From Mayamaea pseudoterrestris (lineage: Eukaryota): a stretch of 64,000 nt of DNA. The position numbers and the translations under genes are program-made. The DNA is taken from contig BROI01000026.1 in assembly GCA_027923505.1 (NCBI GenBank), positions 186,001-250,000 of the forward strand. Reading direction: 5' to 3'. The notes below the pieces were generated by a model. It saw nothing but the letters and a program-made list of their open reading frames with translations. It had not been told where the DNA came from and ran no database searches. Below, piece after piece: positions 1 through 64,000 of the stretch. Within the stretch, counting starts at the first letter, position 1; every line of letters begins with the position of its first letter.

Positions 1-10642: not shown

Positions 10643-10788
10643 TGTGTAAGGTGTAGGGTCAAAAGTATATAAAGTATGAAAAAATGTTGGTTCGATTGCT
10701 TTTGCGAAAGAAATGAGGTGGTTGTCAGTTGTCAGTCACAATCATTGCATGTCGGCCGGAGAGCACGATATTATATTGTTTGCCGGTC

Positions 10789-11416
10789 ATGATTCTTCTA
10801 ACTCCAGCTACCGGTATAATATCTTCGCTAGTCGGATTGAAAAAGACGTCGCTTGTCTCTTCATCGGCCTTGCTGCTTTCCACAATGGAGGACGGAGGAA
10901 CATTCGACCCCATTTTGCCTGATGCTAGTCAATTAGTCGCATTTGGTTCCATTGCAGCCCTGACAGCTGTCGCAGTCTATGTCTGGGCCACTGAAGTTGT
11001 GCGTCTATTGAGTATCCATTATAGTACTCTTTCTCAGTGAGTGTTGACGCTGCTCATTCGTTTGCAATTCAAATCCTTTTGCCGTGATCCAGGTCCCAGT
11101 CTCAAGAACCAATCTGGCCATAAGTAAACGATCAGGTGCTGTCAAAGACTACTTGGAGGAGCTACAAGATGTTGGAAATATGACAAGCACTGATGGAGAC
11201 ACCCGCAAGGTGGAGCGGTGGCTTTTTACCGACTGGCTCAATGCCTTGGATCGATCGAATAAAAGGATAAATGGACGACAAAAAGAACCAGCCTTGCCCA
11301 TATTGAAGAACGCCAAGTGGAATTCTGGAGACAATCCTGTGCTGGCAGCCACGGGTTTGATACTATTGGGCGTCTTGTTCACGTCCATTACAGAACGAGT
11401 TTCGAGCATGCTATAA
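10789..11416 (+). CDS. Hypothetical membrane protein, 2 exons (intron 10999-11092); start uncertain
   Basis: A GTGCGT...CAG intron joins ...VWATEV|VPVSRTNLAISKR in frame; two hydrophobic segments. Confidence 0.7.
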
Positions 11417-11491
11417 TATATTATGTTAATCAACTATTATATTTCACGAATCGCAGCCTACACCATTTATAAAGTTATTTGATCAGTCGGC

Positions 11492-12406
11492 TTACTGCAG
11501 TTCCACCACATCCTCGTCATCCATGTATGGTTCATCCCCAGGTCCGCGATAAACATGGAGCGGCGATCGCACGCAGTCGCTCCCATAGTATCGTCCGCGT
11601 GGTAGCTTTTCCAACGACTCGTCCATGCACAACCAACAGAGGGGAATGGCGCCATCCGAAATAGGCTTGCCAGCTCCGGCGCCCTTGGTGAGATCCGTCT
11701 TGATGAATCCAGGTGTAACTGAATTAATAATCACGTCGGGCGTCGATTTGCCTTGAATGACAGTAAACGCGTTCAGCAAGGCCTTGCTGCAGCCGTAAGC
11801 ATTGTCAGACTTGATTGTTTTGGCCAGCTCATCGAGTTTGGCAATTTTGTCCTTGGCCGTCTCTCCTGGAATGGTCCATGGCTTGTGCAACCAGTTCTTG
11901 AGCTCGCCGTCCGGCAAGTCTTTCACGAAGTTTGGTCCAGCCGCGCTATCAACATTGACGATGCGGCCATTTGGGCGCTGGATGAGCGGCAAGAATGCGT
12001 CATTGACGCGACGAGGTCCAAAGTAGTTGGTGTTGATCGTATCTTGGAGTGAGTGGCCCCATCCGATGCCAGCGTTGTTAATGACGGCATACAATGGCGA
12101 GTGCTTCTTCATGGCTTCAGCAGCTTCCTTGACAGACTCATCCGACGTTGTATCCAAAACAATACACTCGATGCGACCCGCGACATCGTCACCATACTTT
12201 TGAGTAATGCTATCAACAGCTTCCTTGCCGCGCTGCTGATCGCGAGATCCAAGGAACACGTACGTATCCTTCCATTCCGTCAACAGTCGCTCGCAAACTC
12301 CAAAACCAATGCCTTTGTTGGCACCTGTAACTAGGATCTTTCTCATTGTATTCAAGGCGTTTGTTTGCATGAAAGTCAATAGGCAAAGCCAAAGATTGAG
12401 GTGCAT
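11492..12406 (-). CDS. Short-chain dehydrogenase/reductase (carbonyl reductase-like)
   Basis: TGANKGIG, NNAG and YGCSK motifs; hydrophobic N-terminus from ATG 12406. Confidence 0.9.
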   Translation of the reverse strand: MHLNLWLCLLTFMQTNALNTMRKILVTGANKGIGFGVCERLLTEWKDTYVFLGSRDQQRGKEAVDSITQKYGDDVAGRIECIVLDTTSDESVKEAAEAMKKHSPLYAVINNAGIGWGHSLQDTINTNYFGPRRVNDAFLPLIQRPNGRIVNVDSAAGPNFVKDLPDGELKNWLHKPWTIPGETAKDKIAKLDELAKTIKSDNAYGCSKALLNAFTVIQGKSTPDVIINSVTPGFIKTDLTKGAGAGKPISDGAIPLCWLCMDESLEKLPRGRYYGSDCVRSPLHVYRGPGDEPYMDDEDVVELQ

Positions 12407-12716
12407 CGTTGAGTTCGCAGTAGGAGAAGGATCATGATGGAACGATGAGGAACGATCCGAAGATCGCTGCGATCCCGCCCCGCGCCAATGACGTAAGTCA
12501 CGAGCTATATGTGTGAACCGTTGCGACAATATCATAACCGCTGCGATAATCGAATTTTTAAATGATGCCACACGATCACCTCGCGGCAAAAGCCAGCTGC
12601 TTCCACTGTTGCCATTGACAAAATGGAAAGGCTGCAATACGATGAGAGTGTGTATTGAGAGACGCCACTTTACTCATACATATCAACTTGACGATTGAAC
12701 CACCAAACCATTCATT

Positions 12717-13697
12717 ATGGAGTGCCTCGCTTCACCATTTCGACGCACCATCACATCCTCGTTGCGACCGTTGCTCCAACGAAAGCAGCATTGGAGCTTC
12801 TCCATGCTCTATAATTGTTACTATTCACGGCTTGCAGTATTAAGACGCATGTCTAACAAAGTCTCGAGCAGTACCGATATTAGAAGGATACAGCATCGCC
12901 ATCACCTTCCATTGGCACGAACAGTCTGTCCATCTCATCGCCATCTGCAATATGCTCCTCCATTTCAATTACACCACCACCACTACCTGCAGCAATATCG
13001 TTTCATGGCTCGATCATCCGGTCCATCAGATGAAACACCTTTTGACAAGGCTGTCACCTTTATCATCAATATTGGCTACGACTCGGCCTTGGCCCATGAC
13101 ATGGTGCAAACACTGCAGGATGCTGGCTTGTCGGGCGAAGCCTTGTTGGCTACGGCTCGCACCATGGCTGGTCGATGGGAAGTGGGAGAGGATGCTGGAC
13201 TTGAAGCATTGGCAGCAACAATCAAGGCGGAGCGAGCGACCAAGGCGGGACGTGCCATGGTCAAGGTTTGGGTTGTTCCACCTAATGCATGGGAGTCGCA
13301 TGAAGTGGAGAATGATAACGATGCCTTTACAAACTTGGGTCAAGCTGACATGTTAAGGGCATTTCCTGTCACTGCTGTGGAAGGAACAACATTGACGGAC
13401 GTTGCCAAGTTTGGGATTGGTGAAGGCGCATCAACGCTAGGCGAGTACATGGAGTGCGCCTGCAGCGGCATCATGGCATGCTCAACTTGTCACGTTGTCG
13501 TTGAGCCTGGCAAGTGGTTTGACAAGGTTGGGCCGCCTAGTGAGGCAGAGCAAGACATGCTGGATTTGGCGTATGGACCACGCGAGACTAGCCGTCTTGG
13601 CTGCCAGATTGTGTTGTCAAAGAATTTAGATGGTTTAGTGATCCGATTACCTGCCGGCGCCAACAATATTATGGATGACATTCCATTCAAAGATTAG
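12717..13697 (+). CDS. Adrenodoxin-type 2Fe-2S ferredoxin with N-terminal extension, probably mitochondrial
   Basis: CACSGIMACSTCHV, EQDMLDLA and SRLGCQ motifs; Arg-rich N-terminus. Confidence 0.9.
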   Translation: MECLASPFRRTITSSLRPLLQRKQHWSFSMLYNCYYSRLAVLRRMSNKVSSSTDIRRIQHRHHLPLARTVCPSHRHLQYAPPFQLHHHHYLQQYRFMARSSGPSDETPFDKAVTFIINIGYDSALAHDMVQTLQDAGLSGEALLATARTMAGRWEVGEDAGLEALAATIKAERATKAGRAMVKVWVVPPNAWESHEVENDNDAFTNLGQADMLRAFPVTAVEGTTLTDVAKFGIGEGASTLGEYMECACSGIMACSTCHVVVEPGKWFDKVGPPSEAEQDMLDLAYGPRETSRLGCQIVLSKNLDGLVIRLPAGANNIMDDIPFKD

Positions 13698-14245
13698 GTG
13701 TGGCAATGGCAGTACTCAGCTGTGGTGTTGACGCATGTTGGAGTGAATTGGAGCGTCACAGCGAAAACAAAAACGCCGCAATTGTCAAAGTATACCAGAT
13801 TGGTGCAACGAGTTACTATAGAATGCCATATATACTTTGACAACTAGCTACGGTAGGTGGTAAATTTCCACGGTAGTGCTGCGTTGCAGCAAAACTAATT
13901 CGCAGCAACGCATCCGCATGTTCGACACAAGCAACAATATAATATGCGCAGCAGGATCGGCGTGTCGCGAAACGTCAACCTTCAAACCAGACTGGGACGC
14001 CTCACGCGAATCACCGACCACAGACTATTCCTCCGGCTGCTCCACAGCAGCAGAAGCAGCAGCATCAAGAAAATGTATTCTCGATTGCTCATTCACGTGG
14101 ACGCTGTGGTATGCGTTACGATGGCCGGCTCGCACTGAAAGATGCATATCTTTGCCCTTCCTTAGTAACTTTATAGTATATAAAAGTCACCCTCTTTGCG
14201 TAATCATATTATAGTAGCTACACAGCAGTAGCGTGCAATTCGTCT

Positions 14246-14944
14246 CTAAAACTCATCCTTGCCATCCTGCCCCAAGGGTGGTGTATCGGTTTCGGGCAAG
14301 GCCGATCCTTTGTAATATCGCATGGCCATTTTAAAGAAGTATAGCATGCCAAACATGTACATTGGGTTCTTGAGAAAAGCCATGATGACTTGCATGAAGA
14401 AGTTCATGGGTGGTTCAGCCGCTACCAAGTGAGCCTGGTCAAGGGGAACCCTTTCTTGAGCGAGCCAGACATCCACCACTTTTTGGGCATCATCTTTGGT
14501 CGTCGAGACCCGCGCATCGTAGACTTGTTGACGCGCCTGGTTGGTGATAAAGTGTCCCGTCTTGGCGTCCAGAATGACTAACGTCGGAATGCCCATCAAG
14601 CGAATCTTGGTTGCAAGCTCGCCCTTGAGTTTGGCAGCTTCTGCGTCCGTCGGAACCGCAAGCCATGGCATGGAACCATAGTAGTTTTTGAACTCGTCAA
14701 GCGTCTTGTCGCTACTAATATAGACAAACTGAATGTCTTGGCGAGAAGTGTTTTCGTAGAATTTCTTGAGTATTGGCGTAAAGCTTTGACATGGAGGACA
14801 CCAGTGCGCGCTAAAGTACAAGCCGACGAGCTTGGTGTCTTTAAGAAGCGACGAAGTTGAAGTCGAGTCATTGATACTCTTTAGTAGCTTGGGTCCCAAT
14901 AGGGACTCCATGGTGACGGTAGAATCAACTGGAACAGACGCCAT
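14246..14944 (-). CDS. Nucleoredoxin/tryparedoxin-like thioredoxin with C-terminal TM
   Basis: LYFSAHWCPPC, MPWLAVP and GIPTLVI motifs; ends KDEF. Confidence 0.9.
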   Translation of the reverse strand: MASVPVDSTVTMESLLGPKLLKSINDSTSTSSLLKDTKLVGLYFSAHWCPPCQSFTPILKKFYENTSRQDIQFVYISSDKTLDEFKNYYGSMPWLAVPTDAEAAKLKGELATKIRLMGIPTLVILDAKTGHFITNQARQQVYDARVSTTKDDAQKVVDVWLAQERVPLDQAHLVAAEPPMNFFMQVIMAFLKNPMYMFGMLYFFKMAMRYYKGSALPETDTPPLGQDGKDEF

Positions 14945-15343
14945 GGTGATGATGGAAGAATGATGGAACGGATGGATCGACCGAAAGATCGAAACGTTAC
15001 ATCAGGAAAAGAGTGTCGCAACACGAATTGCCACGTCACTCCAGCTTCGATTGTCGTCGTGGAACGCCGCTGCTTTGCCATCAAATAATCCATGCTCGTG
15101 CGCGCAGATGCTTCTCTTGCAGAAACTACTACTTTGATAATTACAGTTGGACACGTTTTCTCTCTTTATTAGATAGCAAGCAAAGCGACTCTTCTATCCA
15201 CCCAAGAATTTCCTGTCAGTAGAGGCTCTTATAGAACGACCAGACGAGCATACGTATCGTGCCTCACCCCAAATCTTTCGCGTCGCACTTTACGAGACAC
15301 GCATATTATTCAGCTCATTCATCTCTTTCAAGAACTGTAAATT

Positions 15344-18300
15344 ATGGACTTGGCATCTTGGGCGCTCCGCAATATTACGGGTAGCAATAACGACAGCAAC
15401 GACGGGAGCAGTGACGAAGATGGCGGCAATGCAAACACTTTGAATGAAAGCAACAATAATGAAACTCCACTGAGCCCCGAGGAAATGCGGGCGCAGCGAT
15501 TGGCCAGAATGGAAGCCTTGCAGCAAAAGCAAAGGGAGGAGCAAGAGGCCGCTGCTGCGAAAACAAAGGAGCAAGAACAAGATGGTGGAGCAGAGCCAAT
15601 GGACATTGATAAAGGCGCTCCCAGCGTAGCGAGTACTGTTAGTGAGAACGACATGGCGATTACTCCTTCCAAACCTCTGCCTGCTGCAGCGACTCCATCG
15701 CCAGTTGTAGCTTCAGCGCCTGCGACATCTCCTTCTCCGACGTTGAAGAAGAAGGCCAAGTCGGATCCTTTGGACCGGACGGCCAAGAAGGTGCAGCGAG
15801 AAAAGGAACTCTTGCTCAAGAAAACCTTGTCCATTGCACTCGCTGGTAGCGCACTGGCTTCTGACTCATCATGCACAGTCATTGACATTCATTCGACGGA
15901 AATTACGGAGCAGTCGGTGGCAGACATTTTGTCGGAGCGAATCGCCATGCATCATAATTTACCAAACGCGTCGAATCAGAACTCGCTCATGCGCTACCTG
16001 GGGACGAGCCATCGCTTGGCTGGCAATGAACTTAAAGATTTACAATCGGCCAGCTCGTCGCCGCGCAGTTCCAAGGATAACGCGTCGTCTTCTGCCGAAT
16101 GCATTAGCATTCTCGTTGAAATCCAGCGACAGTTGGTCAGTTACGCGGCAACTTGCATCATGGCGCCGGAATTATTCCCTGCGGCCAAGGATTCCACGCA
16201 GCAGTTGGCCACGTGCTTGTTGACGACAATTTCTGATTTGAACACTTCGATTATTCTTGGAGTCAACAAATCGACTAGTAGCTTCTTTTACTTGCTGGTG
16301 GAAGAGCTCAAGACGCAAGGGCACGATTTGAAGCAATTTGTCCAAAGTGTCGTTGCCTTTTTCACGGAAAAGTTATCGCAGATTGAGTCGGTTCTCGATA
16401 TTGTCGATGGTGGAACGGATGGAATGATTTTGGTGTCAGCCTTGGCGGGTCTAGCCATGCACAAGAATACGGCTCATGCCATTGCCACGTTGGACAACTT
16501 TTTACTTCCAGCGGCCGAGTCGGCAGCAGCGAATGAGTTAATTCGTCCGCAAATGGGCAACTTGTTTCGCATGCTTTCCGGAGAGGGTCGGCCATACAAG
16601 AAACGATCTGGGCCAGCGCTGGAGAAGCATACCATTCTTGGTCTTGTGTTGCGCATTGGAATCCCCAGCAAGACGAATCCTGCCTTTACGCCAACTGGTA
16701 TTTTTCAAATGACAGTCAACTCGATTGAGAATGTTTCGCGGCAGCAGCGCAACAAGTTGACGGCGCAGCAGGAAGCCACGAACCAATTTATAAAAGCATT
16801 GATTAAGGCTGGCGAGGAGCCGCGAAGCAAGCTATTGGATTGGGTTCGTGACGCACTCTTGGTTAATAATACTGCTGACGCCATGCGTCCAGATTCTCGC
16901 AAAGTGAGCTCGTCCAATCTGCTGATGAACCTTTCAGTCGCCTTGCTAAAGTTGTGCGAGCCTTTGGTGAAGGACGCTGATGACAAAATTTCATTGATCA
17001 AGCCGAGCTTCGTATCGTCCGCGCAGGATCATGGCGGTGTGTTTGAAACGGAAGGTGACCACGCCGTTGCTCGTTTAGGATCGCGCAATGAGACGGACGA
17101 TGTTCCCATGATTGAAGCCTACAGTCCGAAGAATAAGTTTATTTCACCATGCTTTTTCTTTTGCGCTCGATCGCTCCACTACGGATTGGGCCCAGCGCTG
17201 TCGGCGCACGAGAGCTTGCTTCGTCATATTATGTACCTGCACCATGACATTCGTGGAGCTGGACGCGACATTCGGACCGATCCAAACTTTGGTCTGCTAC
17301 TCTGTCGTCAACGGTCAAATGAAGTTGCCTTATTTGAGCCCAACATGATGTCGGAAACGCTCAAGTTTTGCAACTTTTTATCGCGCTTGCTAATGGAGAT
17401 GGATGACGATATGCTTCGTACAATGCCGGAGGACTTTATTAATGATATCTGCCGCATCATCACGATCATCGCTAAACTAAAGTCGGAGCTTTTGAAGGGC
17501 ATGGAGTTGCGCAATGTCTTTCAAATGTGTGTCAAGATGTTGTCGCCGCGTTATGGATCGGTAAGTCTCATTGATGTTGCTTTTTTGTTGGTTTGATGGT
17601 CAACAACTTATTCTCCACGCTCCCTATAGATTGTTCGCAACTACAACCTCCGTGCCATGCTTGGCGATGTGCTTCACGATCTATATTTGCCGCCTGCAAA
17701 AGACGACGATCATCGCGACATCCCACAATCAGTTTGGTCGGACCCGAACACTGGCGGGCAGGCGTTCCTTCTCTCCGACAAGACGGCTCAAGAGACGCTT
17801 GCTCCAAGCTTGTTGTTACTCTACGGCGAGGTGGAACATACAGGCCACTATGAAAAGATGAGCCATCGCTCGAAGATATGCTCAATGATCAAATTTCTCT
17901 GGGAGAGTTCCGAGCACCGTCCTGCTTTTCGAAGCATTACCGAGAATCACGAGTCCTTTATCAAGTTCGCAAACGGGATTATGAACGAGACAAACACATT
18001 GATTGCTACGGTGATGCAAAAACTGCCGGAGATTCGCGTCGCGCAGGAACAGATGAAGAATCCGCAGGAGTGGAGTCAATTGTCCTCGGATGAACAAACT
18101 CAGATTTCGGAATTGCTAGCGGAAAACGAGCGCGAAGTCAAGCATGCACTTCCATTGGCAAACAGAACTTTGCAAATGTTCTCCTATCTTAACACAGATC
18201 CAGATATTCGTCGTCTGTTTTTGTTGCCAGAGCTATGCTCGCGCCTGGTTGGCATGTTGAAGCATGTGCTGGGCAAGCTTGTTGGATCCCGGGGTTTAGA

Positions 18301-18808
18301 GTTGAAGGTCGACGAGCCCGAACAGTATGAGTTCCGTCCGAAGGAGATGCTGCTCAATTTGTGCTCCATCTTTGCCTTGTTTGGTGCATCAGAGGTCTTC
18401 CAGTCGGAGTGCGCAAAGGCTGGATGCAGTCCTGATCTGTTGCGTGATGCAGCCAAGCCCCTTCGGAAGTTCAACCTTTTGACTGGAGAGTCTATGGCTG
18501 CATTTGAAGCGTTGCCAGCGCTGATTGAGGTTTTTGCCAAGGATGTGTCGGCAGATGATGAGCTACATGCTGATGCGCCAGATGAATTCTTGGACGAATT
18601 GTTGTGCACATTTATGAAGGACCCAGTGAAGCTCCCATCTGGCCACTTTGTTGACCGGTCGACCATTACGCAGCATCTGCTGAATGACCCTATGGACCCA
18701 TTTAGTCGCGAACCAATGTCAGTCGACGATATTGCACCGGCGACAGAGCTCAAGGTGAGGATGGACACCTGGTTGGCCGAAAAGCGAGTCAGCCGCCAGC
18801 AGCAATAA
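15344..18808 (+). CDS. UFD2: Ubiquitin conjugation factor E4 (U-box), 2 exons (intron 17561-17629)
   Basis: A GTAAGT...TAG intron joins the two ORFs (YGS|IVRNYNLRAMLG). Ufd2 core motifs and C-terminal U-box PDEFLDELLCTFMKDPVKLPSG...DPFSREP. Confidence 0.93.
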
Positions 18809-19055
18809 GGCTAGGGTGACTTCCAATTTTACATAATTTCAAGATGACTATTACATTGCATTTTGTGTAGTAGATGCTAACGAAAGTACATTTACCGACA
18901 GTGTTTTGCTGACGAACATCCTGCGATGGTGTGTATTGTAAGATTAGCGATAGTTAGTCGAGTACCGGTGTGTCTTTCGTCACATTTTTTCGCTTTTCGC
19001 CATGCGTTTGTTCTTGCAATGAGCCTCTTCAATTTACAGTATCGGCAACTCAGTT

Positions 19056-19862
19056 ATGAGCTACTTTCATGTTCTCGACTTGTCGCGATATGTCAGTGAC
19101 ACTTACAGAATCGCGAACGATTACTGGAAAGCAGCGACGAGTAATGTTCGACGGAGCACTTTGTTCGCGTTCGACGAACCTACGCCGTCAACGTCATCGA
19201 AGTACTTCATCATCGGAAGCAAAGGTCGACTAGATGGCACGGATCTTGACGCAATACTCTTTTTCGGAAGTGCAATTTTGATGCGAGTTGCACTTTATAT
19301 TCAAAAATCGCGACGAAAAGCTCTCTCGCAGCAATGTGACAATTGGCAATGCCGCTCCACGCAGAGCAGCAGCAGCAAGTCGGCGTCCATCGAGTCAATT
19401 TGTTACTACATGGCAAGCTACTTGTACATGCTGATGCCTTTGCTTCGGGCCGTGCGTCCACCGACACGCCAATCGTCGCTGTACTTCGATCGATTGAGAA
19501 ACCACCGAGAGCTCATTTTATTCACAGGGACAGCCCTTATGTTCCGATTCGTCTACTGGACCGTTCGACCACCCTTGCAACGCCGACGACGAGCGCTTGC
19601 TTCGAACAACTTGGAAGATGAGACGGAACTTTACTTGATAAAAATGAAGAACGGATTTAGGGATCCAAAGCTTCAACGCTTCATTGATAAATGCCAGGAA
19701 CAAAAGGACAGATTGAAAAAGGTTGGAAGCCCCGAGGAATTGCGAAAGCTAAAGATTGATGACATTAGGAAGAAAAGCCTAGTAATAAAGAAGGGCGACT
19801 TGCAGCTGTCGGACGAAAAGCTGCAAAGCATTCGATTGAGTCTGAATAGAGTGAACAGTTAA
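19056..19862 (+). CDS. Hypothetical protein with hydrophobic segments and a basic, charged C-terminus
   Basis: 268-aa ATG-initiated ORF with internally similar segments (ILFFGSAILMR / ILFTGTALMFR); no recognised domain. Confidence 0.6.
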   Translation: MSYFHVLDLSRYVSDTYRIANDYWKAATSNVRRSTLFAFDEPTPSTSSKYFIIGSKGRLDGTDLDAILFFGSAILMRVALYIQKSRRKALSQQCDNWQCRSTQSSSSKSASIESICYYMASYLYMLMPLLRAVRPPTRQSSLYFDRLRNHRELILFTGTALMFRFVYWTVRPPLQRRRRALASNNLEDETELYLIKMKNGFRDPKLQRFIDKCQEQKDRLKKVGSPEELRKLKIDDIRKKSLVIKKGDLQLSDEKLQSIRLSLNRVNS

Positions 19863-20589
19863 TGTGTATATATACTAGTTGCGTTGAGTATCTCGCATCC
19901 ACTTTCTCTGACACTCGGGGATACAAAGCTGTATAAGAAGCTGCTGCAGTCAGCACCAAACACTGCCATGGCACTCCCTTGGCATGTCCAGCTGGACCTA
20001 CCAGTAGTGAGCTTCTGAACCTCATAGGCAACTGCACTGTAAGTAGTATACTCTTTTGTGTCTAGCCTCTTTCCAACCAGCAACCCTCATATACTTTTAC
20101 TGTCTTATGGATGTTATAACAAGCGCAGTAATAGTAGGAGCCTGCTATTTACAATGTACATCTCTACTGTCGCTAGGCTCAGTCAGGCTCACTTGAATGG
20201 TTGCCTAGTATATACCGCCACGCGGTCAAGTCAGACCACAGTTTCGAATGTTCGGTCTGACTCGAGTCAGATCGGTCCCTTCCCCCTGCCGCAAGGTGAA
20301 AATTCCGGCGCGCAGAACACGTTTTAGGTACATAGTCTACACAAAATTTCTACATGGACACGGATTCTCGGGACTCGATAACGGTCAACGGATTACATCG
20401 GCATTGGACAAAGTACGACGCGCCGGTAATCCCGCAAGGAACGACCCGACAAGTGCTACACACTAACTGGGCATTATTGCATACTAGCTAACAAGCAGGC
20501 TTCTAAGCATATAAAATACCATGTTAGGCAGCTCAAGGAGCATGCCATTTAATTGTGCTTACCTTCAAATGCATGAAGTATGGTTCAAC

Positions 20590-21740
20590 TTCTTGTCACC
20601 AGCTTGGCATCCTCTGAGGCTCCCAGTCTGTCTTTATCAATGACCAAGCAGCTTGCCGTCAAGTGTGCCATCATGTGATCCAAGTGGCAAGCCCAGTGAC
20701 TCACCTAGCGCAGGACCCAGTCTCTTTCTCAGTGCAGCACCAAGCTCGTCACATTCTGTAGCTCCCAGTTGGTCTCCCAGCACTCACCCCTGCAGCCTAC
20801 CGTCAAAGCACCAAGCCCAGAGTGTCACCTAGCGCAGGACCCAGTATCCATCCTAATGCAGCACCAATGTTTTCCCGCTCTGCAGCTTCCAGTTCATCTT
20901 CCAACACTCGCCCCAGCAGCTTGCCAACAAATGTGCCATTCAGTGACCCAAGCGCAAGGCCAATGCGTCATCTAGCGCATGACCTAGTCTCCTTCCCAGT
21001 GCAGCAGCACCTCCCCCTCTGTGGCTCCCACTTTGGTACCCAGCAATCACCCTAGCAGCTTGCTATCAAATGTTCCACCAATTGGATTCGAGACATTTTT
21101 TCTTCAAATACTAAACCATGCAGCTTGCCATCAACTGATTCAAGCACCAAGTCAAGTGAGATGCCTTTTGCAGGACCCAGTCTCCTTCCCAGTGCAGCTT
21201 CAAGCTTGTCACCCTCAGTGGCTCCCAGTTTGTCTCCAGGTCTCAACCCAGCAGCTTGTCATCAAGTGTGCCGTGATCAAAGTGGCAAGCCCAGTGACTC
21301 ACCTAGCGCAGAATCCAGTCTCTTTTCCAGCGCAAAACCAAGCTTGTCACCTTCTGTAGCTCCCCCTTGCTCTATACCAAGCAGCTTGCCATCAAGTGTG
21401 CCATCAAGTGACCCAAGTGGAAAGCCCAGTGACTCACCTAGCGCAGGACCCAGTCTCCTTCCCAGTGCAGCACCAAGCTTGTCACATTCTGTGGCTCCCA
21501 GTTGGTTTCCCTACACTCACCCCTGCAGCCTACCATCAAAGCGCCAAGCCCAGAGTGTCGCCTAGCGCAGGACCCAGCATCCATCCTAATGCAGCACCAA
21601 TGTTTTCCCCCTCTGCAACTTTCATGTGATCCAAATGCCTAGCCCGGTTATTCACCTAATGCAGGACTCAGGCGCTTTCCCAGTGCAGCACCAACTTGTC
21701 ACCCTCTGTAGCTCCCAGTTTATCTCCAAGCATTTAAAAC
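20590..21740 (+). pseudogene. Decayed Pro/Ser-rich (PSxxPSxxPS) repeat-coding sequence
   Basis: Several frames give PSSVPSSDPSGKPSDSPSAGPSLLPSAAPSLSPSVAPS. It is interrupted by stops and frameshifts, and is CpG-poor and CA/TG-rich. Confidence 0.7.
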
Positions 21741-22021
21741 TATGCAGTCTTTTGGAGCACCAAATGAAGTAGCAAGCTTGCCACACATACGGGTACTGCA
21801 TGTGCATATGGAAAGTGCCACGCAGTCAGGTCAGACCCCGGTCCCTCGGTGCAATTTATTGTACCGCTCCGACATTTGATTTGGCGAGGCGGCGATCCGC
21901 GACGGTTTCGCGAGTCCACTCACATCGACCATCGACCCTCTACCATGGGAAAGAACATAGCCGGCATACCACATTGACTCTGTCACACTTGATTGCTTTT
22001 GAAAGACCTGACTGTTATAAA

Positions 22022-24269
22022 ATGTCTTCGCAAGTGGCTCGTATAGCCGCGGCAGTACTTTTGCTGCACCATTATGCTCACTCAGCCGACGAATCGAACC
22101 TCACCGAACAACCTCTTGAATGCGGCTTGTATCTGGCAGAATCAACAATCAAAGGCGCTGGCATGGGTATTTTTGCTGGCAAAGAATATAATGTGGGGCA
22201 AGATGTTGGACGAGGAGACGTTTGCATACCGTTCGTCGACATGTACTGGTGAGTCGAGCGACGCGTGACGGAATGTGACGCTAAAAGTTAACACTTGCCA
22301 GCGCCAGATGGAGAAGAACCTGCAATGTGCGGCTACTGATAACGATTAGATGATGTATGCAGTGCAGTCATTTACACAATGTTAAGATGTCATTCATACA
22401 AGACGTGCAAAAGAATTGATGCAAATATGTTCCTGTGACACCTCAGCTGGCACTCATCATCTGCGACAACACTTTTTCTTACTCTTTCATAGGCACAATG
22501 ATGATAACTTCTTCCCTAACCCTTTCTATAATTATTTTTGGAACGGTGGATCTATGGGCATGCATTTCGAGACGGATACAGGAGACATTGAAGCCTATTG
22601 TCCTGGATTAGACTGTGCCATCAACTGCCATCAAGGATTACTAAATGTTGGTAAATCATTTCCCGATTACGACGAAGGCAAGCTACACCGATCACTCGAC
22701 CCAGGCGCTGGTACATTTACACCATATCACAATGGAACTACAAAAGTGATTCGAGATATACCTGCTGGAGGCGAGTTGTTTAAAGATTATGGGCCAGATT
22801 GGTTTGATCATCGATACCACATATTTGGGCAAATGCCATTCGCGGACAACTACGATGACGCGCGAGAGCTTTTGCAAAGCATGGTAGAGCTCAAAACTTT
22901 CAAACAACATGAGCCAGTCCTTGCAGATTTGTATCAGCTTATGCGAGGACTTTCGAAGAAGGATCTGTACGATAGCCGAACATTGAATGCATTACCGGAA
23001 CGGCTCGAAGATGCCATTGAAGCTACCAAGCCACTAAAGGACTTGGGATCGATACTTCAGCCAAGCTATACGCACAGTTTGGCATACCTTCAAGAGCACG
23101 GCAAGTGCATTGACCATTTGGTGCCCAAACAATCCACCATTTCGCAAGCCAATCGAGGGGCCTTTGCGACCCGCAACTTACCAAAAGGCACCATTGTAAC
23201 AGCATCGCCCTTGCACCACGTTCCAGATAAGAAGTTTGCCAACATGTATAATTTTGCGCAGGTTGACGGTACATGGATGCGTGTGATGGATCAAATTGTT
23301 GGCAAACAGCTGGTCCTCAACTATTGCTTTTCGCATCCCGCAACGACGCTTATGCTGTGCCCGTATGGGTCGCAAATCAACTACATTAACCATGACCGGG
23401 AGCGAGCCAATGTGCGAGTTCAGTGGGCCACCAATTTTGCGGTTGGTCACAATCAAAGTGTTGTGGATCACGGCGATTTCGAGTTTTTGCGATCGACTGA
23501 GCGACCAGTGCTGGCCTTTGATTATGTTGCTATCAAGGATATTGCCGAAGGTGAAGAAGTGTTTCTGGACTATGGGGATGACTGGATCAAGGCCTGGGAA
23601 GCGCACGTGGCGACTTTCCGACCGGTTACTGGCGCCGACAAGTACACGTCGGCCCATCAATGGGATCGTGAGATGCGAGACGCGCTGATTCGCACGCAGT
23701 ATGAGCAAACGTTTGACCCATACCCTGCGCATATGGAGATTCGCTGTCATTCAGGACTGATGAATGCGCACGGCATGGTGGACTATGAGTGGTACCCAAA
23801 TGACTATGGCCTACCTTGTCAAGTGACGAGTCGCATAGAAGAGAATAACACGCATCTGTATACGGTTGATTTGATTTGGGAGGCTGGCAAGAATGGTCGA
23901 GATACAGAGTATCGAATGGAACGAGCCGGTGTACCGCGCAAGTCCATACACTTTTTCAACCGACACCATACCACAGACATTCACTTGCCGAATGCTTTTC
24001 GACATCCGATTGGGATACCGGACGATATACTTCCAACTGGATGGAAAAACGTCAAGATGGGCGGAGACGACAGAATCACTTCCTTGCTCGATACCAGGGT
24101 GACACAGGAGCAAATGAGCAATTTTGCCGTCGTTGACTCTGATTTGTACGATGGTGATGACGATGAGATTGACAATGACGACGATAACGACAACGGCGAT
24201 GAAGATGACGATGAGGATGATGGAGTGGGTAACGATGCTAGCAGTATAGCCGACTACGACGAATTGTAA
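22022..24269 (+). CDS. ER-lumenal tandem SET-domain-like protein, 2 exons (intron 22249-22492)
   Basis: Signal peptide; CGLYLAESTIKGAGMGIFAG, AINCH, RDIPAGGELFKDYG, STISQANRGAFA, YINH and DIAEGEEVFLDYG (two SET-like modules); acidic tail ending YDEL. Confidence 0.85.
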
Positions 24270-24544
24270 ACGTCGATCGGCTCCGCCTTTTGGCAGGCTC
24301 ATCGGAAATTGAAAAGGGGGTTCTATAAAAGAGCTTGTTTTAGTTGGATTGCATACTGGGAACATATGGTCCTGTTGTGAGCAAGGTTATGGCGGTTAAT
24401 TCTTTCAATGGAAAATTTAATTCTATTCAGTCATTTATATAAAAGACCATGCCACCCGTTTTTCTGTGCTAATAGTTGTAGCGGGGCAACTTAAACACTA
24501 CGGCAGGTTGCTTGTCGTGCATAAATAATCATGCTCGTTCGCCT

Positions 24545-25873
24545 CTACAAATTAACTTGCTGATCAACGTAGCTCTTAAACTTGGAAACAAACAACTCGG
24601 CGCCCCTTGTCAAGTCTTCCATACTGAGATAAGCAAAGCATAGACGCAGCGATTGTCTAAGCTCGACTGCGAGTGCATCCAGGGAGTCGCCGTTCGATTT
24701 GCTGCGGTCAGAGGCAACGAGACACTGTGTGCCGAGCAGAAAAGTCAAGTCGGGCTGACAATAGCTCAAAAATTGCTCGGCCTCAAACGGCAGTATCACC
24801 CAAAGAAAATAGCCGCCGCATGGTTTGCAAGGTAGTTGTATGCGCGACTCCTTAACAAGTATCGCAACAAGGACTTTCGCTCGGTTTGCATAGGCAAGGC
24901 ACAGCTTGTCCAACACGCCATCACAAATCCGCTGCCGCAAAGCGTTACAGAACATATGACCCATGAATGGAGCGACTCCACCTTGGCTGACAATGTAACC
25001 ATACTGCTTTATTGCATCAACGACCGTACAAGGTGCCTCGATCCAGCCGAGACGAACGCCAGGCGCAAAAATCTTGGTAAAACTTGATACCGAGCAGCAT
25101 CCGTACAACAGCGACCGAATATCCGTTGATTGATTGGTTTGCTCAAGAGATGTAAAAACATCTGATACATCGTCTTGTTGCGTGGCATTAAACATGGCCA
25201 TCCGAGCTGGTCGTCTAATTCCATCGTCTCTGCCATTTCCGTTGTCGTTGCGATAGTCAAGCAAGTGATAGACTTCATCTGCCACAACGAGAAATTGGTA
25301 TTGTCGAGCCAGCTTGGCGATCCGAAAGCGATGCTTCAAAGGCATGGTTCGACCGGTGGGATTCTGATGCGTCGGAACAATGTATAGAATCCGAGGTAGT
25401 GGACGAGATGAAGCGACACAATCACTCAACTGCGCTTCTAATGCGTCCATATCGACGACTCCAGCATGTTGCATCGGCAGTGACTCTATTATAAGTCCAT
25501 GGCTTTGGAAAATGTTGGCGGCCAAGAAGTAGGTAGGATCCTCTACCCAGACTCTGTCGTTGGGTTGCGTCGCGACGGCGCAGAGTAATTCAATGCCATG
25601 ACTGACTCCACCCGTTACAAAGAAAGAATTCGATGTACACGCAGGACCCTCATCGTTGAGGCATTGTCGTTGAAGGAAGAATTGAAGTTCTTGAAGCAGG
25701 TTTGCTTGTCCGGCCTCGTCGCCGTAGTTGAGTGACGCTTGGAGTGCTTGCTCGTCGTCGTCGGACGATAACGTTGAGTCGGAAGACCCTACTCGATTCA
25801 ATAAAGCCTTCATTTCTTGAACTGGTACCAGATCCCTATTCGGATGGCCCTTGGCAAAGTTGAAGGTCGTCAT
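24545..25873 (-). CDS. PLP-dependent aminotransferase class I/II (ARO8/MocR-like)
   Basis: NFAKGHP, HQNPTG, ADEVY and SFTKIFAPGVRLGW (PLP lysine) motifs. Confidence 0.9.
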   Translation of the reverse strand: MTTFNFAKGHPNRDLVPVQEMKALLNRVGSSDSTLSSDDDEQALQASLNYGDEAGQANLLQELQFFLQRQCLNDEGPACTSNSFFVTGGVSHGIELLCAVATQPNDRVWVEDPTYFLAANIFQSHGLIIESLPMQHAGVVDMDALEAQLSDCVASSRPLPRILYIVPTHQNPTGRTMPLKHRFRIAKLARQYQFLVVADEVYHLLDYRNDNGNGRDDGIRRPARMAMFNATQQDDVSDVFTSLEQTNQSTDIRSLLYGCCSVSSFTKIFAPGVRLGWIEAPCTVVDAIKQYGYIVSQGGVAPFMGHMFCNALRQRICDGVLDKLCLAYANRAKVLVAILVKESRIQLPCKPCGGYFLWVILPFEAEQFLSYCQPDLTFLLGTQCLVASDRSKSNGDSLDALAVELRQSLRLCFAYLSMEDLTRGAELFVSKFKSYVDQQVNL

Positions 25874-25994
25874 AGCGAGCGCCTTTTGTCAGTCGGAGCT
25901 AGGAGAAAGCGAGATTTGGTTGATGATTGTGCGAAGTTGACGAGACTTTCAAGTCGCTCATACATATACACCATTTTTTGGTTACTATTGCCTT

Positions 25995-26352
25995 GAAACG
26001 AGTGCCAGTGTCAAATACGTAGTTAGGCAATAGTACGAAACAAGTGCCAGTGAAAACTACGTCATAAGACAATACACCGAAACGGGTGCCAATGAAAACT
26101 ACGTCACGAGACTATAGTGCGAAACGAGTGCCAGTGAAAACTACGTCATTAGGCAATATTGTGAAACGAGTGCCAGTGAAAACTACGTCATAAGACGAAA
26201 CGGGTGCCAGTGTCAATTACGTCATCAGGCAATAGTACGAAACGAGTGCCAGTGTCAATTACGTCATCAGGCAATAATACGAAACGAGTGCCAGTGTCAA
26301 TTACGTCATAAGGCAATAGTACGAAACGAGTGCCAGTGTCAAAAACGTCATA
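25995..26352. repeat. 42-bp minisatellite, 9 copies, in the divergent promoter
   Basis: Consensus gaaacgagtgccagtgtcaattacgtcatNaggcaatagtac. Copies start at 25995, 26037, 26079, 26121, 26163, 26197, 26239, 26281 and 26323. Confidence 0.95.
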
Positions 26353-26499
26353 TGTGAGTAGTTGTCTTACTGTTAAAACGTATTACCGGTTTTGGTTTGC
26401 GTTCATCATTCGCACGTTTGCGCGTCTCGCGGCCATGGATGCATTGCAGTACTTGCAGTAGTAGTAGTCAACGAATGTACCATTGAATATATTTTATCT

Positions 26500-27345
26500 A
26501 TGATGGAAATTGATGCAGCTCCCGCTGACACTTTAGTAGACGTAGTAGACGCAGTATCGCAGGCTGCTGCCGCTGCAGTGGCCGACGCTGTCGCCCAAGC
26601 CGTCCTTGCCGAGCAGCCGATTGTCGATCAGCAGCAGTCATATTTGCCTGCAGATCCAGAAACATTGCCGGCGGGATGGGTCAAGAAGCTGTCGCAGTCG
26701 CAGCCAAATTGTTTTTACTATTTCAACTACGAGGCAGGCTTGTCGACTTGGCAGAGACCAAACTCTGTATCGGAAGATGGCGACGACGAGGACCAGCAAG
26801 TGGACGACGATCAGCAGGCCGATGACTTGATTAATCAACCAAGTATGGAATCAGTCGAATCAACGCCGGGCAATGGAGCAGAGGAAAAGGACGCTACATC
26901 TTCCAATAAGCGTTCCATTGTCGAAGATACCTCGGCCGATTCTGCTGCTGCTGCTCCACCGGCTGCCAAGCGCACCAAGACGACTCCAAAAGAGGTTCGT
27001 GTTTTGCACATTTTGAAAAAGCACAAGGACTCGCGAAAACCATCCTCCTGGCGAGTACCTCACATTACGCAGACACTGGAACAAGCTCGAGTTGAATTAT
27101 CCGACATTATATCCTTGCTGCAGGAAGTCCAGGATCATCCGGAGGAACTGCGAGCCACCTTTCAGGAGCTGGCCCGAACGGAAAGCGACTGCAGCAGCGC
27201 CAAGCGAGGCGGCGACTTGGGATTCTTTGGACCGCGCAAAATGCAACCAGCCTTTGAGAAGGCGTCCTTTGCATTGGAGATTGGAGAAATGAGTGGTTTG
27301 GTTGAAACGAGTAGTGGAGTGCATACGATTCTGCGAATTGGATGA
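26500..27345 (+). CDS. PIN1: Pin1/Ess1 parvulin peptidyl-prolyl isomerase with WW domain
   Basis: LPAGWVKKLSQSQPNCFYYFNYEAGLSTWQRP (WW domain); HILKKHKDSRKPSSW, ESDCSSAKRGGDLGFFG, MQPAFE and SGVH motifs. Confidence 0.93.
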   Translation: MMEIDAAPADTLVDVVDAVSQAAAAAVADAVAQAVLAEQPIVDQQQSYLPADPETLPAGWVKKLSQSQPNCFYYFNYEAGLSTWQRPNSVSEDGDDEDQQVDDDQQADDLINQPSMESVESTPGNGAEEKDATSSNKRSIVEDTSADSAAAAPPAAKRTKTTPKEVRVLHILKKHKDSRKPSSWRVPHITQTLEQARVELSDIISLLQEVQDHPEELRATFQELARTESDCSSAKRGGDLGFFGPRKMQPAFEKASFALEIGEMSGLVETSSGVHTILRIG

Positions 27346-27416
27346 ATGAATGATTGTTTTATTAGCTAATTTGATTAGTAGAAAAGCTTTACTACGATAA
27401 ATGAATCGTTTACGTA

Positions 27417-28457
27417 TTATATATCAGACTGGGCCGACATTGTCGTCACTGCTGACTTTGGCTCGTCAAAGACTTTGTATAGCTGGTGCGTATAATACTT
27501 TGGTCGATCATCCAGTCGAAAGTGCAGCCAGGCGACTCCAGTCCCGGACGTGCTCCACCATACCGGTTGACTTGCCTTTATTGTCCACCGCTGCAGCATA
27601 CTTGACGCAGCCAGCGACCAAAGGCTCCGGACTTGGTTCGCCGGAGCATGTCGCACAAACTTGGCCAAGTGACCATAGGAAGAAGCGTCATTCAACGGTT
27701 TCGGTACAACCAGCAATGCATCCTTGCCTAGATTATCAAAAGCGCAAGACAATGCATCTTGTTGACAAGCTTGAAACTGCGCTGCAAATGCTTGCGAATT
27801 AGGTGACTCGTCGGCAAAGTCTGCCAAATCGGGAGCATCGACAAGAACAAACTCAAATGACTTCGTCAAACATGTTTCCGCATTGACTGGGGGTGTTTCA
27901 AAAAAGACTGCCTTGAATGGAGCGTCTTGAATGAGTTTGGTGAGTGAGTCTGCAGCATGAGTCGTTGAGCCGCTTGCTTCCACTGCTGATGCATCTGCCA
28001 TGTGCCTTGCCCACTGATGAAACGACAATGGCTTGCCGGCTGCATCAAGTGCTTGATACTTGACAAAGGATGCTCCGTTTGCATGTTTGCCTTCTTCCGT
28101 TCGTTTGTAAAATATTTTAGTTTTTAGTTTTGTCTTTGCCATGATTTCATTCGTTGCTGATTCAATCAGATTCGCAGTACTTGTAGCAGGCGAGTTCTCT
28201 GCTGTCTGCTGCTGCTGCTGATTGTTATTACTACTATTATTTGACTTCTTCAACGAGCCTTGCTGCTGATGCTTCTTATTGAGTAACTTGACGGCGGCTT
28301 GCCTAGTTGGAGTGCGAAACCTTAGCGTAAAGAGTATTCCAAAGGTAATCCAAAATACAACGCACGGGTTCCTCCAGCAGCTACTGCTGCGCCGATGCTT
28401 GCTATTGCTAGTAGCACTATTTGAACGTGATGATCTTGGCTGACAGACCTGCGGCAT
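27417..28457 (-). CDS. Membrane-anchored protein with a DUF6940-like domain
   Basis: N-terminal TM; AVFFETPP, FEFVLVD, FDNLGKDALLVVP, YGHLAKFVR and WWSTSGTGVAWLHFRLDDRPKYY. The family name is recalled from memory, not searched. Confidence 0.7.
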   Translation of the reverse strand: MPQVCQPRSSRSNSATSNSKHRRSSSCWRNPCVVFWITFGILFTLRFRTPTRQAAVKLLNKKHQQQGSLKKSNNSSNNNQQQQQTAENSPATSTANLIESATNEIMAKTKLKTKIFYKRTEEGKHANGASFVKYQALDAAGKPLSFHQWARHMADASAVEASGSTTHAADSLTKLIQDAPFKAVFFETPPVNAETCLTKSFEFVLVDAPDLADFADESPNSQAFAAQFQACQQDALSCAFDNLGKDALLVVPKPLNDASSYGHLAKFVRHAPANQVRSLWSLAASSMLQRWTIKASQPVWWSTSGTGVAWLHFRLDDRPKYYTHQLYKVFDEPKSAVTTMSAQSDI

Positions 28458-28641
28458 GATCCATTTCAACTAATAGTTACTGTAGCTTTCTATTGTCAGC
28501 AGGAGCAAATAGCGTTGAGATCATGGCGAAGTTGCGATGCTCCAAATCGTGGCGAATATCATTACCGGTACGATCCATTTTCATTTTCGCTTTGGAAGCG
28601 TTGGAACCCATCAATCAACGCGTCAGTTTCACCATGGAAGG

Positions 28642-30444
28642 ATGTCGATCAAGCGGAGCGGCCAGTGGCGCAGTATACTCCTGAGACACTGTCTCGTCTT
28701 GCTACTACTTGTCTTGCAAAACATTCCTCATAGTCCCTGCCAAGCCGACGCCTTTACGTTTCTGCGATCATTTTCCGTTCGTACAAAATCCCATTCATCG
28801 CCCGCACCTTTTCATCGCCGCACCAGCAGCCGACTGCAAGATTCGCTCTGCAATAGCGCCGTGAATGCTACCAGTCTCGACAATCTACCAGCTGAAGCCA
28901 GCATTGCTGCTCCCTTTATATCCAAGTCTACGCGAGGATCATCAACTAATAACCGCCGTCAGCTTGACCTCATGTGGTGCCAGGAGGAATATTGCAAGGA
29001 TGCTGTCCGCGAACGAGTCGTTGGACATAATAACCAAATCTATTTGAATGGACCAGCGACTGGACAAGTCGCATATCACTGGACGACGCGTGACGATGAG
29101 AGTGCAAAGTCTATTATCAATGACTCTGCCAAGACTGATGTTCCCTTGAATCAGCAAGCACTTCCCACTGTACTGTTGCTCATTCGACCTGGAGACGATG
29201 ACTTACTTTGTATTGCAGCAAATGCTGTCAAGAAACTGACTTGTGATGAGAAACATTCCAATGTGCGCGTACTGCTTGATCCAAGCACGGCGGCTCGTCT
29301 CAAGTACTATCACGGAGTTGGAGACGATCATATTTGCTTGTTTGAAGTCAAACCGACGCCTGGTTACGGAAGTGATCTGAGCAGTAGCAGCGCGAATAGT
29401 CCACGGAGTAGCAGCAACAATAAGAAGCTTTCCGCAACTGTTCGTTACGATGATATTGACAAGCTTGTTCCAAATACAGAATACACTCCAGATCTTATCT
29501 GCACACTGGGCGGAGACGGCTTGCTGATGCATGCCGGCATGATCTTTCAGGGACCTGTTCCACCCATTCTGTGCGTTTCCGGCGGAAGCCTTGGGTTCCT
29601 GACGCCCTTTCGACCGGAGGAAATGGTGGATGCCATTCGGGTGGCTTTGGGATTAGTGACGCAGGATGAAGACTGCAACATTTTGAACAGTGACAACGAC
29701 AAGAATGGCACTGGGCCAAAGCCGCATCGTGACATGGGCGACAATGTGTATCCACCAAACATGCCCAGCTATCCCTATGAGCCGCTAGGCAAGCCTCCTG
29801 CAGCAATTGCAGCACCGTCTGCTGCTGGACAAGTCAATGGTGGTGACGTTGCAGCAGCATCAACGCAACTTCCGCCATTCTCCTTTGGCCGCGATAATCG
29901 CATTTGCCTTTCCATTCGAATGCGACTCGAGTGCACCGTCATTTCTCGCGAAGGAACTGTTCGGGCGCGGTATAATGTTTTGAATGAAGTTGTTGTGGAT
30001 CGAGGTAGCAGTCCATATCTTGCTGCACTGGAATGCTTTTGCGACGATGTTCACTTGACAACGGTGCAAGCGGATGGAGTCATTTTTGCAACTCCGACGG
30101 GCAGCACGGCATACTCGCTGGCGGCAGGCTCGTCCGTGGTTCATCCGGCTGTACCATGCATACTAGTGACGCCCATTTGTCCGCACGTGCTTTCGTTTCG
30201 ATCCATGGTTTTTCCGGATCATGTTGTGTTGCGATGTTACGTTCCCGATGACGCAAGGGCAGTTGCCTCAGTAGCGTTTGATGGCAAGCATCGACAGGAA
30301 TTGGCGCGAGGTGACTCTGTGCAGATTCGCATGAGCCCGTACCCGGTGCCGACGATAAATCGAGACGATCATTCATCGGACTGGTTGTCGAGCTTGAAGC
30401 GAAACTTTAACTTTAACTCGAGAGCTAGGCAACAACCGCTTTGA
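28642..30444 (+). CDS. NAD(H) kinase, probably plastid-targeted
   Basis: LGGDG, GSLGFL, LNE, QADG and TPTGSTAYS motifs; bipartite leader ...CQADA|FTF. Confidence 0.92.
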   Translation: MSIKRSGQWRSILLRHCLVLLLLVLQNIPHSPCQADAFTFLRSFSVRTKSHSSPAPFHRRTSSRLQDSLCNSAVNATSLDNLPAEASIAAPFISKSTRGSSTNNRRQLDLMWCQEEYCKDAVRERVVGHNNQIYLNGPATGQVAYHWTTRDDESAKSIINDSAKTDVPLNQQALPTVLLLIRPGDDDLLCIAANAVKKLTCDEKHSNVRVLLDPSTAARLKYYHGVGDDHICLFEVKPTPGYGSDLSSSSANSPRSSSNNKKLSATVRYDDIDKLVPNTEYTPDLICTLGGDGLLMHAGMIFQGPVPPILCVSGGSLGFLTPFRPEEMVDAIRVALGLVTQDEDCNILNSDNDKNGTGPKPHRDMGDNVYPPNMPSYPYEPLGKPPAAIAAPSAAGQVNGGDVAAASTQLPPFSFGRDNRICLSIRMRLECTVISREGTVRARYNVLNEVVVDRGSSPYLAALECFCDDVHLTTVQADGVIFATPTGSTAYSLAAGSSVVHPAVPCILVTPICPHVLSFRSMVFPDHVVLRCYVPDDARAVASVAFDGKHRQELARGDSVQIRMSPYPVPTINRDDHSSDWLSSLKRNFNFNSRARQQPL

Positions 30445-31320
30445 TGAATCCTGAGTTTGGCATGTGTTGTATGAACGAATGGTGCGTTGAAGATGCTATG
30501 AGTCCTATAAACCCCGGCTGTAAACTAGCGGTCCAATGATTCAAAATTACTATGTGAGGCCCCGTTGTTTTGCGTTTGAATGCCTCTCTGGTTGAGGTGT
30601 TTACGCGTCGGAGCTGGGACTACGTCGACCGTTTGCTGCAGCGGCTTCGTGGTTGAGGCCCTTTTGTGCTGCAGTGATGGGTTGACATGGTGGACGATGT
30701 AATTGTGCATCGTCGGCTGATGTAATCTATGGTTTATGAGATATGAGGACTAGTGTTTGCTGAGTTGATTGTGAAAACTTTCTGTGCTGCTCGCATATGC
30801 TCACACAATATTATGACTCTTTTTGTTCGTCAGGTGCGAAGAATGTGGCAATAATGGTCATATAGTTCACGCGTTTCATTTTTAAGACGATGCTGCATAA
30901 CCCTTTTTCTCTGGAGGCTACGTCCGACCTAGTTAAGATTGACGAAGCGAGAAGGTGAGACATCGCATGCGGATTGCTGAAAACGTAAAAAAATGCCAAC
31001 GGGGAGCAATGATTCCTCGATGTGCTATTGAACGCACCCGCACTTGCTTACGAATAACTTAAACTCTTGGCAAACTACCCAATTAAATTATTAAGGTATA
31101 TCACAGCACAGTCTTGTTGATACTATGAGAGCGCAGCGCAAGCACTGAGTGGTTATCTTTTCGTATTAAGCATTTCAAAGGCAGACATGTGCATGTTGAC
31201 ACACTGTGACTGTGTACAGCGACTTGTACAGCTTTCAAGCTCCACCATCGCCTTAACCTACCTCGTGTACTCTTCTTGAGCGCCATGATCGCTGGTGTCG
31301 GCTGATTGTACCAAGCAGCT

Positions 31321-33261
31321 TTAGTGCTCGTGCTCATCATTGTCAATGGCATTGTACTGATCTGCGTCACGCTGAAACAGTCTCTCAATTTCCTCTAAAT
31401 GCAAGCCCTTGGTCTCGGGCAATGCAAAGTAGAGCCACGCAAAGCCAGCACTTGCAACGCAGCCATACATCCAAAACGCCCCGTAGATTGTCAAAACGCT
31501 CGGGCTACTCAGCGACAGAAACGTGGCAGCGACGAGGAGGTTGCACACCCAATTGACGGCCGTGCTGACGCTAACGCAGAGCGATCGATGTTTTAAGTGG
31601 TAAATTTCGCTGTTGATGGTCCAAGGCAATCCTCCCATGCCAATCCCGAACGACAAAAGATAGGCAACCATAAAGAGGGCTGACCACCATCCATGCTGGT
31701 TAGAACAAAGATCATATTGCCAGTCCGACTCAGCTGGGCAAGTGTCGATTGAAAACGGCGCTTGCTCATCGCCAGGGGCGCAACGTCCACCGCAGAACCC
31801 GCATCCGTTAATGCTGGTGCAGTCGTAGCAGTATTTTGTGACTCCACTCCAAACGAAACTCGGTTGATACCCGCAGTTGCCCTCGCTCTTTGTTACAAGC
31901 TCGGATGAAACCCGCGTCCAGTAGAACGTCAGCCCCAGTCCCATGAGACTAACCGAGACGGCCCCAAGCGATCCAAGGACCAATTCGCGTCGGCCCAACC
32001 GATCCACTAGCATTATGCTAATAGCAATGCCAACCACTTGTGCTAGTGCGGTGAATCCAGATAGCCATACCGAAGTTGTGTCGTCAAACCCAGTCATCCT
32101 ATATATTGTCGCTGCAAAATACATGACAGTATTGATCCCCGACAATTGCTGAATCACCATGAGCCCGCAACCCAGAACGAGGGCACGTCGGGTCGGTGCA
32201 TCGGCAAGAATAATGGCGAGTCTTTGATGAAAGGATTCATTCTGGATGTGGTCGTTGTGGCTTGCAGATGATAGAGATAATCTTGCTGTCCCGTAATCAT
32301 GCTCCGGCGCAACATTCTCGGGATGGACATTATCCCTATCAACAGTGGTACCATCGTTTTCTCGTATCCGTGCAAGTGTTGTCACGGATTGTAAAATTTC
32401 AACAAGCTCCGCATTAGCGTCATCGTCCGAATCTCGCACAGTCTTCAAAACATTCGCAGCTTCCTCCGTTTGTCCCACCATGGCGAGCCATCTTGGTGAC
32501 TCTGGTAGAGTGATAAATCCATACAACATGACGCAAGCAGGAACTATCGCCAGTCCTAACATCCATCTCCATCCTCCAGTATTTGGCATCCATTCTTCAA
32601 AGATTCCATCCACCATGCCAGCTCCAAACTGCCCAAACGTCACCAGCAAGGCATTCACCGTTACCAATTGGCCTCGCATCTTTGGTGGAGCAACTTCAGC
32701 AATATAAATGGGAGTTGTCAGCGACGCCATGCCAATGCCAATTCCAACGATCAGTCGACCGATTATCAATGTCCAAAAGTCAATCGCGCATGAGAGAATG
32801 ATTGAACCGATTCCAATGATCCCAGCCGACCAAACAATCGTTCGTCGTCTTCCATACTTGGTAGCAGTCACTCTTCCAATGCCAATGGCTCCAACTGCTG
32901 CTGCAAGTACCGTGCTGCTGACAATCATTTGTGGTTCCCAGTTTGTTTTCCACTGGAAGCGGCGCTGCATTGGCAGCAAGGCTCCGCTGATAACTCCAGT
33001 ATCGTAGCCAAAGAGGAAACCTCCCATGGCTGCCATGAATGTTAATCGCTGAATGGTACTTTGGACTTGATGAGAGCGGATTCGGCGCTGGCCTTCAGTG
33101 ATCCAAGAAGACGACTTGAAGGACTTGTCATTTTCAGGTGACAGTGGAGAAACGAGTGGAACAGACTCTTGCTGCTCATTGTCATGCTCTTCAACTTCAT
33201 CCTCAACATTCATGAAGCAATTAACACTTGTATTTGTGCTGCTATCAGTCTGGAGCGCCAT
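31321..33261 (-). CDS. Proton/myo-inositol symporter (HMIT/INT, MFS sugar porter)
   Basis: GGFLFGYDTGVISG, PESPRWL, QQLSGINTVMY and PETKG motifs; Cys-rich extracellular loop CYDCTSINGCGFC typical of HMIT/INT. Confidence 0.92.
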   Translation of the reverse strand: MALQTDSSTNTSVNCFMNVEDEVEEHDNEQQESVPLVSPLSPENDKSFKSSSWITEGQRRIRSHQVQSTIQRLTFMAAMGGFLFGYDTGVISGALLPMQRRFQWKTNWEPQMIVSSTVLAAAVGAIGIGRVTATKYGRRRTIVWSAGIIGIGSIILSCAIDFWTLIIGRLIVGIGIGMASLTTPIYIAEVAPPKMRGQLVTVNALLVTFGQFGAGMVDGIFEEWMPNTGGWRWMLGLAIVPACVMLYGFITLPESPRWLAMVGQTEEAANVLKTVRDSDDDANAELVEILQSVTTLARIRENDGTTVDRDNVHPENVAPEHDYGTARLSLSSASHNDHIQNESFHQRLAIILADAPTRRALVLGCGLMVIQQLSGINTVMYFAATIYRMTGFDDTTSVWLSGFTALAQVVGIAISIMLVDRLGRRELVLGSLGAVSVSLMGLGLTFYWTRVSSELVTKSEGNCGYQPSFVWSGVTKYCYDCTSINGCGFCGGRCAPGDEQAPFSIDTCPAESDWQYDLCSNQHGWWSALFMVAYLLSFGIGMGGLPWTINSEIYHLKHRSLCVSVSTAVNWVCNLLVAATFLSLSSPSVLTIYGAFWMYGCVASAGFAWLYFALPETKGLHLEEIERLFQRDADQYNAIDNDEHEH

Positions 33262-33445
33262 TGTAAAGCGTGAATGCGCCTGCCAACGAGAGCAATGATT
33301 GCCATGGTCGAACGAAAGGCGTCAAGGATTTTAGCGCGCTTGGCAGTACTATTTTCTCAATACTCAATCTTTGCTCTATACACAACGTCATCAATGGGTC
33401 ATTATGACTCTTTCAACCAATAAGATCACCGAATCAACTTGCGTT

Positions 33446-35021
33446 GAAAATCAAAGTTATTGGTAGTACTCTTTGAGTGACAGTCCACGTACGTTGAAAA
33501 TTTTTTTGGGAGGGACCGGAACGGTCCCCCGGGGGACCGCAGGTCCCTCGAAGCGCGCGAGCGGGCGCCCGCTGACTCGGCAAATGGTGCGACGTGCTTG
33601 CTTGAACAGCCATCGACACAATATCGTGCCAAAGTGCCGAAATCAACCAGCAACAAGCAGCAACAGCATCGAACGTTCGACATCAAACTCAACAAGCAAA
33701 AAGCGAATTGAAAAAGGTGACAACAACCAACGCACCTCCATGGCAACACATAGAGTGACGCACCTCTAGCGCAGCAAGCAACATGAATGGCGCGCCTAAG
33801 CCATGACGCCCAGCAGTAGTCGAACGGCGAACGGCGAACGGCGACCATGCAGTCGAACCATGGAGAAGCAACAGACAAAGGCACTTTCAATTGACAGTAT
33901 TATAATTAACGCCAACAAGTAGAGTTCAAACTAAGTACTAAGTAATATCATGCCACCACACCAGCAGCAGCATCGAACGTTTGTCAGCACCAACACGCAC
34001 AAAACACAAGCTCCTCCAAGCAGCAGCCAGCCCCAACTTGTTGTTGCTATTGTCGCTTGTCCTTTATTTCCTTTAAACGCCACCTCAAATGCTGCTAATG
34101 ACAAGGAAAGAAGATTGATGTAAGTGATTTCACCATGGCTGCCGTCAAAGGAGCAGACATGGCTGCCGCAGCGCCGCAGCCATTCTGTTCCAGTCGCCAG
34201 AGCCATTCTCCATACGGTCATTTTCCTTGCCCGTTACATCCTGGCAAGTAAGTGATCCTTTGAATGGTGAATACAATGGTGTAAGCCAACTCACTCAAAC
34301 TGCTGATCTTCCTTTAGACTTCAGCCGCCTTGAAAGGATTGGTTGACACACCCTTTGAGGCCGCTCCAGCTCTAGTCGCTACTTTAATCAAGGCTGACCA
34401 GCCTCTGCACCACACAGTTGCATTCAAGCCATTGTCGGGGCCCAGCGGTACTGTATCTTGCCATTGCAGGCTGTACCACCAGCTGGGATAATCTAATGAT
34501 TGGTTTTGGTTTGGAGGTGCACGAAATGTTTTCCAAGGCGTGGCAGGCTGTCGAACTGCCGGTGGCAGATTTTGAACTCAGTCAATTGAACAGCCACTCA
34601 CCTAGAATGGTTGAAAAGAGTACAAATGTGCGCATCTAGAAATGAGCACGCTACCTTGCGCACATTGGCCAATGCAAAACGGCAAACTTGCAAAGCAAAC
34701 TGATTAATGTGAATTGCAAGGACCCTTTTAAGTCATTGAAGAATTCTACTGGGACCATAAATTATCGTTTAGCAGCCTACAGAGTTCTAGTGGACCTTCT
34801 AGTGGGCCTTTTAATGCTTTTTATGTTTAATAAGAGTAATAGTTAACGCAGTATTTACGTCCAAAGTGCTGTCGCTATATTCTTGTCGGCCGCGCGTCGT
34901 TCGTCGTTTTCGCTTCAGTCAATACCGCAGAGACAGTTTAATGTCGTACCGTTTCTAGGTCCCTCGTCGGTCCCTCGCATGTCTTCTATACTAGAAAATC
35001 AAAGTTATTGGCACTACTCTT
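33446..35021. mobile_element. Putative non-autonomous insertion bounded by 28-bp imperfect direct repeats
   Basis: gaaaatcaaagttattgg(tag/cac)tactctt at 33446 and 34994; subterminal inverted GAGGGACCG/CGGTCCCTC; interior has no intact ORF. Confidence 0.4.
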
Positions 35022-35266
35022 GCGCTATACAGTCTTTTGCCATGAGTCATGATGTCTGATCGAACCGATGCGACATCAGTTCATCGCCGTCGATTATCGC
35101 GCACATCGAACATGGCGTGAAAGGCTGACTCTTCCACCATAATTCTTATATCTTTGCTGGCATGCATCGCCAAGCTTGTTCGTCTATTAATCTTAGATCC
35201 ATTGACAAGTCCATACGTCTCGCTGCTCGAAAATACAAATCACCGCTTCTTTCTTTAAGTCCGCCG

Positions 35267-37468
35267 ATGCGATTCTACTCGGTTAAAGTTATTTCGCTTC
35301 TTTTCCCATTCGCGCGAGCCTTTACAATCTTTGCCAAGCCAATCCAATACTCGTCGTCAAGCAGCACCAATACCTGTCCAGCAACTACCATGTCAGCTTT
35401 AGCAGATCCAAGTACTGTCGCTACGAATCCATTGCTGGAGGACTGGTCCAGTCAGCCATTCCACATGCCGCCCTTTGACAAAATTCAACCCCATCACTTT
35501 CCAGATGCCTTAAAGACAGCCATGCAGGAGGAACTTGAGGAGCTCCAAGCGATTGCTCAGGAACATAATCCTAATTTTGAAAACATTGTTGCAACATTTG
35601 ATCGCTCCGGCCGCCAGTGCAGCCGCATTCAAGCCGTCTTTAACAATCTTTGCAGCAGCATGAATGTTCCAGAATTGCAGGAGATTGAGCGAGAAATGGC
35701 GCCGCTACAGAGTCGCCATTCGAGCGCCTGCTACCAAGTCCCAGGGCTATTCGACAAGATTCGTGTAGTCTACGAGCAGCGCGAGTCGAGCAATTTAACG
35801 TCGGAGCAAGTACGACTGGTGGAGCGCATTCACACGGACTTTACCAGAGCCGGAGCCGCGCTTTCGCAAAAAGACCAAGATGAACTCACGGAACTCAAGG
35901 CGGAATTGGCGACGCTCATGACCAATTTCACACAAAATGTCATGAAGGATGAAGAAACGTGGCAGTTGGAACTGACCGAAGCTGACATGGTTGGGTGTCC
36001 GGAAACGTTAAAGGATGCGGCCAAGGCGCAAGACCAGACTAACGTATACATTATCACCACGAGCCGCTCATTGGTTGAGCCGTTTCTGACATACTCGGAC
36101 CGCCGCGATTTGCGCCAACAGGTCATGGAGGCGTGGACGTCGCGTGGGCAAATGTCGGAAGACAGAGACAATCTAAAGCTGGCAACGAAGATACTTCGGC
36201 TTCGCAAACGCATTGCCAATATTCACGGCCACACGTCGTTTGCCGCATACCAGTGCGTCGATCGCATGGCACTGACGCCTGCCAATGTTTTGAAACTTTT
36301 GGAAAACGTTTGGAACAGGGCCAAGGAGTCGGCCAATCGCGAGCGACTGGCCATGGAAGACTTTGTCAAAGAGTCGGGCGAAGATTTGCAGGGCGGGATT
36401 CAGCCGTGGGACTGGCGTTACTATGCTGAGAAAGTGCGCAAGGCCAAATACGACTTGGATGAGTCACTTTTGAAGCCGTACTTGTCGTTGGAAAATTGCC
36501 GCAATGCACTGTTTCATGTTTCAAACAAGCTGTTTGGTCTTGAGTACAAGAAGCTTGACAACGTCCAAGTTTATCACCCCGATGTTGATGTTTACCAGGT
36601 GACGGATAAGTCTTTTGAAAGTGATAAGCTTGTTGCCATTTTCCTTCACGACAACTTTGCGCGTCCCTACAAGACGTCGGGTGCCTGGATGAGCGAATAT
36701 CGTTCTCAGACCAAGAACCTTGGTGCTGATTCGGATGTTATGCAAGGCATTCCAATCGTTTCAAACAACAACAATTTCGCCAAGTCCGACGTGACTCTTT
36801 TGAGCTACGACGATGCCACGACACTTTTTCATGAAATGGGGCACGGGCATCATGGCATGCTGAGTGACGCGACGTACGGTCGACTGGCGAGCACGAATGT
36901 AATGACGGACTTTGTCGAGTTGCCATCGCAGCTCATGGAGCATTGGCTCGACCAACGGCAGATTTTAAAGGAGTTTGCCAAGCATTACCAGACGGGTGAG
37001 CCGGTTCCGGATGACTTGCTGGACAAGCTTGACGCTGCCAAGGCGTTCCAGCAGGGATTCCAGACTGTCGAGTACACTGTTTGCGCGTTGATTGACATGG
37101 CGCTCCATGAGATGGAAGACTATCCAGATGATTTTGACTTGGAAGCCTTTGAAAAGGAGCAACTCGAGCGTCTCGGCATGCCGAAGGGAATTGTCATGCG
37201 TCACCGCCCCGCGCACTTCCAGCACTTATTTTCGACAAACAGTTACGCCGCTGGCTACTACGTATACCTTTGGGCTGACGTTTTGGTGGCCGATGCGTTT
37301 GCCGCCTTTGAGGAAACAGGCGACTGCTTCGACAAAGCCACGGCCGAACGCGCACGCAAGTACATTTACTCGGCCGGCAATACGCAGGCGCCGGACGAAT
37401 TGTTCCGGCTCTTTCGCGGCCGCGACCCTGACATAAACTATCTGCTGAAAGAGCGTCACCTGCTATAA
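35267..37468 (+). CDS. M3 metallopeptidase (Dcp/oligopeptidase A-like), probably plastid-targeted
   Basis: FHEMGH, DFVELPSQLME, HLF...YAAGYY and FRGR motifs; leader ...FARA|FT. Confidence 0.93.
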   Translation: MRFYSVKVISLLFPFARAFTIFAKPIQYSSSSSTNTCPATTMSALADPSTVATNPLLEDWSSQPFHMPPFDKIQPHHFPDALKTAMQEELEELQAIAQEHNPNFENIVATFDRSGRQCSRIQAVFNNLCSSMNVPELQEIEREMAPLQSRHSSACYQVPGLFDKIRVVYEQRESSNLTSEQVRLVERIHTDFTRAGAALSQKDQDELTELKAELATLMTNFTQNVMKDEETWQLELTEADMVGCPETLKDAAKAQDQTNVYIITTSRSLVEPFLTYSDRRDLRQQVMEAWTSRGQMSEDRDNLKLATKILRLRKRIANIHGHTSFAAYQCVDRMALTPANVLKLLENVWNRAKESANRERLAMEDFVKESGEDLQGGIQPWDWRYYAEKVRKAKYDLDESLLKPYLSLENCRNALFHVSNKLFGLEYKKLDNVQVYHPDVDVYQVTDKSFESDKLVAIFLHDNFARPYKTSGAWMSEYRSQTKNLGADSDVMQGIPIVSNNNNFAKSDVTLLSYDDATTLFHEMGHGHHGMLSDATYGRLASTNVMTDFVELPSQLMEHWLDQRQILKEFAKHYQTGEPVPDDLLDKLDAAKAFQQGFQTVEYTVCALIDMALHEMEDYPDDFDLEAFEKEQLERLGMPKGIVMRHRPAHFQHLFSTNSYAAGYYVYLWADVLVADAFAAFEETGDCFDKATAERARKYIYSAGNTQAPDELFRLFRGRDPDINYLLKERHLL

Positions 37469-37531
37469 TTGGTGTATGTAAAAAGTATAGTTGGACTGCT
37501 TTTACGCTCATATATACAATCATCTACTGTA

Positions 37532-38695
37532 CTAGAATAGACCAGTAGCAGTCGTCCCCGACGCAGCTGCTGCCTTTGCAGCTTCCCCACTATCGTCCAC
37601 GACGGCTTCTTCCATTTCCAAAAAGGTTTCGGCGTTCTCGTATCCTTGATCAAACCTCCTTTGGAGTTCATCGTCCGTCGGGCTCCAAAGAATTTGTTTC
37701 CAAGTTAATCCGTTGCTAGGCGTCAAATGCAGTCGCACGTGTGGAGTCAGCGAAAGGTACCGCATGGATTTATAAGAATCACGATATTTGCGATCAACGG
37801 AAGGATTTATGGAGAGATGTGACGGAAAGTCAACAGCAAGGGGAGTCACCATGACTGTATTATCATCGAAATATGGAAAGCAGTTGGCAATTCCTCCGTC
37901 CCAGCAGAATTCACGCGCAGTCTTGTCAGCCACATCTCTTTGTACCAGTTTATGATCTGTTCCATCCTTGACACACCCTCGGTCCAGCATGTCTTCTAGC
38001 CGCCGCATGGCTCGTGAAACGGCCGAGTTGTTCGCGTCCAAGCTTCCCCACGCCGGGCCAGTCACACCAGGCACATAACTAGACAAGACGCATGCTGCCA
38101 TGACATCGTCCATGTCCGCATAGGAATCAACGTAGACAAACGAATGCTCACGGCCGAGTGACCGCAATCGTCGGGTATCCGTCAAACCTATGCGAAGTCG
38201 CTTGCCATGTTCGATGCGTCGCATGAATGCATTTATATCTGCTGATTTCAGCAATGGGCGCAAATAGTCCTCCATGACATCTATAAGAGAAAACCCTGGC
38301 TGTAGAACATTCAGCCGACCAGCTTTGCGAGCTCGCTGCGCAACTTGTAGGACGGCCTCCATGCCATCCCGAGGTGCAACATGTGCCGCGAGAGCAGCGG
38401 CGGTAAGAGCACCTCCACTCACACCACATAGCGGAATTATAGGTTGCGGCGATTGCATCGAAGTAGAAAAACTACTTTGGGTTTGGTTTGTCATTGTTCC
38501 CTTGTCGTCCGTGTCAGCACGTCCCGAAGGAGCTGTCGAAGCAGGACGGTCAACATCATCTGATAAATTAATGACTCCATGATCAACCAAGCATTGCGCG
38601 ACGCCCAAATGGTAGCATGTGAGAAAGCCGGCTCCGGAGAATCCAAGCGAGGATATTACCGGACGACTGCGAGGAAGACTTTGGACGATCGCCAT
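37532..38695 (-). CDS. Patatin-like phospholipase (PNPLA)
   Basis: FSGAGFLTCYHLG, GVSGG (GxSxG) and DGG motifs. Confidence 0.9.
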   Translation of the reverse strand: MAIVQSLPRSRPVISSLGFSGAGFLTCYHLGVAQCLVDHGVINLSDDVDRPASTAPSGRADTDDKGTMTNQTQSSFSTSMQSPQPIIPLCGVSGGALTAAALAAHVAPRDGMEAVLQVAQRARKAGRLNVLQPGFSLIDVMEDYLRPLLKSADINAFMRRIEHGKRLRIGLTDTRRLRSLGREHSFVYVDSYADMDDVMAACVLSSYVPGVTGPAWGSLDANNSAVSRAMRRLEDMLDRGCVKDGTDHKLVQRDVADKTAREFCWDGGIANCFPYFDDNTVMVTPLAVDFPSHLSINPSVDRKYRDSYKSMRYLSLTPHVRLHLTPSNGLTWKQILWSPTDDELQRRFDQGYENAETFLEMEEAVVDDSGEAAKAAAASGTTATGLF

Positions 38696-38927
38696 GGTGA
38701 TGTGCTTGCAGCTTCCAAGCGAAATTGTGGTGGCACATCGAAGTCACGCGATTCGGACATTTCGCATGACTGAAAACTAGAGGTCGTCGGAAGTTGTGAG
38801 TCCCGTATGACAGAGTCGAACGCGCACGCGCACGTTGACGACGAAAGATCGGTCAATCGGCGGCCGACCAAGGCACGTACATAACAAGCGAGCGGCGACA
38901 ACAAAAAAACGAAAGCAGCATCCGATC

Positions 38928-39284
38928 ATGACACCAACCTTGTTTAAAAGTGTATTATTCTTTGCACTGCTTGCGAGCTGCGTTGATGCTTTAACGACAA
39001 GCCAGACGATCACCCGAACCTGCTCGTCCTCGCCCTCATCGACTCGACGCTGTCTCTTCTTTAATAATAACAAGGACAAGGACAATGGCAAGCCGACGAG
39101 CACCAGCGCGAATAAGAAGCAAGTAGGGTCAAAAAATGAGGCAAAGAAACCTTTCAAATTCCTGTACGGCAAACCAATGTACGACTGGGTCAATGGCAGG
39201 CCACTGACGCCCGAGGAAATGAAGGAAAAGAAGCCCTTTGATTGGAATGCGGCATCAAAGACAAGGAACAGTGGCAAGAAATAA
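38928..39284 (+). CDS. Small Lys-rich hypothetical protein with signal and transit-like leader
   Basis: MTPTLFKSVLFFALLASCVDAL followed by an S/T/R-rich stretch; YGKPMYDWVNG core. Confidence 0.7.
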   Translation: MTPTLFKSVLFFALLASCVDALTTSQTITRTCSSSPSSTRRCLFFNNNKDKDNGKPTSTSANKKQVGSKNEAKKPFKFLYGKPMYDWVNGRPLTPEEMKEKKPFDWNAASKTRNSGKK

Positions 39285-39779
39285 CAAGCAGGCCAATAAA
39301 TGATGCTTATGTTATCAATTGAAAGTTGGCAAGTGAGCCAGCTGATGGAGTATGAGGTACGCGGTATGTGTCAAAATTATATTGGACTTAACAGTTAGAC
39401 CTAGAGCCACAATGCACACACATGCTGTTTCTCAGAAAGCACATAACAATTCTGTCTAGGGGGCTCGGTTTATGAAGGTGGTTGTCTTTAAATAGGCTAC
39501 TCTTTGGATAAAAGTTTGTATTGAATGTAGATGTAGATGCACTAAAATCGACGAATATGTTCAATGATGCAAGTGTATGTAAGCAAACCTTTGCGCTAAG
39601 GTTATTAAAATAGTGGCAATCCTCTAACACGACATGCAAAGAAGTGTAATGAATCTGCAGTTGGCTGTAAACCAGGCCCAACATTAGGCTTCCCAGATAA
39701 TAAATCGTCACACTGACAAGTGCCACAGCAAGTAGCTGGGCATAGGCATAAACAGGTGGCAGAATGGGAACTTGCAACA

Positions 39780-40140
39780 AATAGGATTGGGGAGCACATT
39801 CCCAGCTCATGTGTAGCATCACTTGCCATTTGGGAGGGAAGGTCCACACGGTAACCTGCCCATGTGAGACTACAGTGTGTGCACATTCAAGGCCACACTG
39901 AATCCGCCCTGCTCCATAGTATGTTCTGGCTGCTAGGGATCACAGCATTGCCTGCTGAGCCCTCCAATAGTCTTGCTCAAATTATGTTTTGTCAATGCTT
40001 GGGGACACATATGAGGGTCATGTTGCATCAGCATCCATCACCATGTATGCCATGGTGAGGAGCAGTCCACACTGTAACCAGCTGGTGCACCCAGTAAGTG
40101 AGACTCCCAAAAGGCCTACCCCATAATACAACAATATGGA
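39780..40140. repeat. Degenerate hybrid of Sat176 and Sat348 forming the left border of the satellite block
   Basis: Sat176 words (cagctcatgtgtagca, gggagg..ggtccacac, ccaatagtcttgctc, gcttggggacacatatg) are interleaved with Sat348 words (cagcattgcctgctgagccctccaat, cagcatccatcaccatg). Confidence 0.8.
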
Positions 40141-43100
40141 CTTGAGGACACATATTGATTGGTGCAGCAATCATTCGCAGCTCTGTGCATTGGTGTGTGG
40201 GAAGTCCACACTATGCCCTGACTCTTCAACAATGGTTGAATGGCCAGCCCTGCTCCCTTTTTGGCTGCAGGAATCATCAGCATTGCCCGCTGAGCCCTCC
40301 AATTTCTTTCAAATCATGTTTGTTGTTAATGATAGTACTTAATTTGGTCAGTTGCACCTCGGCATCCATCACCATGTACGCAACGGTGAGACTGAGCAGA
40401 TTCAACAACTTGTTGGATCTGCTAGCGGTGCACCTCAAGTGGCAAGTGAGACTTCCAAAAAAGCTTGCAGACCCAATAAGACAACCAATAGGGACATGCA
40501 CATTGATTGGGTCTCATAGACTTGTCCATTTGGGCGTGGAAGCCATCACTATGCCCTGAGACTCCGCACATTCAACGAATGGTTGAATGCGCCAGCCCTG
40601 CTCCCTTTTTGGCTACAGGTATCATCAGCATTGCCCGCTGAGCCCTCCAATTTCTTTCAAATCATGTTTGTTGTCAATGATGGGCCATAAGTTGGTCAGC
40701 TGCACCTCAGCATCCATCACCATGTATGCCACGGTGAGACTGAGCAGATTCAACAACTTGTTGGATCTGCTAGTGGTGCACCTCAAGTGGCAAGTGAGAC
40801 TTCCAAAATGGGCTGCAAACCCCATAAGACAAACATTTTGGACTTGAACATTGATTGGCGTCTCATAGACTTGCCCATTTAAGCGTGGAAGCCATCACTA
40901 TGCCCTGAGACTCCGCACATTCAAACAATGGTTGAATGTACCAGCCCTGCTCCCTTTTTGGCTGCAGGAATCATCAGCATTGCCCACTGAGCCCTCCCAA
41001 TTCTTTTAAATAATGTTGTTCTCAATGATGGCCATAAGTGGGTCAGTTGCACCTCAGCATGTTGGATCTGCTAGCGGTGCACCTCAAGTGGCAAGTGAGA
41101 CTTCCAAAATGGCTTGCAGACCCCATAAGACAACCAGTAGGGACTTAAACATTGATTGGGACTCGTAGACTTGTCCGTTTGGGCGTGGAAGCCCTCACTA
41201 TGCCCTGAGACTCCGCACATTCAACCAATGGTTGAATGTGCCAGCCCTGCTCCCAATTTGGCTGCAGGGATCATCAGCATTGCCCACTGAGCTCTCCAAT
41301 TTCTTTCAAATCATGTTTGTTCTCAATGATGGGCCATAAGTTGGTCAGCTGCACCTCAGCATCCATTACTATGTACGCCACGGAGTGACTGAGCAGTATC
41401 AACCAGCTTGTTGGATCTGCTAGCGGTGCACCTCAAGTGGCAAGTGAGACTTCCAAAATGGCCTGCAGACCCCATAATACAACCAATATGGACTTGAACA
41501 ATGAATGGGTTTCATAGACTTGTCCATTTGGGTGTGGAAGCCATCACTATGCCCTGAGACTCCGCACATTCAACCAATGGTTGAATGTGCCAGCCCTGCT
41601 CCCTTTTTGGCTGCAGGGATCATCAGCATTGCCCGCTGAGCCCTCCAATTTCTTTCAAATCATGTTTGTTGTCAATTATAGGCCCTGAGTTGGTCAGTTG
41701 CACCTCAGCATCCATCACTATGTACGCCGCGGTGAGACTGAGCAGATTCAACAACTTGTTGGATCTGCTAGCGGTGCACCTCAAGTGGCAAGTGAGACTT
41801 CCAAAATGGCCTGCAGACCCCATAAGACAACCAATATGGACTTGAACATTGTTTGGGACTCATAGACTTGTCCATTTGGGTGTGGAAGCCATCACTATGC
41901 CCTGAGACTCCGCACATTCAACCAATGGTTGAATGTGCCAGCCCTGCTCCCTTTTTGGCTGCAGGGATCATCAGCATTGCCCGCTGAGCCCTCCAATTTC
42001 TTTCAAATCATGTTTGTTGTCAATGATGGGCCATAAGTTGGTCAGCTGCACCTCAGCATCCATCACCATGTACACCACAGTGAGAAACTTGTTGGATCTG
42101 CTAGCGGTGCACCTCAAGTGGCAAGTGAGACTTCCAAAATGGCCTGCAGACCCCATAAGACAACCAATATGGACTTGAACATTGTTTGGGACTTGTAGAC
42201 TTGTCTATTTGGGCGTGGAAGCCATCACTATGCCCTGAGACTCCGCACATTCAACCAATGGTTGAATGTGCCAGCCCTGCTCCCTTTTTGGCTGCATGGA
42301 TCATCAGCACTGCCCGCTGAACCCACCAATTTCTTTCAAATCATGTTGTTCTCAATGATGGCCATAAGCTGGTCAGTTGCACCTCAGCATCCATCACCAT
42401 GTACGCCACAGTGAGACTGAGCAGATCCAACAACTTGTTGGATCTGCTAGTGGTGCACCTCAAGTGGCAAGTGAGACTTCCAAAATGGCCTGCAGACCCC
42501 ATTATACAACCAATATGGACTTGAACATTGATTGGGACTCGTAGACTTGTCCATTTGGGCGTGGAAGCCATCACTATGCCCTGAGACTCCGCACATTCAA
42601 CCAATGGTTGAATGTGCCAGCCCTGCTCCCTTTTTGGCTGCAGGAATCATCAGCATTGCCTGCTGAGCCCTCCAATTTCTTTCAAATCATGTTTGTTGTC
42701 AATGATGGGCCTTAAGTTGGTCAGCTGCACCTCAGCATCCATCACCATGTATGCCACGGTGAGACTGAGCAGATTCAACAACTTGTTGGCTCTGCTATTG
42801 GTGCACCTCAAGTGGCAAGTGAGACTTCCAGATTGGCCTGCAGACCCCATAAGACAACCAATATGGACTTGAACAATGAATGGGACTCATAGACTTGTCC
42901 ATTTGGGCGTGGAAGCCATCACTATGCCCTGAGACTCCGCACATTCAACCAATGGTTGAATGTGCCAGCCCTGCTCCCTTTTTGGCTGCAGGGATCATCA
43001 GCATTGCCCGCTGAGCCCTCCAATTTCTTTCAAATCATGTTTGTTGTCAATGATGGGCCATAAGTTGGTCAGCTGCACCTCAGCATCCATCACCATGTAC

Positions 43101-46100
43101 ACCACAGTGAGAAAACTTGTTGGATCTGCTAGCGGTGCACCTCAAGTGGCAAGTGAGACTTCCAAAATGGCCTGCAGACCCCATAAGACAACCAATAGGG
43201 ACATGGACATTGATTGGGTCTCATAAACTTGTCCATTTGGGCGTGGAAGCCATCACTTTGCCCTGAGACTCCACACATTCAACGAATGGTTGAATGCGCC
43301 AGCCCTGCTCCCTTTTTGGCTACAGGTATCATCAGCATTGCCCGCTGAGCCCTCCAATTTCTTTCAAATCATGTTTGTTGTCAATGATGGGCCATAAGCT
43401 GGTCAGCTGCACCTCAGCATCCATCACCATGTATGCCACGGAGAGTCTGAGCAGATTCAACAACTTGCTGGATCTGCTAGCGGTGCACCTCAAGTGGCAG
43501 GTGAGACTTCCAAAAAGGCTTGCAGACCCCATAACACAAAAATTATGGACTTGAACATTGATTGGGACTCATAGACTTGTCTATTTAAGCGTGGAAGCCA
43601 TCACTATGCCCTGAGACTCCGCACATTCAACCAATGGTTGAATGTGCCAGCCCTGCTCCCTTTTTGGCTGCAGGAATCATCAGCATTGCCTGCTGAGCCC
43701 TCCAATATATTTCAAATCATGTTTGTTGTCAATGATAGGCCCTTAGTTGGTCAGTTGCACCTCAGCATCCATCACTATGTACGCCACGGGGAGACTGAGC
43801 AGATTCAACAACTTGTTGGATCTGCTAGCAGTGCACCTCAAGTGGCAAGTGAGACTTCCAAAATGGCCTGCAGACCCCATAAGACAACCAATATGGACTT
43901 GAACATTGTTTGGGACTCATAGACTTGTCCATTTTAGCGTGGAAGCCATCACTATGCCCTGAGACTCCGCACATTCAACCAATGGTTGATTGTGCCAGCT
44001 CTGCTCCCTTTTTGGCTGCAGGTATCATCAGCATTGCCCGCTGAGCTCTCCAATTTCTTTCAAATCATGTTTGTTGTCAATTGTAGGCCTTGAGTTGGTC
44101 AGTTGCACCTCAGCATTCATCACCATGTATGTCGTGGGGAGACTGAGCAGATTCAACAACTTGTTGGATCTGCTAGCAGTGCACCTCAAGTGGCAAGTGA
44201 GACTTCCAAAATGGCCTGCAGACCCCATAAGACAACCGGAAAGAAAACGTCTGATCGGCACTCAACACCAATGGTTGAATGTTCCTTCAGCCCTGTCCTT
44301 CCTTTGTTCAGGAATCATCAGCACTGCGGTGCCCGCCCCAACCCCCAATCAAACCAAAAATTTGTGTGTCACGACAGGCCCTAATTGGTCAGCTGCACCT
44401 CAGCATTCATCACCATGTATGTCGTGGGGAGACTGAGCAGATTCAACAACTTGTTGGATCTGCTAGCAGTGCACCTCAAGTGGCAAGTGAGACTTCCAAA
44501 ATGGCCTGCAGACCCCATAAGACAACCGTGGAAGCCATCACTATGCCCTGAGACTCCGCACATTCAACCAATGGTTGAATGTACCAGCCCTGCTCCCTTT
44601 CTGGCTGTAGAAATCATCAGCATTGCCCGCTGAGCCCTCCAATCTCTCTTGTTGGATCTGCTAGCAGTGCACCTCAAGTGGCAAGTGAGACTTCCAAAAT
44701 GGCCTGCAGACCCCATAAGACAACCAATAGGGACATGAACATTGATTGGGACTCATAGACTTGTCCATTTTGGCGTGGAAGCCATCATAATGCCCTGAGA
44801 CTCCGCACATTCAACCAATGGTTGAATGTGTCAGCTCTGCTCCCATTTTGGCTACAGGAATCATCAGCATTGCCCACTGAGCCCTCCAATTTCTTTCAAA
44901 TCAAATTTGTTGTCAATGATAGGCCCTAAGTTGGTCAGTTGCACCTCAGCATCTAAGACCATGTACACCACGGTGAGATTGAGCAGATTCAACAACTTGT
45001 TGGATCTGCTAGCGGTGCACCTCAAGTGGCAAGTGAGACTTCCAAAATGGCCTGCAGACCCCATAAATCAACCAATAGGGACATGAACATTGATTGGGTC
45101 TCATAGACTTGTCCATTTGGGCGTGGAAGCCGTCACTATGCCCTGAGACTCTGCACATTCAACGAATGGTTGAATGCGCCAGCCCTGCTCCCTTTTTGGC
45201 TACAGGGATCATCAGCATTGCCTGATGAGCCCTCCAATTTATTTCAAATCATGTATGTTGTCAATGATAGGCCATAAGTTGGTCAGTTGCACCTCAGCAT
45301 TCATCACCATGTACGCCACGGAGAGACTGAGCAGATTCAACAACTTGTTGGATCTGCTAGCGGTGCACCTCAAGTGGCAAGTGAGACTTCCAAAAAGGCT
45401 TGCAGACCCCATAAGACAACCATTATGGACTTGAACATTGATTGGGACGCATAGACTTGTCCATTTGGGCATGGAAGCCATCACTATGCCCTGAGACTCC
45501 GCACATTCAACCAATGGTTGAATGTGCCAGCCCTGCTCCCTTTTTGGCTGCAGGAATCATCAGCATTGCCCGCTGAGCCCTCCAATCTCTTTCATATCAT
45601 GTTGGTTGTCAATGATAGGCCCTAAGTTGGTCAGTTGCACCTCAGCATCCATCACTATGTACGCCGCGGTGAGACTGAGCAGATTCAACAACTTGTTGGA
45701 TCTGCTAGTGGTGCACCTCAAGTGGCAAGTGAGACTTCCAAAATGGCCTGCAGACCCCATAAGACAACCCATATGGGCTTGAACATTGATTGGCACGCAT
45801 ACACTTGTCCATTTGGGTGTCAAAGCCATCATTATGCTTTGAGACTCCGCACATTCAACCAATGGTTGAATGTGCCAGCCCTGCTCCCTTTTTGGCTGCA
45901 GGAATCATCAGCATTGCCCGCTGAGCCCTCCAATTTCTTTCAAATCATGTTTGTTGTCAATGATAGGCCCTAAGTTGGTCAGTTGCACCTCAGCATCCAT
46001 CACCATGTACGCCACGGTGAGACTGAGCAGATTCAACAACTTGTTAGAGCTGCTAGCGGTGCACCTCAAGTGGCAAGTGAGACTTCCAAAATGGCCTGCA

Positions 46101-49100
46101 GACCCCATAAGACAACCAAAATGGACTTGACCAATGAATGGGACTCATAGGCTTGTCCATTTGGGTGTGGAAGCCATCACTATGCCCTGAGACTCCGCAC
46201 ATTCAACCAATGGTTGAATGTGCCAGCCCTGCTCCCTTTTTGGCTGCAGGAATCATCAGCATTGCCCGCTGAGCCCTCCAATTTCTTTCAAATCATGTTT
46301 GTTGTCAATGATAGGCCCTAAGTTGGTCAGCTGCACCTCAGCATCCATCACCATGTATGCCACAGAGAGACTGAGCAGAATCAACAACTTGTTGGATCTG
46401 CTAGCAGTGCACCTCAAGTGGCAAGTGAGACTTCCAAAATGGCCTGCAGACCCCATAAGACAACCAAAATGGACTTGACCAATGAATGGGACTCATAGAC
46501 TTGTCCATTTGGGCATGGAAGCCATCACTATGCCCTGAAACTCCGCACATTCAACCAATGGTTGAATGCGCCAGCCCTGCTCCCTTTTTGGCTGCAGGAA
46601 TCATCAGCATTGCCCGCTGAGCCATCCAATTTCTTTCAATTTCATGTTGGTTGTCAATGATAGGCCCTAAGTTGGTCAGCTTCACCTCAGCATCCATCAC
46701 CATGTACACCACGGTGAGAAACTTGTTGGATCTGCTAGCGGTGCACCTCAAGTGGCAAGTGAGACTTCCAAAATGGCCTGCAGACCCCATAAGACAACCC
46801 TTATGGACTTGAACAATGAATGGGTTTCATAGACTTGTCCATTTGGGTGTGGAAGCCATCACTATGCCCTGAGACTCCGCACATTCAACCAATGGTTGAA
46901 TGTGCCAGCCCTGCTCCCTTTTTAGCTGCATGAATCATCAGCATTGCCTGCTGAGCCCTCCAATTTCTTTCAAATCATGTTGGTTGTCAATGATAGGCCC
47001 TAAGTTGGTCAGCTGCACCTCAGCATCCATCACCATGTCGCCCGGTAAGAGACTGAGCAGATCAACAACTTGTTGGATCTGCTCACTGCACCCCTCAAGT
47101 GGCAAGTGAGACTTCCAAAATGGCCTGCAGACCCCATAATACAACCAATATGGACATGAACATTGTTTGGGACTCATAGACTTTTCCCCATTTGGGCCGT
47201 GGGACCCATCACTGCCCTATGGACTCTACCCCGAACTCCGCACAACCAATGGTTGAATGCGCCAGCCGCTCCCTTTTTGGCTGCAGGAATCATCAGCATT
47301 GCCCGCTGAGCCGTCCAATTTCTTTCAAATCATGTTTGTTGTCAATGATGGGCCATAAGTTGGTCAGCTGCACTCAGCATCCATCACCATTCGCCCACCA
47401 CGGTGACGGCGATTCAGCAACTTGTTGGATCTGCTAGCGGTGCACCTCAGGCAAGTGAGACTTCCAAATGGCCTGCAGACCCCATAACCAACTGTCACAT
47501 CAACTTACAGTAAGACATCAATGCCCAACACTCTGCCATCAACACAATTGATGTCAAGACTTGTCCTAATTTGTGGATAGTCATCGTAAGCATCTGCCCC
47601 TGAGTCCCATGGTTGATTGGCACTCCTTTTGCTGCAGTGATCATCAGCATTCCCGCGCTGAGCCCTCCAATTTCTTTCTATCATGTTTGTTGTTGTCAAT
47701 GGGCCGTAGGTTGGTGTCAGCTGCACAGCATCCATCACCATTATTGCACAGCGGTGAGACTGAGCAGATTCAACAACTTGTTGGATCTGCTAGCAGTGCA
47801 CCTCCTTCGGGCAAGTGAGACTTCCCAAAATGGGCCTGCAGACCCCATAAGAAACAACCAACATGAGCTTGATTGCCTCATAACTTGTCCATTGGCAGAT
47901 CACTATGTTTGAGACTCACACATCAACCAACATGGTTGAATGTGCCAGCCCTGCCCTCTGCTCTCTTTTTGGCTGCAGGGATAATTTCAGCGTACTGCCC
48001 GTGAGCCCTCCCACTTTTTCTTTTCAAATCATGTTTGTTGTCATTGGTAGGGCCCTAAGTTGGTCATCCACCTCTGGGGCAGCACCACATGACACCAGTT
48101 CCAGGAAAAGTTGGAGCTGCTAGCGGTACACCTCAAGTGGCAAGTGAGACTTCAAAATGGCCTGCAGACCCCATAAGACAACCAATATTCGACCTGAGGA
48201 CTATACTCCATTATCCTATCCACTTCCCAATTTTGGATTGCACTACTCCCTCGGCACATTCAACCATTTGCGTGCCAGCCTTTGAGGAATCATCCATTGC
48301 CTGCTGGGCCCTAATTTCTTTTTCAAACCATGTAGTCATTAGTGGGCCCTAAGTTGGTCATTGTGCTCCCTCCAGCATCCATCACCATGTATACCACAGA
48401 AAGAATCAACTTGTTGGATCTGCTACAGTACCTCAAAGTGTAAGTGGAAGCTTAGACTATGGACAAATGGCCTGCAACTGACCCCATAAGACAACCAAAA
48501 TGGACTTGACCATTGTCTGGGCTCATAGACTTGTCCATTTGGGCATGAAGCCAATCACTATGCCCTGAGAACTCCACACATCCAACCAATGGTTGAATGC
48601 GCCAGTCCCTGCTCCCTTTTTGGCTGCAGGAATCATCAGCATTGCCCGCTGAGCCCTCCAATTTTTCTTTCAATCATGTTTTTGTCAATGATGGGCCCTA
48701 AGTTGGTCAGCTTCACCTCAGCATCCATCTGCAAACACCACGGTATGCACTTGTTGGATCTGCTGCGAGTGCACCTCAAGTGGTAAGTGAGACTTCCCAA
48801 AGGCCGCAGACCCCATAAGACAACCAACAGGACTTGAACATTGATTGGGTCTCATAGACTTGTCCATTTAAAGGTGGAAGCCATCACTATGCCGTGAGCC
48901 TCCGCACATCTAACTAATGGTTGAATGTGCCAGCCCTCTGCCGTTTTGGCTTGCAGGAATCATCAGCATTGCCCCGCTGAGCCCTCCAATTCTTTCAAAT
49001 CATGTTTGTTGTCAATGATGGGCCCTAAGTTGGTCAGCTGCATCTCAGCATCCATCACCATATACGCCACAGAAGATCCTGGATCTGCACCAGTTTCCAC

Positions 49101-52100
49101 ACCCAAGGGCAGTGAGACTTAAATTTAATGGCTCAGACCCCATAAGACAACCAATATGGACTTGAACATTGTTTGGGACTATAGACTTGTCCATTTGGGT
49201 GTGGAAGCCATCACTATGCCCTGAGACTCTGCACATCCAACCAATGGTTGAATGTGCCAGCCCTGCTCCCTTTTTGGCTGCAGGAATCATCAGCATTGCC
49301 TGCTGAGCCCTCCAATTTCTTTCAAATCATGTTTGTTGTCAATGATGGGCCCTGAGTTGGTAAGTTGCACCTCAGCATCCATCACCATGTATGCCACAGA
49401 GAAACTGAGCAGATTCAACAACTTGTTGGATCTGCTAGCGGTGCACCTCAAGTGGCAAGTGAGACTTCCAAATGGCCTGCAGACCCCATAATACAACCAA
49501 TATGGATGAACAAATTGATTGGTTTTCATAGACTTGTCCATTTTGGCGTGGAAGCCATCACCATGCCCTGATACTCCGCACATTCAACCAATGGTTGAAT
49601 GTGCCAGCCCTGCTCCCTTTTGGCTGCAGGAATCATCAGCATTGCCTGCTGAGCCCTCCAATTTCTTTCAAATCATGTTTGTTGTCAATGATGGGCCCTA
49701 AGTTGGTCAGCTGCACCTCAGCATCCATCACCATGTACACCACAGTAAGAAAACTTGTTGGATCTGCTAGCAGTGCACCTCAAGTGGCAAGTGAGACTTC
49801 CGAAATGGCCTGCAGACCCTATAATACAACCAAAATGGACTTGAACATTGTTTGGGATGCATAGACTTGTCTATTTTGGCGTGGAAGCCATCACTATGCC
49901 CTGAGACTCCGCACATCCAACCAATGGTTGAATGTGCCAGCCCTGCTCCCCATTTGGCTGCAGGGATCATCAGCATTGCCTGCTGAGCCCTCCAATTTCT
50001 TTCAAATCATGTTGTTCTCAATGATGGCCATAAGTTGGTCAGCTGCACCTCAGCATCCGTCACCATGTATGCTACGGTGAGACTGAGCAGATTCAACAAC
50101 TTGTTGGATCTGCTAGCGGTGCACCTAAAGTGGCAAGTGATTCTTCCAAATTGGCCTGCAGACCCCATAAGACAACCAATATGGACTTGAACATTGATTG
50201 TGACTCGTAGACTTGTCTATTTGGGTGTGGAAGCCATCACTATGCCCTGATACTCCGCACATTCAATCAATGGTTGAATGTGCCAGCCCTGCTCCCTTTT
50301 TGGCTGCATGGATCATCAGCATTGCCTGCTGAGCCCTCCAATTTCTTTCAAATCATGTTGTTCTCAATGATGGCCATAAGTGGGTCAGTTGCACCTCAGC
50401 ATCCATCACCATGTACGCCACAGTGAGACTGAGCAGATCCAACAACTTGTTGGATCTGCTAGTGGTGCACCTCAAGTGGCAAGTGAGACTTCCAAAATGG
50501 CTTGCAGACCCCATACGACAACCCATATGGACTTGAACATTGATTGGGACTCATAGACTTGTCCATTTGGGCAGGGAAGCCATCACTATGCCCTGAGACT
50601 CCACACATTCAACCAATGGTTGAATGTGCCAGCCCTGCTACCTTTTTGGCTGCAAAGATCATCAGCATTGCCCGCTGAGTGGTCCAATTTCTTTTAATTC
50701 ATGTTGTTTTCAATGATGGGCCATAAGTTGGTCAGCTGCACCTCAGCATCCATCACCATGTATGCCACGGTGAGACTGAGCAGACTCAACAACTAGTTGG
50801 ATCTGCTAGCGGTGCACCTCAAGTGGCAAAAATGGCCTGCAGACCCCATAATACAACCAATATGGACTTCAACAATGAATGGGACTTGTAGACTTGTCCA
50901 TTTGGGCGTGGAAGCCATCACTATGCGCTGAGACTCCGCACATTCAACCAATGGTTGAATGTGCCAGCCCTGCTCCCTTTTTGGCTGCATGGGTCATTAG
51001 CATTGCCCGCTGAGCCATCCAATATCTTACCAATCATGTTGTTCTCAATGATGGCCATAAGTTGGTCAGTTGCACCTCAGCATCCATCACCATGTACGCC
51101 ACAATGAGACTGAGCAGATTCAACAACTTGTTGGATCTGCTAGCGGTGCACCTCAAGTGGCAAGTGAGACTTCCAAAATGGCCTGCAGACCCCATAAGAC
51201 AACCAATATGGACATGAACATTGTTTGGGACTCATAGACTTGTCCATTTTGGCGTGGAAGCCATCACTATGCCCTGAGACGCTGCACATTCAATCAATGG
51301 TTGAATGTGCCAGCCCTGCTCCCTTTTTGGCTGCATGGATCATCAGCATTGCCCGCTGAGCCCTCCAATTTCTTTCAAATCATGTTTGTTGTCAATGATG
51401 GGCCATAAGTTGGCCAGTTGCACCTCAGCATCCATCACCATGTACGCCACAGTGAGACTGGGCAGATCCAACAACTTGTTGGATCTGCTAGCAGTGCACC
51501 TCAAGTGGCAAGTGAGACTTCCAAAATGGCCTGCAGACCCCATAAGAACAACCAATATGGACTTGAACATTGTTTGGGACTCATAGACTTGTCCATTTGG
51601 GCATGGAAGCCATCACTATGCCCTGAGACTCCGCACATTCAACCAATGGTTGAATGTGCCAGCCCTGCTCCCTTTTTGGCTGCAGGAATCATCAGCATTG
51701 CCCGCTGAGCCCTCCAATTTCTTTCAAATCATGTTGTTGTCAATGATGGCCATAAGTTGGTCAGCTGCACCTCAGCATCCATCACCATGTACACCACGGT
51801 GAGACTGAGCAGATTCAACAACTTGTTGAATCTGCTAGCGGTGCACCTCAAGTGGCAAGTGAGACTTTCAAAACGGCAAGCAGACCCCATAATACACTCA
51901 ATATGGACTTGAACATTGAAACGGACTCGTAGACTTGTCCATTTGGGCATGGAAGCCATCACTATGCCCTGAGACTCCGCACATTCAACCAATAGTTGCA
52001 TGTATAAGCCCTGCTCCCTCTTAGGCTGCAGGGATCATCAGCATTGCCCGCTGAGCCCTCCAATTTCTTTCAAATCATGTTGTTCTCAATGATGGGCATA

Positions 52101-52483
52101 AGATGGTCAATTGCACCTCAGCATCCATCACCATGTATGCCATGGTGAGACTGAGCAGATTCAACAACTTGTTGGATCTGCTTGTGGTGCACCTCAAGTG
52201 GCAAGTGAGACTTCCAGATTGGCCTGCAGACCCCATACTACAACCAATATCGACTTGAATAATGAATGGGACTCGTAGACTTGTCCATTTGGGTGTGGAA
52301 GCCATCACTATGCCCTGAGACTCCGCACATTCAACCAATGGTTGAATGTGCCAGCCCTGCTCCCTTTTTGGCTGCAGGGATCATCAGCATTGCCCGCTGA
52401 GACCTTCAATTTCTGTTAATGATGGGCCATAAGTTGGTCAGTTGCACTTCAGCATCCATCACCATGTATGCCACGGTGAGACT
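40140..52483. repeat. Tandem satellite with 348-bp unit (Sat348, a dimer of ~174-bp subunits), about 35 copies
   Basis: Equivalent positions at 45174, 45522, 45870 and 46218 give a 348-bp period; two homologous palindromes per unit. Confidence 0.97.
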
Positions 52484-53510
52484 TTGGGAAGGCAAGGGCC
52501 ACTTTGTAACCAGCTCCATGGTGCTACAGTGTGTGGCTTTCAAAGACTACCCCCAATTGTCTTGCTCCATGAATTTAGTTTTGGCTATGCTTGGGGTCAC
52601 GTATGTGGTGAGATTGGTGCGCTGCAATCTTTGCAGCTCATGTGTAGCATTGGTTATTTAGGAGGGCAAAGGTCCACTCTGTAACCAGCTCAATGGTGCT
52701 ACAGTGTGTGGCCTTCAAAGACTACCCCCAATAGTCTTGCTCCATGAATCATGTCCTGGCTATGCTTGGGAACATGTATGCGGTGAGATTGGTCCATTAC
52801 AATCATTTGCAGCTCATGTTAAACATTAATTGTTTGGGAGGGCAAATGCCAACACTGTAACCAACTCCGTGGTGCTACAGTGTGTAGCCTTTAAAGACTA
52901 CCTGCAATAGTCTTGCTCCATGAATTATGTTCTGGCTATGCTTGGGGACACATATGCGGTGAGATTGGTGCATCACAATCATTTGCAGCTCATGTGTAGC
53001 ATTGGTTGTTTGGGAGGGCAAAGGTCCACACTGTAACCAGCTCCATGGTGCTACAGTGTGTGGCCTTCAAAGACTACCCCTAATTGTCTTGCTCCATGAA
53101 TTCAGTTTTGGCTATGCTTGGAGGCACATATGTGCGGAGATTGGTGCATTGCAATCATTTGCAGTTCATGTGTAGCATTGGTTGTTTGGGAGGGCAAAGG
53201 TCCACACTGTAACCAGCTCCATGGTGCTACAGTGTGTGGCCTTCAAAGACTACCCCCAATAGTCTTGCTCCAAGAATTATGTTCTGGCTATGCTTGGGGA
53301 CACATATGCGGTGAGATTGGTCCATCACAATCATTCGCAGCTCATGTGTAGTATCAGTTGTTTGGGAGGGCAAAGGTCCACACAGTAATCATCTCCATGG
53401 TGCTACAGTGTGGCCATCAAAGACTATCCCCCATAGTCTTGCTCCATGAATTCAGTTATGGCTATGTTTGGGGTAATGCATGCAGTGAGATTGGTGCACA
53501 ACAATTCTTT
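52484..53510. repeat. Tandem satellite with 176-bp monomer (Sat176), about 6 copies
   Basis: ggagggcaaa at 52661, 52837, 53013, 53189 and 53365. Internal inverted repeats cacactgta...tacagtgtg and aagacta...tagtctt. Confidence 0.95.
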
Positions 53511-53870
53511 TTTTCAACGTGTGCTACAAGTAAAGTTGACTTGCTGGTGTCTATGCGGACTGCAATGTGATTGGTGATAATGTGTCACCAGTGTCAGCCA
53601 GCAGCTGCAATGCCTTTCAAATGCCCATACCTTGAGCCATGTGTATGCCTAATTCAAGTCTGAATGATGCCAACATCTTTGTTTAAGATGCGCTACAAGA
53701 AAAATTGACTGGCTGGTCCCGTGGTTGACTGCAATGTGATTGGTGACAACTTGTCACCAATCTCAGCCAGCAGATGCCGTAATTTTCAAAAGCCCATACC
53801 TTGAGCCAAGCATATTCCCAAATCAAGCCAGAATGGTGCTAACATCCTTAGTTAGGCTGCGCTACAAGAT
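53510..53870. repeat. About 2 copies of Sat169 (same family and orientation as 6360-8830)
   Basis: ctgcaatgtgattggtgacaacttgtcacca, gcctttcaaatgcccatacc and aaatcaagccagaatggtgctaacatcctta are shared with the 6.4-8.8 kb array. Confidence 0.92.
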
Positions 53871-53876
53871 GGTACT

Positions 53877-53978
53877 GCTGACAACACCGCATCCTGTCTG
53901 CTCTGCGAAACTAAGCAGCGCCTGGCCCGCTTAGTACTAGGCTGGAGTCCATGTTGGAATCCCAGGTGTTCTTGTTTT
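53877..53978 (+). pseudogene. 5'-truncated 5S rRNA copy 1
   Basis: gctgacaacaccgcatcctgtctgctctgcgaaactaagcagcgcctgg...gttggaatcccaggtgttcttgtttt aligns to the gene at 10525-10642; the first ~16 nt are absent. Confidence 0.9.
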
Positions 53979-54614
53979 AATGTTTGTATTTCTCATACCG
54001 GCAGCCGGTCTGTTGAATGCTCCTTATCATAAGTGGCATTCATGGATCAATTTCGGCCATTGTAGCGGTTGAAGGGCAGCTCTCCGTCGTTAATTTTGAT
54101 GCCACCAGCGACTATCGTGATTTGCTACCAATGCCTCCTCAACACAGTGACGGGCCAAGTTGCGCCGAAGAAGGTATTTGGGAGTTTGCCAGGAACCATG
54201 AGATTTCTACAAGCTACCAAAGCGCTGGAATAATTGATGTGGCAATAAGGAGGTTGGTTAATTAGGTGCTTGTTTTTGATGTGCTACAAATATGGCAATC
54301 GTGCCCGCTCGCAACGACGCACGTTGACCTTTATTACTCGAAACGCTAATTGGACATGCCCGCAGTGCAAAGTTATGTAACAAGCTTCACGTTCTGCACT
54401 CGAGCTGCATCTTCTTTTTTAAGCTTAACTGCGTCCTGCGGCGAATGCGAGGCGAATTGAAACGAAAAATCTGTAGTCACTAACAACATATGATCCGTAG
54501 TTGGTACATTCCGCACAATCTGCAACCAAATAATTACCTTGAGCCAAGCATATTCCCAAATCAAGCCAGAATGGTGCTAACATCCTTAGTTAGGCTGCGC
54601 TACAAGATGGTACT

Positions 54615-54716
54615 GCTGACAACACCGCATCCCGTCTGCTCTGCGAAATTAAGCAGCGCCTGGCCCGCTTATTTCTAGGCAGGGGACCATGTTGGAATCC
54701 CAGGTGAACTTGTTTT
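54615..54716 (+). pseudogene. 5'-truncated 5S rRNA copy 2
   Basis: Same alignment as copy 1 with partly different substitutions; ends in TTTT. Confidence 0.9.
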
Positions 54717-55290
54717 ATTGTTTATATTTCTCATACCGGCAGCCGGTCTGTTGAATGCTCCTTATCATAAGCGGCATTCATTCTCCGTCGTTAATTTTGG
54801 TGCCGCCAGCGACGATCGTGATTTGCTACCAATGCCTCCTCAACCCAGTGACGTGCCAAGTTGCGCCGAAGAAAGTGTTTGGAAGTTTGCCAGGAACCAT
54901 GAGATTTCTACAAGCTACCAAAGCGCTGAAATAAATGATGTGGCAATAAGGAGGGCTATTGGTTAATCAGCTGCTTGTTTTTGATGTGCTACAAATATCG
55001 CAATTGTGCCCGCTCGCCACGACGCACGTTGACCTTATTACTCGAAACGTTAATTGAACATGCCCGCATTACCAAAGCTATGTAAAAAGCTTCACGTTCT
55101 GCACTCGAGCTGCATCTTCAAGCTTAACTGCGTCCTGCGGCGAATGCGAGGCGAATTGAAACGAAAAATCTGTAGTCACTGACAACATATGACGTAGTTG
55201 GTACATTGCGCACAATCTGCAACCAAATAATTCTTGCCAAATTTAATCAAACGCAAGCATACCACACCTCACCCCTCCACGTGCTCGTTA

Positions 55291-56250
55291 TCAAAACTCA
55301 ATGTTCAAGTAGTCAAACAAAGTCAGGACAAACTCTGTCGGCGCGTCCAAGTAAACTGGATGTTTGCCATGCAGCTCCTTGACGGTTGCTCCAGCCTCTT
55401 CTTCGAGCCGCTTCATGTTTCGCTTGCCAGTCGCATCTAAATCTCCGTATATTGCCAGAATGGGCCACTGTATCTCCTTGATCGCTTGCATAGCATCCCC
55501 ACTCACACTCGCAACGGCGTTACTAGCCACTGGAATCCAGCTCTCGATGTATTGCTGCAAGTCTGTTCGTCTCTTCGAATCAGATATCCATTCCGTCACG
55601 GCACCGCCGGATGCCGAAGGTGTCACGAGCGCCGTCACTGGGAGCGCTTGCACCAGATTTGCTTCGCGCAACGCCTCCAGCACCATTTGCAGGTCAGCGG
55701 CAGTAGCCCTCACACTCAAATCTAGCGCGGTTACTTGCAAGGACGATGAAACGCTGCAAAGCAGTTTTAGTACGCCGCATCGCATCCAGTCTTCCTTGGA
55801 AAAGGCAGAGCCATGGAGCAAGAGAATCGATTGGACGGCGGAGGACGTCGACGCGGCACAGTAATAGTACGGGATCTTATCCTGCATAGAAGTATGAGTT
55901 TTTAAAACTCCTTGGACAATCTTGTGAGTCAAAGATCCAGATGAAGAGTCTTGAATCTTGTCAATGAGCGACGAATAACGCGACGCTGCTGCTGGATGTG
56001 TCTCTCTCATTGCCACGAGCAAAAATAAGATTAGTAAAACTGCCACAGGAAAGATGACACAGGAAGAATGGCGATTCGTGTGGGAATGTTGCAGTGCCAT
56101 CTGAGTCGAAGCACGCGACCGATAGCGATCGAGCAAAGGCTTGGTCATGGTCGACCTTTGTCGCTTCATTTTTTCGATCTGAGCAAAAATATGCTGTCGG
56201 ATCGGTTCTGCTTCGGCGAGGGCATAAGTGGCTTTAGCTTTTGCTTCCAT
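55291..56250 (-). CDS. ABHD14-like alpha/beta hydrolase with a TM segment
   Basis: LLLHGSAFSKEDW, ALDL, VTPSASG, IYGDLD and GKHPVYLDAP motifs. Confidence 0.85.
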   Translation of the reverse strand: MEAKAKATYALAEAEPIRQHIFAQIEKMKRQRSTMTKPLLDRYRSRASTQMALQHSHTNRHSSCVIFPVAVLLILFLLVAMRETHPAAASRYSSLIDKIQDSSSGSLTHKIVQGVLKTHTSMQDKIPYYYCAASTSSAVQSILLLHGSAFSKEDWMRCGVLKLLCSVSSSLQVTALDLSVRATAADLQMVLEALREANLVQALPVTALVTPSASGGAVTEWISDSKRRTDLQQYIESWIPVASNAVASVSGDAMQAIKEIQWPILAIYGDLDATGKRNMKRLEEEAGATVKELHGKHPVYLDAPTEFVLTLFDYLNIEF

Positions 56251-56636
56251 GCCAATATGACGCGCGCCAATTAAAAATATACCGTGTACTACTTAGCCTG
56301 TGGTGGTCACCGTGCTCACTACGCGCTTCTACTATCGCCACTCGGAACTCGAGTAGTATGAATACCGTACGTTTTCGTCGGCAAAGAACCGCAATTACAA
56401 GAACCTTGCTTGCACGAATATGATACAGTACGTACATACCGGCAGTAAGCTAAAAGCTGCATTAAAATAAATGGAGCAATCGTTTATCTTTATATAACGC
56501 ATACTGTATGTACACTGATCTATGGTATGGTGCCGATAGCCGGTGGTTCGACAGTTCTTCTAGGCCGTCCGCAGAGTTGCGCGAACTGTGTATTGTGTAT
56601 TTGCATACCGGTAGAGCACTACACGTATCTGCCAAT

Positions 56637-58782
56637 CTAAAAACACGCTGAGCAGCAGCTGCATTCGACAACCGATGCGCAATCTGTTGAGAAAAACTGG
56701 AGGTATTCAGGGCTTGTTTCGCGGACGACGGATACAGGCGTGCAGATGGGTTCCGTCGATCCAGTAAATTGATTGCCATGCAGTGTCAAGAGGACTGATT
56801 GCCGAAACACAAAGAAGCGGGTGAGCGTTAAAGTTGCAACAAAGATTAGCAATCACACTACTACTACACGTACGCATGCTTGAAAGCTGGGCTAATCCGT
56901 TCGAAGGGAGCGCCCCGTAGAACTGATTGTCTTGCAGCTGCAGAACCATCAACTCGCGCAGGTCTCCAATATCGTCCGAAATGGTCCCCGTTAGCTGGTT
57001 TTCCTTCAAGTCAATGGCCTTGAGCGTTGTCATGGAGTAAAAGGCGTCTGGAAAGGAACCGGAGAGGGAATTATCATCTAATTCTATAATTGTCAGGCTA
57101 GTCAAGTTCATAATGGATGGAATAGTCCCAGAAATCTTCTTGTTGCGATCCAGCGACAGACTTGAAAGCAATGGCAAGGAAGTGAATAGCTCCGTGGGAA
57201 GGGTCCCTGCCAGATTATTATTTTTGAGAGTCAGCTTGGTGACTCGTTCGTTTGCGTTGCACGACACTCCATACCAGCTGCATTCACTAGCTCCAGACAG
57301 CCACCGAGCATTCGACGTCGCACCATCTTCACCAACGCATGCGCCAATGTCCGAGTTATCCTCCGAATCGGCTTGGCAATTTGTCCAATTGTGATCATTG
57401 AGAGCGAAATACACCACTGCCATTGTATATCGTTGCTCTAGTCGCGAATTGTCGGCGCAAAGCATTGCCTCGTCCTCGTCGTTAACCCAGGCGAACGCTT
57501 TGTATTGCGGACTAAACGGATTTGATAATTCGTCGTCGTCAGTGCTGGTAACTTTACTTGTTGAAGTCTCCAAGGCGTTCAAAAGTAGATTGGTGCGTCG
57601 CTTGGGCCAAACACCGCACTTGCTGTATATCCGATTGGCGCGCGTGCCATCAAAACCATTTTCAGCAATGGTCGGCGGCGCCGATGGCTCAAATGTTGCT
57701 CGCGACGGACTCCCATCGGCGTTGCTATTGCTCGATGATGGTGAAGAACGAGTAGTCGGTAAATTGCCACTCGTCAAAGAGGCTGGCGATCGAACGTAAC
57801 GAGTCGACGGACCTGACGTCGTCATGAAAGGAATACTTGGCGACGGATTTACTGATGCAAACGTCGGATTACTTGTAGCATCTGAATGTGGCGAGGAGGC
57901 GGGTGCATTCGCTGGCAATGACCCTCCAACAGGAGGAACCGTTTGAACAATAACAACTGTCGGGAATGACGCTGGAGACGGAAGCGATGCCCCAGCAGGC
58001 GCATGATAGCGAGTCGGCGTCATTTCGAATGCTTCTCCATTGTTGTGTGGCTGCCATTCGTTTTCTGGATTGGACCAATGCAGCAATGTTGGAGCCGTCG
58101 TTGTTTCACTAGCAGATGCAAAAGGATACTCCGTGGCAGATGTCTGGAAGGGAGTTGGAAAATCTTCATTTTGGTCTGTCGGATCGAGTGTGCTTGTTCC
58201 GCTTGACGTAGTATCGGTTTCACCGTCACCAGCATTATCATCGTCACGGGCAGCAACTTCGTTTTCGTCATCATTTGGACCTGACGCAGCAGCAGCAGCA
58301 TCGTCCGTCGTTTCTTCCTCGTCGTCATCTGTCTCGCTTACATCGTCGTCCAAGCTCTCGCTGTTTAATGATGGCTGTCGAGTAGACAATGTAGGAGCTG
58401 CGTCGTCGTCTCCAAAAGATGGAGGAGGTGTCATTGTCGTTGTCACGGAACCAGATGATGAATGGACAAGCGGCGCCACAGAATTCGACGAGGAAGCATG
58501 TTTGGATTGACTGTACAAAAACAACTTCATACGTCGACGTTCCATTTCAATAGACTCCATGTAATGATCAGTATGCTCATCCGCTGTAAATTGTCGAGTA
58601 TCCGTGACTGCTGGATGCGAAGAATCGTTTCCGGCAAGCGCGATATCCCGACTCGATTGCTCACGTGAATCCATTCCATTGCTTCCGAGAATCTTATCAG
58701 AATATTTCTCTGTATGTTTTCCAGCTACAGGTAGCAGCAGCAAGGCTGCCGCCAGCAGCGGGCGCATTCGAAGGAGCGTCAT
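56637..58782 (-). CDS. Secreted leucine-rich-repeat protein with mucin-like stalk, 2 exons (intron 56795-56873)
   Basis: Signal peptide, acidic/PST-rich region, SPQYKAFAW..ECSWYGVSC cap and LxLxxNxLxGxxP repeats. A GTACGT...CAG intron restores the C-terminus LLTLHGNQFTGS...DCASVVECSCCSACF*. Confidence 0.88.
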
Positions 58783-58967
58783 GGTCGTTGATATGGATTA
58801 TTTGCTTGTTGCTTCCTTCGCGGATTCGAGTCTCGGCACGGCTCGCGCGCAAGTTCGAAAATATTAGTCAGTTGACAGTTTCATTCAGTCCCGCTACGAT
58901 TCCAAAACGACGTTTCGAGCGAAACGGCCTCGATCGTCGTCCCATTCGTTCGCACCCAATTTTCACC

Positions 58968-60570
58968 ATGGCGCACGCTCGAAGCGGGAGCAGCAGATTG
59001 CCCTACCATGCAGTCGCTTCTGTGCTATTGCTGGCAGCATGCTTCATGACCGTTTCGTCACTGCTTCAGGCGCTCCAATTAGTGGAAACAACCAATCCAG
59101 TAGCTTCCGCGTTGCATCGGTTTCGGCGAACCCAAGCAACGACAACTGATCCGGCATTGATCATTCGTCGGGCCCTTGAACCTCCCACGCAACCGCAGGA
59201 GCTTCCGTCGTGGCCCGTGGAGGATCCAGTGCCAAATCCACCAAAGGCTGATGGTAATTCTACCTTCTCAGCCTGTCTGCTAGTGTGAGTTACTGAACGA
59301 GTTTCAGTTTCAGCCTTGTGTCACTGCGATCTCATAATTCATCCTCTCATTTGATATCAACAGAATGGACGACAATCATCGGTTAATGGAATGGATGGCG
59401 TATCATTACCACGTCTTGCCGCTACGCTACATGATTGTCGTGGTGGATCCGCGCAGCAAGACGAGTCCGAGCAGCATTTTCAACGAGTGGCGACGAAAGG
59501 GCGTTTACATTGAGGAGTGGACGGACCGAGACTTTTGGAGAAAGGAACTCAAACTGCTACCGATTCCGGATGACGCAGTCTTACAAATTAAGCGAGACCG
59601 ACATCGGGGACGTCAAAAGTACTTTTACCGAAAGTGCATGATCAATCTCAAGGAGAATAATCGCACATGGGTTGCTCTCAATGATTCGGATGAATACATT
59701 ATTTACAATCACAAGGGAGGAGATTCGTATGAGCAATGGAACAAGAAACGAACGGACCGATTTCTCAGCAATCCACACCATAAGATCAAGCAGCTTTTAG
59801 TACCGAGCAAAGTGCCGCCAACAACGGCACAGCAGGGTGGAATGATTGAGTATATTCGGCAAGAGCAAGCGGCAGGTATTTCCTATTATCAGTCGCCATG
59901 CATTGGTATTCCGCGTACAACGTTTGGAGCGGATGAGAGCTCTTTTGAAACGACAATAAAATACATCCCCGAGCGTCTCGCGAAGGACAGTCGAATAGCA
60001 CCAGCATCGCAACTCGACACTATTCGCTTCCGTAAACATGCCGGCCGCAACGACTTTGTCAAGAATGCGCTCGGCAAGGTCATTATGGACGTTTCGAGGA
60101 TTGACATGGCGGCCTCGCCAAAATTCATGTCGCTTCATCGACCAATTAAATCTATATGCGCCACACCTTGGCACAATGATTGGGACGTTGGCTTGCGGAT
60201 CAATCATTACCTTGGTTCGTGGGAGAGTTACACGATTCGCGACGACTGTCGCAAGGGCGGCGAGCGATCATGGGAACAGTGGGAGTACAAGGCAACGACG
60301 AATGGAGAGTATGAAGACGATATAATACAGCCTTGGCTAAAAGGTTTCGTCAAAGCCGAAGGAGAAGAGGAAGCGACCCGACTACTCGCCAAGGCGGGCT
60401 TACCGGAGGGATACAAGAACACGAACATTGACGCATGGAGGCTGCATCCAGACAAGCTTAATGCGATTCTCACAGAGCCCGAGGTTGTTTCTAACGACGG
60501 TAAGAGGGTCGCCTTTGATCGATGGGTGCGAAATAAGTATGGGACGCGAAGCGACTTGGCAAATGCATAG
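58968..60570 (+). CDS. Type II membrane glycosyltransferase (GT92/GT-A fold-like), 2 exons (intron 59285-59363)
   Basis: A GTGAGT...CAG intron joins FSACLLV|MDDNHRLMEWMAYHY; DSDE (DxD) motif, INHY and an N-terminal TM. Confidence 0.8.
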
Positions 60571-60630
60571 TATCAGTTGCTGGCGCTATGGCTATGGTTA
60601 TATACTTTTGCATAAACAAACAGTTAAGTA

Positions 60631-62853
60631 TCACAGCTCGTCTCTAGTCTCGTTCAGCAGTTGACTGCGAACAGTGTCGAGATTTAGGCTCAATTTTGGC
60701 TGATTCGTCTCGTCGCTGCCAGTTTCAGGTGCCTGCTTCGTCTTTGCTCGTTGTTGCTGGAAGATTGTTGGTCCATTTTCCTCTATTCGCTTAAGTTGAA
60801 GAACTTTTCGTTTTGGTGCCGTGGCCTGGTTGTCTGAGTCAACCGGCGGCGATGTAATCTTTATTGGATCCTGCACGATGTTTTCCATTAACTCAATACC
60901 CATAGAATCAGCGCCTCGCGAAAGGGGATTCTGACCTTCCGGTACCACATTACGAAACACTTCGATTGCTTGATTGAAATACAAAACACTTTCCTTGAAC
61001 TCTCCACTTGAAAATTTGACAATCGCCATATTGTACAGCAAATCAGCTAAGCTTTCATCCTCTTCCGCGGCATTCTTACGAAATAGAAAGAGTGCCTGAC
61101 TCATATGACTGGTAGCTTGATAAAGATCACCGTTCGACATGTATAAGTATCCAAGTGTCGAATGAATGGCGCTCACATACATTTCATTGGCGTCGACTGG
61201 AATTCCTTCGATTTCGCCATTGTATCCGGAGACTTCTTCAGGTAGGTCGACGCCGCCGTAGCTGAGCATTTTGTATTCTTCCAAAAGGTCTTCGTATTGC
61301 TCGATTGTGCCATCCGTTCCCGGAAACTTGTATGCTTCGCCAACGTTCTTCGACGGACTAATGCCATGTGCCGCATACCAATCCATGGCTTTGTGGTAGT
61401 ACATCGAGGCCTTTTCATATTCCGCTTGCTGCAAAAATGCTCGGGACAACCAAACCAGTAGATTCGCCATACTTTGATAAGCGTCTTGCAGGTCCACTGG
61501 CTGTAAATGCTGCTGAGATTCAAGTATTTCGTAATAGACGGTCAACGCTTGTTCGCCATCCTCCGTGCCGCCCGCAAGTTGGTGAAGCGCAATCTTATTT
61601 TCGCCCATGTGTTGCAGTGCAGACGCTAAATTGACCTGATACAAGACAATCTCCGCCGGATGAATATTCTTGTCGCGCGACTTGAACGACTCAAGGGAGG
61701 ACCGAAAGAACTCTGCACCTTGCTCAAAGTATTGCTGGCTCGCGTGAATACTATTCGTCATGTCTTTCATGCTAGCCGTATACCGTTTTGGAATCTCATT
61801 CTGTTGAACCTCGTCTGAAAGTTCCTCGACAAGAGCTTCCGCAGTGGACTGTTCGTATTCAAGCTGAATGTTTTGAGTGACGCTCATTTGCAGCACACCG
61901 AGTCGCACCAGCGACTGTCCCCAGTAGTAGGCTGCATCAAGCCCGTCAGTACTTGCATAACCGGAAAATGCGTCTTGTTGTTCATCATCTCCTAAATCAT
62001 TTACTTTGGCATCCTTGCAGAACCGAAAGAGTTCCATTGCCTCCATCATGTATTCCTTGGCACGTGACCGCTTGCTTTCGTCAAAGTATGCCACGAGGCT
62101 CCAAAGGTCGCTCATGTAAAAGTACAGGTGCGCCAAAAGGTTCGAGTGTAAAAGTTCAGACTGCACTTGCTGCACAGACTTTTCGTTGCGAGGAATGCTG
62201 GCGAGTTGCTTGCGGTGCACTTGGACGGCCTGCTCCAAGGCATTCATTGATTGATCCGTTAGCAAGTTCACTCGTTTCATGTCAAAAGTTGCAGATTGGC
62301 CACTCGTTTGTCGATACTCGTCACACTCTTCCATGTACTCCTGCAGTAGCGCCTGATGCGCAAGGCCAATGGTGATCAAGACTTGTGCATGATCCGTTGG
62401 GGTCACAGTTTGACGCACTTGCTTAGCGTTGAACTCGAGTCGAATGAGACTGGAAGAAATGTCGTAAGGATATTGTGCATATGGCTTGTTGTATCGAACG
62501 CGACCAATCGTAATGCCATTGACGTCGTGAGTGAAGGTGGATGAAGGTGGTGTCGCTGTCTGTTGTTCTTCGTGCCTCTTGTCGTTCCATCGAACATTTT
62601 CTGTCAGGAATACTTCTGCCTTCACGCATACAGACTCATCATTCACTGTCAGACAATCTTCTAGCTTTAGTTTCTTGTTGTGTTTGCTATTCATTTGCTC
62701 CGAATTGAGAGTGAAGCTGCAAGTGATGGATCCGTCCTCGGCGGATCGACAGTCGAATGACTCAATTCGTGTCATCTCGGATGCAGTGACACAAATTCGA
62801 GCCAGAGCAAGGAATAGACCTATTGAACCTCTTTTTATTTTCGTCGGCATCAT
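60631..62853 (-). CDS. ER-lumenal TPR-repeat protein
   Basis: Signal peptide, several TPR-like helical repeats (e.g. STLGYLYMSNGDLYQATSHMSQAL) and C-terminal RDEL. Confidence 0.8.
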   Translation of the reverse strand: MMPTKIKRGSIGLFLALARICVTASEMTRIESFDCRSAEDGSITCSFTLNSEQMNSKHNKKLKLEDCLTVNDESVCVKAEVFLTENVRWNDKRHEEQQTATPPSSTFTHDVNGITIGRVRYNKPYAQYPYDISSSLIRLEFNAKQVRQTVTPTDHAQVLITIGLAHQALLQEYMEECDEYRQTSGQSATFDMKRVNLLTDQSMNALEQAVQVHRKQLASIPRNEKSVQQVQSELLHSNLLAHLYFYMSDLWSLVAYFDESKRSRAKEYMMEAMELFRFCKDAKVNDLGDDEQQDAFSGYASTDGLDAAYYWGQSLVRLGVLQMSVTQNIQLEYEQSTAEALVEELSDEVQQNEIPKRYTASMKDMTNSIHASQQYFEQGAEFFRSSLESFKSRDKNIHPAEIVLYQVNLASALQHMGENKIALHQLAGGTEDGEQALTVYYEILESQQHLQPVDLQDAYQSMANLLVWLSRAFLQQAEYEKASMYYHKAMDWYAAHGISPSKNVGEAYKFPGTDGTIEQYEDLLEEYKMLSYGGVDLPEEVSGYNGEIEGIPVDANEMYVSAIHSTLGYLYMSNGDLYQATSHMSQALFLFRKNAAEEDESLADLLYNMAIVKFSSGEFKESVLYFNQAIEVFRNVVPEGQNPLSRGADSMGIELMENIVQDPIKITSPPVDSDNQATAPKRKVLQLKRIEENGPTIFQQQRAKTKQAPETGSDETNQPKLSLNLDTVRSQLLNETRDEL

Positions 62854-63097
62854 CTTGTGTCGTGTAGAACAAACAGAGCGCCAATCAAGAGTCTATATCG
62901 TTCATCTTTCGTGATAATTTGACGAGAGCAAACGCGATGAGCCACTTTGAGTACCGGTACATCCTCGCACCGGTATTCGTTGGATACTGCTTCGCGCTTC
63001 GCAGATTTCGACCATGGCAGAACCGCAGAGATTTGGGGCAGCGGAGCAACTCATGTCATGGATTGCTTTTGCAGTTTGTGATTGAGACACTCGAAAA

Positions 63098-64000
63098 ATG
63101 GATGATGATGACATTGCCGAGCTTTGGGGAGAGGAGGTGAGAAGATTGGCTTGCTAGCAACACTTGAACCTTTAGTGGAAGAGAGTCATGCGCCGAAATG
63201 CATGTTCAATCCTTCTCATCTTGAGGCAATTTGTTTCATATCGTATCATCTTCCTCACGCTTTTAAACTTGTTCAGCCCGACTGGGTTCGCGAATTTAAA
63301 GCGACTTCCGAGGATGACGATGAAGCAACCGGAGAGGATGAGGATGCGGACGAATTAGCTCCGGCCCAGCACGTCATGGTGCTCATTGACTGCGCTCCAT
63401 CCATGTTTCAAGACTTGAATGCAACGAATGATGCCGACAATGCTCAAACTGATTTTGACTCCACAAGGACTAGTATGACTGCCATGGACTGGAGCCTCCA
63501 GGCGTTCAAGCAACTTTATCGCGACGCCATGAAGTCGGCAGTCATTCACAAAGCCGGCAAGCGGAATGGAATTGGCGCTCTTTTGTACAATACTCGCGCC
63601 AGAGAGCCTCTCGTCATGGATCAAGTCAAAAAGAAGCTACTTGTAAAGGAAGAAAAGGCAGAGCATGATGAAAGTGACGACACGGACGACGATGACTATG
63701 ACAGCTCCATTTCAAGGATTGATACAGTGCATGAACTCGTACCACTAGACATTCCAAACACGCCCATGCTCCAGCGAGTCTTGGCTACATTGCCGGATCA
63801 AATCACCCATGAACGTCGAATCGATATAGCGGCAGAATTTGGACATGTCACGAGCGACCATGTCGATGATGACGATGACTGCAAGTATGACTCTCATGTG
63901 CAGCTGCCCATTTATCGAGGCCTCGAACAAGCCAAAAAAATTCTTGATGCGGCCAAATGCGTTCGACACAAGCCGAACAAGGTCAAGGGCAAAATGACTA
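63098..64000 (+). CDS. KU70: Ku70 N-terminal vWA domain (exon 63098-63136, intron 63137-63276); continues beyond the right edge
   Basis: Not in the ORF track. Manual translation: MDDDDIAELWGEE|PDWVREF...HVMVLIDCAPSMF...RNGIGALLYNT...VHELVPLDIP, open to 64000 and resembling the Ku70 vWA domain. Confidence 0.75.

Follow-up and report, generated by a model that had tools for sequence, protein, structure and literature searches.

A 14-kb block of tandem repeats in the diatom Mayamaea pseudoterrestris is probably a methylated, heterochromatic satellite block that was built by layered amplification. The block spans positions 39797–53870 of the window, by which we mean the whole 64,000-nucleotide stretch of contig BROI01000026.1 that was analyzed. 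It lies on one strand without spacer DNA between its repeat families, and its GC content is average (47–49%). Judged from sequence comparisons, it appears to hold two satellite families whose relationship, if any, is very distant, and its CpG dinucleotides are strongly depleted.

Organization of the repeat block

The block was mapped using Tandem Repeats Finder and profile searches (Table 1). On the plus strand, intermediate monomers are followed by Sat348, Sat176, and Sat169, and then by a 5S-like element, confirming the order and the single orientation given in a sequence-only reading of this DNA, where the intermediate monomers had been called hybrids. The periods given in that reading (169, about 174, and 176 bp) agree with the Tandem Repeats Finder calls and with the half-unit size of Sat348, and its claim that no spacer is present was upheld, the sole bases without assignment being about six T residues between Sat176 and Sat169. 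As in satellite DNA, units of fixed length (348, 176, and 169 bp) follow one another contiguously, head to tail and in one orientation. The Sat348 profile gave 40 plus-strand matches, continuous over 39821–52486. Likeness among Sat348 units is about 90%, mostly 88–97%, and well-kept units are 88–98% identical among themselves; within the rearranged stretch, the junction text is identical at 44162 and 44452.

Sat348 gives way to Sat176 at 52482/52483, immediately behind ggtgagact and at the point where palindrome B would begin its left arm, exactly as had been proposed from the motif gagact. By contrast, Sat176 had been described as grading into Sat169 at 53490–53530, and this did not hold; the two arrays meet at a junction at 53509–53516 with a few bases of microsimilarity and without a gradient. 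Across the 64 kb, profile searches located Sat169 at three places, and Sat348 and Sat176 at one each. The larger of the two Sat169 arrays, array A, lies outside the segment considered in the sequence-only reading.

The satellite block is non-coding. The longest open reading frame (ORF) entirely within the arrays is 148 aa, and no Pfam families were found for seven ORFs from the block and its immediate flanks. A search of 52400–55300 against Rfam (E≤1) returned the two 5S-like copies only, with no match in the repeats. A repeat-protein gene was considered and rejected: 348 is divisible by 3, yet no reading frame is open through the units.

Table 1. Features mapped in the window (positions are those of the 64,000-nucleotide stretch)
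Feature	Position	Strand	Description
Sat169 array A	6353–8691	+	About 14 monomers, including a duplicated 499-bp three-monomer block
Canonical 5S rRNA gene	10525–10643	-	Rfam 101.1 bits; 1.8 kb from Sat169 array A
CpG-depleted left flank	39250–39796		No recognizable repeat unit; CpG observed/expected 0.44 at 39250, 0.28 at 39500
Intermediate ("hybrid") monomers	39797–40410	+	Sat176-like tail; H1 39831–40025, H2 40026–40192, H3 40193–40355
Period 348 array	40225–44237		Tandem Repeats Finder; 84–91% matches, scores 1359–5283 over the three Sat348 calls
Sat348 array	40411–52486	+	About 35–37 dimeric units, each of two diverged subunits of ~174 bp; palindromes A and B
Rearranged Sat348 stretch	44162–44650	+	Truncated, locally duplicated unit pieces; profile positions 1–82, 162–348, 1–76, 125–245
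Period 348 array	44648–47487		Tandem Repeats Finder
Degenerate Sat348 island	47071–49423	+	Units from 47423, 47779, and 48110 only 62–81% identical to the rest
Period 346 array (Sat348)	48465–52483		Tandem Repeats Finder
Period 176 array	52483–53505		Tandem Repeats Finder; 5.8 copies, 86% matches
Sat176 array	52485–53509	+	5.8 monomers, joined to Sat348 out of register
Sat169 array B	53516–53870	+	2 monomers; perfect palindrome with 12-bp arms at 53738–53762
Period 169 array	53523–53869		Tandem Repeats Finder; 2.1 copies, 79% matches
Tandem ~738-bp unit, two copies	53797–55232	+	Last 74 bases of a Sat169 monomer, 5S-like element, about 547 bases of spacer
5S-like element 1	53862–53978	+	Rfam 47.6 bits; overlaps the last Sat169 monomer
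Sat169 piece in ~738-bp unit	54535–54608		Profile search
Second 5S-like element	54600–54716	+	Rfam 42.3 bits

Kinship of the repeat families and the 5S elements

The sequence-only reading had joined all the repeats into one superfamily, and this stood for Sat176 and Sat348, with no secure similarity seen for Sat169. Compared directly, the Sat176 and Sat348 consensus sequences showed no significant similarity under either scoring scheme (z 0.5–1.3). The intermediate monomers at the left edge matched both the Sat176 profile (E 1.4e-11, 9.4e-11, and 4.7e-10) and the Sat348 profile (E 3.8e-28 and 2.4e-77); for H1, z was 11.2 with Sat176 and 19.8 with Sat348 subunit A, and for H2 it was 12.4 with Sat176 and 18.5 with subunit B. 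Because these edge monomers strongly match both, Sat176 and Sat348 are apparently one family, although H1 and H2 could in principle be fine-scale recombinants and not ancestors. The two halves of Sat348 are themselves related (z 5.6–6.0; none of 300 shuffles as good). For Sat169, similarity to Sat176 was marginal (z 2.5; 7 of 500 shuffles as good), comparisons with Sat348 and the hybrid monomers gave z -0.6 and -1.4, and no profile match to either family was obtained.

A 5S sequence had also been placed immediately after Sat169. A 5S match does adjoin the array there, but it is a divergent copy with a replaced 5' end, and the canonical gene is situated elsewhere in the window (Table 1). The first ~17 bases of 5S-like element 1 are Sat169, and the remainder is 88% identical to the canonical gene; by BLAST, bases 18–119 of the element 1 unit align to 10626–10524. 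At its end the Sat169 array is fused to a 5'-truncated 5S pseudogene. The two ~738-bp copies carrying this fusion are 87–88% alike, with a normal CpG content (observed/expected 0.98). The candidate explanation that Sat169 derives from 5S was rejected, given z of 0.1 and 1.2 against canonical and variant 5S and monomers without an Rfam match. A satellite linked to or derived from 5S rDNA is described in frogs as PcP190 (PMC11675491). As with PcP190, the satellite here is physically joined to 5S, and both Sat169 arrays lie less than 2 kb from a 5S gene or pseudogene; unlike the satellite described there, the monomer of Sat169 does not significantly resemble the transcribed region of 5S, and the link is one of junction fusion and not of descent.

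CpG depletion, palindromes, and abundance

The observed/expected ratio of CpG was 0.19 in the hybrid monomers, 0.24 in Sat348, 0.14 in Sat176, and 0.33 and 0.26 in Sat169 (0.26 for array A), while TpG and CpA reached 1.4–2.0 in the repeats. Outside, CpG ratios were 1.0–1.16 in the flanking genes, 0.95 in the left intergenic region, and 0.98 in the adjoining 5S unit. When 500-bp windows were scored, 65 of 65 within repeats fell at or below 0.44, and the 189 outside windows averaged 1.04. On the left, depletion begins ahead of the repeats (Table 1): the ratio is 1.0–1.4 further left of 39250, and the Sat176 profile match starts only at 39797. Among 35 Sat348 units, 41 of 152 C>T changes and 42 of 123 G>A changes fall on the six consensus CpGs, and residual CpGs mutate about 5–6 times faster per site than other C and G positions. 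Cytosine methylation and heterochromatin are the probable cause of this footprint. CpG poverty could partly come from CpG-poor founder monomers, but its presence in three families and the hypermutability of residual CpGs argue otherwise. A heterochromatin domain had been suggested in the sequence-only reading, and it gains indirect support from the depletion, which is sharp and limited to the repeats, with hypermutable residual CpGs. On the left, genes come to within about 1.1 kb of the repeats and on the right to within about 1.4 kb, and their CpG content is normal; any silencing must therefore be tightly confined.

All three families carry inverted repeats, as had been noted: palindrome A (13-bp arms) and palindrome B in Sat348, and one each in Sat176 and Sat169. 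The common center of palindrome B and the Sat169 palindrome, ACAACTTGT, was likewise found. The Sat348 unit is predicted to fold with two hairpins (fold energy z -5.97; none of 100 shuffles as good), and Sat176 has a hairpin with a 9-bp stem and a 16-nt loop. Whole-monomer fold energy is ordinary for Sat176 (z -0.68) and Sat169 (z 0.26), the local hairpins alone being conspicuous. In 16.4 kb of repeats there are 39 perfect hairpins (stem ≥9, loop ≤20) versus 3 in the remaining 47.6 kb, an enrichment of about 40-fold in the repeats.

Dyad symmetry is present in the monomers of all three families without excess conservation. Decay is mostly one-sided: palindrome A has 32 broken cells and none compensated, palindrome B has 25 broken, and the Sat169 palindrome has 6 broken. 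In the Sat169 palindrome one CG>TA double change was compensatory, and in five copies of palindrome B a T.G mismatch had turned complementary; the left arm of palindrome B is gone from at least four Sat348 units. Strong constraint on the palindromes within the array is unsupported, as their columns are conserved at 0.93–0.95 (array mean 0.895) and one-sided breaks far exceed compensated changes. Cruciform formation or protein binding may take place at these sites. The 23-base Sat169 palindrome had no match in public genome contigs or in viral contigs. Four metagenome loci matching the 20-base core of palindrome A were rejected as relatives and attributed to chance, since the match is limited to the palindrome and the satellite is absent.

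To gauge abundance, contigs of public runs were matched to a 5.5-kb test stretch (51000–56500) at a likeness of at least 85%. About 2% of contigs matched in each of the two best-covering runs, which may come from the source sample of the window itself (11,741 of 555,133 in X1 and 3,758 of 182,933 in X2; 2.1% each), and because of this the repeat families are considered genome-wide and high-copy. Summed contig depth in X1, which is not a copy number, was 3.7e3 to 9.4e5 over the repeats versus 88–276 over unique flank. It peaked at the core of the Sat169 palindrome, with 5.9e6 at 53760 versus 6.8e5–9.4e5 for the Sat169 bins. Runs X4 and X5 yielded just 18 and 11 matching contigs with patchy cover.

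Competing explanations and significance

The block, or the Sat169 and Sat348 families generally, might instead form a satellite-type centromere, with CENH3 nucleosomes phased on ~170-bp units and palindromes acting as site-specifying non-B DNA. We regard this as unlikely, although the nucleosome-sized monomers (169, about 174, and 176 bp), the strong enrichment of dyads, the layered structure with a higher-order dimer mid-array and older monomers at the edges, and the great abundance of the families would all suit such a role. So would the far highest summed depth at the Sat169 palindrome core, the compensatory double change there, and the five copies of palindrome B with restored complementarity. 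Dyad-rich satellites are described at many centromeres (PMC5889037), and the window contains no Phaeodactylum-type low-GC stretch, with 0 of 639 100-bp windows at ≤32% GC. Against this, Sat169 occurs at three places within 64 kb, and the families are high-copy and genome-wide. The palindromes decay mainly by one-sided changes, and palindrome B lacks its left arm in at least four units. An actively homogenized core would differ from what is seen here, where units are about 90% alike and mid-array units are the most degenerate (62–81%); the highly homogenized core units of centromeric satellites are not found in the block. Centromeres mapped or predicted in diatoms are described as short, low-GC, and repeat-free (10.1101/096016, 10.1101/2021.11.10.468027), whereas the block is 47–49% GC, consists entirely of repeats, and offers no repeat-free stretch of at least 500 bp at or below ~32–33% GC. 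The broader proposition that in this diatom the centromeres are formed by abundant satellites of nucleosome length that share a conserved palindromic core, and that the window lies in or beside one, is similarly improbable. If true, this would be the first satellite-type diatom centromere, unlike the short low-GC repeat-free centromeres of Phaeodactylum, and the palindrome, the piece commonest across Sat169 subfamilies in read data, would be the functional element (cruciform or protein-binding site).

Scattered arrays and unrelated neighbors would also be explained if a mobile element, Helitron-like or otherwise non-autonomous, carried the arrays as cargo or as internal repeats. The sequence-only reading had named many scattered blocks inside a transposon as evidence against its own proposal. 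The scattering was partly borne out, with at least three separate Sat169 sites within 64 kb, and the transposon was not, as no hallmark of one was seen within the window. Family junctions are abrupt and out of register, and loose contig ends in the low-coverage runs X4 and X5 join Sat176-like to unlike sequence at 53372. Comparison of 38696–39830 with 53860–55300 revealed no terminal inverted or direct repeats (best E 0.7), no ORF for a transposase, helicase, or reverse transcriptase was present (array ORFs ≤148 aa; no Pfam families in the seven ORFs of the block and its immediate flanks), and the gradient of intermediate monomers fits in-place growth, making a mobile element a distinctly poor prospect. 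Least probable, and very much so, is an assembly artefact, in which satellite reads were misjoined into a gene-rich contig or the array length is wrong. Satellites are a classic source of misjoins, and many contigs skip or step back by whole units; the true array length is therefore uncertain. Yet the Sat169/5S-like junction is spanned by a 406-base contig of X1 without differences (53822–54227) and by a 213-base contig of X2 (53821–54033), both from runs that may be the source sample. In addition, CpG depletion continues for about 550 bases into unique sequence on the left, and the graded intermediate monomers are located exactly at the left edge.

In the favored reading, in which layered amplification produced a heterochromatic block of methylated satellites, the block would be, or long have been, cytosine-methylated and silenced, as non-coding satellite DNA on a diatom chromosome. 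The first family would have originated as an array of ~176-bp monomers, within which the dimeric variant Sat348 (subunits A and B) arose. Unequal exchange would then have amplified Sat348 mid-array, while older intermediate monomers persisted along the left edge and Sat176 monomers along the right. The second family, Sat169, would be a local sample of the most abundant satellite of the genome, abutting the first and fused to a 5'-truncated 5S pseudogene, and the fusion unit would later have been duplicated. The order of these amplification events is a presumed one, read from the arrangement of the repeats.

Primate alpha satellite consists of 171-bp monomers that form dimeric and longer higher-order repeats, with older monomers at array edges. 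Like alpha satellite and higher-order arrays of animals and plants, the block has ~170-bp non-coding head-to-tail monomers, a dimeric unit, diverged edge monomers, and high abundance, a likeness in sequence organization. Unlike alpha satellite arrays, it is just 14 kb long, lies between active-looking genes, has units ~90% alike and a degenerate middle, and resides in a diatom. Short perfect dyads once or twice per monomer, with predicted hairpins or cruciforms, are shared with the dyad-symmetry-rich centromeric satellites described by Kasinathan and Henikoff in 2018 (PMC5889037). The dyads surveyed there are under 10 bp, whereas the diatom arms are longer (9–13 bp) and, within this array, not visibly protected from decay. 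The centromeres described for Phaeodactylum tricornutum (10.1101/096016) and Fistulifera solaris (10.1101/2021.11.10.468027) are 0.5–3 kb, low-GC (below about 33%, or 36–42%), and repeat-free. The block resembles them in its diatom host and as a compact region closely flanked by genes, and differs in being 14 kb of tandem repeats at 47–49% GC. Among stramenopiles, abundant satellite families are described as PpSat1 and PpSat2 in the oomycete Phytophthora parasitica (PMC7290008), a likeness of description.

A literature search found no paper in which a satellite family or a repeat-based centromere is described for a diatom, and satellite DNA is almost undescribed in diatoms. As it stands, the block is a genome feature of an ordinary kind, from a lineage that has received little study, and not a new mechanism. 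It adds a diatom in which palindrome-bearing satellites of ~170 bp are very abundant, carry the mutational footprint of CpG methylation, and have sharp borders beside normal genes. With these defined sequences one can ask if diatoms differ in centromere type, and the window is a clean locus in which to study how diatom methylation stays confined to repeats.

Structure of the satellite block and kinship of its repeats

The tandem arrays noticed in the sequence-only reading are real and most of their details were accurately described, and they were recovered both by Tandem Repeats Finder and by searches with profiles built from monomers of the satellites (see table). All repeats of the block lie on the forward strand, and a T run between Sat176 and Sat169 comprises the only bases without an assignment. 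The window as a whole is eukaryotic DNA densely packed with genes, whose long open reading frames (ORFs) are poor in introns; they encode, among others, an M3 peptidase, a sugar transporter, a patatin-like lipase, NAD kinase, LRR proteins and TPR proteins. For the M3 peptidase the best named relatives, at 59–62% identity, come from Seminavis, Nitzschia, Cylindrotheca and other diatoms, which places the host among the diatoms, with no close named relative among the matches of that search. At 15 kb from the block there is also a gene for a SET-domain protein (Pfam E 2.2e-10), with no link to the repeats implied. No ORF of at least 200 aa was found from 38695 to 55291, and the longest ORF entirely within the arrays is 148 aa. 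A transposon carrying the array, which the sequence-only reading had named among the outcomes that would refute it, is unlikely on the evidence of this window: the left and right flanks share no match better than E 0.7, and a Pfam family was found in none of the seven ORFs tested from the block and its immediate flanks. The block is non-coding, without a known RNA and without a transposon hallmark.

Features of the window discussed in the text
Feature	Position	Strand	Source
Sat169 array A, ~14 monomers	6353-8691		
Recent duplication within Sat169 array A	6575-7572		
Canonical 5S gene, 101 bits	10525-10643	-	Rfam
CpG-poor stretch with 124-bp and 135-bp tandem repeats	20500-21600		
SET-domain protein gene	22416-24269		Pfam
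42-bp tandem repeat, 8.7 copies	25995-26352		
Two 500-bp windows of moderately low CpG	34000-34750		
M3 peptidase ORF	35162-37468		
Sat348, 40 contiguous matches	39821-52486	+	Monomer-built profile search
Edge monomer H1	39831-40025	+	
Edge monomer H2	40026-40192	+	
Array of period 346-348	40225-52483	+	Tandem Repeats Finder
Rearranged patch in the Sat348 array	44162-44650	+	
Island of the most degenerate Sat348 units	47071-49423	+	
Array of period 176	52483-53505	+	Tandem Repeats Finder
Sat176, 6 matches	52485-53509	+	Monomer-built profile search
Array of period 169	53523-53869	+	Tandem Repeats Finder
Sat169 (array B), 2 monomers	53533-53870	+	Monomer-built profile search
5S-like copy 1, 47.6 bits	53862-53978		Rfam
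5S-like copy 2, 42.3 bits	54600-54716		Rfam

Sat348 has two halves that resemble each other significantly (z 6.0 and 5.6; none of 300 shuffles equal), which makes it a higher-order dimer of two ~174-bp subunits, A and B. Well-kept units are 88–98% identical, the first unit (start 40084) is 80–87% like them, and units of the degenerate island fall to 62–81%. Mean identity drops little with distance, 0.88 at lag 1 against 0.85 at lag 11; the array therefore shows no strong order beyond the dimer.

The sequence-only reading placed all three satellites in one superfamily, which found support for Sat176 and Sat348 and no secure support for Sat169. Direct comparison of the Sat176 consensus with the Sat348 subunits was not significant (z 1.3 and 0.5), and the link comes from the left-edge monomers: H1 scored z 11.2 against Sat176 and z 19.8 against subunit A, and H2 scored z 12.4 against Sat176 and z 18.5 against subunit B, with reverse-complement controls at z -1.7 to 0.4. 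Both profiles align to identical edge-monomer bases, as at 39961-40017, which corresponds to Sat176 positions 67-126 (E 9.4e-11) within a Sat348 match of E 3.8e-28, and features of the two are interleaved at a scale below 20 bases. We read the edge monomers as surviving intermediates, which would make Sat176 and Sat348 one family. For Sat169 the best score was z 2.5, against Sat176, which 7 of 500 dinucleotide shuffles equalled; it scored z -0.6 against Sat348 and z -1.4 against the hybrid monomers, and gave no profile match to the other families. The 9-mer ACAACTTGT that the sequence-only reading saw at the centre of both palindrome B and the Sat169 palindrome does occur in both; by our own estimate, units this long could well share such a 9-mer by chance.

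The left end of the block consists of Sat176-like and intermediate monomers, and the right end of the Sat348 array gives way to Sat176 monomers; these Sat176-type edges suggest that the dimer variant arose inside an older monomeric array and then expanded there. The Sat348-to-Sat176 junction (52482/52483) is out of register and coincides precisely with the left edge of palindrome B, which is also where a ~15-base deletion begins before the units starting at 42090, 43118, 46724 and 49756. This coincidence suggests that the palindrome is a preferred breakpoint.

Sat169 arrays and 5S-like elements

A second Sat169 array (array A) lies beyond the region described in the sequence-only reading. Within it, a 499-bp three-monomer block was duplicated recently, with identical profile scores for paired monomers (185.1/185.1 and 210.0/210.0), and one monomer carries a 13-base insertion. 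In the block under study, the last Sat169 monomer and the first 5S-like copy overlap at the monomer's end. Both 5S-like copies are preceded by the last 74 bases of a Sat169 monomer, and BLAST aligned them to the canonical gene only from base 18 onwards (88% over 103 bases); this makes them copies with a replaced 5' end, fused to a Sat169 monomer, whose sequence makes up the first ~17 bases of each. The ~738-bp fusion unit is duplicated in tandem, with 87–88% identity between copies. A 5S-like nature of the Sat169 monomer itself was rejected (z 0.1 and 1.2, no Rfam match). The 5S-like copies may be variant 5S genes and not dead pseudogenes, as the helix I and helix IV regions, judged by eye, still look pairable through changed bases.

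Depletion of CpG in the repeats

The CpG observed/expected ratio was 0.19 in the hybrid monomers, 0.24 in Sat348, 0.14 in Sat176, and 0.33 and 0.26 in Sat169 arrays B and A; it was 1.0–1.16 in flanking genes, 0.95 in the left intergenic stretch and 0.98 in the adjoining 5S unit. All 65 of the 500-bp windows inside repeats had ratios of at most 0.44, and the 189 outside averaged 1.04. TpG and CpA were raised in the repeats (1.4–2.0), and the drop in CpG starts ~550 bases before the first recognisable monomer. Across 35 Sat348 units, six consensus CpGs hold 41 of 152 C>T and 42 of 123 G>A changes, a rate per site ~5–6 times that of other C and G positions, where the counts are alignment cells and not independent events. 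Such depletion and mutation are the classic footprint of 5-methylcytosine deamination, and cytosine methylation tied to repeat silencing is described in diatoms. The pattern suggests present or long-standing past methylation of the repeats that stops at sharp borders.

Elsewhere in the window, a second CpG-poor stretch (observed/expected 0.16–0.32; 20500-21600 in the table) shows a strong C-over-G skew and overlapping Ser/Pro-rich ORFs, one with a weak PT-repeat match under the Pfam cut-off; either a low-complexity exon of a secreted protein or one more methylated repeat would fit this stretch. Two further windows had a ratio of 0.47 in CpG-normal surroundings, and the 42-bp tandem repeat, with higher periods of 118 and 160 bp, lies between two genes.

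Palindromes, abundance and a candidate centromere role

On folding, the Sat348 unit formed two perfect hairpins (energy z -5.97, none of 100 shuffles equal). In Sat176 the hairpin stem measures 9 bp and the loop 16 nt, and in Sat169 the stem is 11–12 bp long; the whole-monomer fold energies of these two were unremarkable (z -0.68 and 0.26). Perfect hairpins (stem at least 9, loop at most 20) numbered 39 in the 16.4 kb of satellites and 3 in the remaining 47.6 kb of the window. Palindrome A had 32 one-sided breaks in 31 gap-free copies and no change that kept or restored pairing; palindrome B had 25 breaks in 25 copies, and in five copies its usual T.G mismatch was made complementary. The Sat169 palindrome (14 copies) had six breaks, one CG>TA double change that keeps pairing and is common to two adjacent monomers, and one T.G mismatch turned complementary in monomer m53703. 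Palindrome columns were conserved at 0.93–0.95 against an array mean of 0.895. Dyads within this array are not clearly protected.

Contigs of four public runs were matched to 51000-56500 at a likeness of at least 85%, giving 11,741 of 555,133 contigs in X1, 3,758 of 182,933 in X2, 18 of 51,723 in X4 and 11 of 51,321 in X5. Summed word depths in X1, which are not copy numbers and come from a run that, like the other best-matching one, is possibly the source sample itself, were 3.3e4 to 2.9e5 in Sat348 bins, 3.7e3 to 4.7e4 in Sat176 bins, and 6.8e5 and 9.4e5 in Sat169 bins, against 88–276 in the unique gene flank and 173–382 in the 5S-unit spacer; X2 gave the same pattern. The conclusion drawn from these counts and depths goes no further than a high copy number and many variants across the genome for all three families, with Sat169 the most abundant. 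Summed depth reached 5.9e6 at position 53760, inside the Sat169 palindrome, and since on either side of the palindrome core the loose ends seen most often are Sat169-like but diverged, this core appears to be the part most widely common to subfamilies. In the low-coverage runs X4 and X5, a contig exits Sat176-like sequence at 53372 and continues into unlike sequence that is the same in both, which points to a further border of a Sat176 array elsewhere or to a differing border in those samples.

A centromere, the candidate role put forward in the sequence-only reading, is a possible but unlikely function of the block. Dyad-rich satellites are reported at many centromeres (PMC5889037). Against this role for the block stand the scatter of Sat169 sites, the limited homogeneity of the units and palindromes that are not clearly protected. 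The block also differs from diatom centromeres as described in two studies: those of Phaeodactylum are low-GC regions that 'lack repeats' (10.1101/096016), and those predicted in Fistulifera span 1.4–2 kb at 36–42% GC without highly repeated elements (10.1101/2021.11.10.468027), whereas this block is built of tandem repeats at average GC. None of the 639 100-bp windows across the whole window was at or below 32% GC. In the literature collection searched, no diatom satellite family or repeat-based diatom centromere was described.

The evidence best fits a satellite block of an ordinary kind, well preserved locally, that carries a methylation footprint throughout. The Sat176/Sat348 family would have grown by layered amplification and now abuts the apparently unrelated, more abundant Sat169, itself fused to a probable 5S pseudogene. 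The CpG footprint of these repeats and the high abundance of their families are the new points of this analysis.

What the first reader, a model, noticed from the sequence alone, without database searches (positions are those of the whole stretch)
40140..52483. Sat348 is a hidden dimer whose two palindromes co-vary, so dyad structure rather than sequence is conserved
Seen: each unit has palindrome A, GCACATTCAACCA-A-TGGTTGAATGTGC (perfect 13-bp arms, e.g. 45501-45527), and palindrome B, AGCAGATTCAACAA-C-TTGTTGGATCTGCT (e.g. 45678-45706). Their centres are 178 and 170 bp apart. A and B are homologous: both follow ccatcacYatg...gagact and precede agc. They differ by two compensatory pairs (C-G to G-C; C-G to A-T) and the central base. 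The single T.G mismatch in B is made perfect both ways in individual copies (C-G at 42420-42448, T-A at 51808-51836). Inference: a ~174-bp module maintained as a cruciform/hairpin or symmetric protein-binding site, once per nucleosome length. Neutral quasi-palindrome correction by template switching is the alternative.
Basis: partly seen in the sequence, partly recalled or inferred. Interest (0 to 1): 0.85.

Follow-up and report, generated by a model that had tools for sequence, protein, structure and literature searches.

The report
Diatom satellite with paired, co-varying palindromes
A 348-bp tandem repeat in a diatom genome is an old two-part unit, and each part carries a 27-bp palindrome whose two arms changed together; this is a familiar kind of satellite feature, and copying errors explain it as well as a function does.

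Summary
Window 40139-52483 is a head-to-tail 348-bp satellite of about 35 units in a gene-dense diatom contig. Each unit has palindrome A and palindrome B, 178 and 170 bp apart, and the two are homologous.

Contigs from four public runs add one key point. In 79-89% of depth, B carries C where the window has the T of the T.G mismatch. The common B is therefore a perfect palindrome. A and B then differ by three compensated pairs and no one-sided change, which has a chance of about 5e-5 under independent substitutions.

- Within the array, the arms are not significantly better kept than the flanks (0.67 vs 0.90 distinct variants per site, p=0.12).
- B's left arm is lost in 9 of 33 copies, through several different deletions.
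- The right arms are never lost.
- Conservation extends about 50 bp downstream of each dyad, so it is not centred on the dyad.

The neighbouring Sat176 belongs to the same superfamily but has its palindrome at a different position. The unrelated Sat169 also has one.

My best reading is that hairpins form during replication, keep the arms complementary by template switching, and also delete arms. A selected non-B-DNA role is not excluded. This is a new member of a known kind.

The parts
40139..52483 (+). Sat348 array, about 35 units of 346-348 bp, all head to tail
   Evidence: TRF; nhmmer single-sequence and profile searches; 35 A sites and 33 B sites
45501..45527 (.). Palindrome A, example copy: 13-bp perfect arms around a centre A
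   Evidence: 15 exact copies in the window; the DNA fold gives a 12-pair stem with a 3-nt loop
45679..45705 (.). Palindrome B, example copy: 13-bp arms around a centre C, with a T.G at pair 7 in this array
   Evidence: 45685 T>C in 79-89% of depth in four runs makes the common genomic form perfect
42421..42447 (.). B copy with C-G at pair 7, which is the common genomic state
51809..51835 (.). B copy with T-A at pair 7, the same state as palindrome A; the only within-array compensation in Sat348
42068..42108 (+). Example of a B site whose left arm is deleted (consensus position 248 joined to 264)
   Evidence: the deletion junctions are of several different types
39775..40128 (+). Two hybrid edge units, similar both to Sat176 and to the Sat348 halves
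   Evidence: z = 10.7 to 39, with 0 of 500 shuffles as high in each test
52474..53473 (+). Sat176 array (unit 174-176 bp) with its own long imperfect palindrome CCACACTGTA..TACAGTGTGG
6351..8683 (+). Sat169 array with palindrome TGGTGACAA-C-TTGTCACCA. Copies at 7700-8037 carry a compensated T-A, and copies at 6494 and 6962 carry the T.G intermediate
53488..53872 (+). Second short Sat169 array, next to Sat176

Best explanation
Sat348 is an abundant satellite of a diatom. Its 348-bp unit is an old dimer of two units of about 174 bp, which belong to the same superfamily as the neighbouring Sat176. Each half carries a 27-bp palindrome just upstream of a better-kept block of about 50 bp.

I infer that the palindromes fold back on themselves when the DNA is single-stranded during replication. 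Template switching between the arms (quasi-palindrome correction) then copies a change from one arm onto the other. This keeps each palindrome perfect while its sequence drifts, and it produces the compensated differences between A and B. The same hairpins cause slippage that deletes an arm. Unequal exchange and conversion within arrays spread whichever form arises.

Shown: the dimer, the homology of A and B, the compensated pairs, the deletion hot spot, and the lack of measurable per-copy constraint.

Inferred: hairpin formation in vivo and template switching as the cause. A function for the dyad is not needed by this account, and it is not excluded.
For: - Compensation: A and the common B differ at 3 of 13 pairs, all on both sides, with no one-sided change. 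The chance is 4.6e-5 to 5e-5 under independent substitutions. A single arm-to-arm copying event per palindrome would give the same result.
- Both common forms are perfect, as correction predicts.
- No per-copy constraint: arms carry 0.67 against 0.90 distinct variants per site in the flanks, p=0.12. Window A ranks 98th and window B 304th of 347.
- Recent arm variants are mostly uncompensated. In one search the co-variation comes only from the A/B split.
- Deletion hot spot: gaps are 0.186 per site per monomer in B's left arm, against 0.018 in the flanks. The junctions are of at least five types: 221>268, 248>264, 247/248>261, 243>265 and 241>271. The array itself ends at consensus position 250, just before B.
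- Palindromes appear independently. Sat176, Sat348 and the unrelated Sat169 each have one per unit. Non-satellite DNA has 4 in 47.6 kb.
- The Sat176 palindrome aligns to the CCATCAC..GAGACT motif upstream of A and B, not to A or B themselves. Dyads therefore turn over.
- In print: template switching can make compensatory hairpin changes in one step (10.1101/2021.04.15.439925; I saw only the search listing and the start of the abstract).
Against: - Conservation across runs: in all four runs the summed contig depth peaks over A plus about 55 bp and over B plus about 45 bp. In X1 the peaks are about 1e6 and the troughs about 4e4 to 9e4. This suggests the dyad regions are the best-kept part of the family. 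The tool warns that contig depth cannot rank parts of a stretch, so this is weak evidence.
- Only 2 of the 37 listed variable positions fall in the 54 palindrome positions, where 5.8 are expected (one-sided binomial p=0.058, Fisher p=0.09). 32 further rows were not shown.
- One contig each from two organisms with a small share of the satellite's sampled words (X4, X6) matches around palindrome A and then runs on into unlike sequence, upstream at 45487 or 45492 and downstream at 45531 (table 7).
- Only 3 of 13 pairs differ between A and B, while the flanks are near saturation (core 35 of 49 identical). This fits slower evolution of the arms.
- Template switching by itself does not explain why all three satellite families have one dyad per unit of about 170 bp.
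Confidence: 0.5

Rival explanations
1. The dyad is selected as a structure. One cruciform- or hairpin-forming palindrome per nucleosome-length unit would serve as a non-B-DNA signal for centromeric or heterochromatic chromatin, and compensatory substitutions would keep it intact.
For: - Three compensated pairs and no one-sided change between the common forms of A and B.
- The path C-G > T.G > T-A is visible at pair 7 of B. It is also visible in the Sat169 palindrome, with 2 monomers at T.G and 2 adjacent monomers at T-A.
- Depth peaks over the dyad regions in four runs, and few listed variants fall in the arms.
- Three satellite families each have a strong dyad per 169-178 bp, against 4 in 47.6 kb elsewhere.
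- Dyad symmetries in centromeric satellites are an established idea (PMC5889037; search listing and start of the abstract only).
Against: - No significant per-copy conservation of the arms in the array.
- 9 of 33 B sites have lost the left arm, and 20 of 35 A sites are imperfect.
- Conservation is asymmetric. Right arms are never at or below 8 of 13 matches, while left arms are in 4 A sites and 9 B sites. It also extends about 50 bp downstream, which is not what a dyad-centred constraint predicts.
- 45512 C>A, which breaks pair 12, reaches 40-57% of depth with no listed partner change.
- Known diatom centromeres are short low-GC regions without satellites (10.1101/2021.11.10.468027, passages read). 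The array has the same GC content as its surroundings.
Confidence: 0.28
2. The palindrome is the symmetric binding site of a dimeric sequence-specific protein, in the manner of a CENP-B-box.
For: Perfect two-fold symmetry, a fixed position in each half unit, and a very constant B-to-A spacing of 170 bp. The right arm and the 50 bp downstream form the best-kept block.
Against: A and B have different half-sites at 3 of 13 positions, yet each stays internally symmetric. A single protein would not demand that. The Sat176 and Sat169 dyads have unrelated sequences. No candidate protein was examined.
Confidence: 0.08
3. The arrays are transcribed, and the palindromes act as RNA hairpins that feed small-RNA silencing of the repeat.
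For: A G.T intermediate is tolerated at high frequency: 14 of 33 B copies have 12 Watson-Crick pairs plus T.G. That pair would be a stable wobble in RNA. The stems are 12-13 pairs long.
Against: There is no evidence here on transcription. No Rfam family matches the unit: the best hit is E=0.54 and far below its threshold. A 13-bp stem is short for a Dicer substrate (my own knowledge).
Confidence: 0.07
4. The palindromes are junctions between the terminal inverted repeats of tandemly arranged MITE-like or foldback elements.
For: Head-to-tail elements with terminal inverted repeats would create a palindrome at every junction.
Against: That model predicts that an element's own two ends are complementary, so A's right arm should pair with B's left arm. 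Instead each palindrome is complementary only within itself, and A and B differ at 3 pairs. No transposase or helicase domain is found in the flanking reading frames.
Confidence: 0.02

Closest known systems
Satellite DNAs with dyad symmetries predicted to form non-B DNA (Kasinathan and Henikoff 2018, PMC5889037; Tribolium satellites, PMC13081366). I saw only the search listings and the start of each abstract.
   Same: A tandem array with units near nucleosome length, one strong dyad per unit, and dyads present in unrelated families of the same genome.
   Different: The arms here are 13 bp and perfect, whereas that survey concerned dyads under 10 bp. The host is a diatom. Centromeric location is unknown. 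The array lies among housekeeping genes.
Dimeric or higher-order satellite units, such as alternating subunit types in primate alpha satellite (recalled, not from a call)
   Same: Two diverged subunits alternate. Dimers are about 84-91% alike, while the subunits are alike only in a core (35 of 49 positions).
   Different: The subunits have diverged almost to the point of being unrecognisable outside the core of about 50 bp. A monomeric relative (Sat176) lies next door, joined to the array by hybrid units.
Quasi-palindrome correction by replication template switching (10.1101/2021.04.15.439925 and PMC3820800; search listings and the start of each abstract only)
   Same: Inverted repeats are kept or made perfect, multi-site compensated differences arise, and the same sites are unstable.
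   Different: Here it is inferred from the pattern in a satellite. No mutation event was observed.

Membership tests
Satellite DNA (tandem, non-coding) | Long head-to-tail array of near-identical units | tested here: met
   About 35 units at 84-91% identity. 3101, 1137, 78 and 104 contig pieces were laid in four runs, which shows a large and varied family.
Dimeric higher-order unit | Two homologous subunit types that alternate and are more diverged from each other than the dimers are | tested here: met
   Core homology z=11.9. For the flanks, 13 of 1000 shuffles reach the observed global score. A and B alternate strictly with 178/170 spacing. Both halves link to the 174-bp Sat176 through the edge units.
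Non-B-DNA (dyad) centromeric satellites | Dyad symmetry able to form a hairpin or cruciform in each unit | tested here: met
   The DNA fold gives a 12-pair stem in the A half (total -28.9 kcal/mol, z=-3.35). The stem is also present in the B half, but that total is not unusual (z=-1.07). The window has 60 such palindromes in the satellites against 4 in 47.6 kb elsewhere.
Non-B-DNA (dyad) centromeric satellites | Centromeric location or CENH3 association | not testable with these tools
   No whole genome is held and no chromatin data are available. The array sits among housekeeping genes at average GC content.
Structure conserved by selection (as in an RNA stem) | Paired positions more conserved than unpaired ones, and many independent compensations | tested here: inconclusive
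   Arms against flanks gives p=0.12 in the array. In the runs, 2 of 37 listed variable sites fall in the arms, p=0.058. Compensated pairs: 3 between A and B, 1 within B and 1 in Sat169. The three between A and B could stem from one or two events.
Quasi-palindrome template-switch sites | Arm-templated changes that raise complementarity, together with instability at the repeat | tested here: inconclusive
   The common forms are perfect and compensation is all-or-none. Deletions are ten times denser at B's left arm. No single templated event can be shown.
Junctions of terminal inverted repeats of tandem transposons | The ends of one element are complementary to each other, so A's right arm would pair with B's left arm | tested here: not met
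   Complementarity holds within each palindrome only. A and B differ at 3 pairs.
Ribozyme-bearing satellites (hammerhead type) | A match to a self-cleaving ribozyme model | tested here: not met
   Rfam at E<=1 on two units, both strands, returns only a chance MS2 hairpin hit (E=0.54, 15.6 bits against a threshold of 40).

The most novel reading that the evidence does not exclude
In this diatom lineage, the thing kept may be the presence of one strong cruciform-forming dyad per nucleosome-length satellite unit, rather than its sequence or exact position. Sat176, the two halves of Sat348 and Sat169 would then be successive solutions to the same requirement. The arrays would mark satellite-based centromeres or heterochromatin, unlike the short low-GC centromeres known from model diatoms.
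Probability: 0.15. Interest if true: 0.75.

Novelty: new member of a known kind. Interest (0 to 1): 0.4.

Why it matters
Satellite DNA in diatoms appears to be almost undescribed. The search for diatom or Bacillariophyta together with satDNA or satellitome listed no such paper among its 15 top rows. The search for diatom, satellite repeat, palindrome and monomer listed none among its 15 top rows either.

This locus offers a compact natural series for one question: are dyads in satellites selected structures, or by-products of replication errors? The series has four parts:
- a monomeric satellite;
- hybrid units;
- a dimeric satellite with two co-varying palindromes;
- an unrelated satellite with its own palindrome.

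If selection were shown, that would support the idea that non-B DNA helps define repeat chromatin, in a lineage far from animals and plants. If not, the locus is a clear example of how template switching can mimic compensatory evolution.

Tried and rejected
- Whole genome: none is held for this window.
- Metagenome scan with the degenerate palindrome scaffold: one locus, L001. It is non-repetitive, coding-looking DNA with no tandem repeat, so it is a chance hit. The same pattern gave 0 hits in viral contigs. No outside copies were available for a covariation test.
- Sequencing runs: 7 holders from 2 studies, with no RNA holder listed. Expression was therefore not examined.
- Direct homology of the consensus sequences: Sat348 halves against Sat176, Sat348 halves against Sat169, and Sat176 against Sat169 all score at the level of shuffles. 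Profile searches do not cross-hit the main arrays. Sat176 links to Sat348 only through the edge units. Sat169 stays unlinked.
- Ribozyme or other known RNA: none found.
- Transposon context: flanking reading frames are housekeeping genes or have no family match.
- Terminal-inverted-repeat junction model: rejected on the pattern of complementarity.
- Literal search for a 17-nt piece of palindrome A in papers: 0 papers.
- My first reading put the Sat176 palindrome in the same register as A and B. The multiple alignment instead places it on the CCATCAC..GAGACT motif. Edge unit 2 carries both segments, so it is a mosaic. I treat the exact register as unsettled.
Full report
**Context**

The window is gene-dense, at about 48% GC throughout. 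It has long open frames for housekeeping proteins: peptidase M3, sugar transporter, NAD kinase, UFD2, Arf and thioredoxin-like. The peptidase M3 frame finds its best named relatives in diatoms (Seminavis, Nitzschia, Cylindrotheca, Thalassiosira) at 55-61% identity, so the host is a diatom. No whole genome is held for the window.

**The observation**

- TRF reports a 346-348-bp array from 40225 to 52483 at 84-91% matches. A profile search puts the first unit at 40139. All units are on the + strand.
- A scaffold pattern left free at the seven positions where A and B differ matches 35 times, against none in 100 shuffles.
- I located 35 A sites and 33 B sites. The usual spacing is 178 (A to B) and a very constant 170 (B to A).

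**Hidden dimer**

- The two halves share a 48-bp core, TGAGACT..palindrome..AGC..TGC.CC. It scores 36 against 15.6 +/- 2.2 for shuffles, and z=11.9 under a second scheme.
- Outside the core the halves are only weakly collinear. The global score is -59 against -91.5 +/- 12.4, and 13 of 1000 shuffles reach it.
- Independent support comes from the left edge of the array. Two units at 39775-40128 are significantly similar both to the 174-bp Sat176, which forms its own array at 52474-53473, and to the Sat348 halves. Edge 1 gives z=10.7 against half A and z=39 against Sat176. Edge 2 gives z=32 against half B and z=27 against Sat176. No shuffle of 500 reaches the observed score in any of these tests.
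- The main Sat348 and Sat176 consensus sequences do not match each other directly, so the link runs only through these hybrids.

**Co-variation**

- Within the window, A and B differ by two pairs changed on both sides, one T.G, and the centre base.
- Laying contigs of four public runs on one unit changed this picture. The runs come from four coded organisms in two studies; 3101, 1137, 78 and 104 pieces were laid.
- At 45685, the T of the T.G, 85, 89, 79 and 89% of the summed depth reads C. The common genomic B is therefore a perfect palindrome, and the T.G is a local derived state of this array.
- A and the common B then differ at three pairs (C-G/G-C, T-A/C-G, C-G/A-T) with no one-sided difference.
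- Under independent substitutions the chance is 0.0029 for the in-window pattern and about 5e-5 for three of three.
- The tool count on 45 distinct palindrome rows gives 83.4% of cells paired, against 78.0 +/- 0.9 in shuffles (0 of 500 as high). It also shows that all the co-variation comes from the A/B split. The number of independent events is therefore small.
- One further compensation is seen inside B: the single T-A copy.
- Another is in the unrelated Sat169 palindrome. There C-G becomes T.G in two monomers and T-A in two adjacent monomers.

**Evidence against a per-copy constraint**

- Substitutions: in 31 near-full monomers the arms carry 0.67 distinct substitution variants per site, against 0.90 in the flanks (p=0.12).
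- Window conservation: as 28-bp windows, A ranks 98th and B 304th of 347.
- Intact copies: only 15 of 35 A sites and 4 of 33 B sites are perfect. A further 14 B sites have 12 pairs plus T.G.
- Lost arms: nine B sites have six or fewer pairs because the left arm is gone.
- Deletion density: gaps are ten times denser in B's left arm than in the flanks (0.186 vs 0.018 per site per monomer).
- Independent events: the junctions are of at least five types. Some recur at a 1026-bp period, so they were partly copied with a three-unit repeat. The array itself stops at consensus position 250, just before B.
- Asymmetry: the right arms are never badly damaged.
- Uncompensated changes: recent arm variants are uncompensated. 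Examples are the linked C>G and T>C changes in three A copies and T>C at pair 7 in several A copies.
- Genome-wide mismatch: 45512 C>A, at pair 12 next to the loop, holds 40-57% of depth with no listed partner change. 32 rows of that table were hidden, so a partner change cannot be ruled out.

**Evidence that the dyad regions are nevertheless the best-kept part of the family**

- In all four runs the summed depth has two peaks per unit, over A plus about 55 bp and over B plus about 45 bp. The tool warns that contig depth cannot rank parts of a stretch, so this is weak evidence.
- Only 2 of the 37 listed variable positions lie in the 54 palindrome positions (binomial p=0.058, Fisher p=0.09).
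- One contig each from two organisms with a small share of the satellite's sampled words (X4, X6) matches around A and then runs on into unlike sequence, upstream at 45487 or 45492 and downstream at 45531 (table 7).
- The kept block is not symmetric about the dyad. It is the right arm plus the downstream sequence.

**Dyads in all the satellites**

- With one criterion (10 or more paired bases, at most one mismatch, loop of 20 or less) the window has 64 palindromes. Sixty lie in the satellites and 4 in the other 47.6 kb.
- Sat176 has a long imperfect palindrome and a second 7-bp hairpin. Sat169 has a 9-12-bp-arm palindrome.
- In the alignment through the hybrid units, the Sat176 palindrome falls on the CCATCAC..GAGACT motif that precedes both A and B, not on A or B. 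The dyads of Sat176 and Sat348 are therefore probably not positional homologues, and dyads seem to be lost and made anew. Edge unit 2 carries both segments and is a mosaic, so I hold this register loosely.

**Mechanism**

The local nature of the complementarity rules out junctions of terminal inverted repeats. Each palindrome pairs only with itself, and A and B differ.

All-or-none compensation, perfect common forms, a deletion hot spot at one arm and the lack of per-copy constraint fit hairpin formation during replication. Template switching would correct the arms, and slippage would delete them. That mechanism is in print as a source of one-step compensatory changes (listing only).

Selection for a non-B structure is the main rival, following the idea of dyad symmetries at centromeres (listing only). 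The depth profile, the low count of common arm variants and the presence of a dyad in three families favour it. The asymmetry and the many broken copies count against it.

Known diatom centromeres are short low-GC regions without satellites (passages read). The array is not low in GC.

A symmetric protein site and an RNA hairpin role are possible, but nothing here supports them specifically. Rfam finds nothing in the unit.

**Comparison and novelty**

This is a satellite with dyad symmetry and a dimeric higher-order unit, and both are known kinds. Three things are new:
- the host group, for which my searches listed no description of satellites;
- the clean three-pair compensation between the two halves;
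- the adjacent series of related and unrelated satellites that each carry a dyad.

**Verdict**

This is a new member of a known kind, of moderate interest.

Noticed in passing
window 10525-10643 (-); 53862-53978 (+); 54600-54716 (+): There is one good 5S rRNA gene (101 bits) and two weak 5S-like copies (47.6 and 42.3 bits). Each weak copy directly follows a partial Sat169 unit. Both lie in a duplicated block of roughly 700-740 bp covering 53797-55232 (94-98% identity between the two copies). Sat169 may therefore be tied to a 5S spacer.
   Followed up: partly
window 39775-40128 and 40139-40310: The left edge of the Sat348 array consists of mosaic units. These mix Sat176-type segments, including its palindrome arm, with Sat348-type segments. 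Sat176 thus flanks the Sat348 array on both sides.
   Followed up: yes
window 41060-44245: A B site with a deleted left arm recurs every 1026 bp (three units). This suggests a three-unit higher-order repeat within the array.
   Followed up: partly
window 25995-26352: A 42-bp tandem repeat (8.7 copies, with 118- and 160-bp super-periods) lies just upstream of a reading frame with WW and PPIase domains (26377-27345).
   Followed up: no
window 20688-21499: Two C-rich repeats of 124 and 135 bp, about 2 copies each, lie in a stretch with strong negative GC skew (-0.21 over 20001-22000). They may be a repetitive coding region (open frame 21056-21565).
   Followed up: no
window 15341-17596 and 17630-18808 (+): The UFD2 ubiquitin-elongation core is split over two adjacent open frames (profile positions 1-333 and 366-623, followed by a U-box). 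The likely cause is a short intron or a frame change.
   Followed up: no
L001 1498-1524: The only metagenome match to the palindrome scaffold lies in non-repetitive, coding-looking DNA. It is a chance hit.
   Followed up: yes
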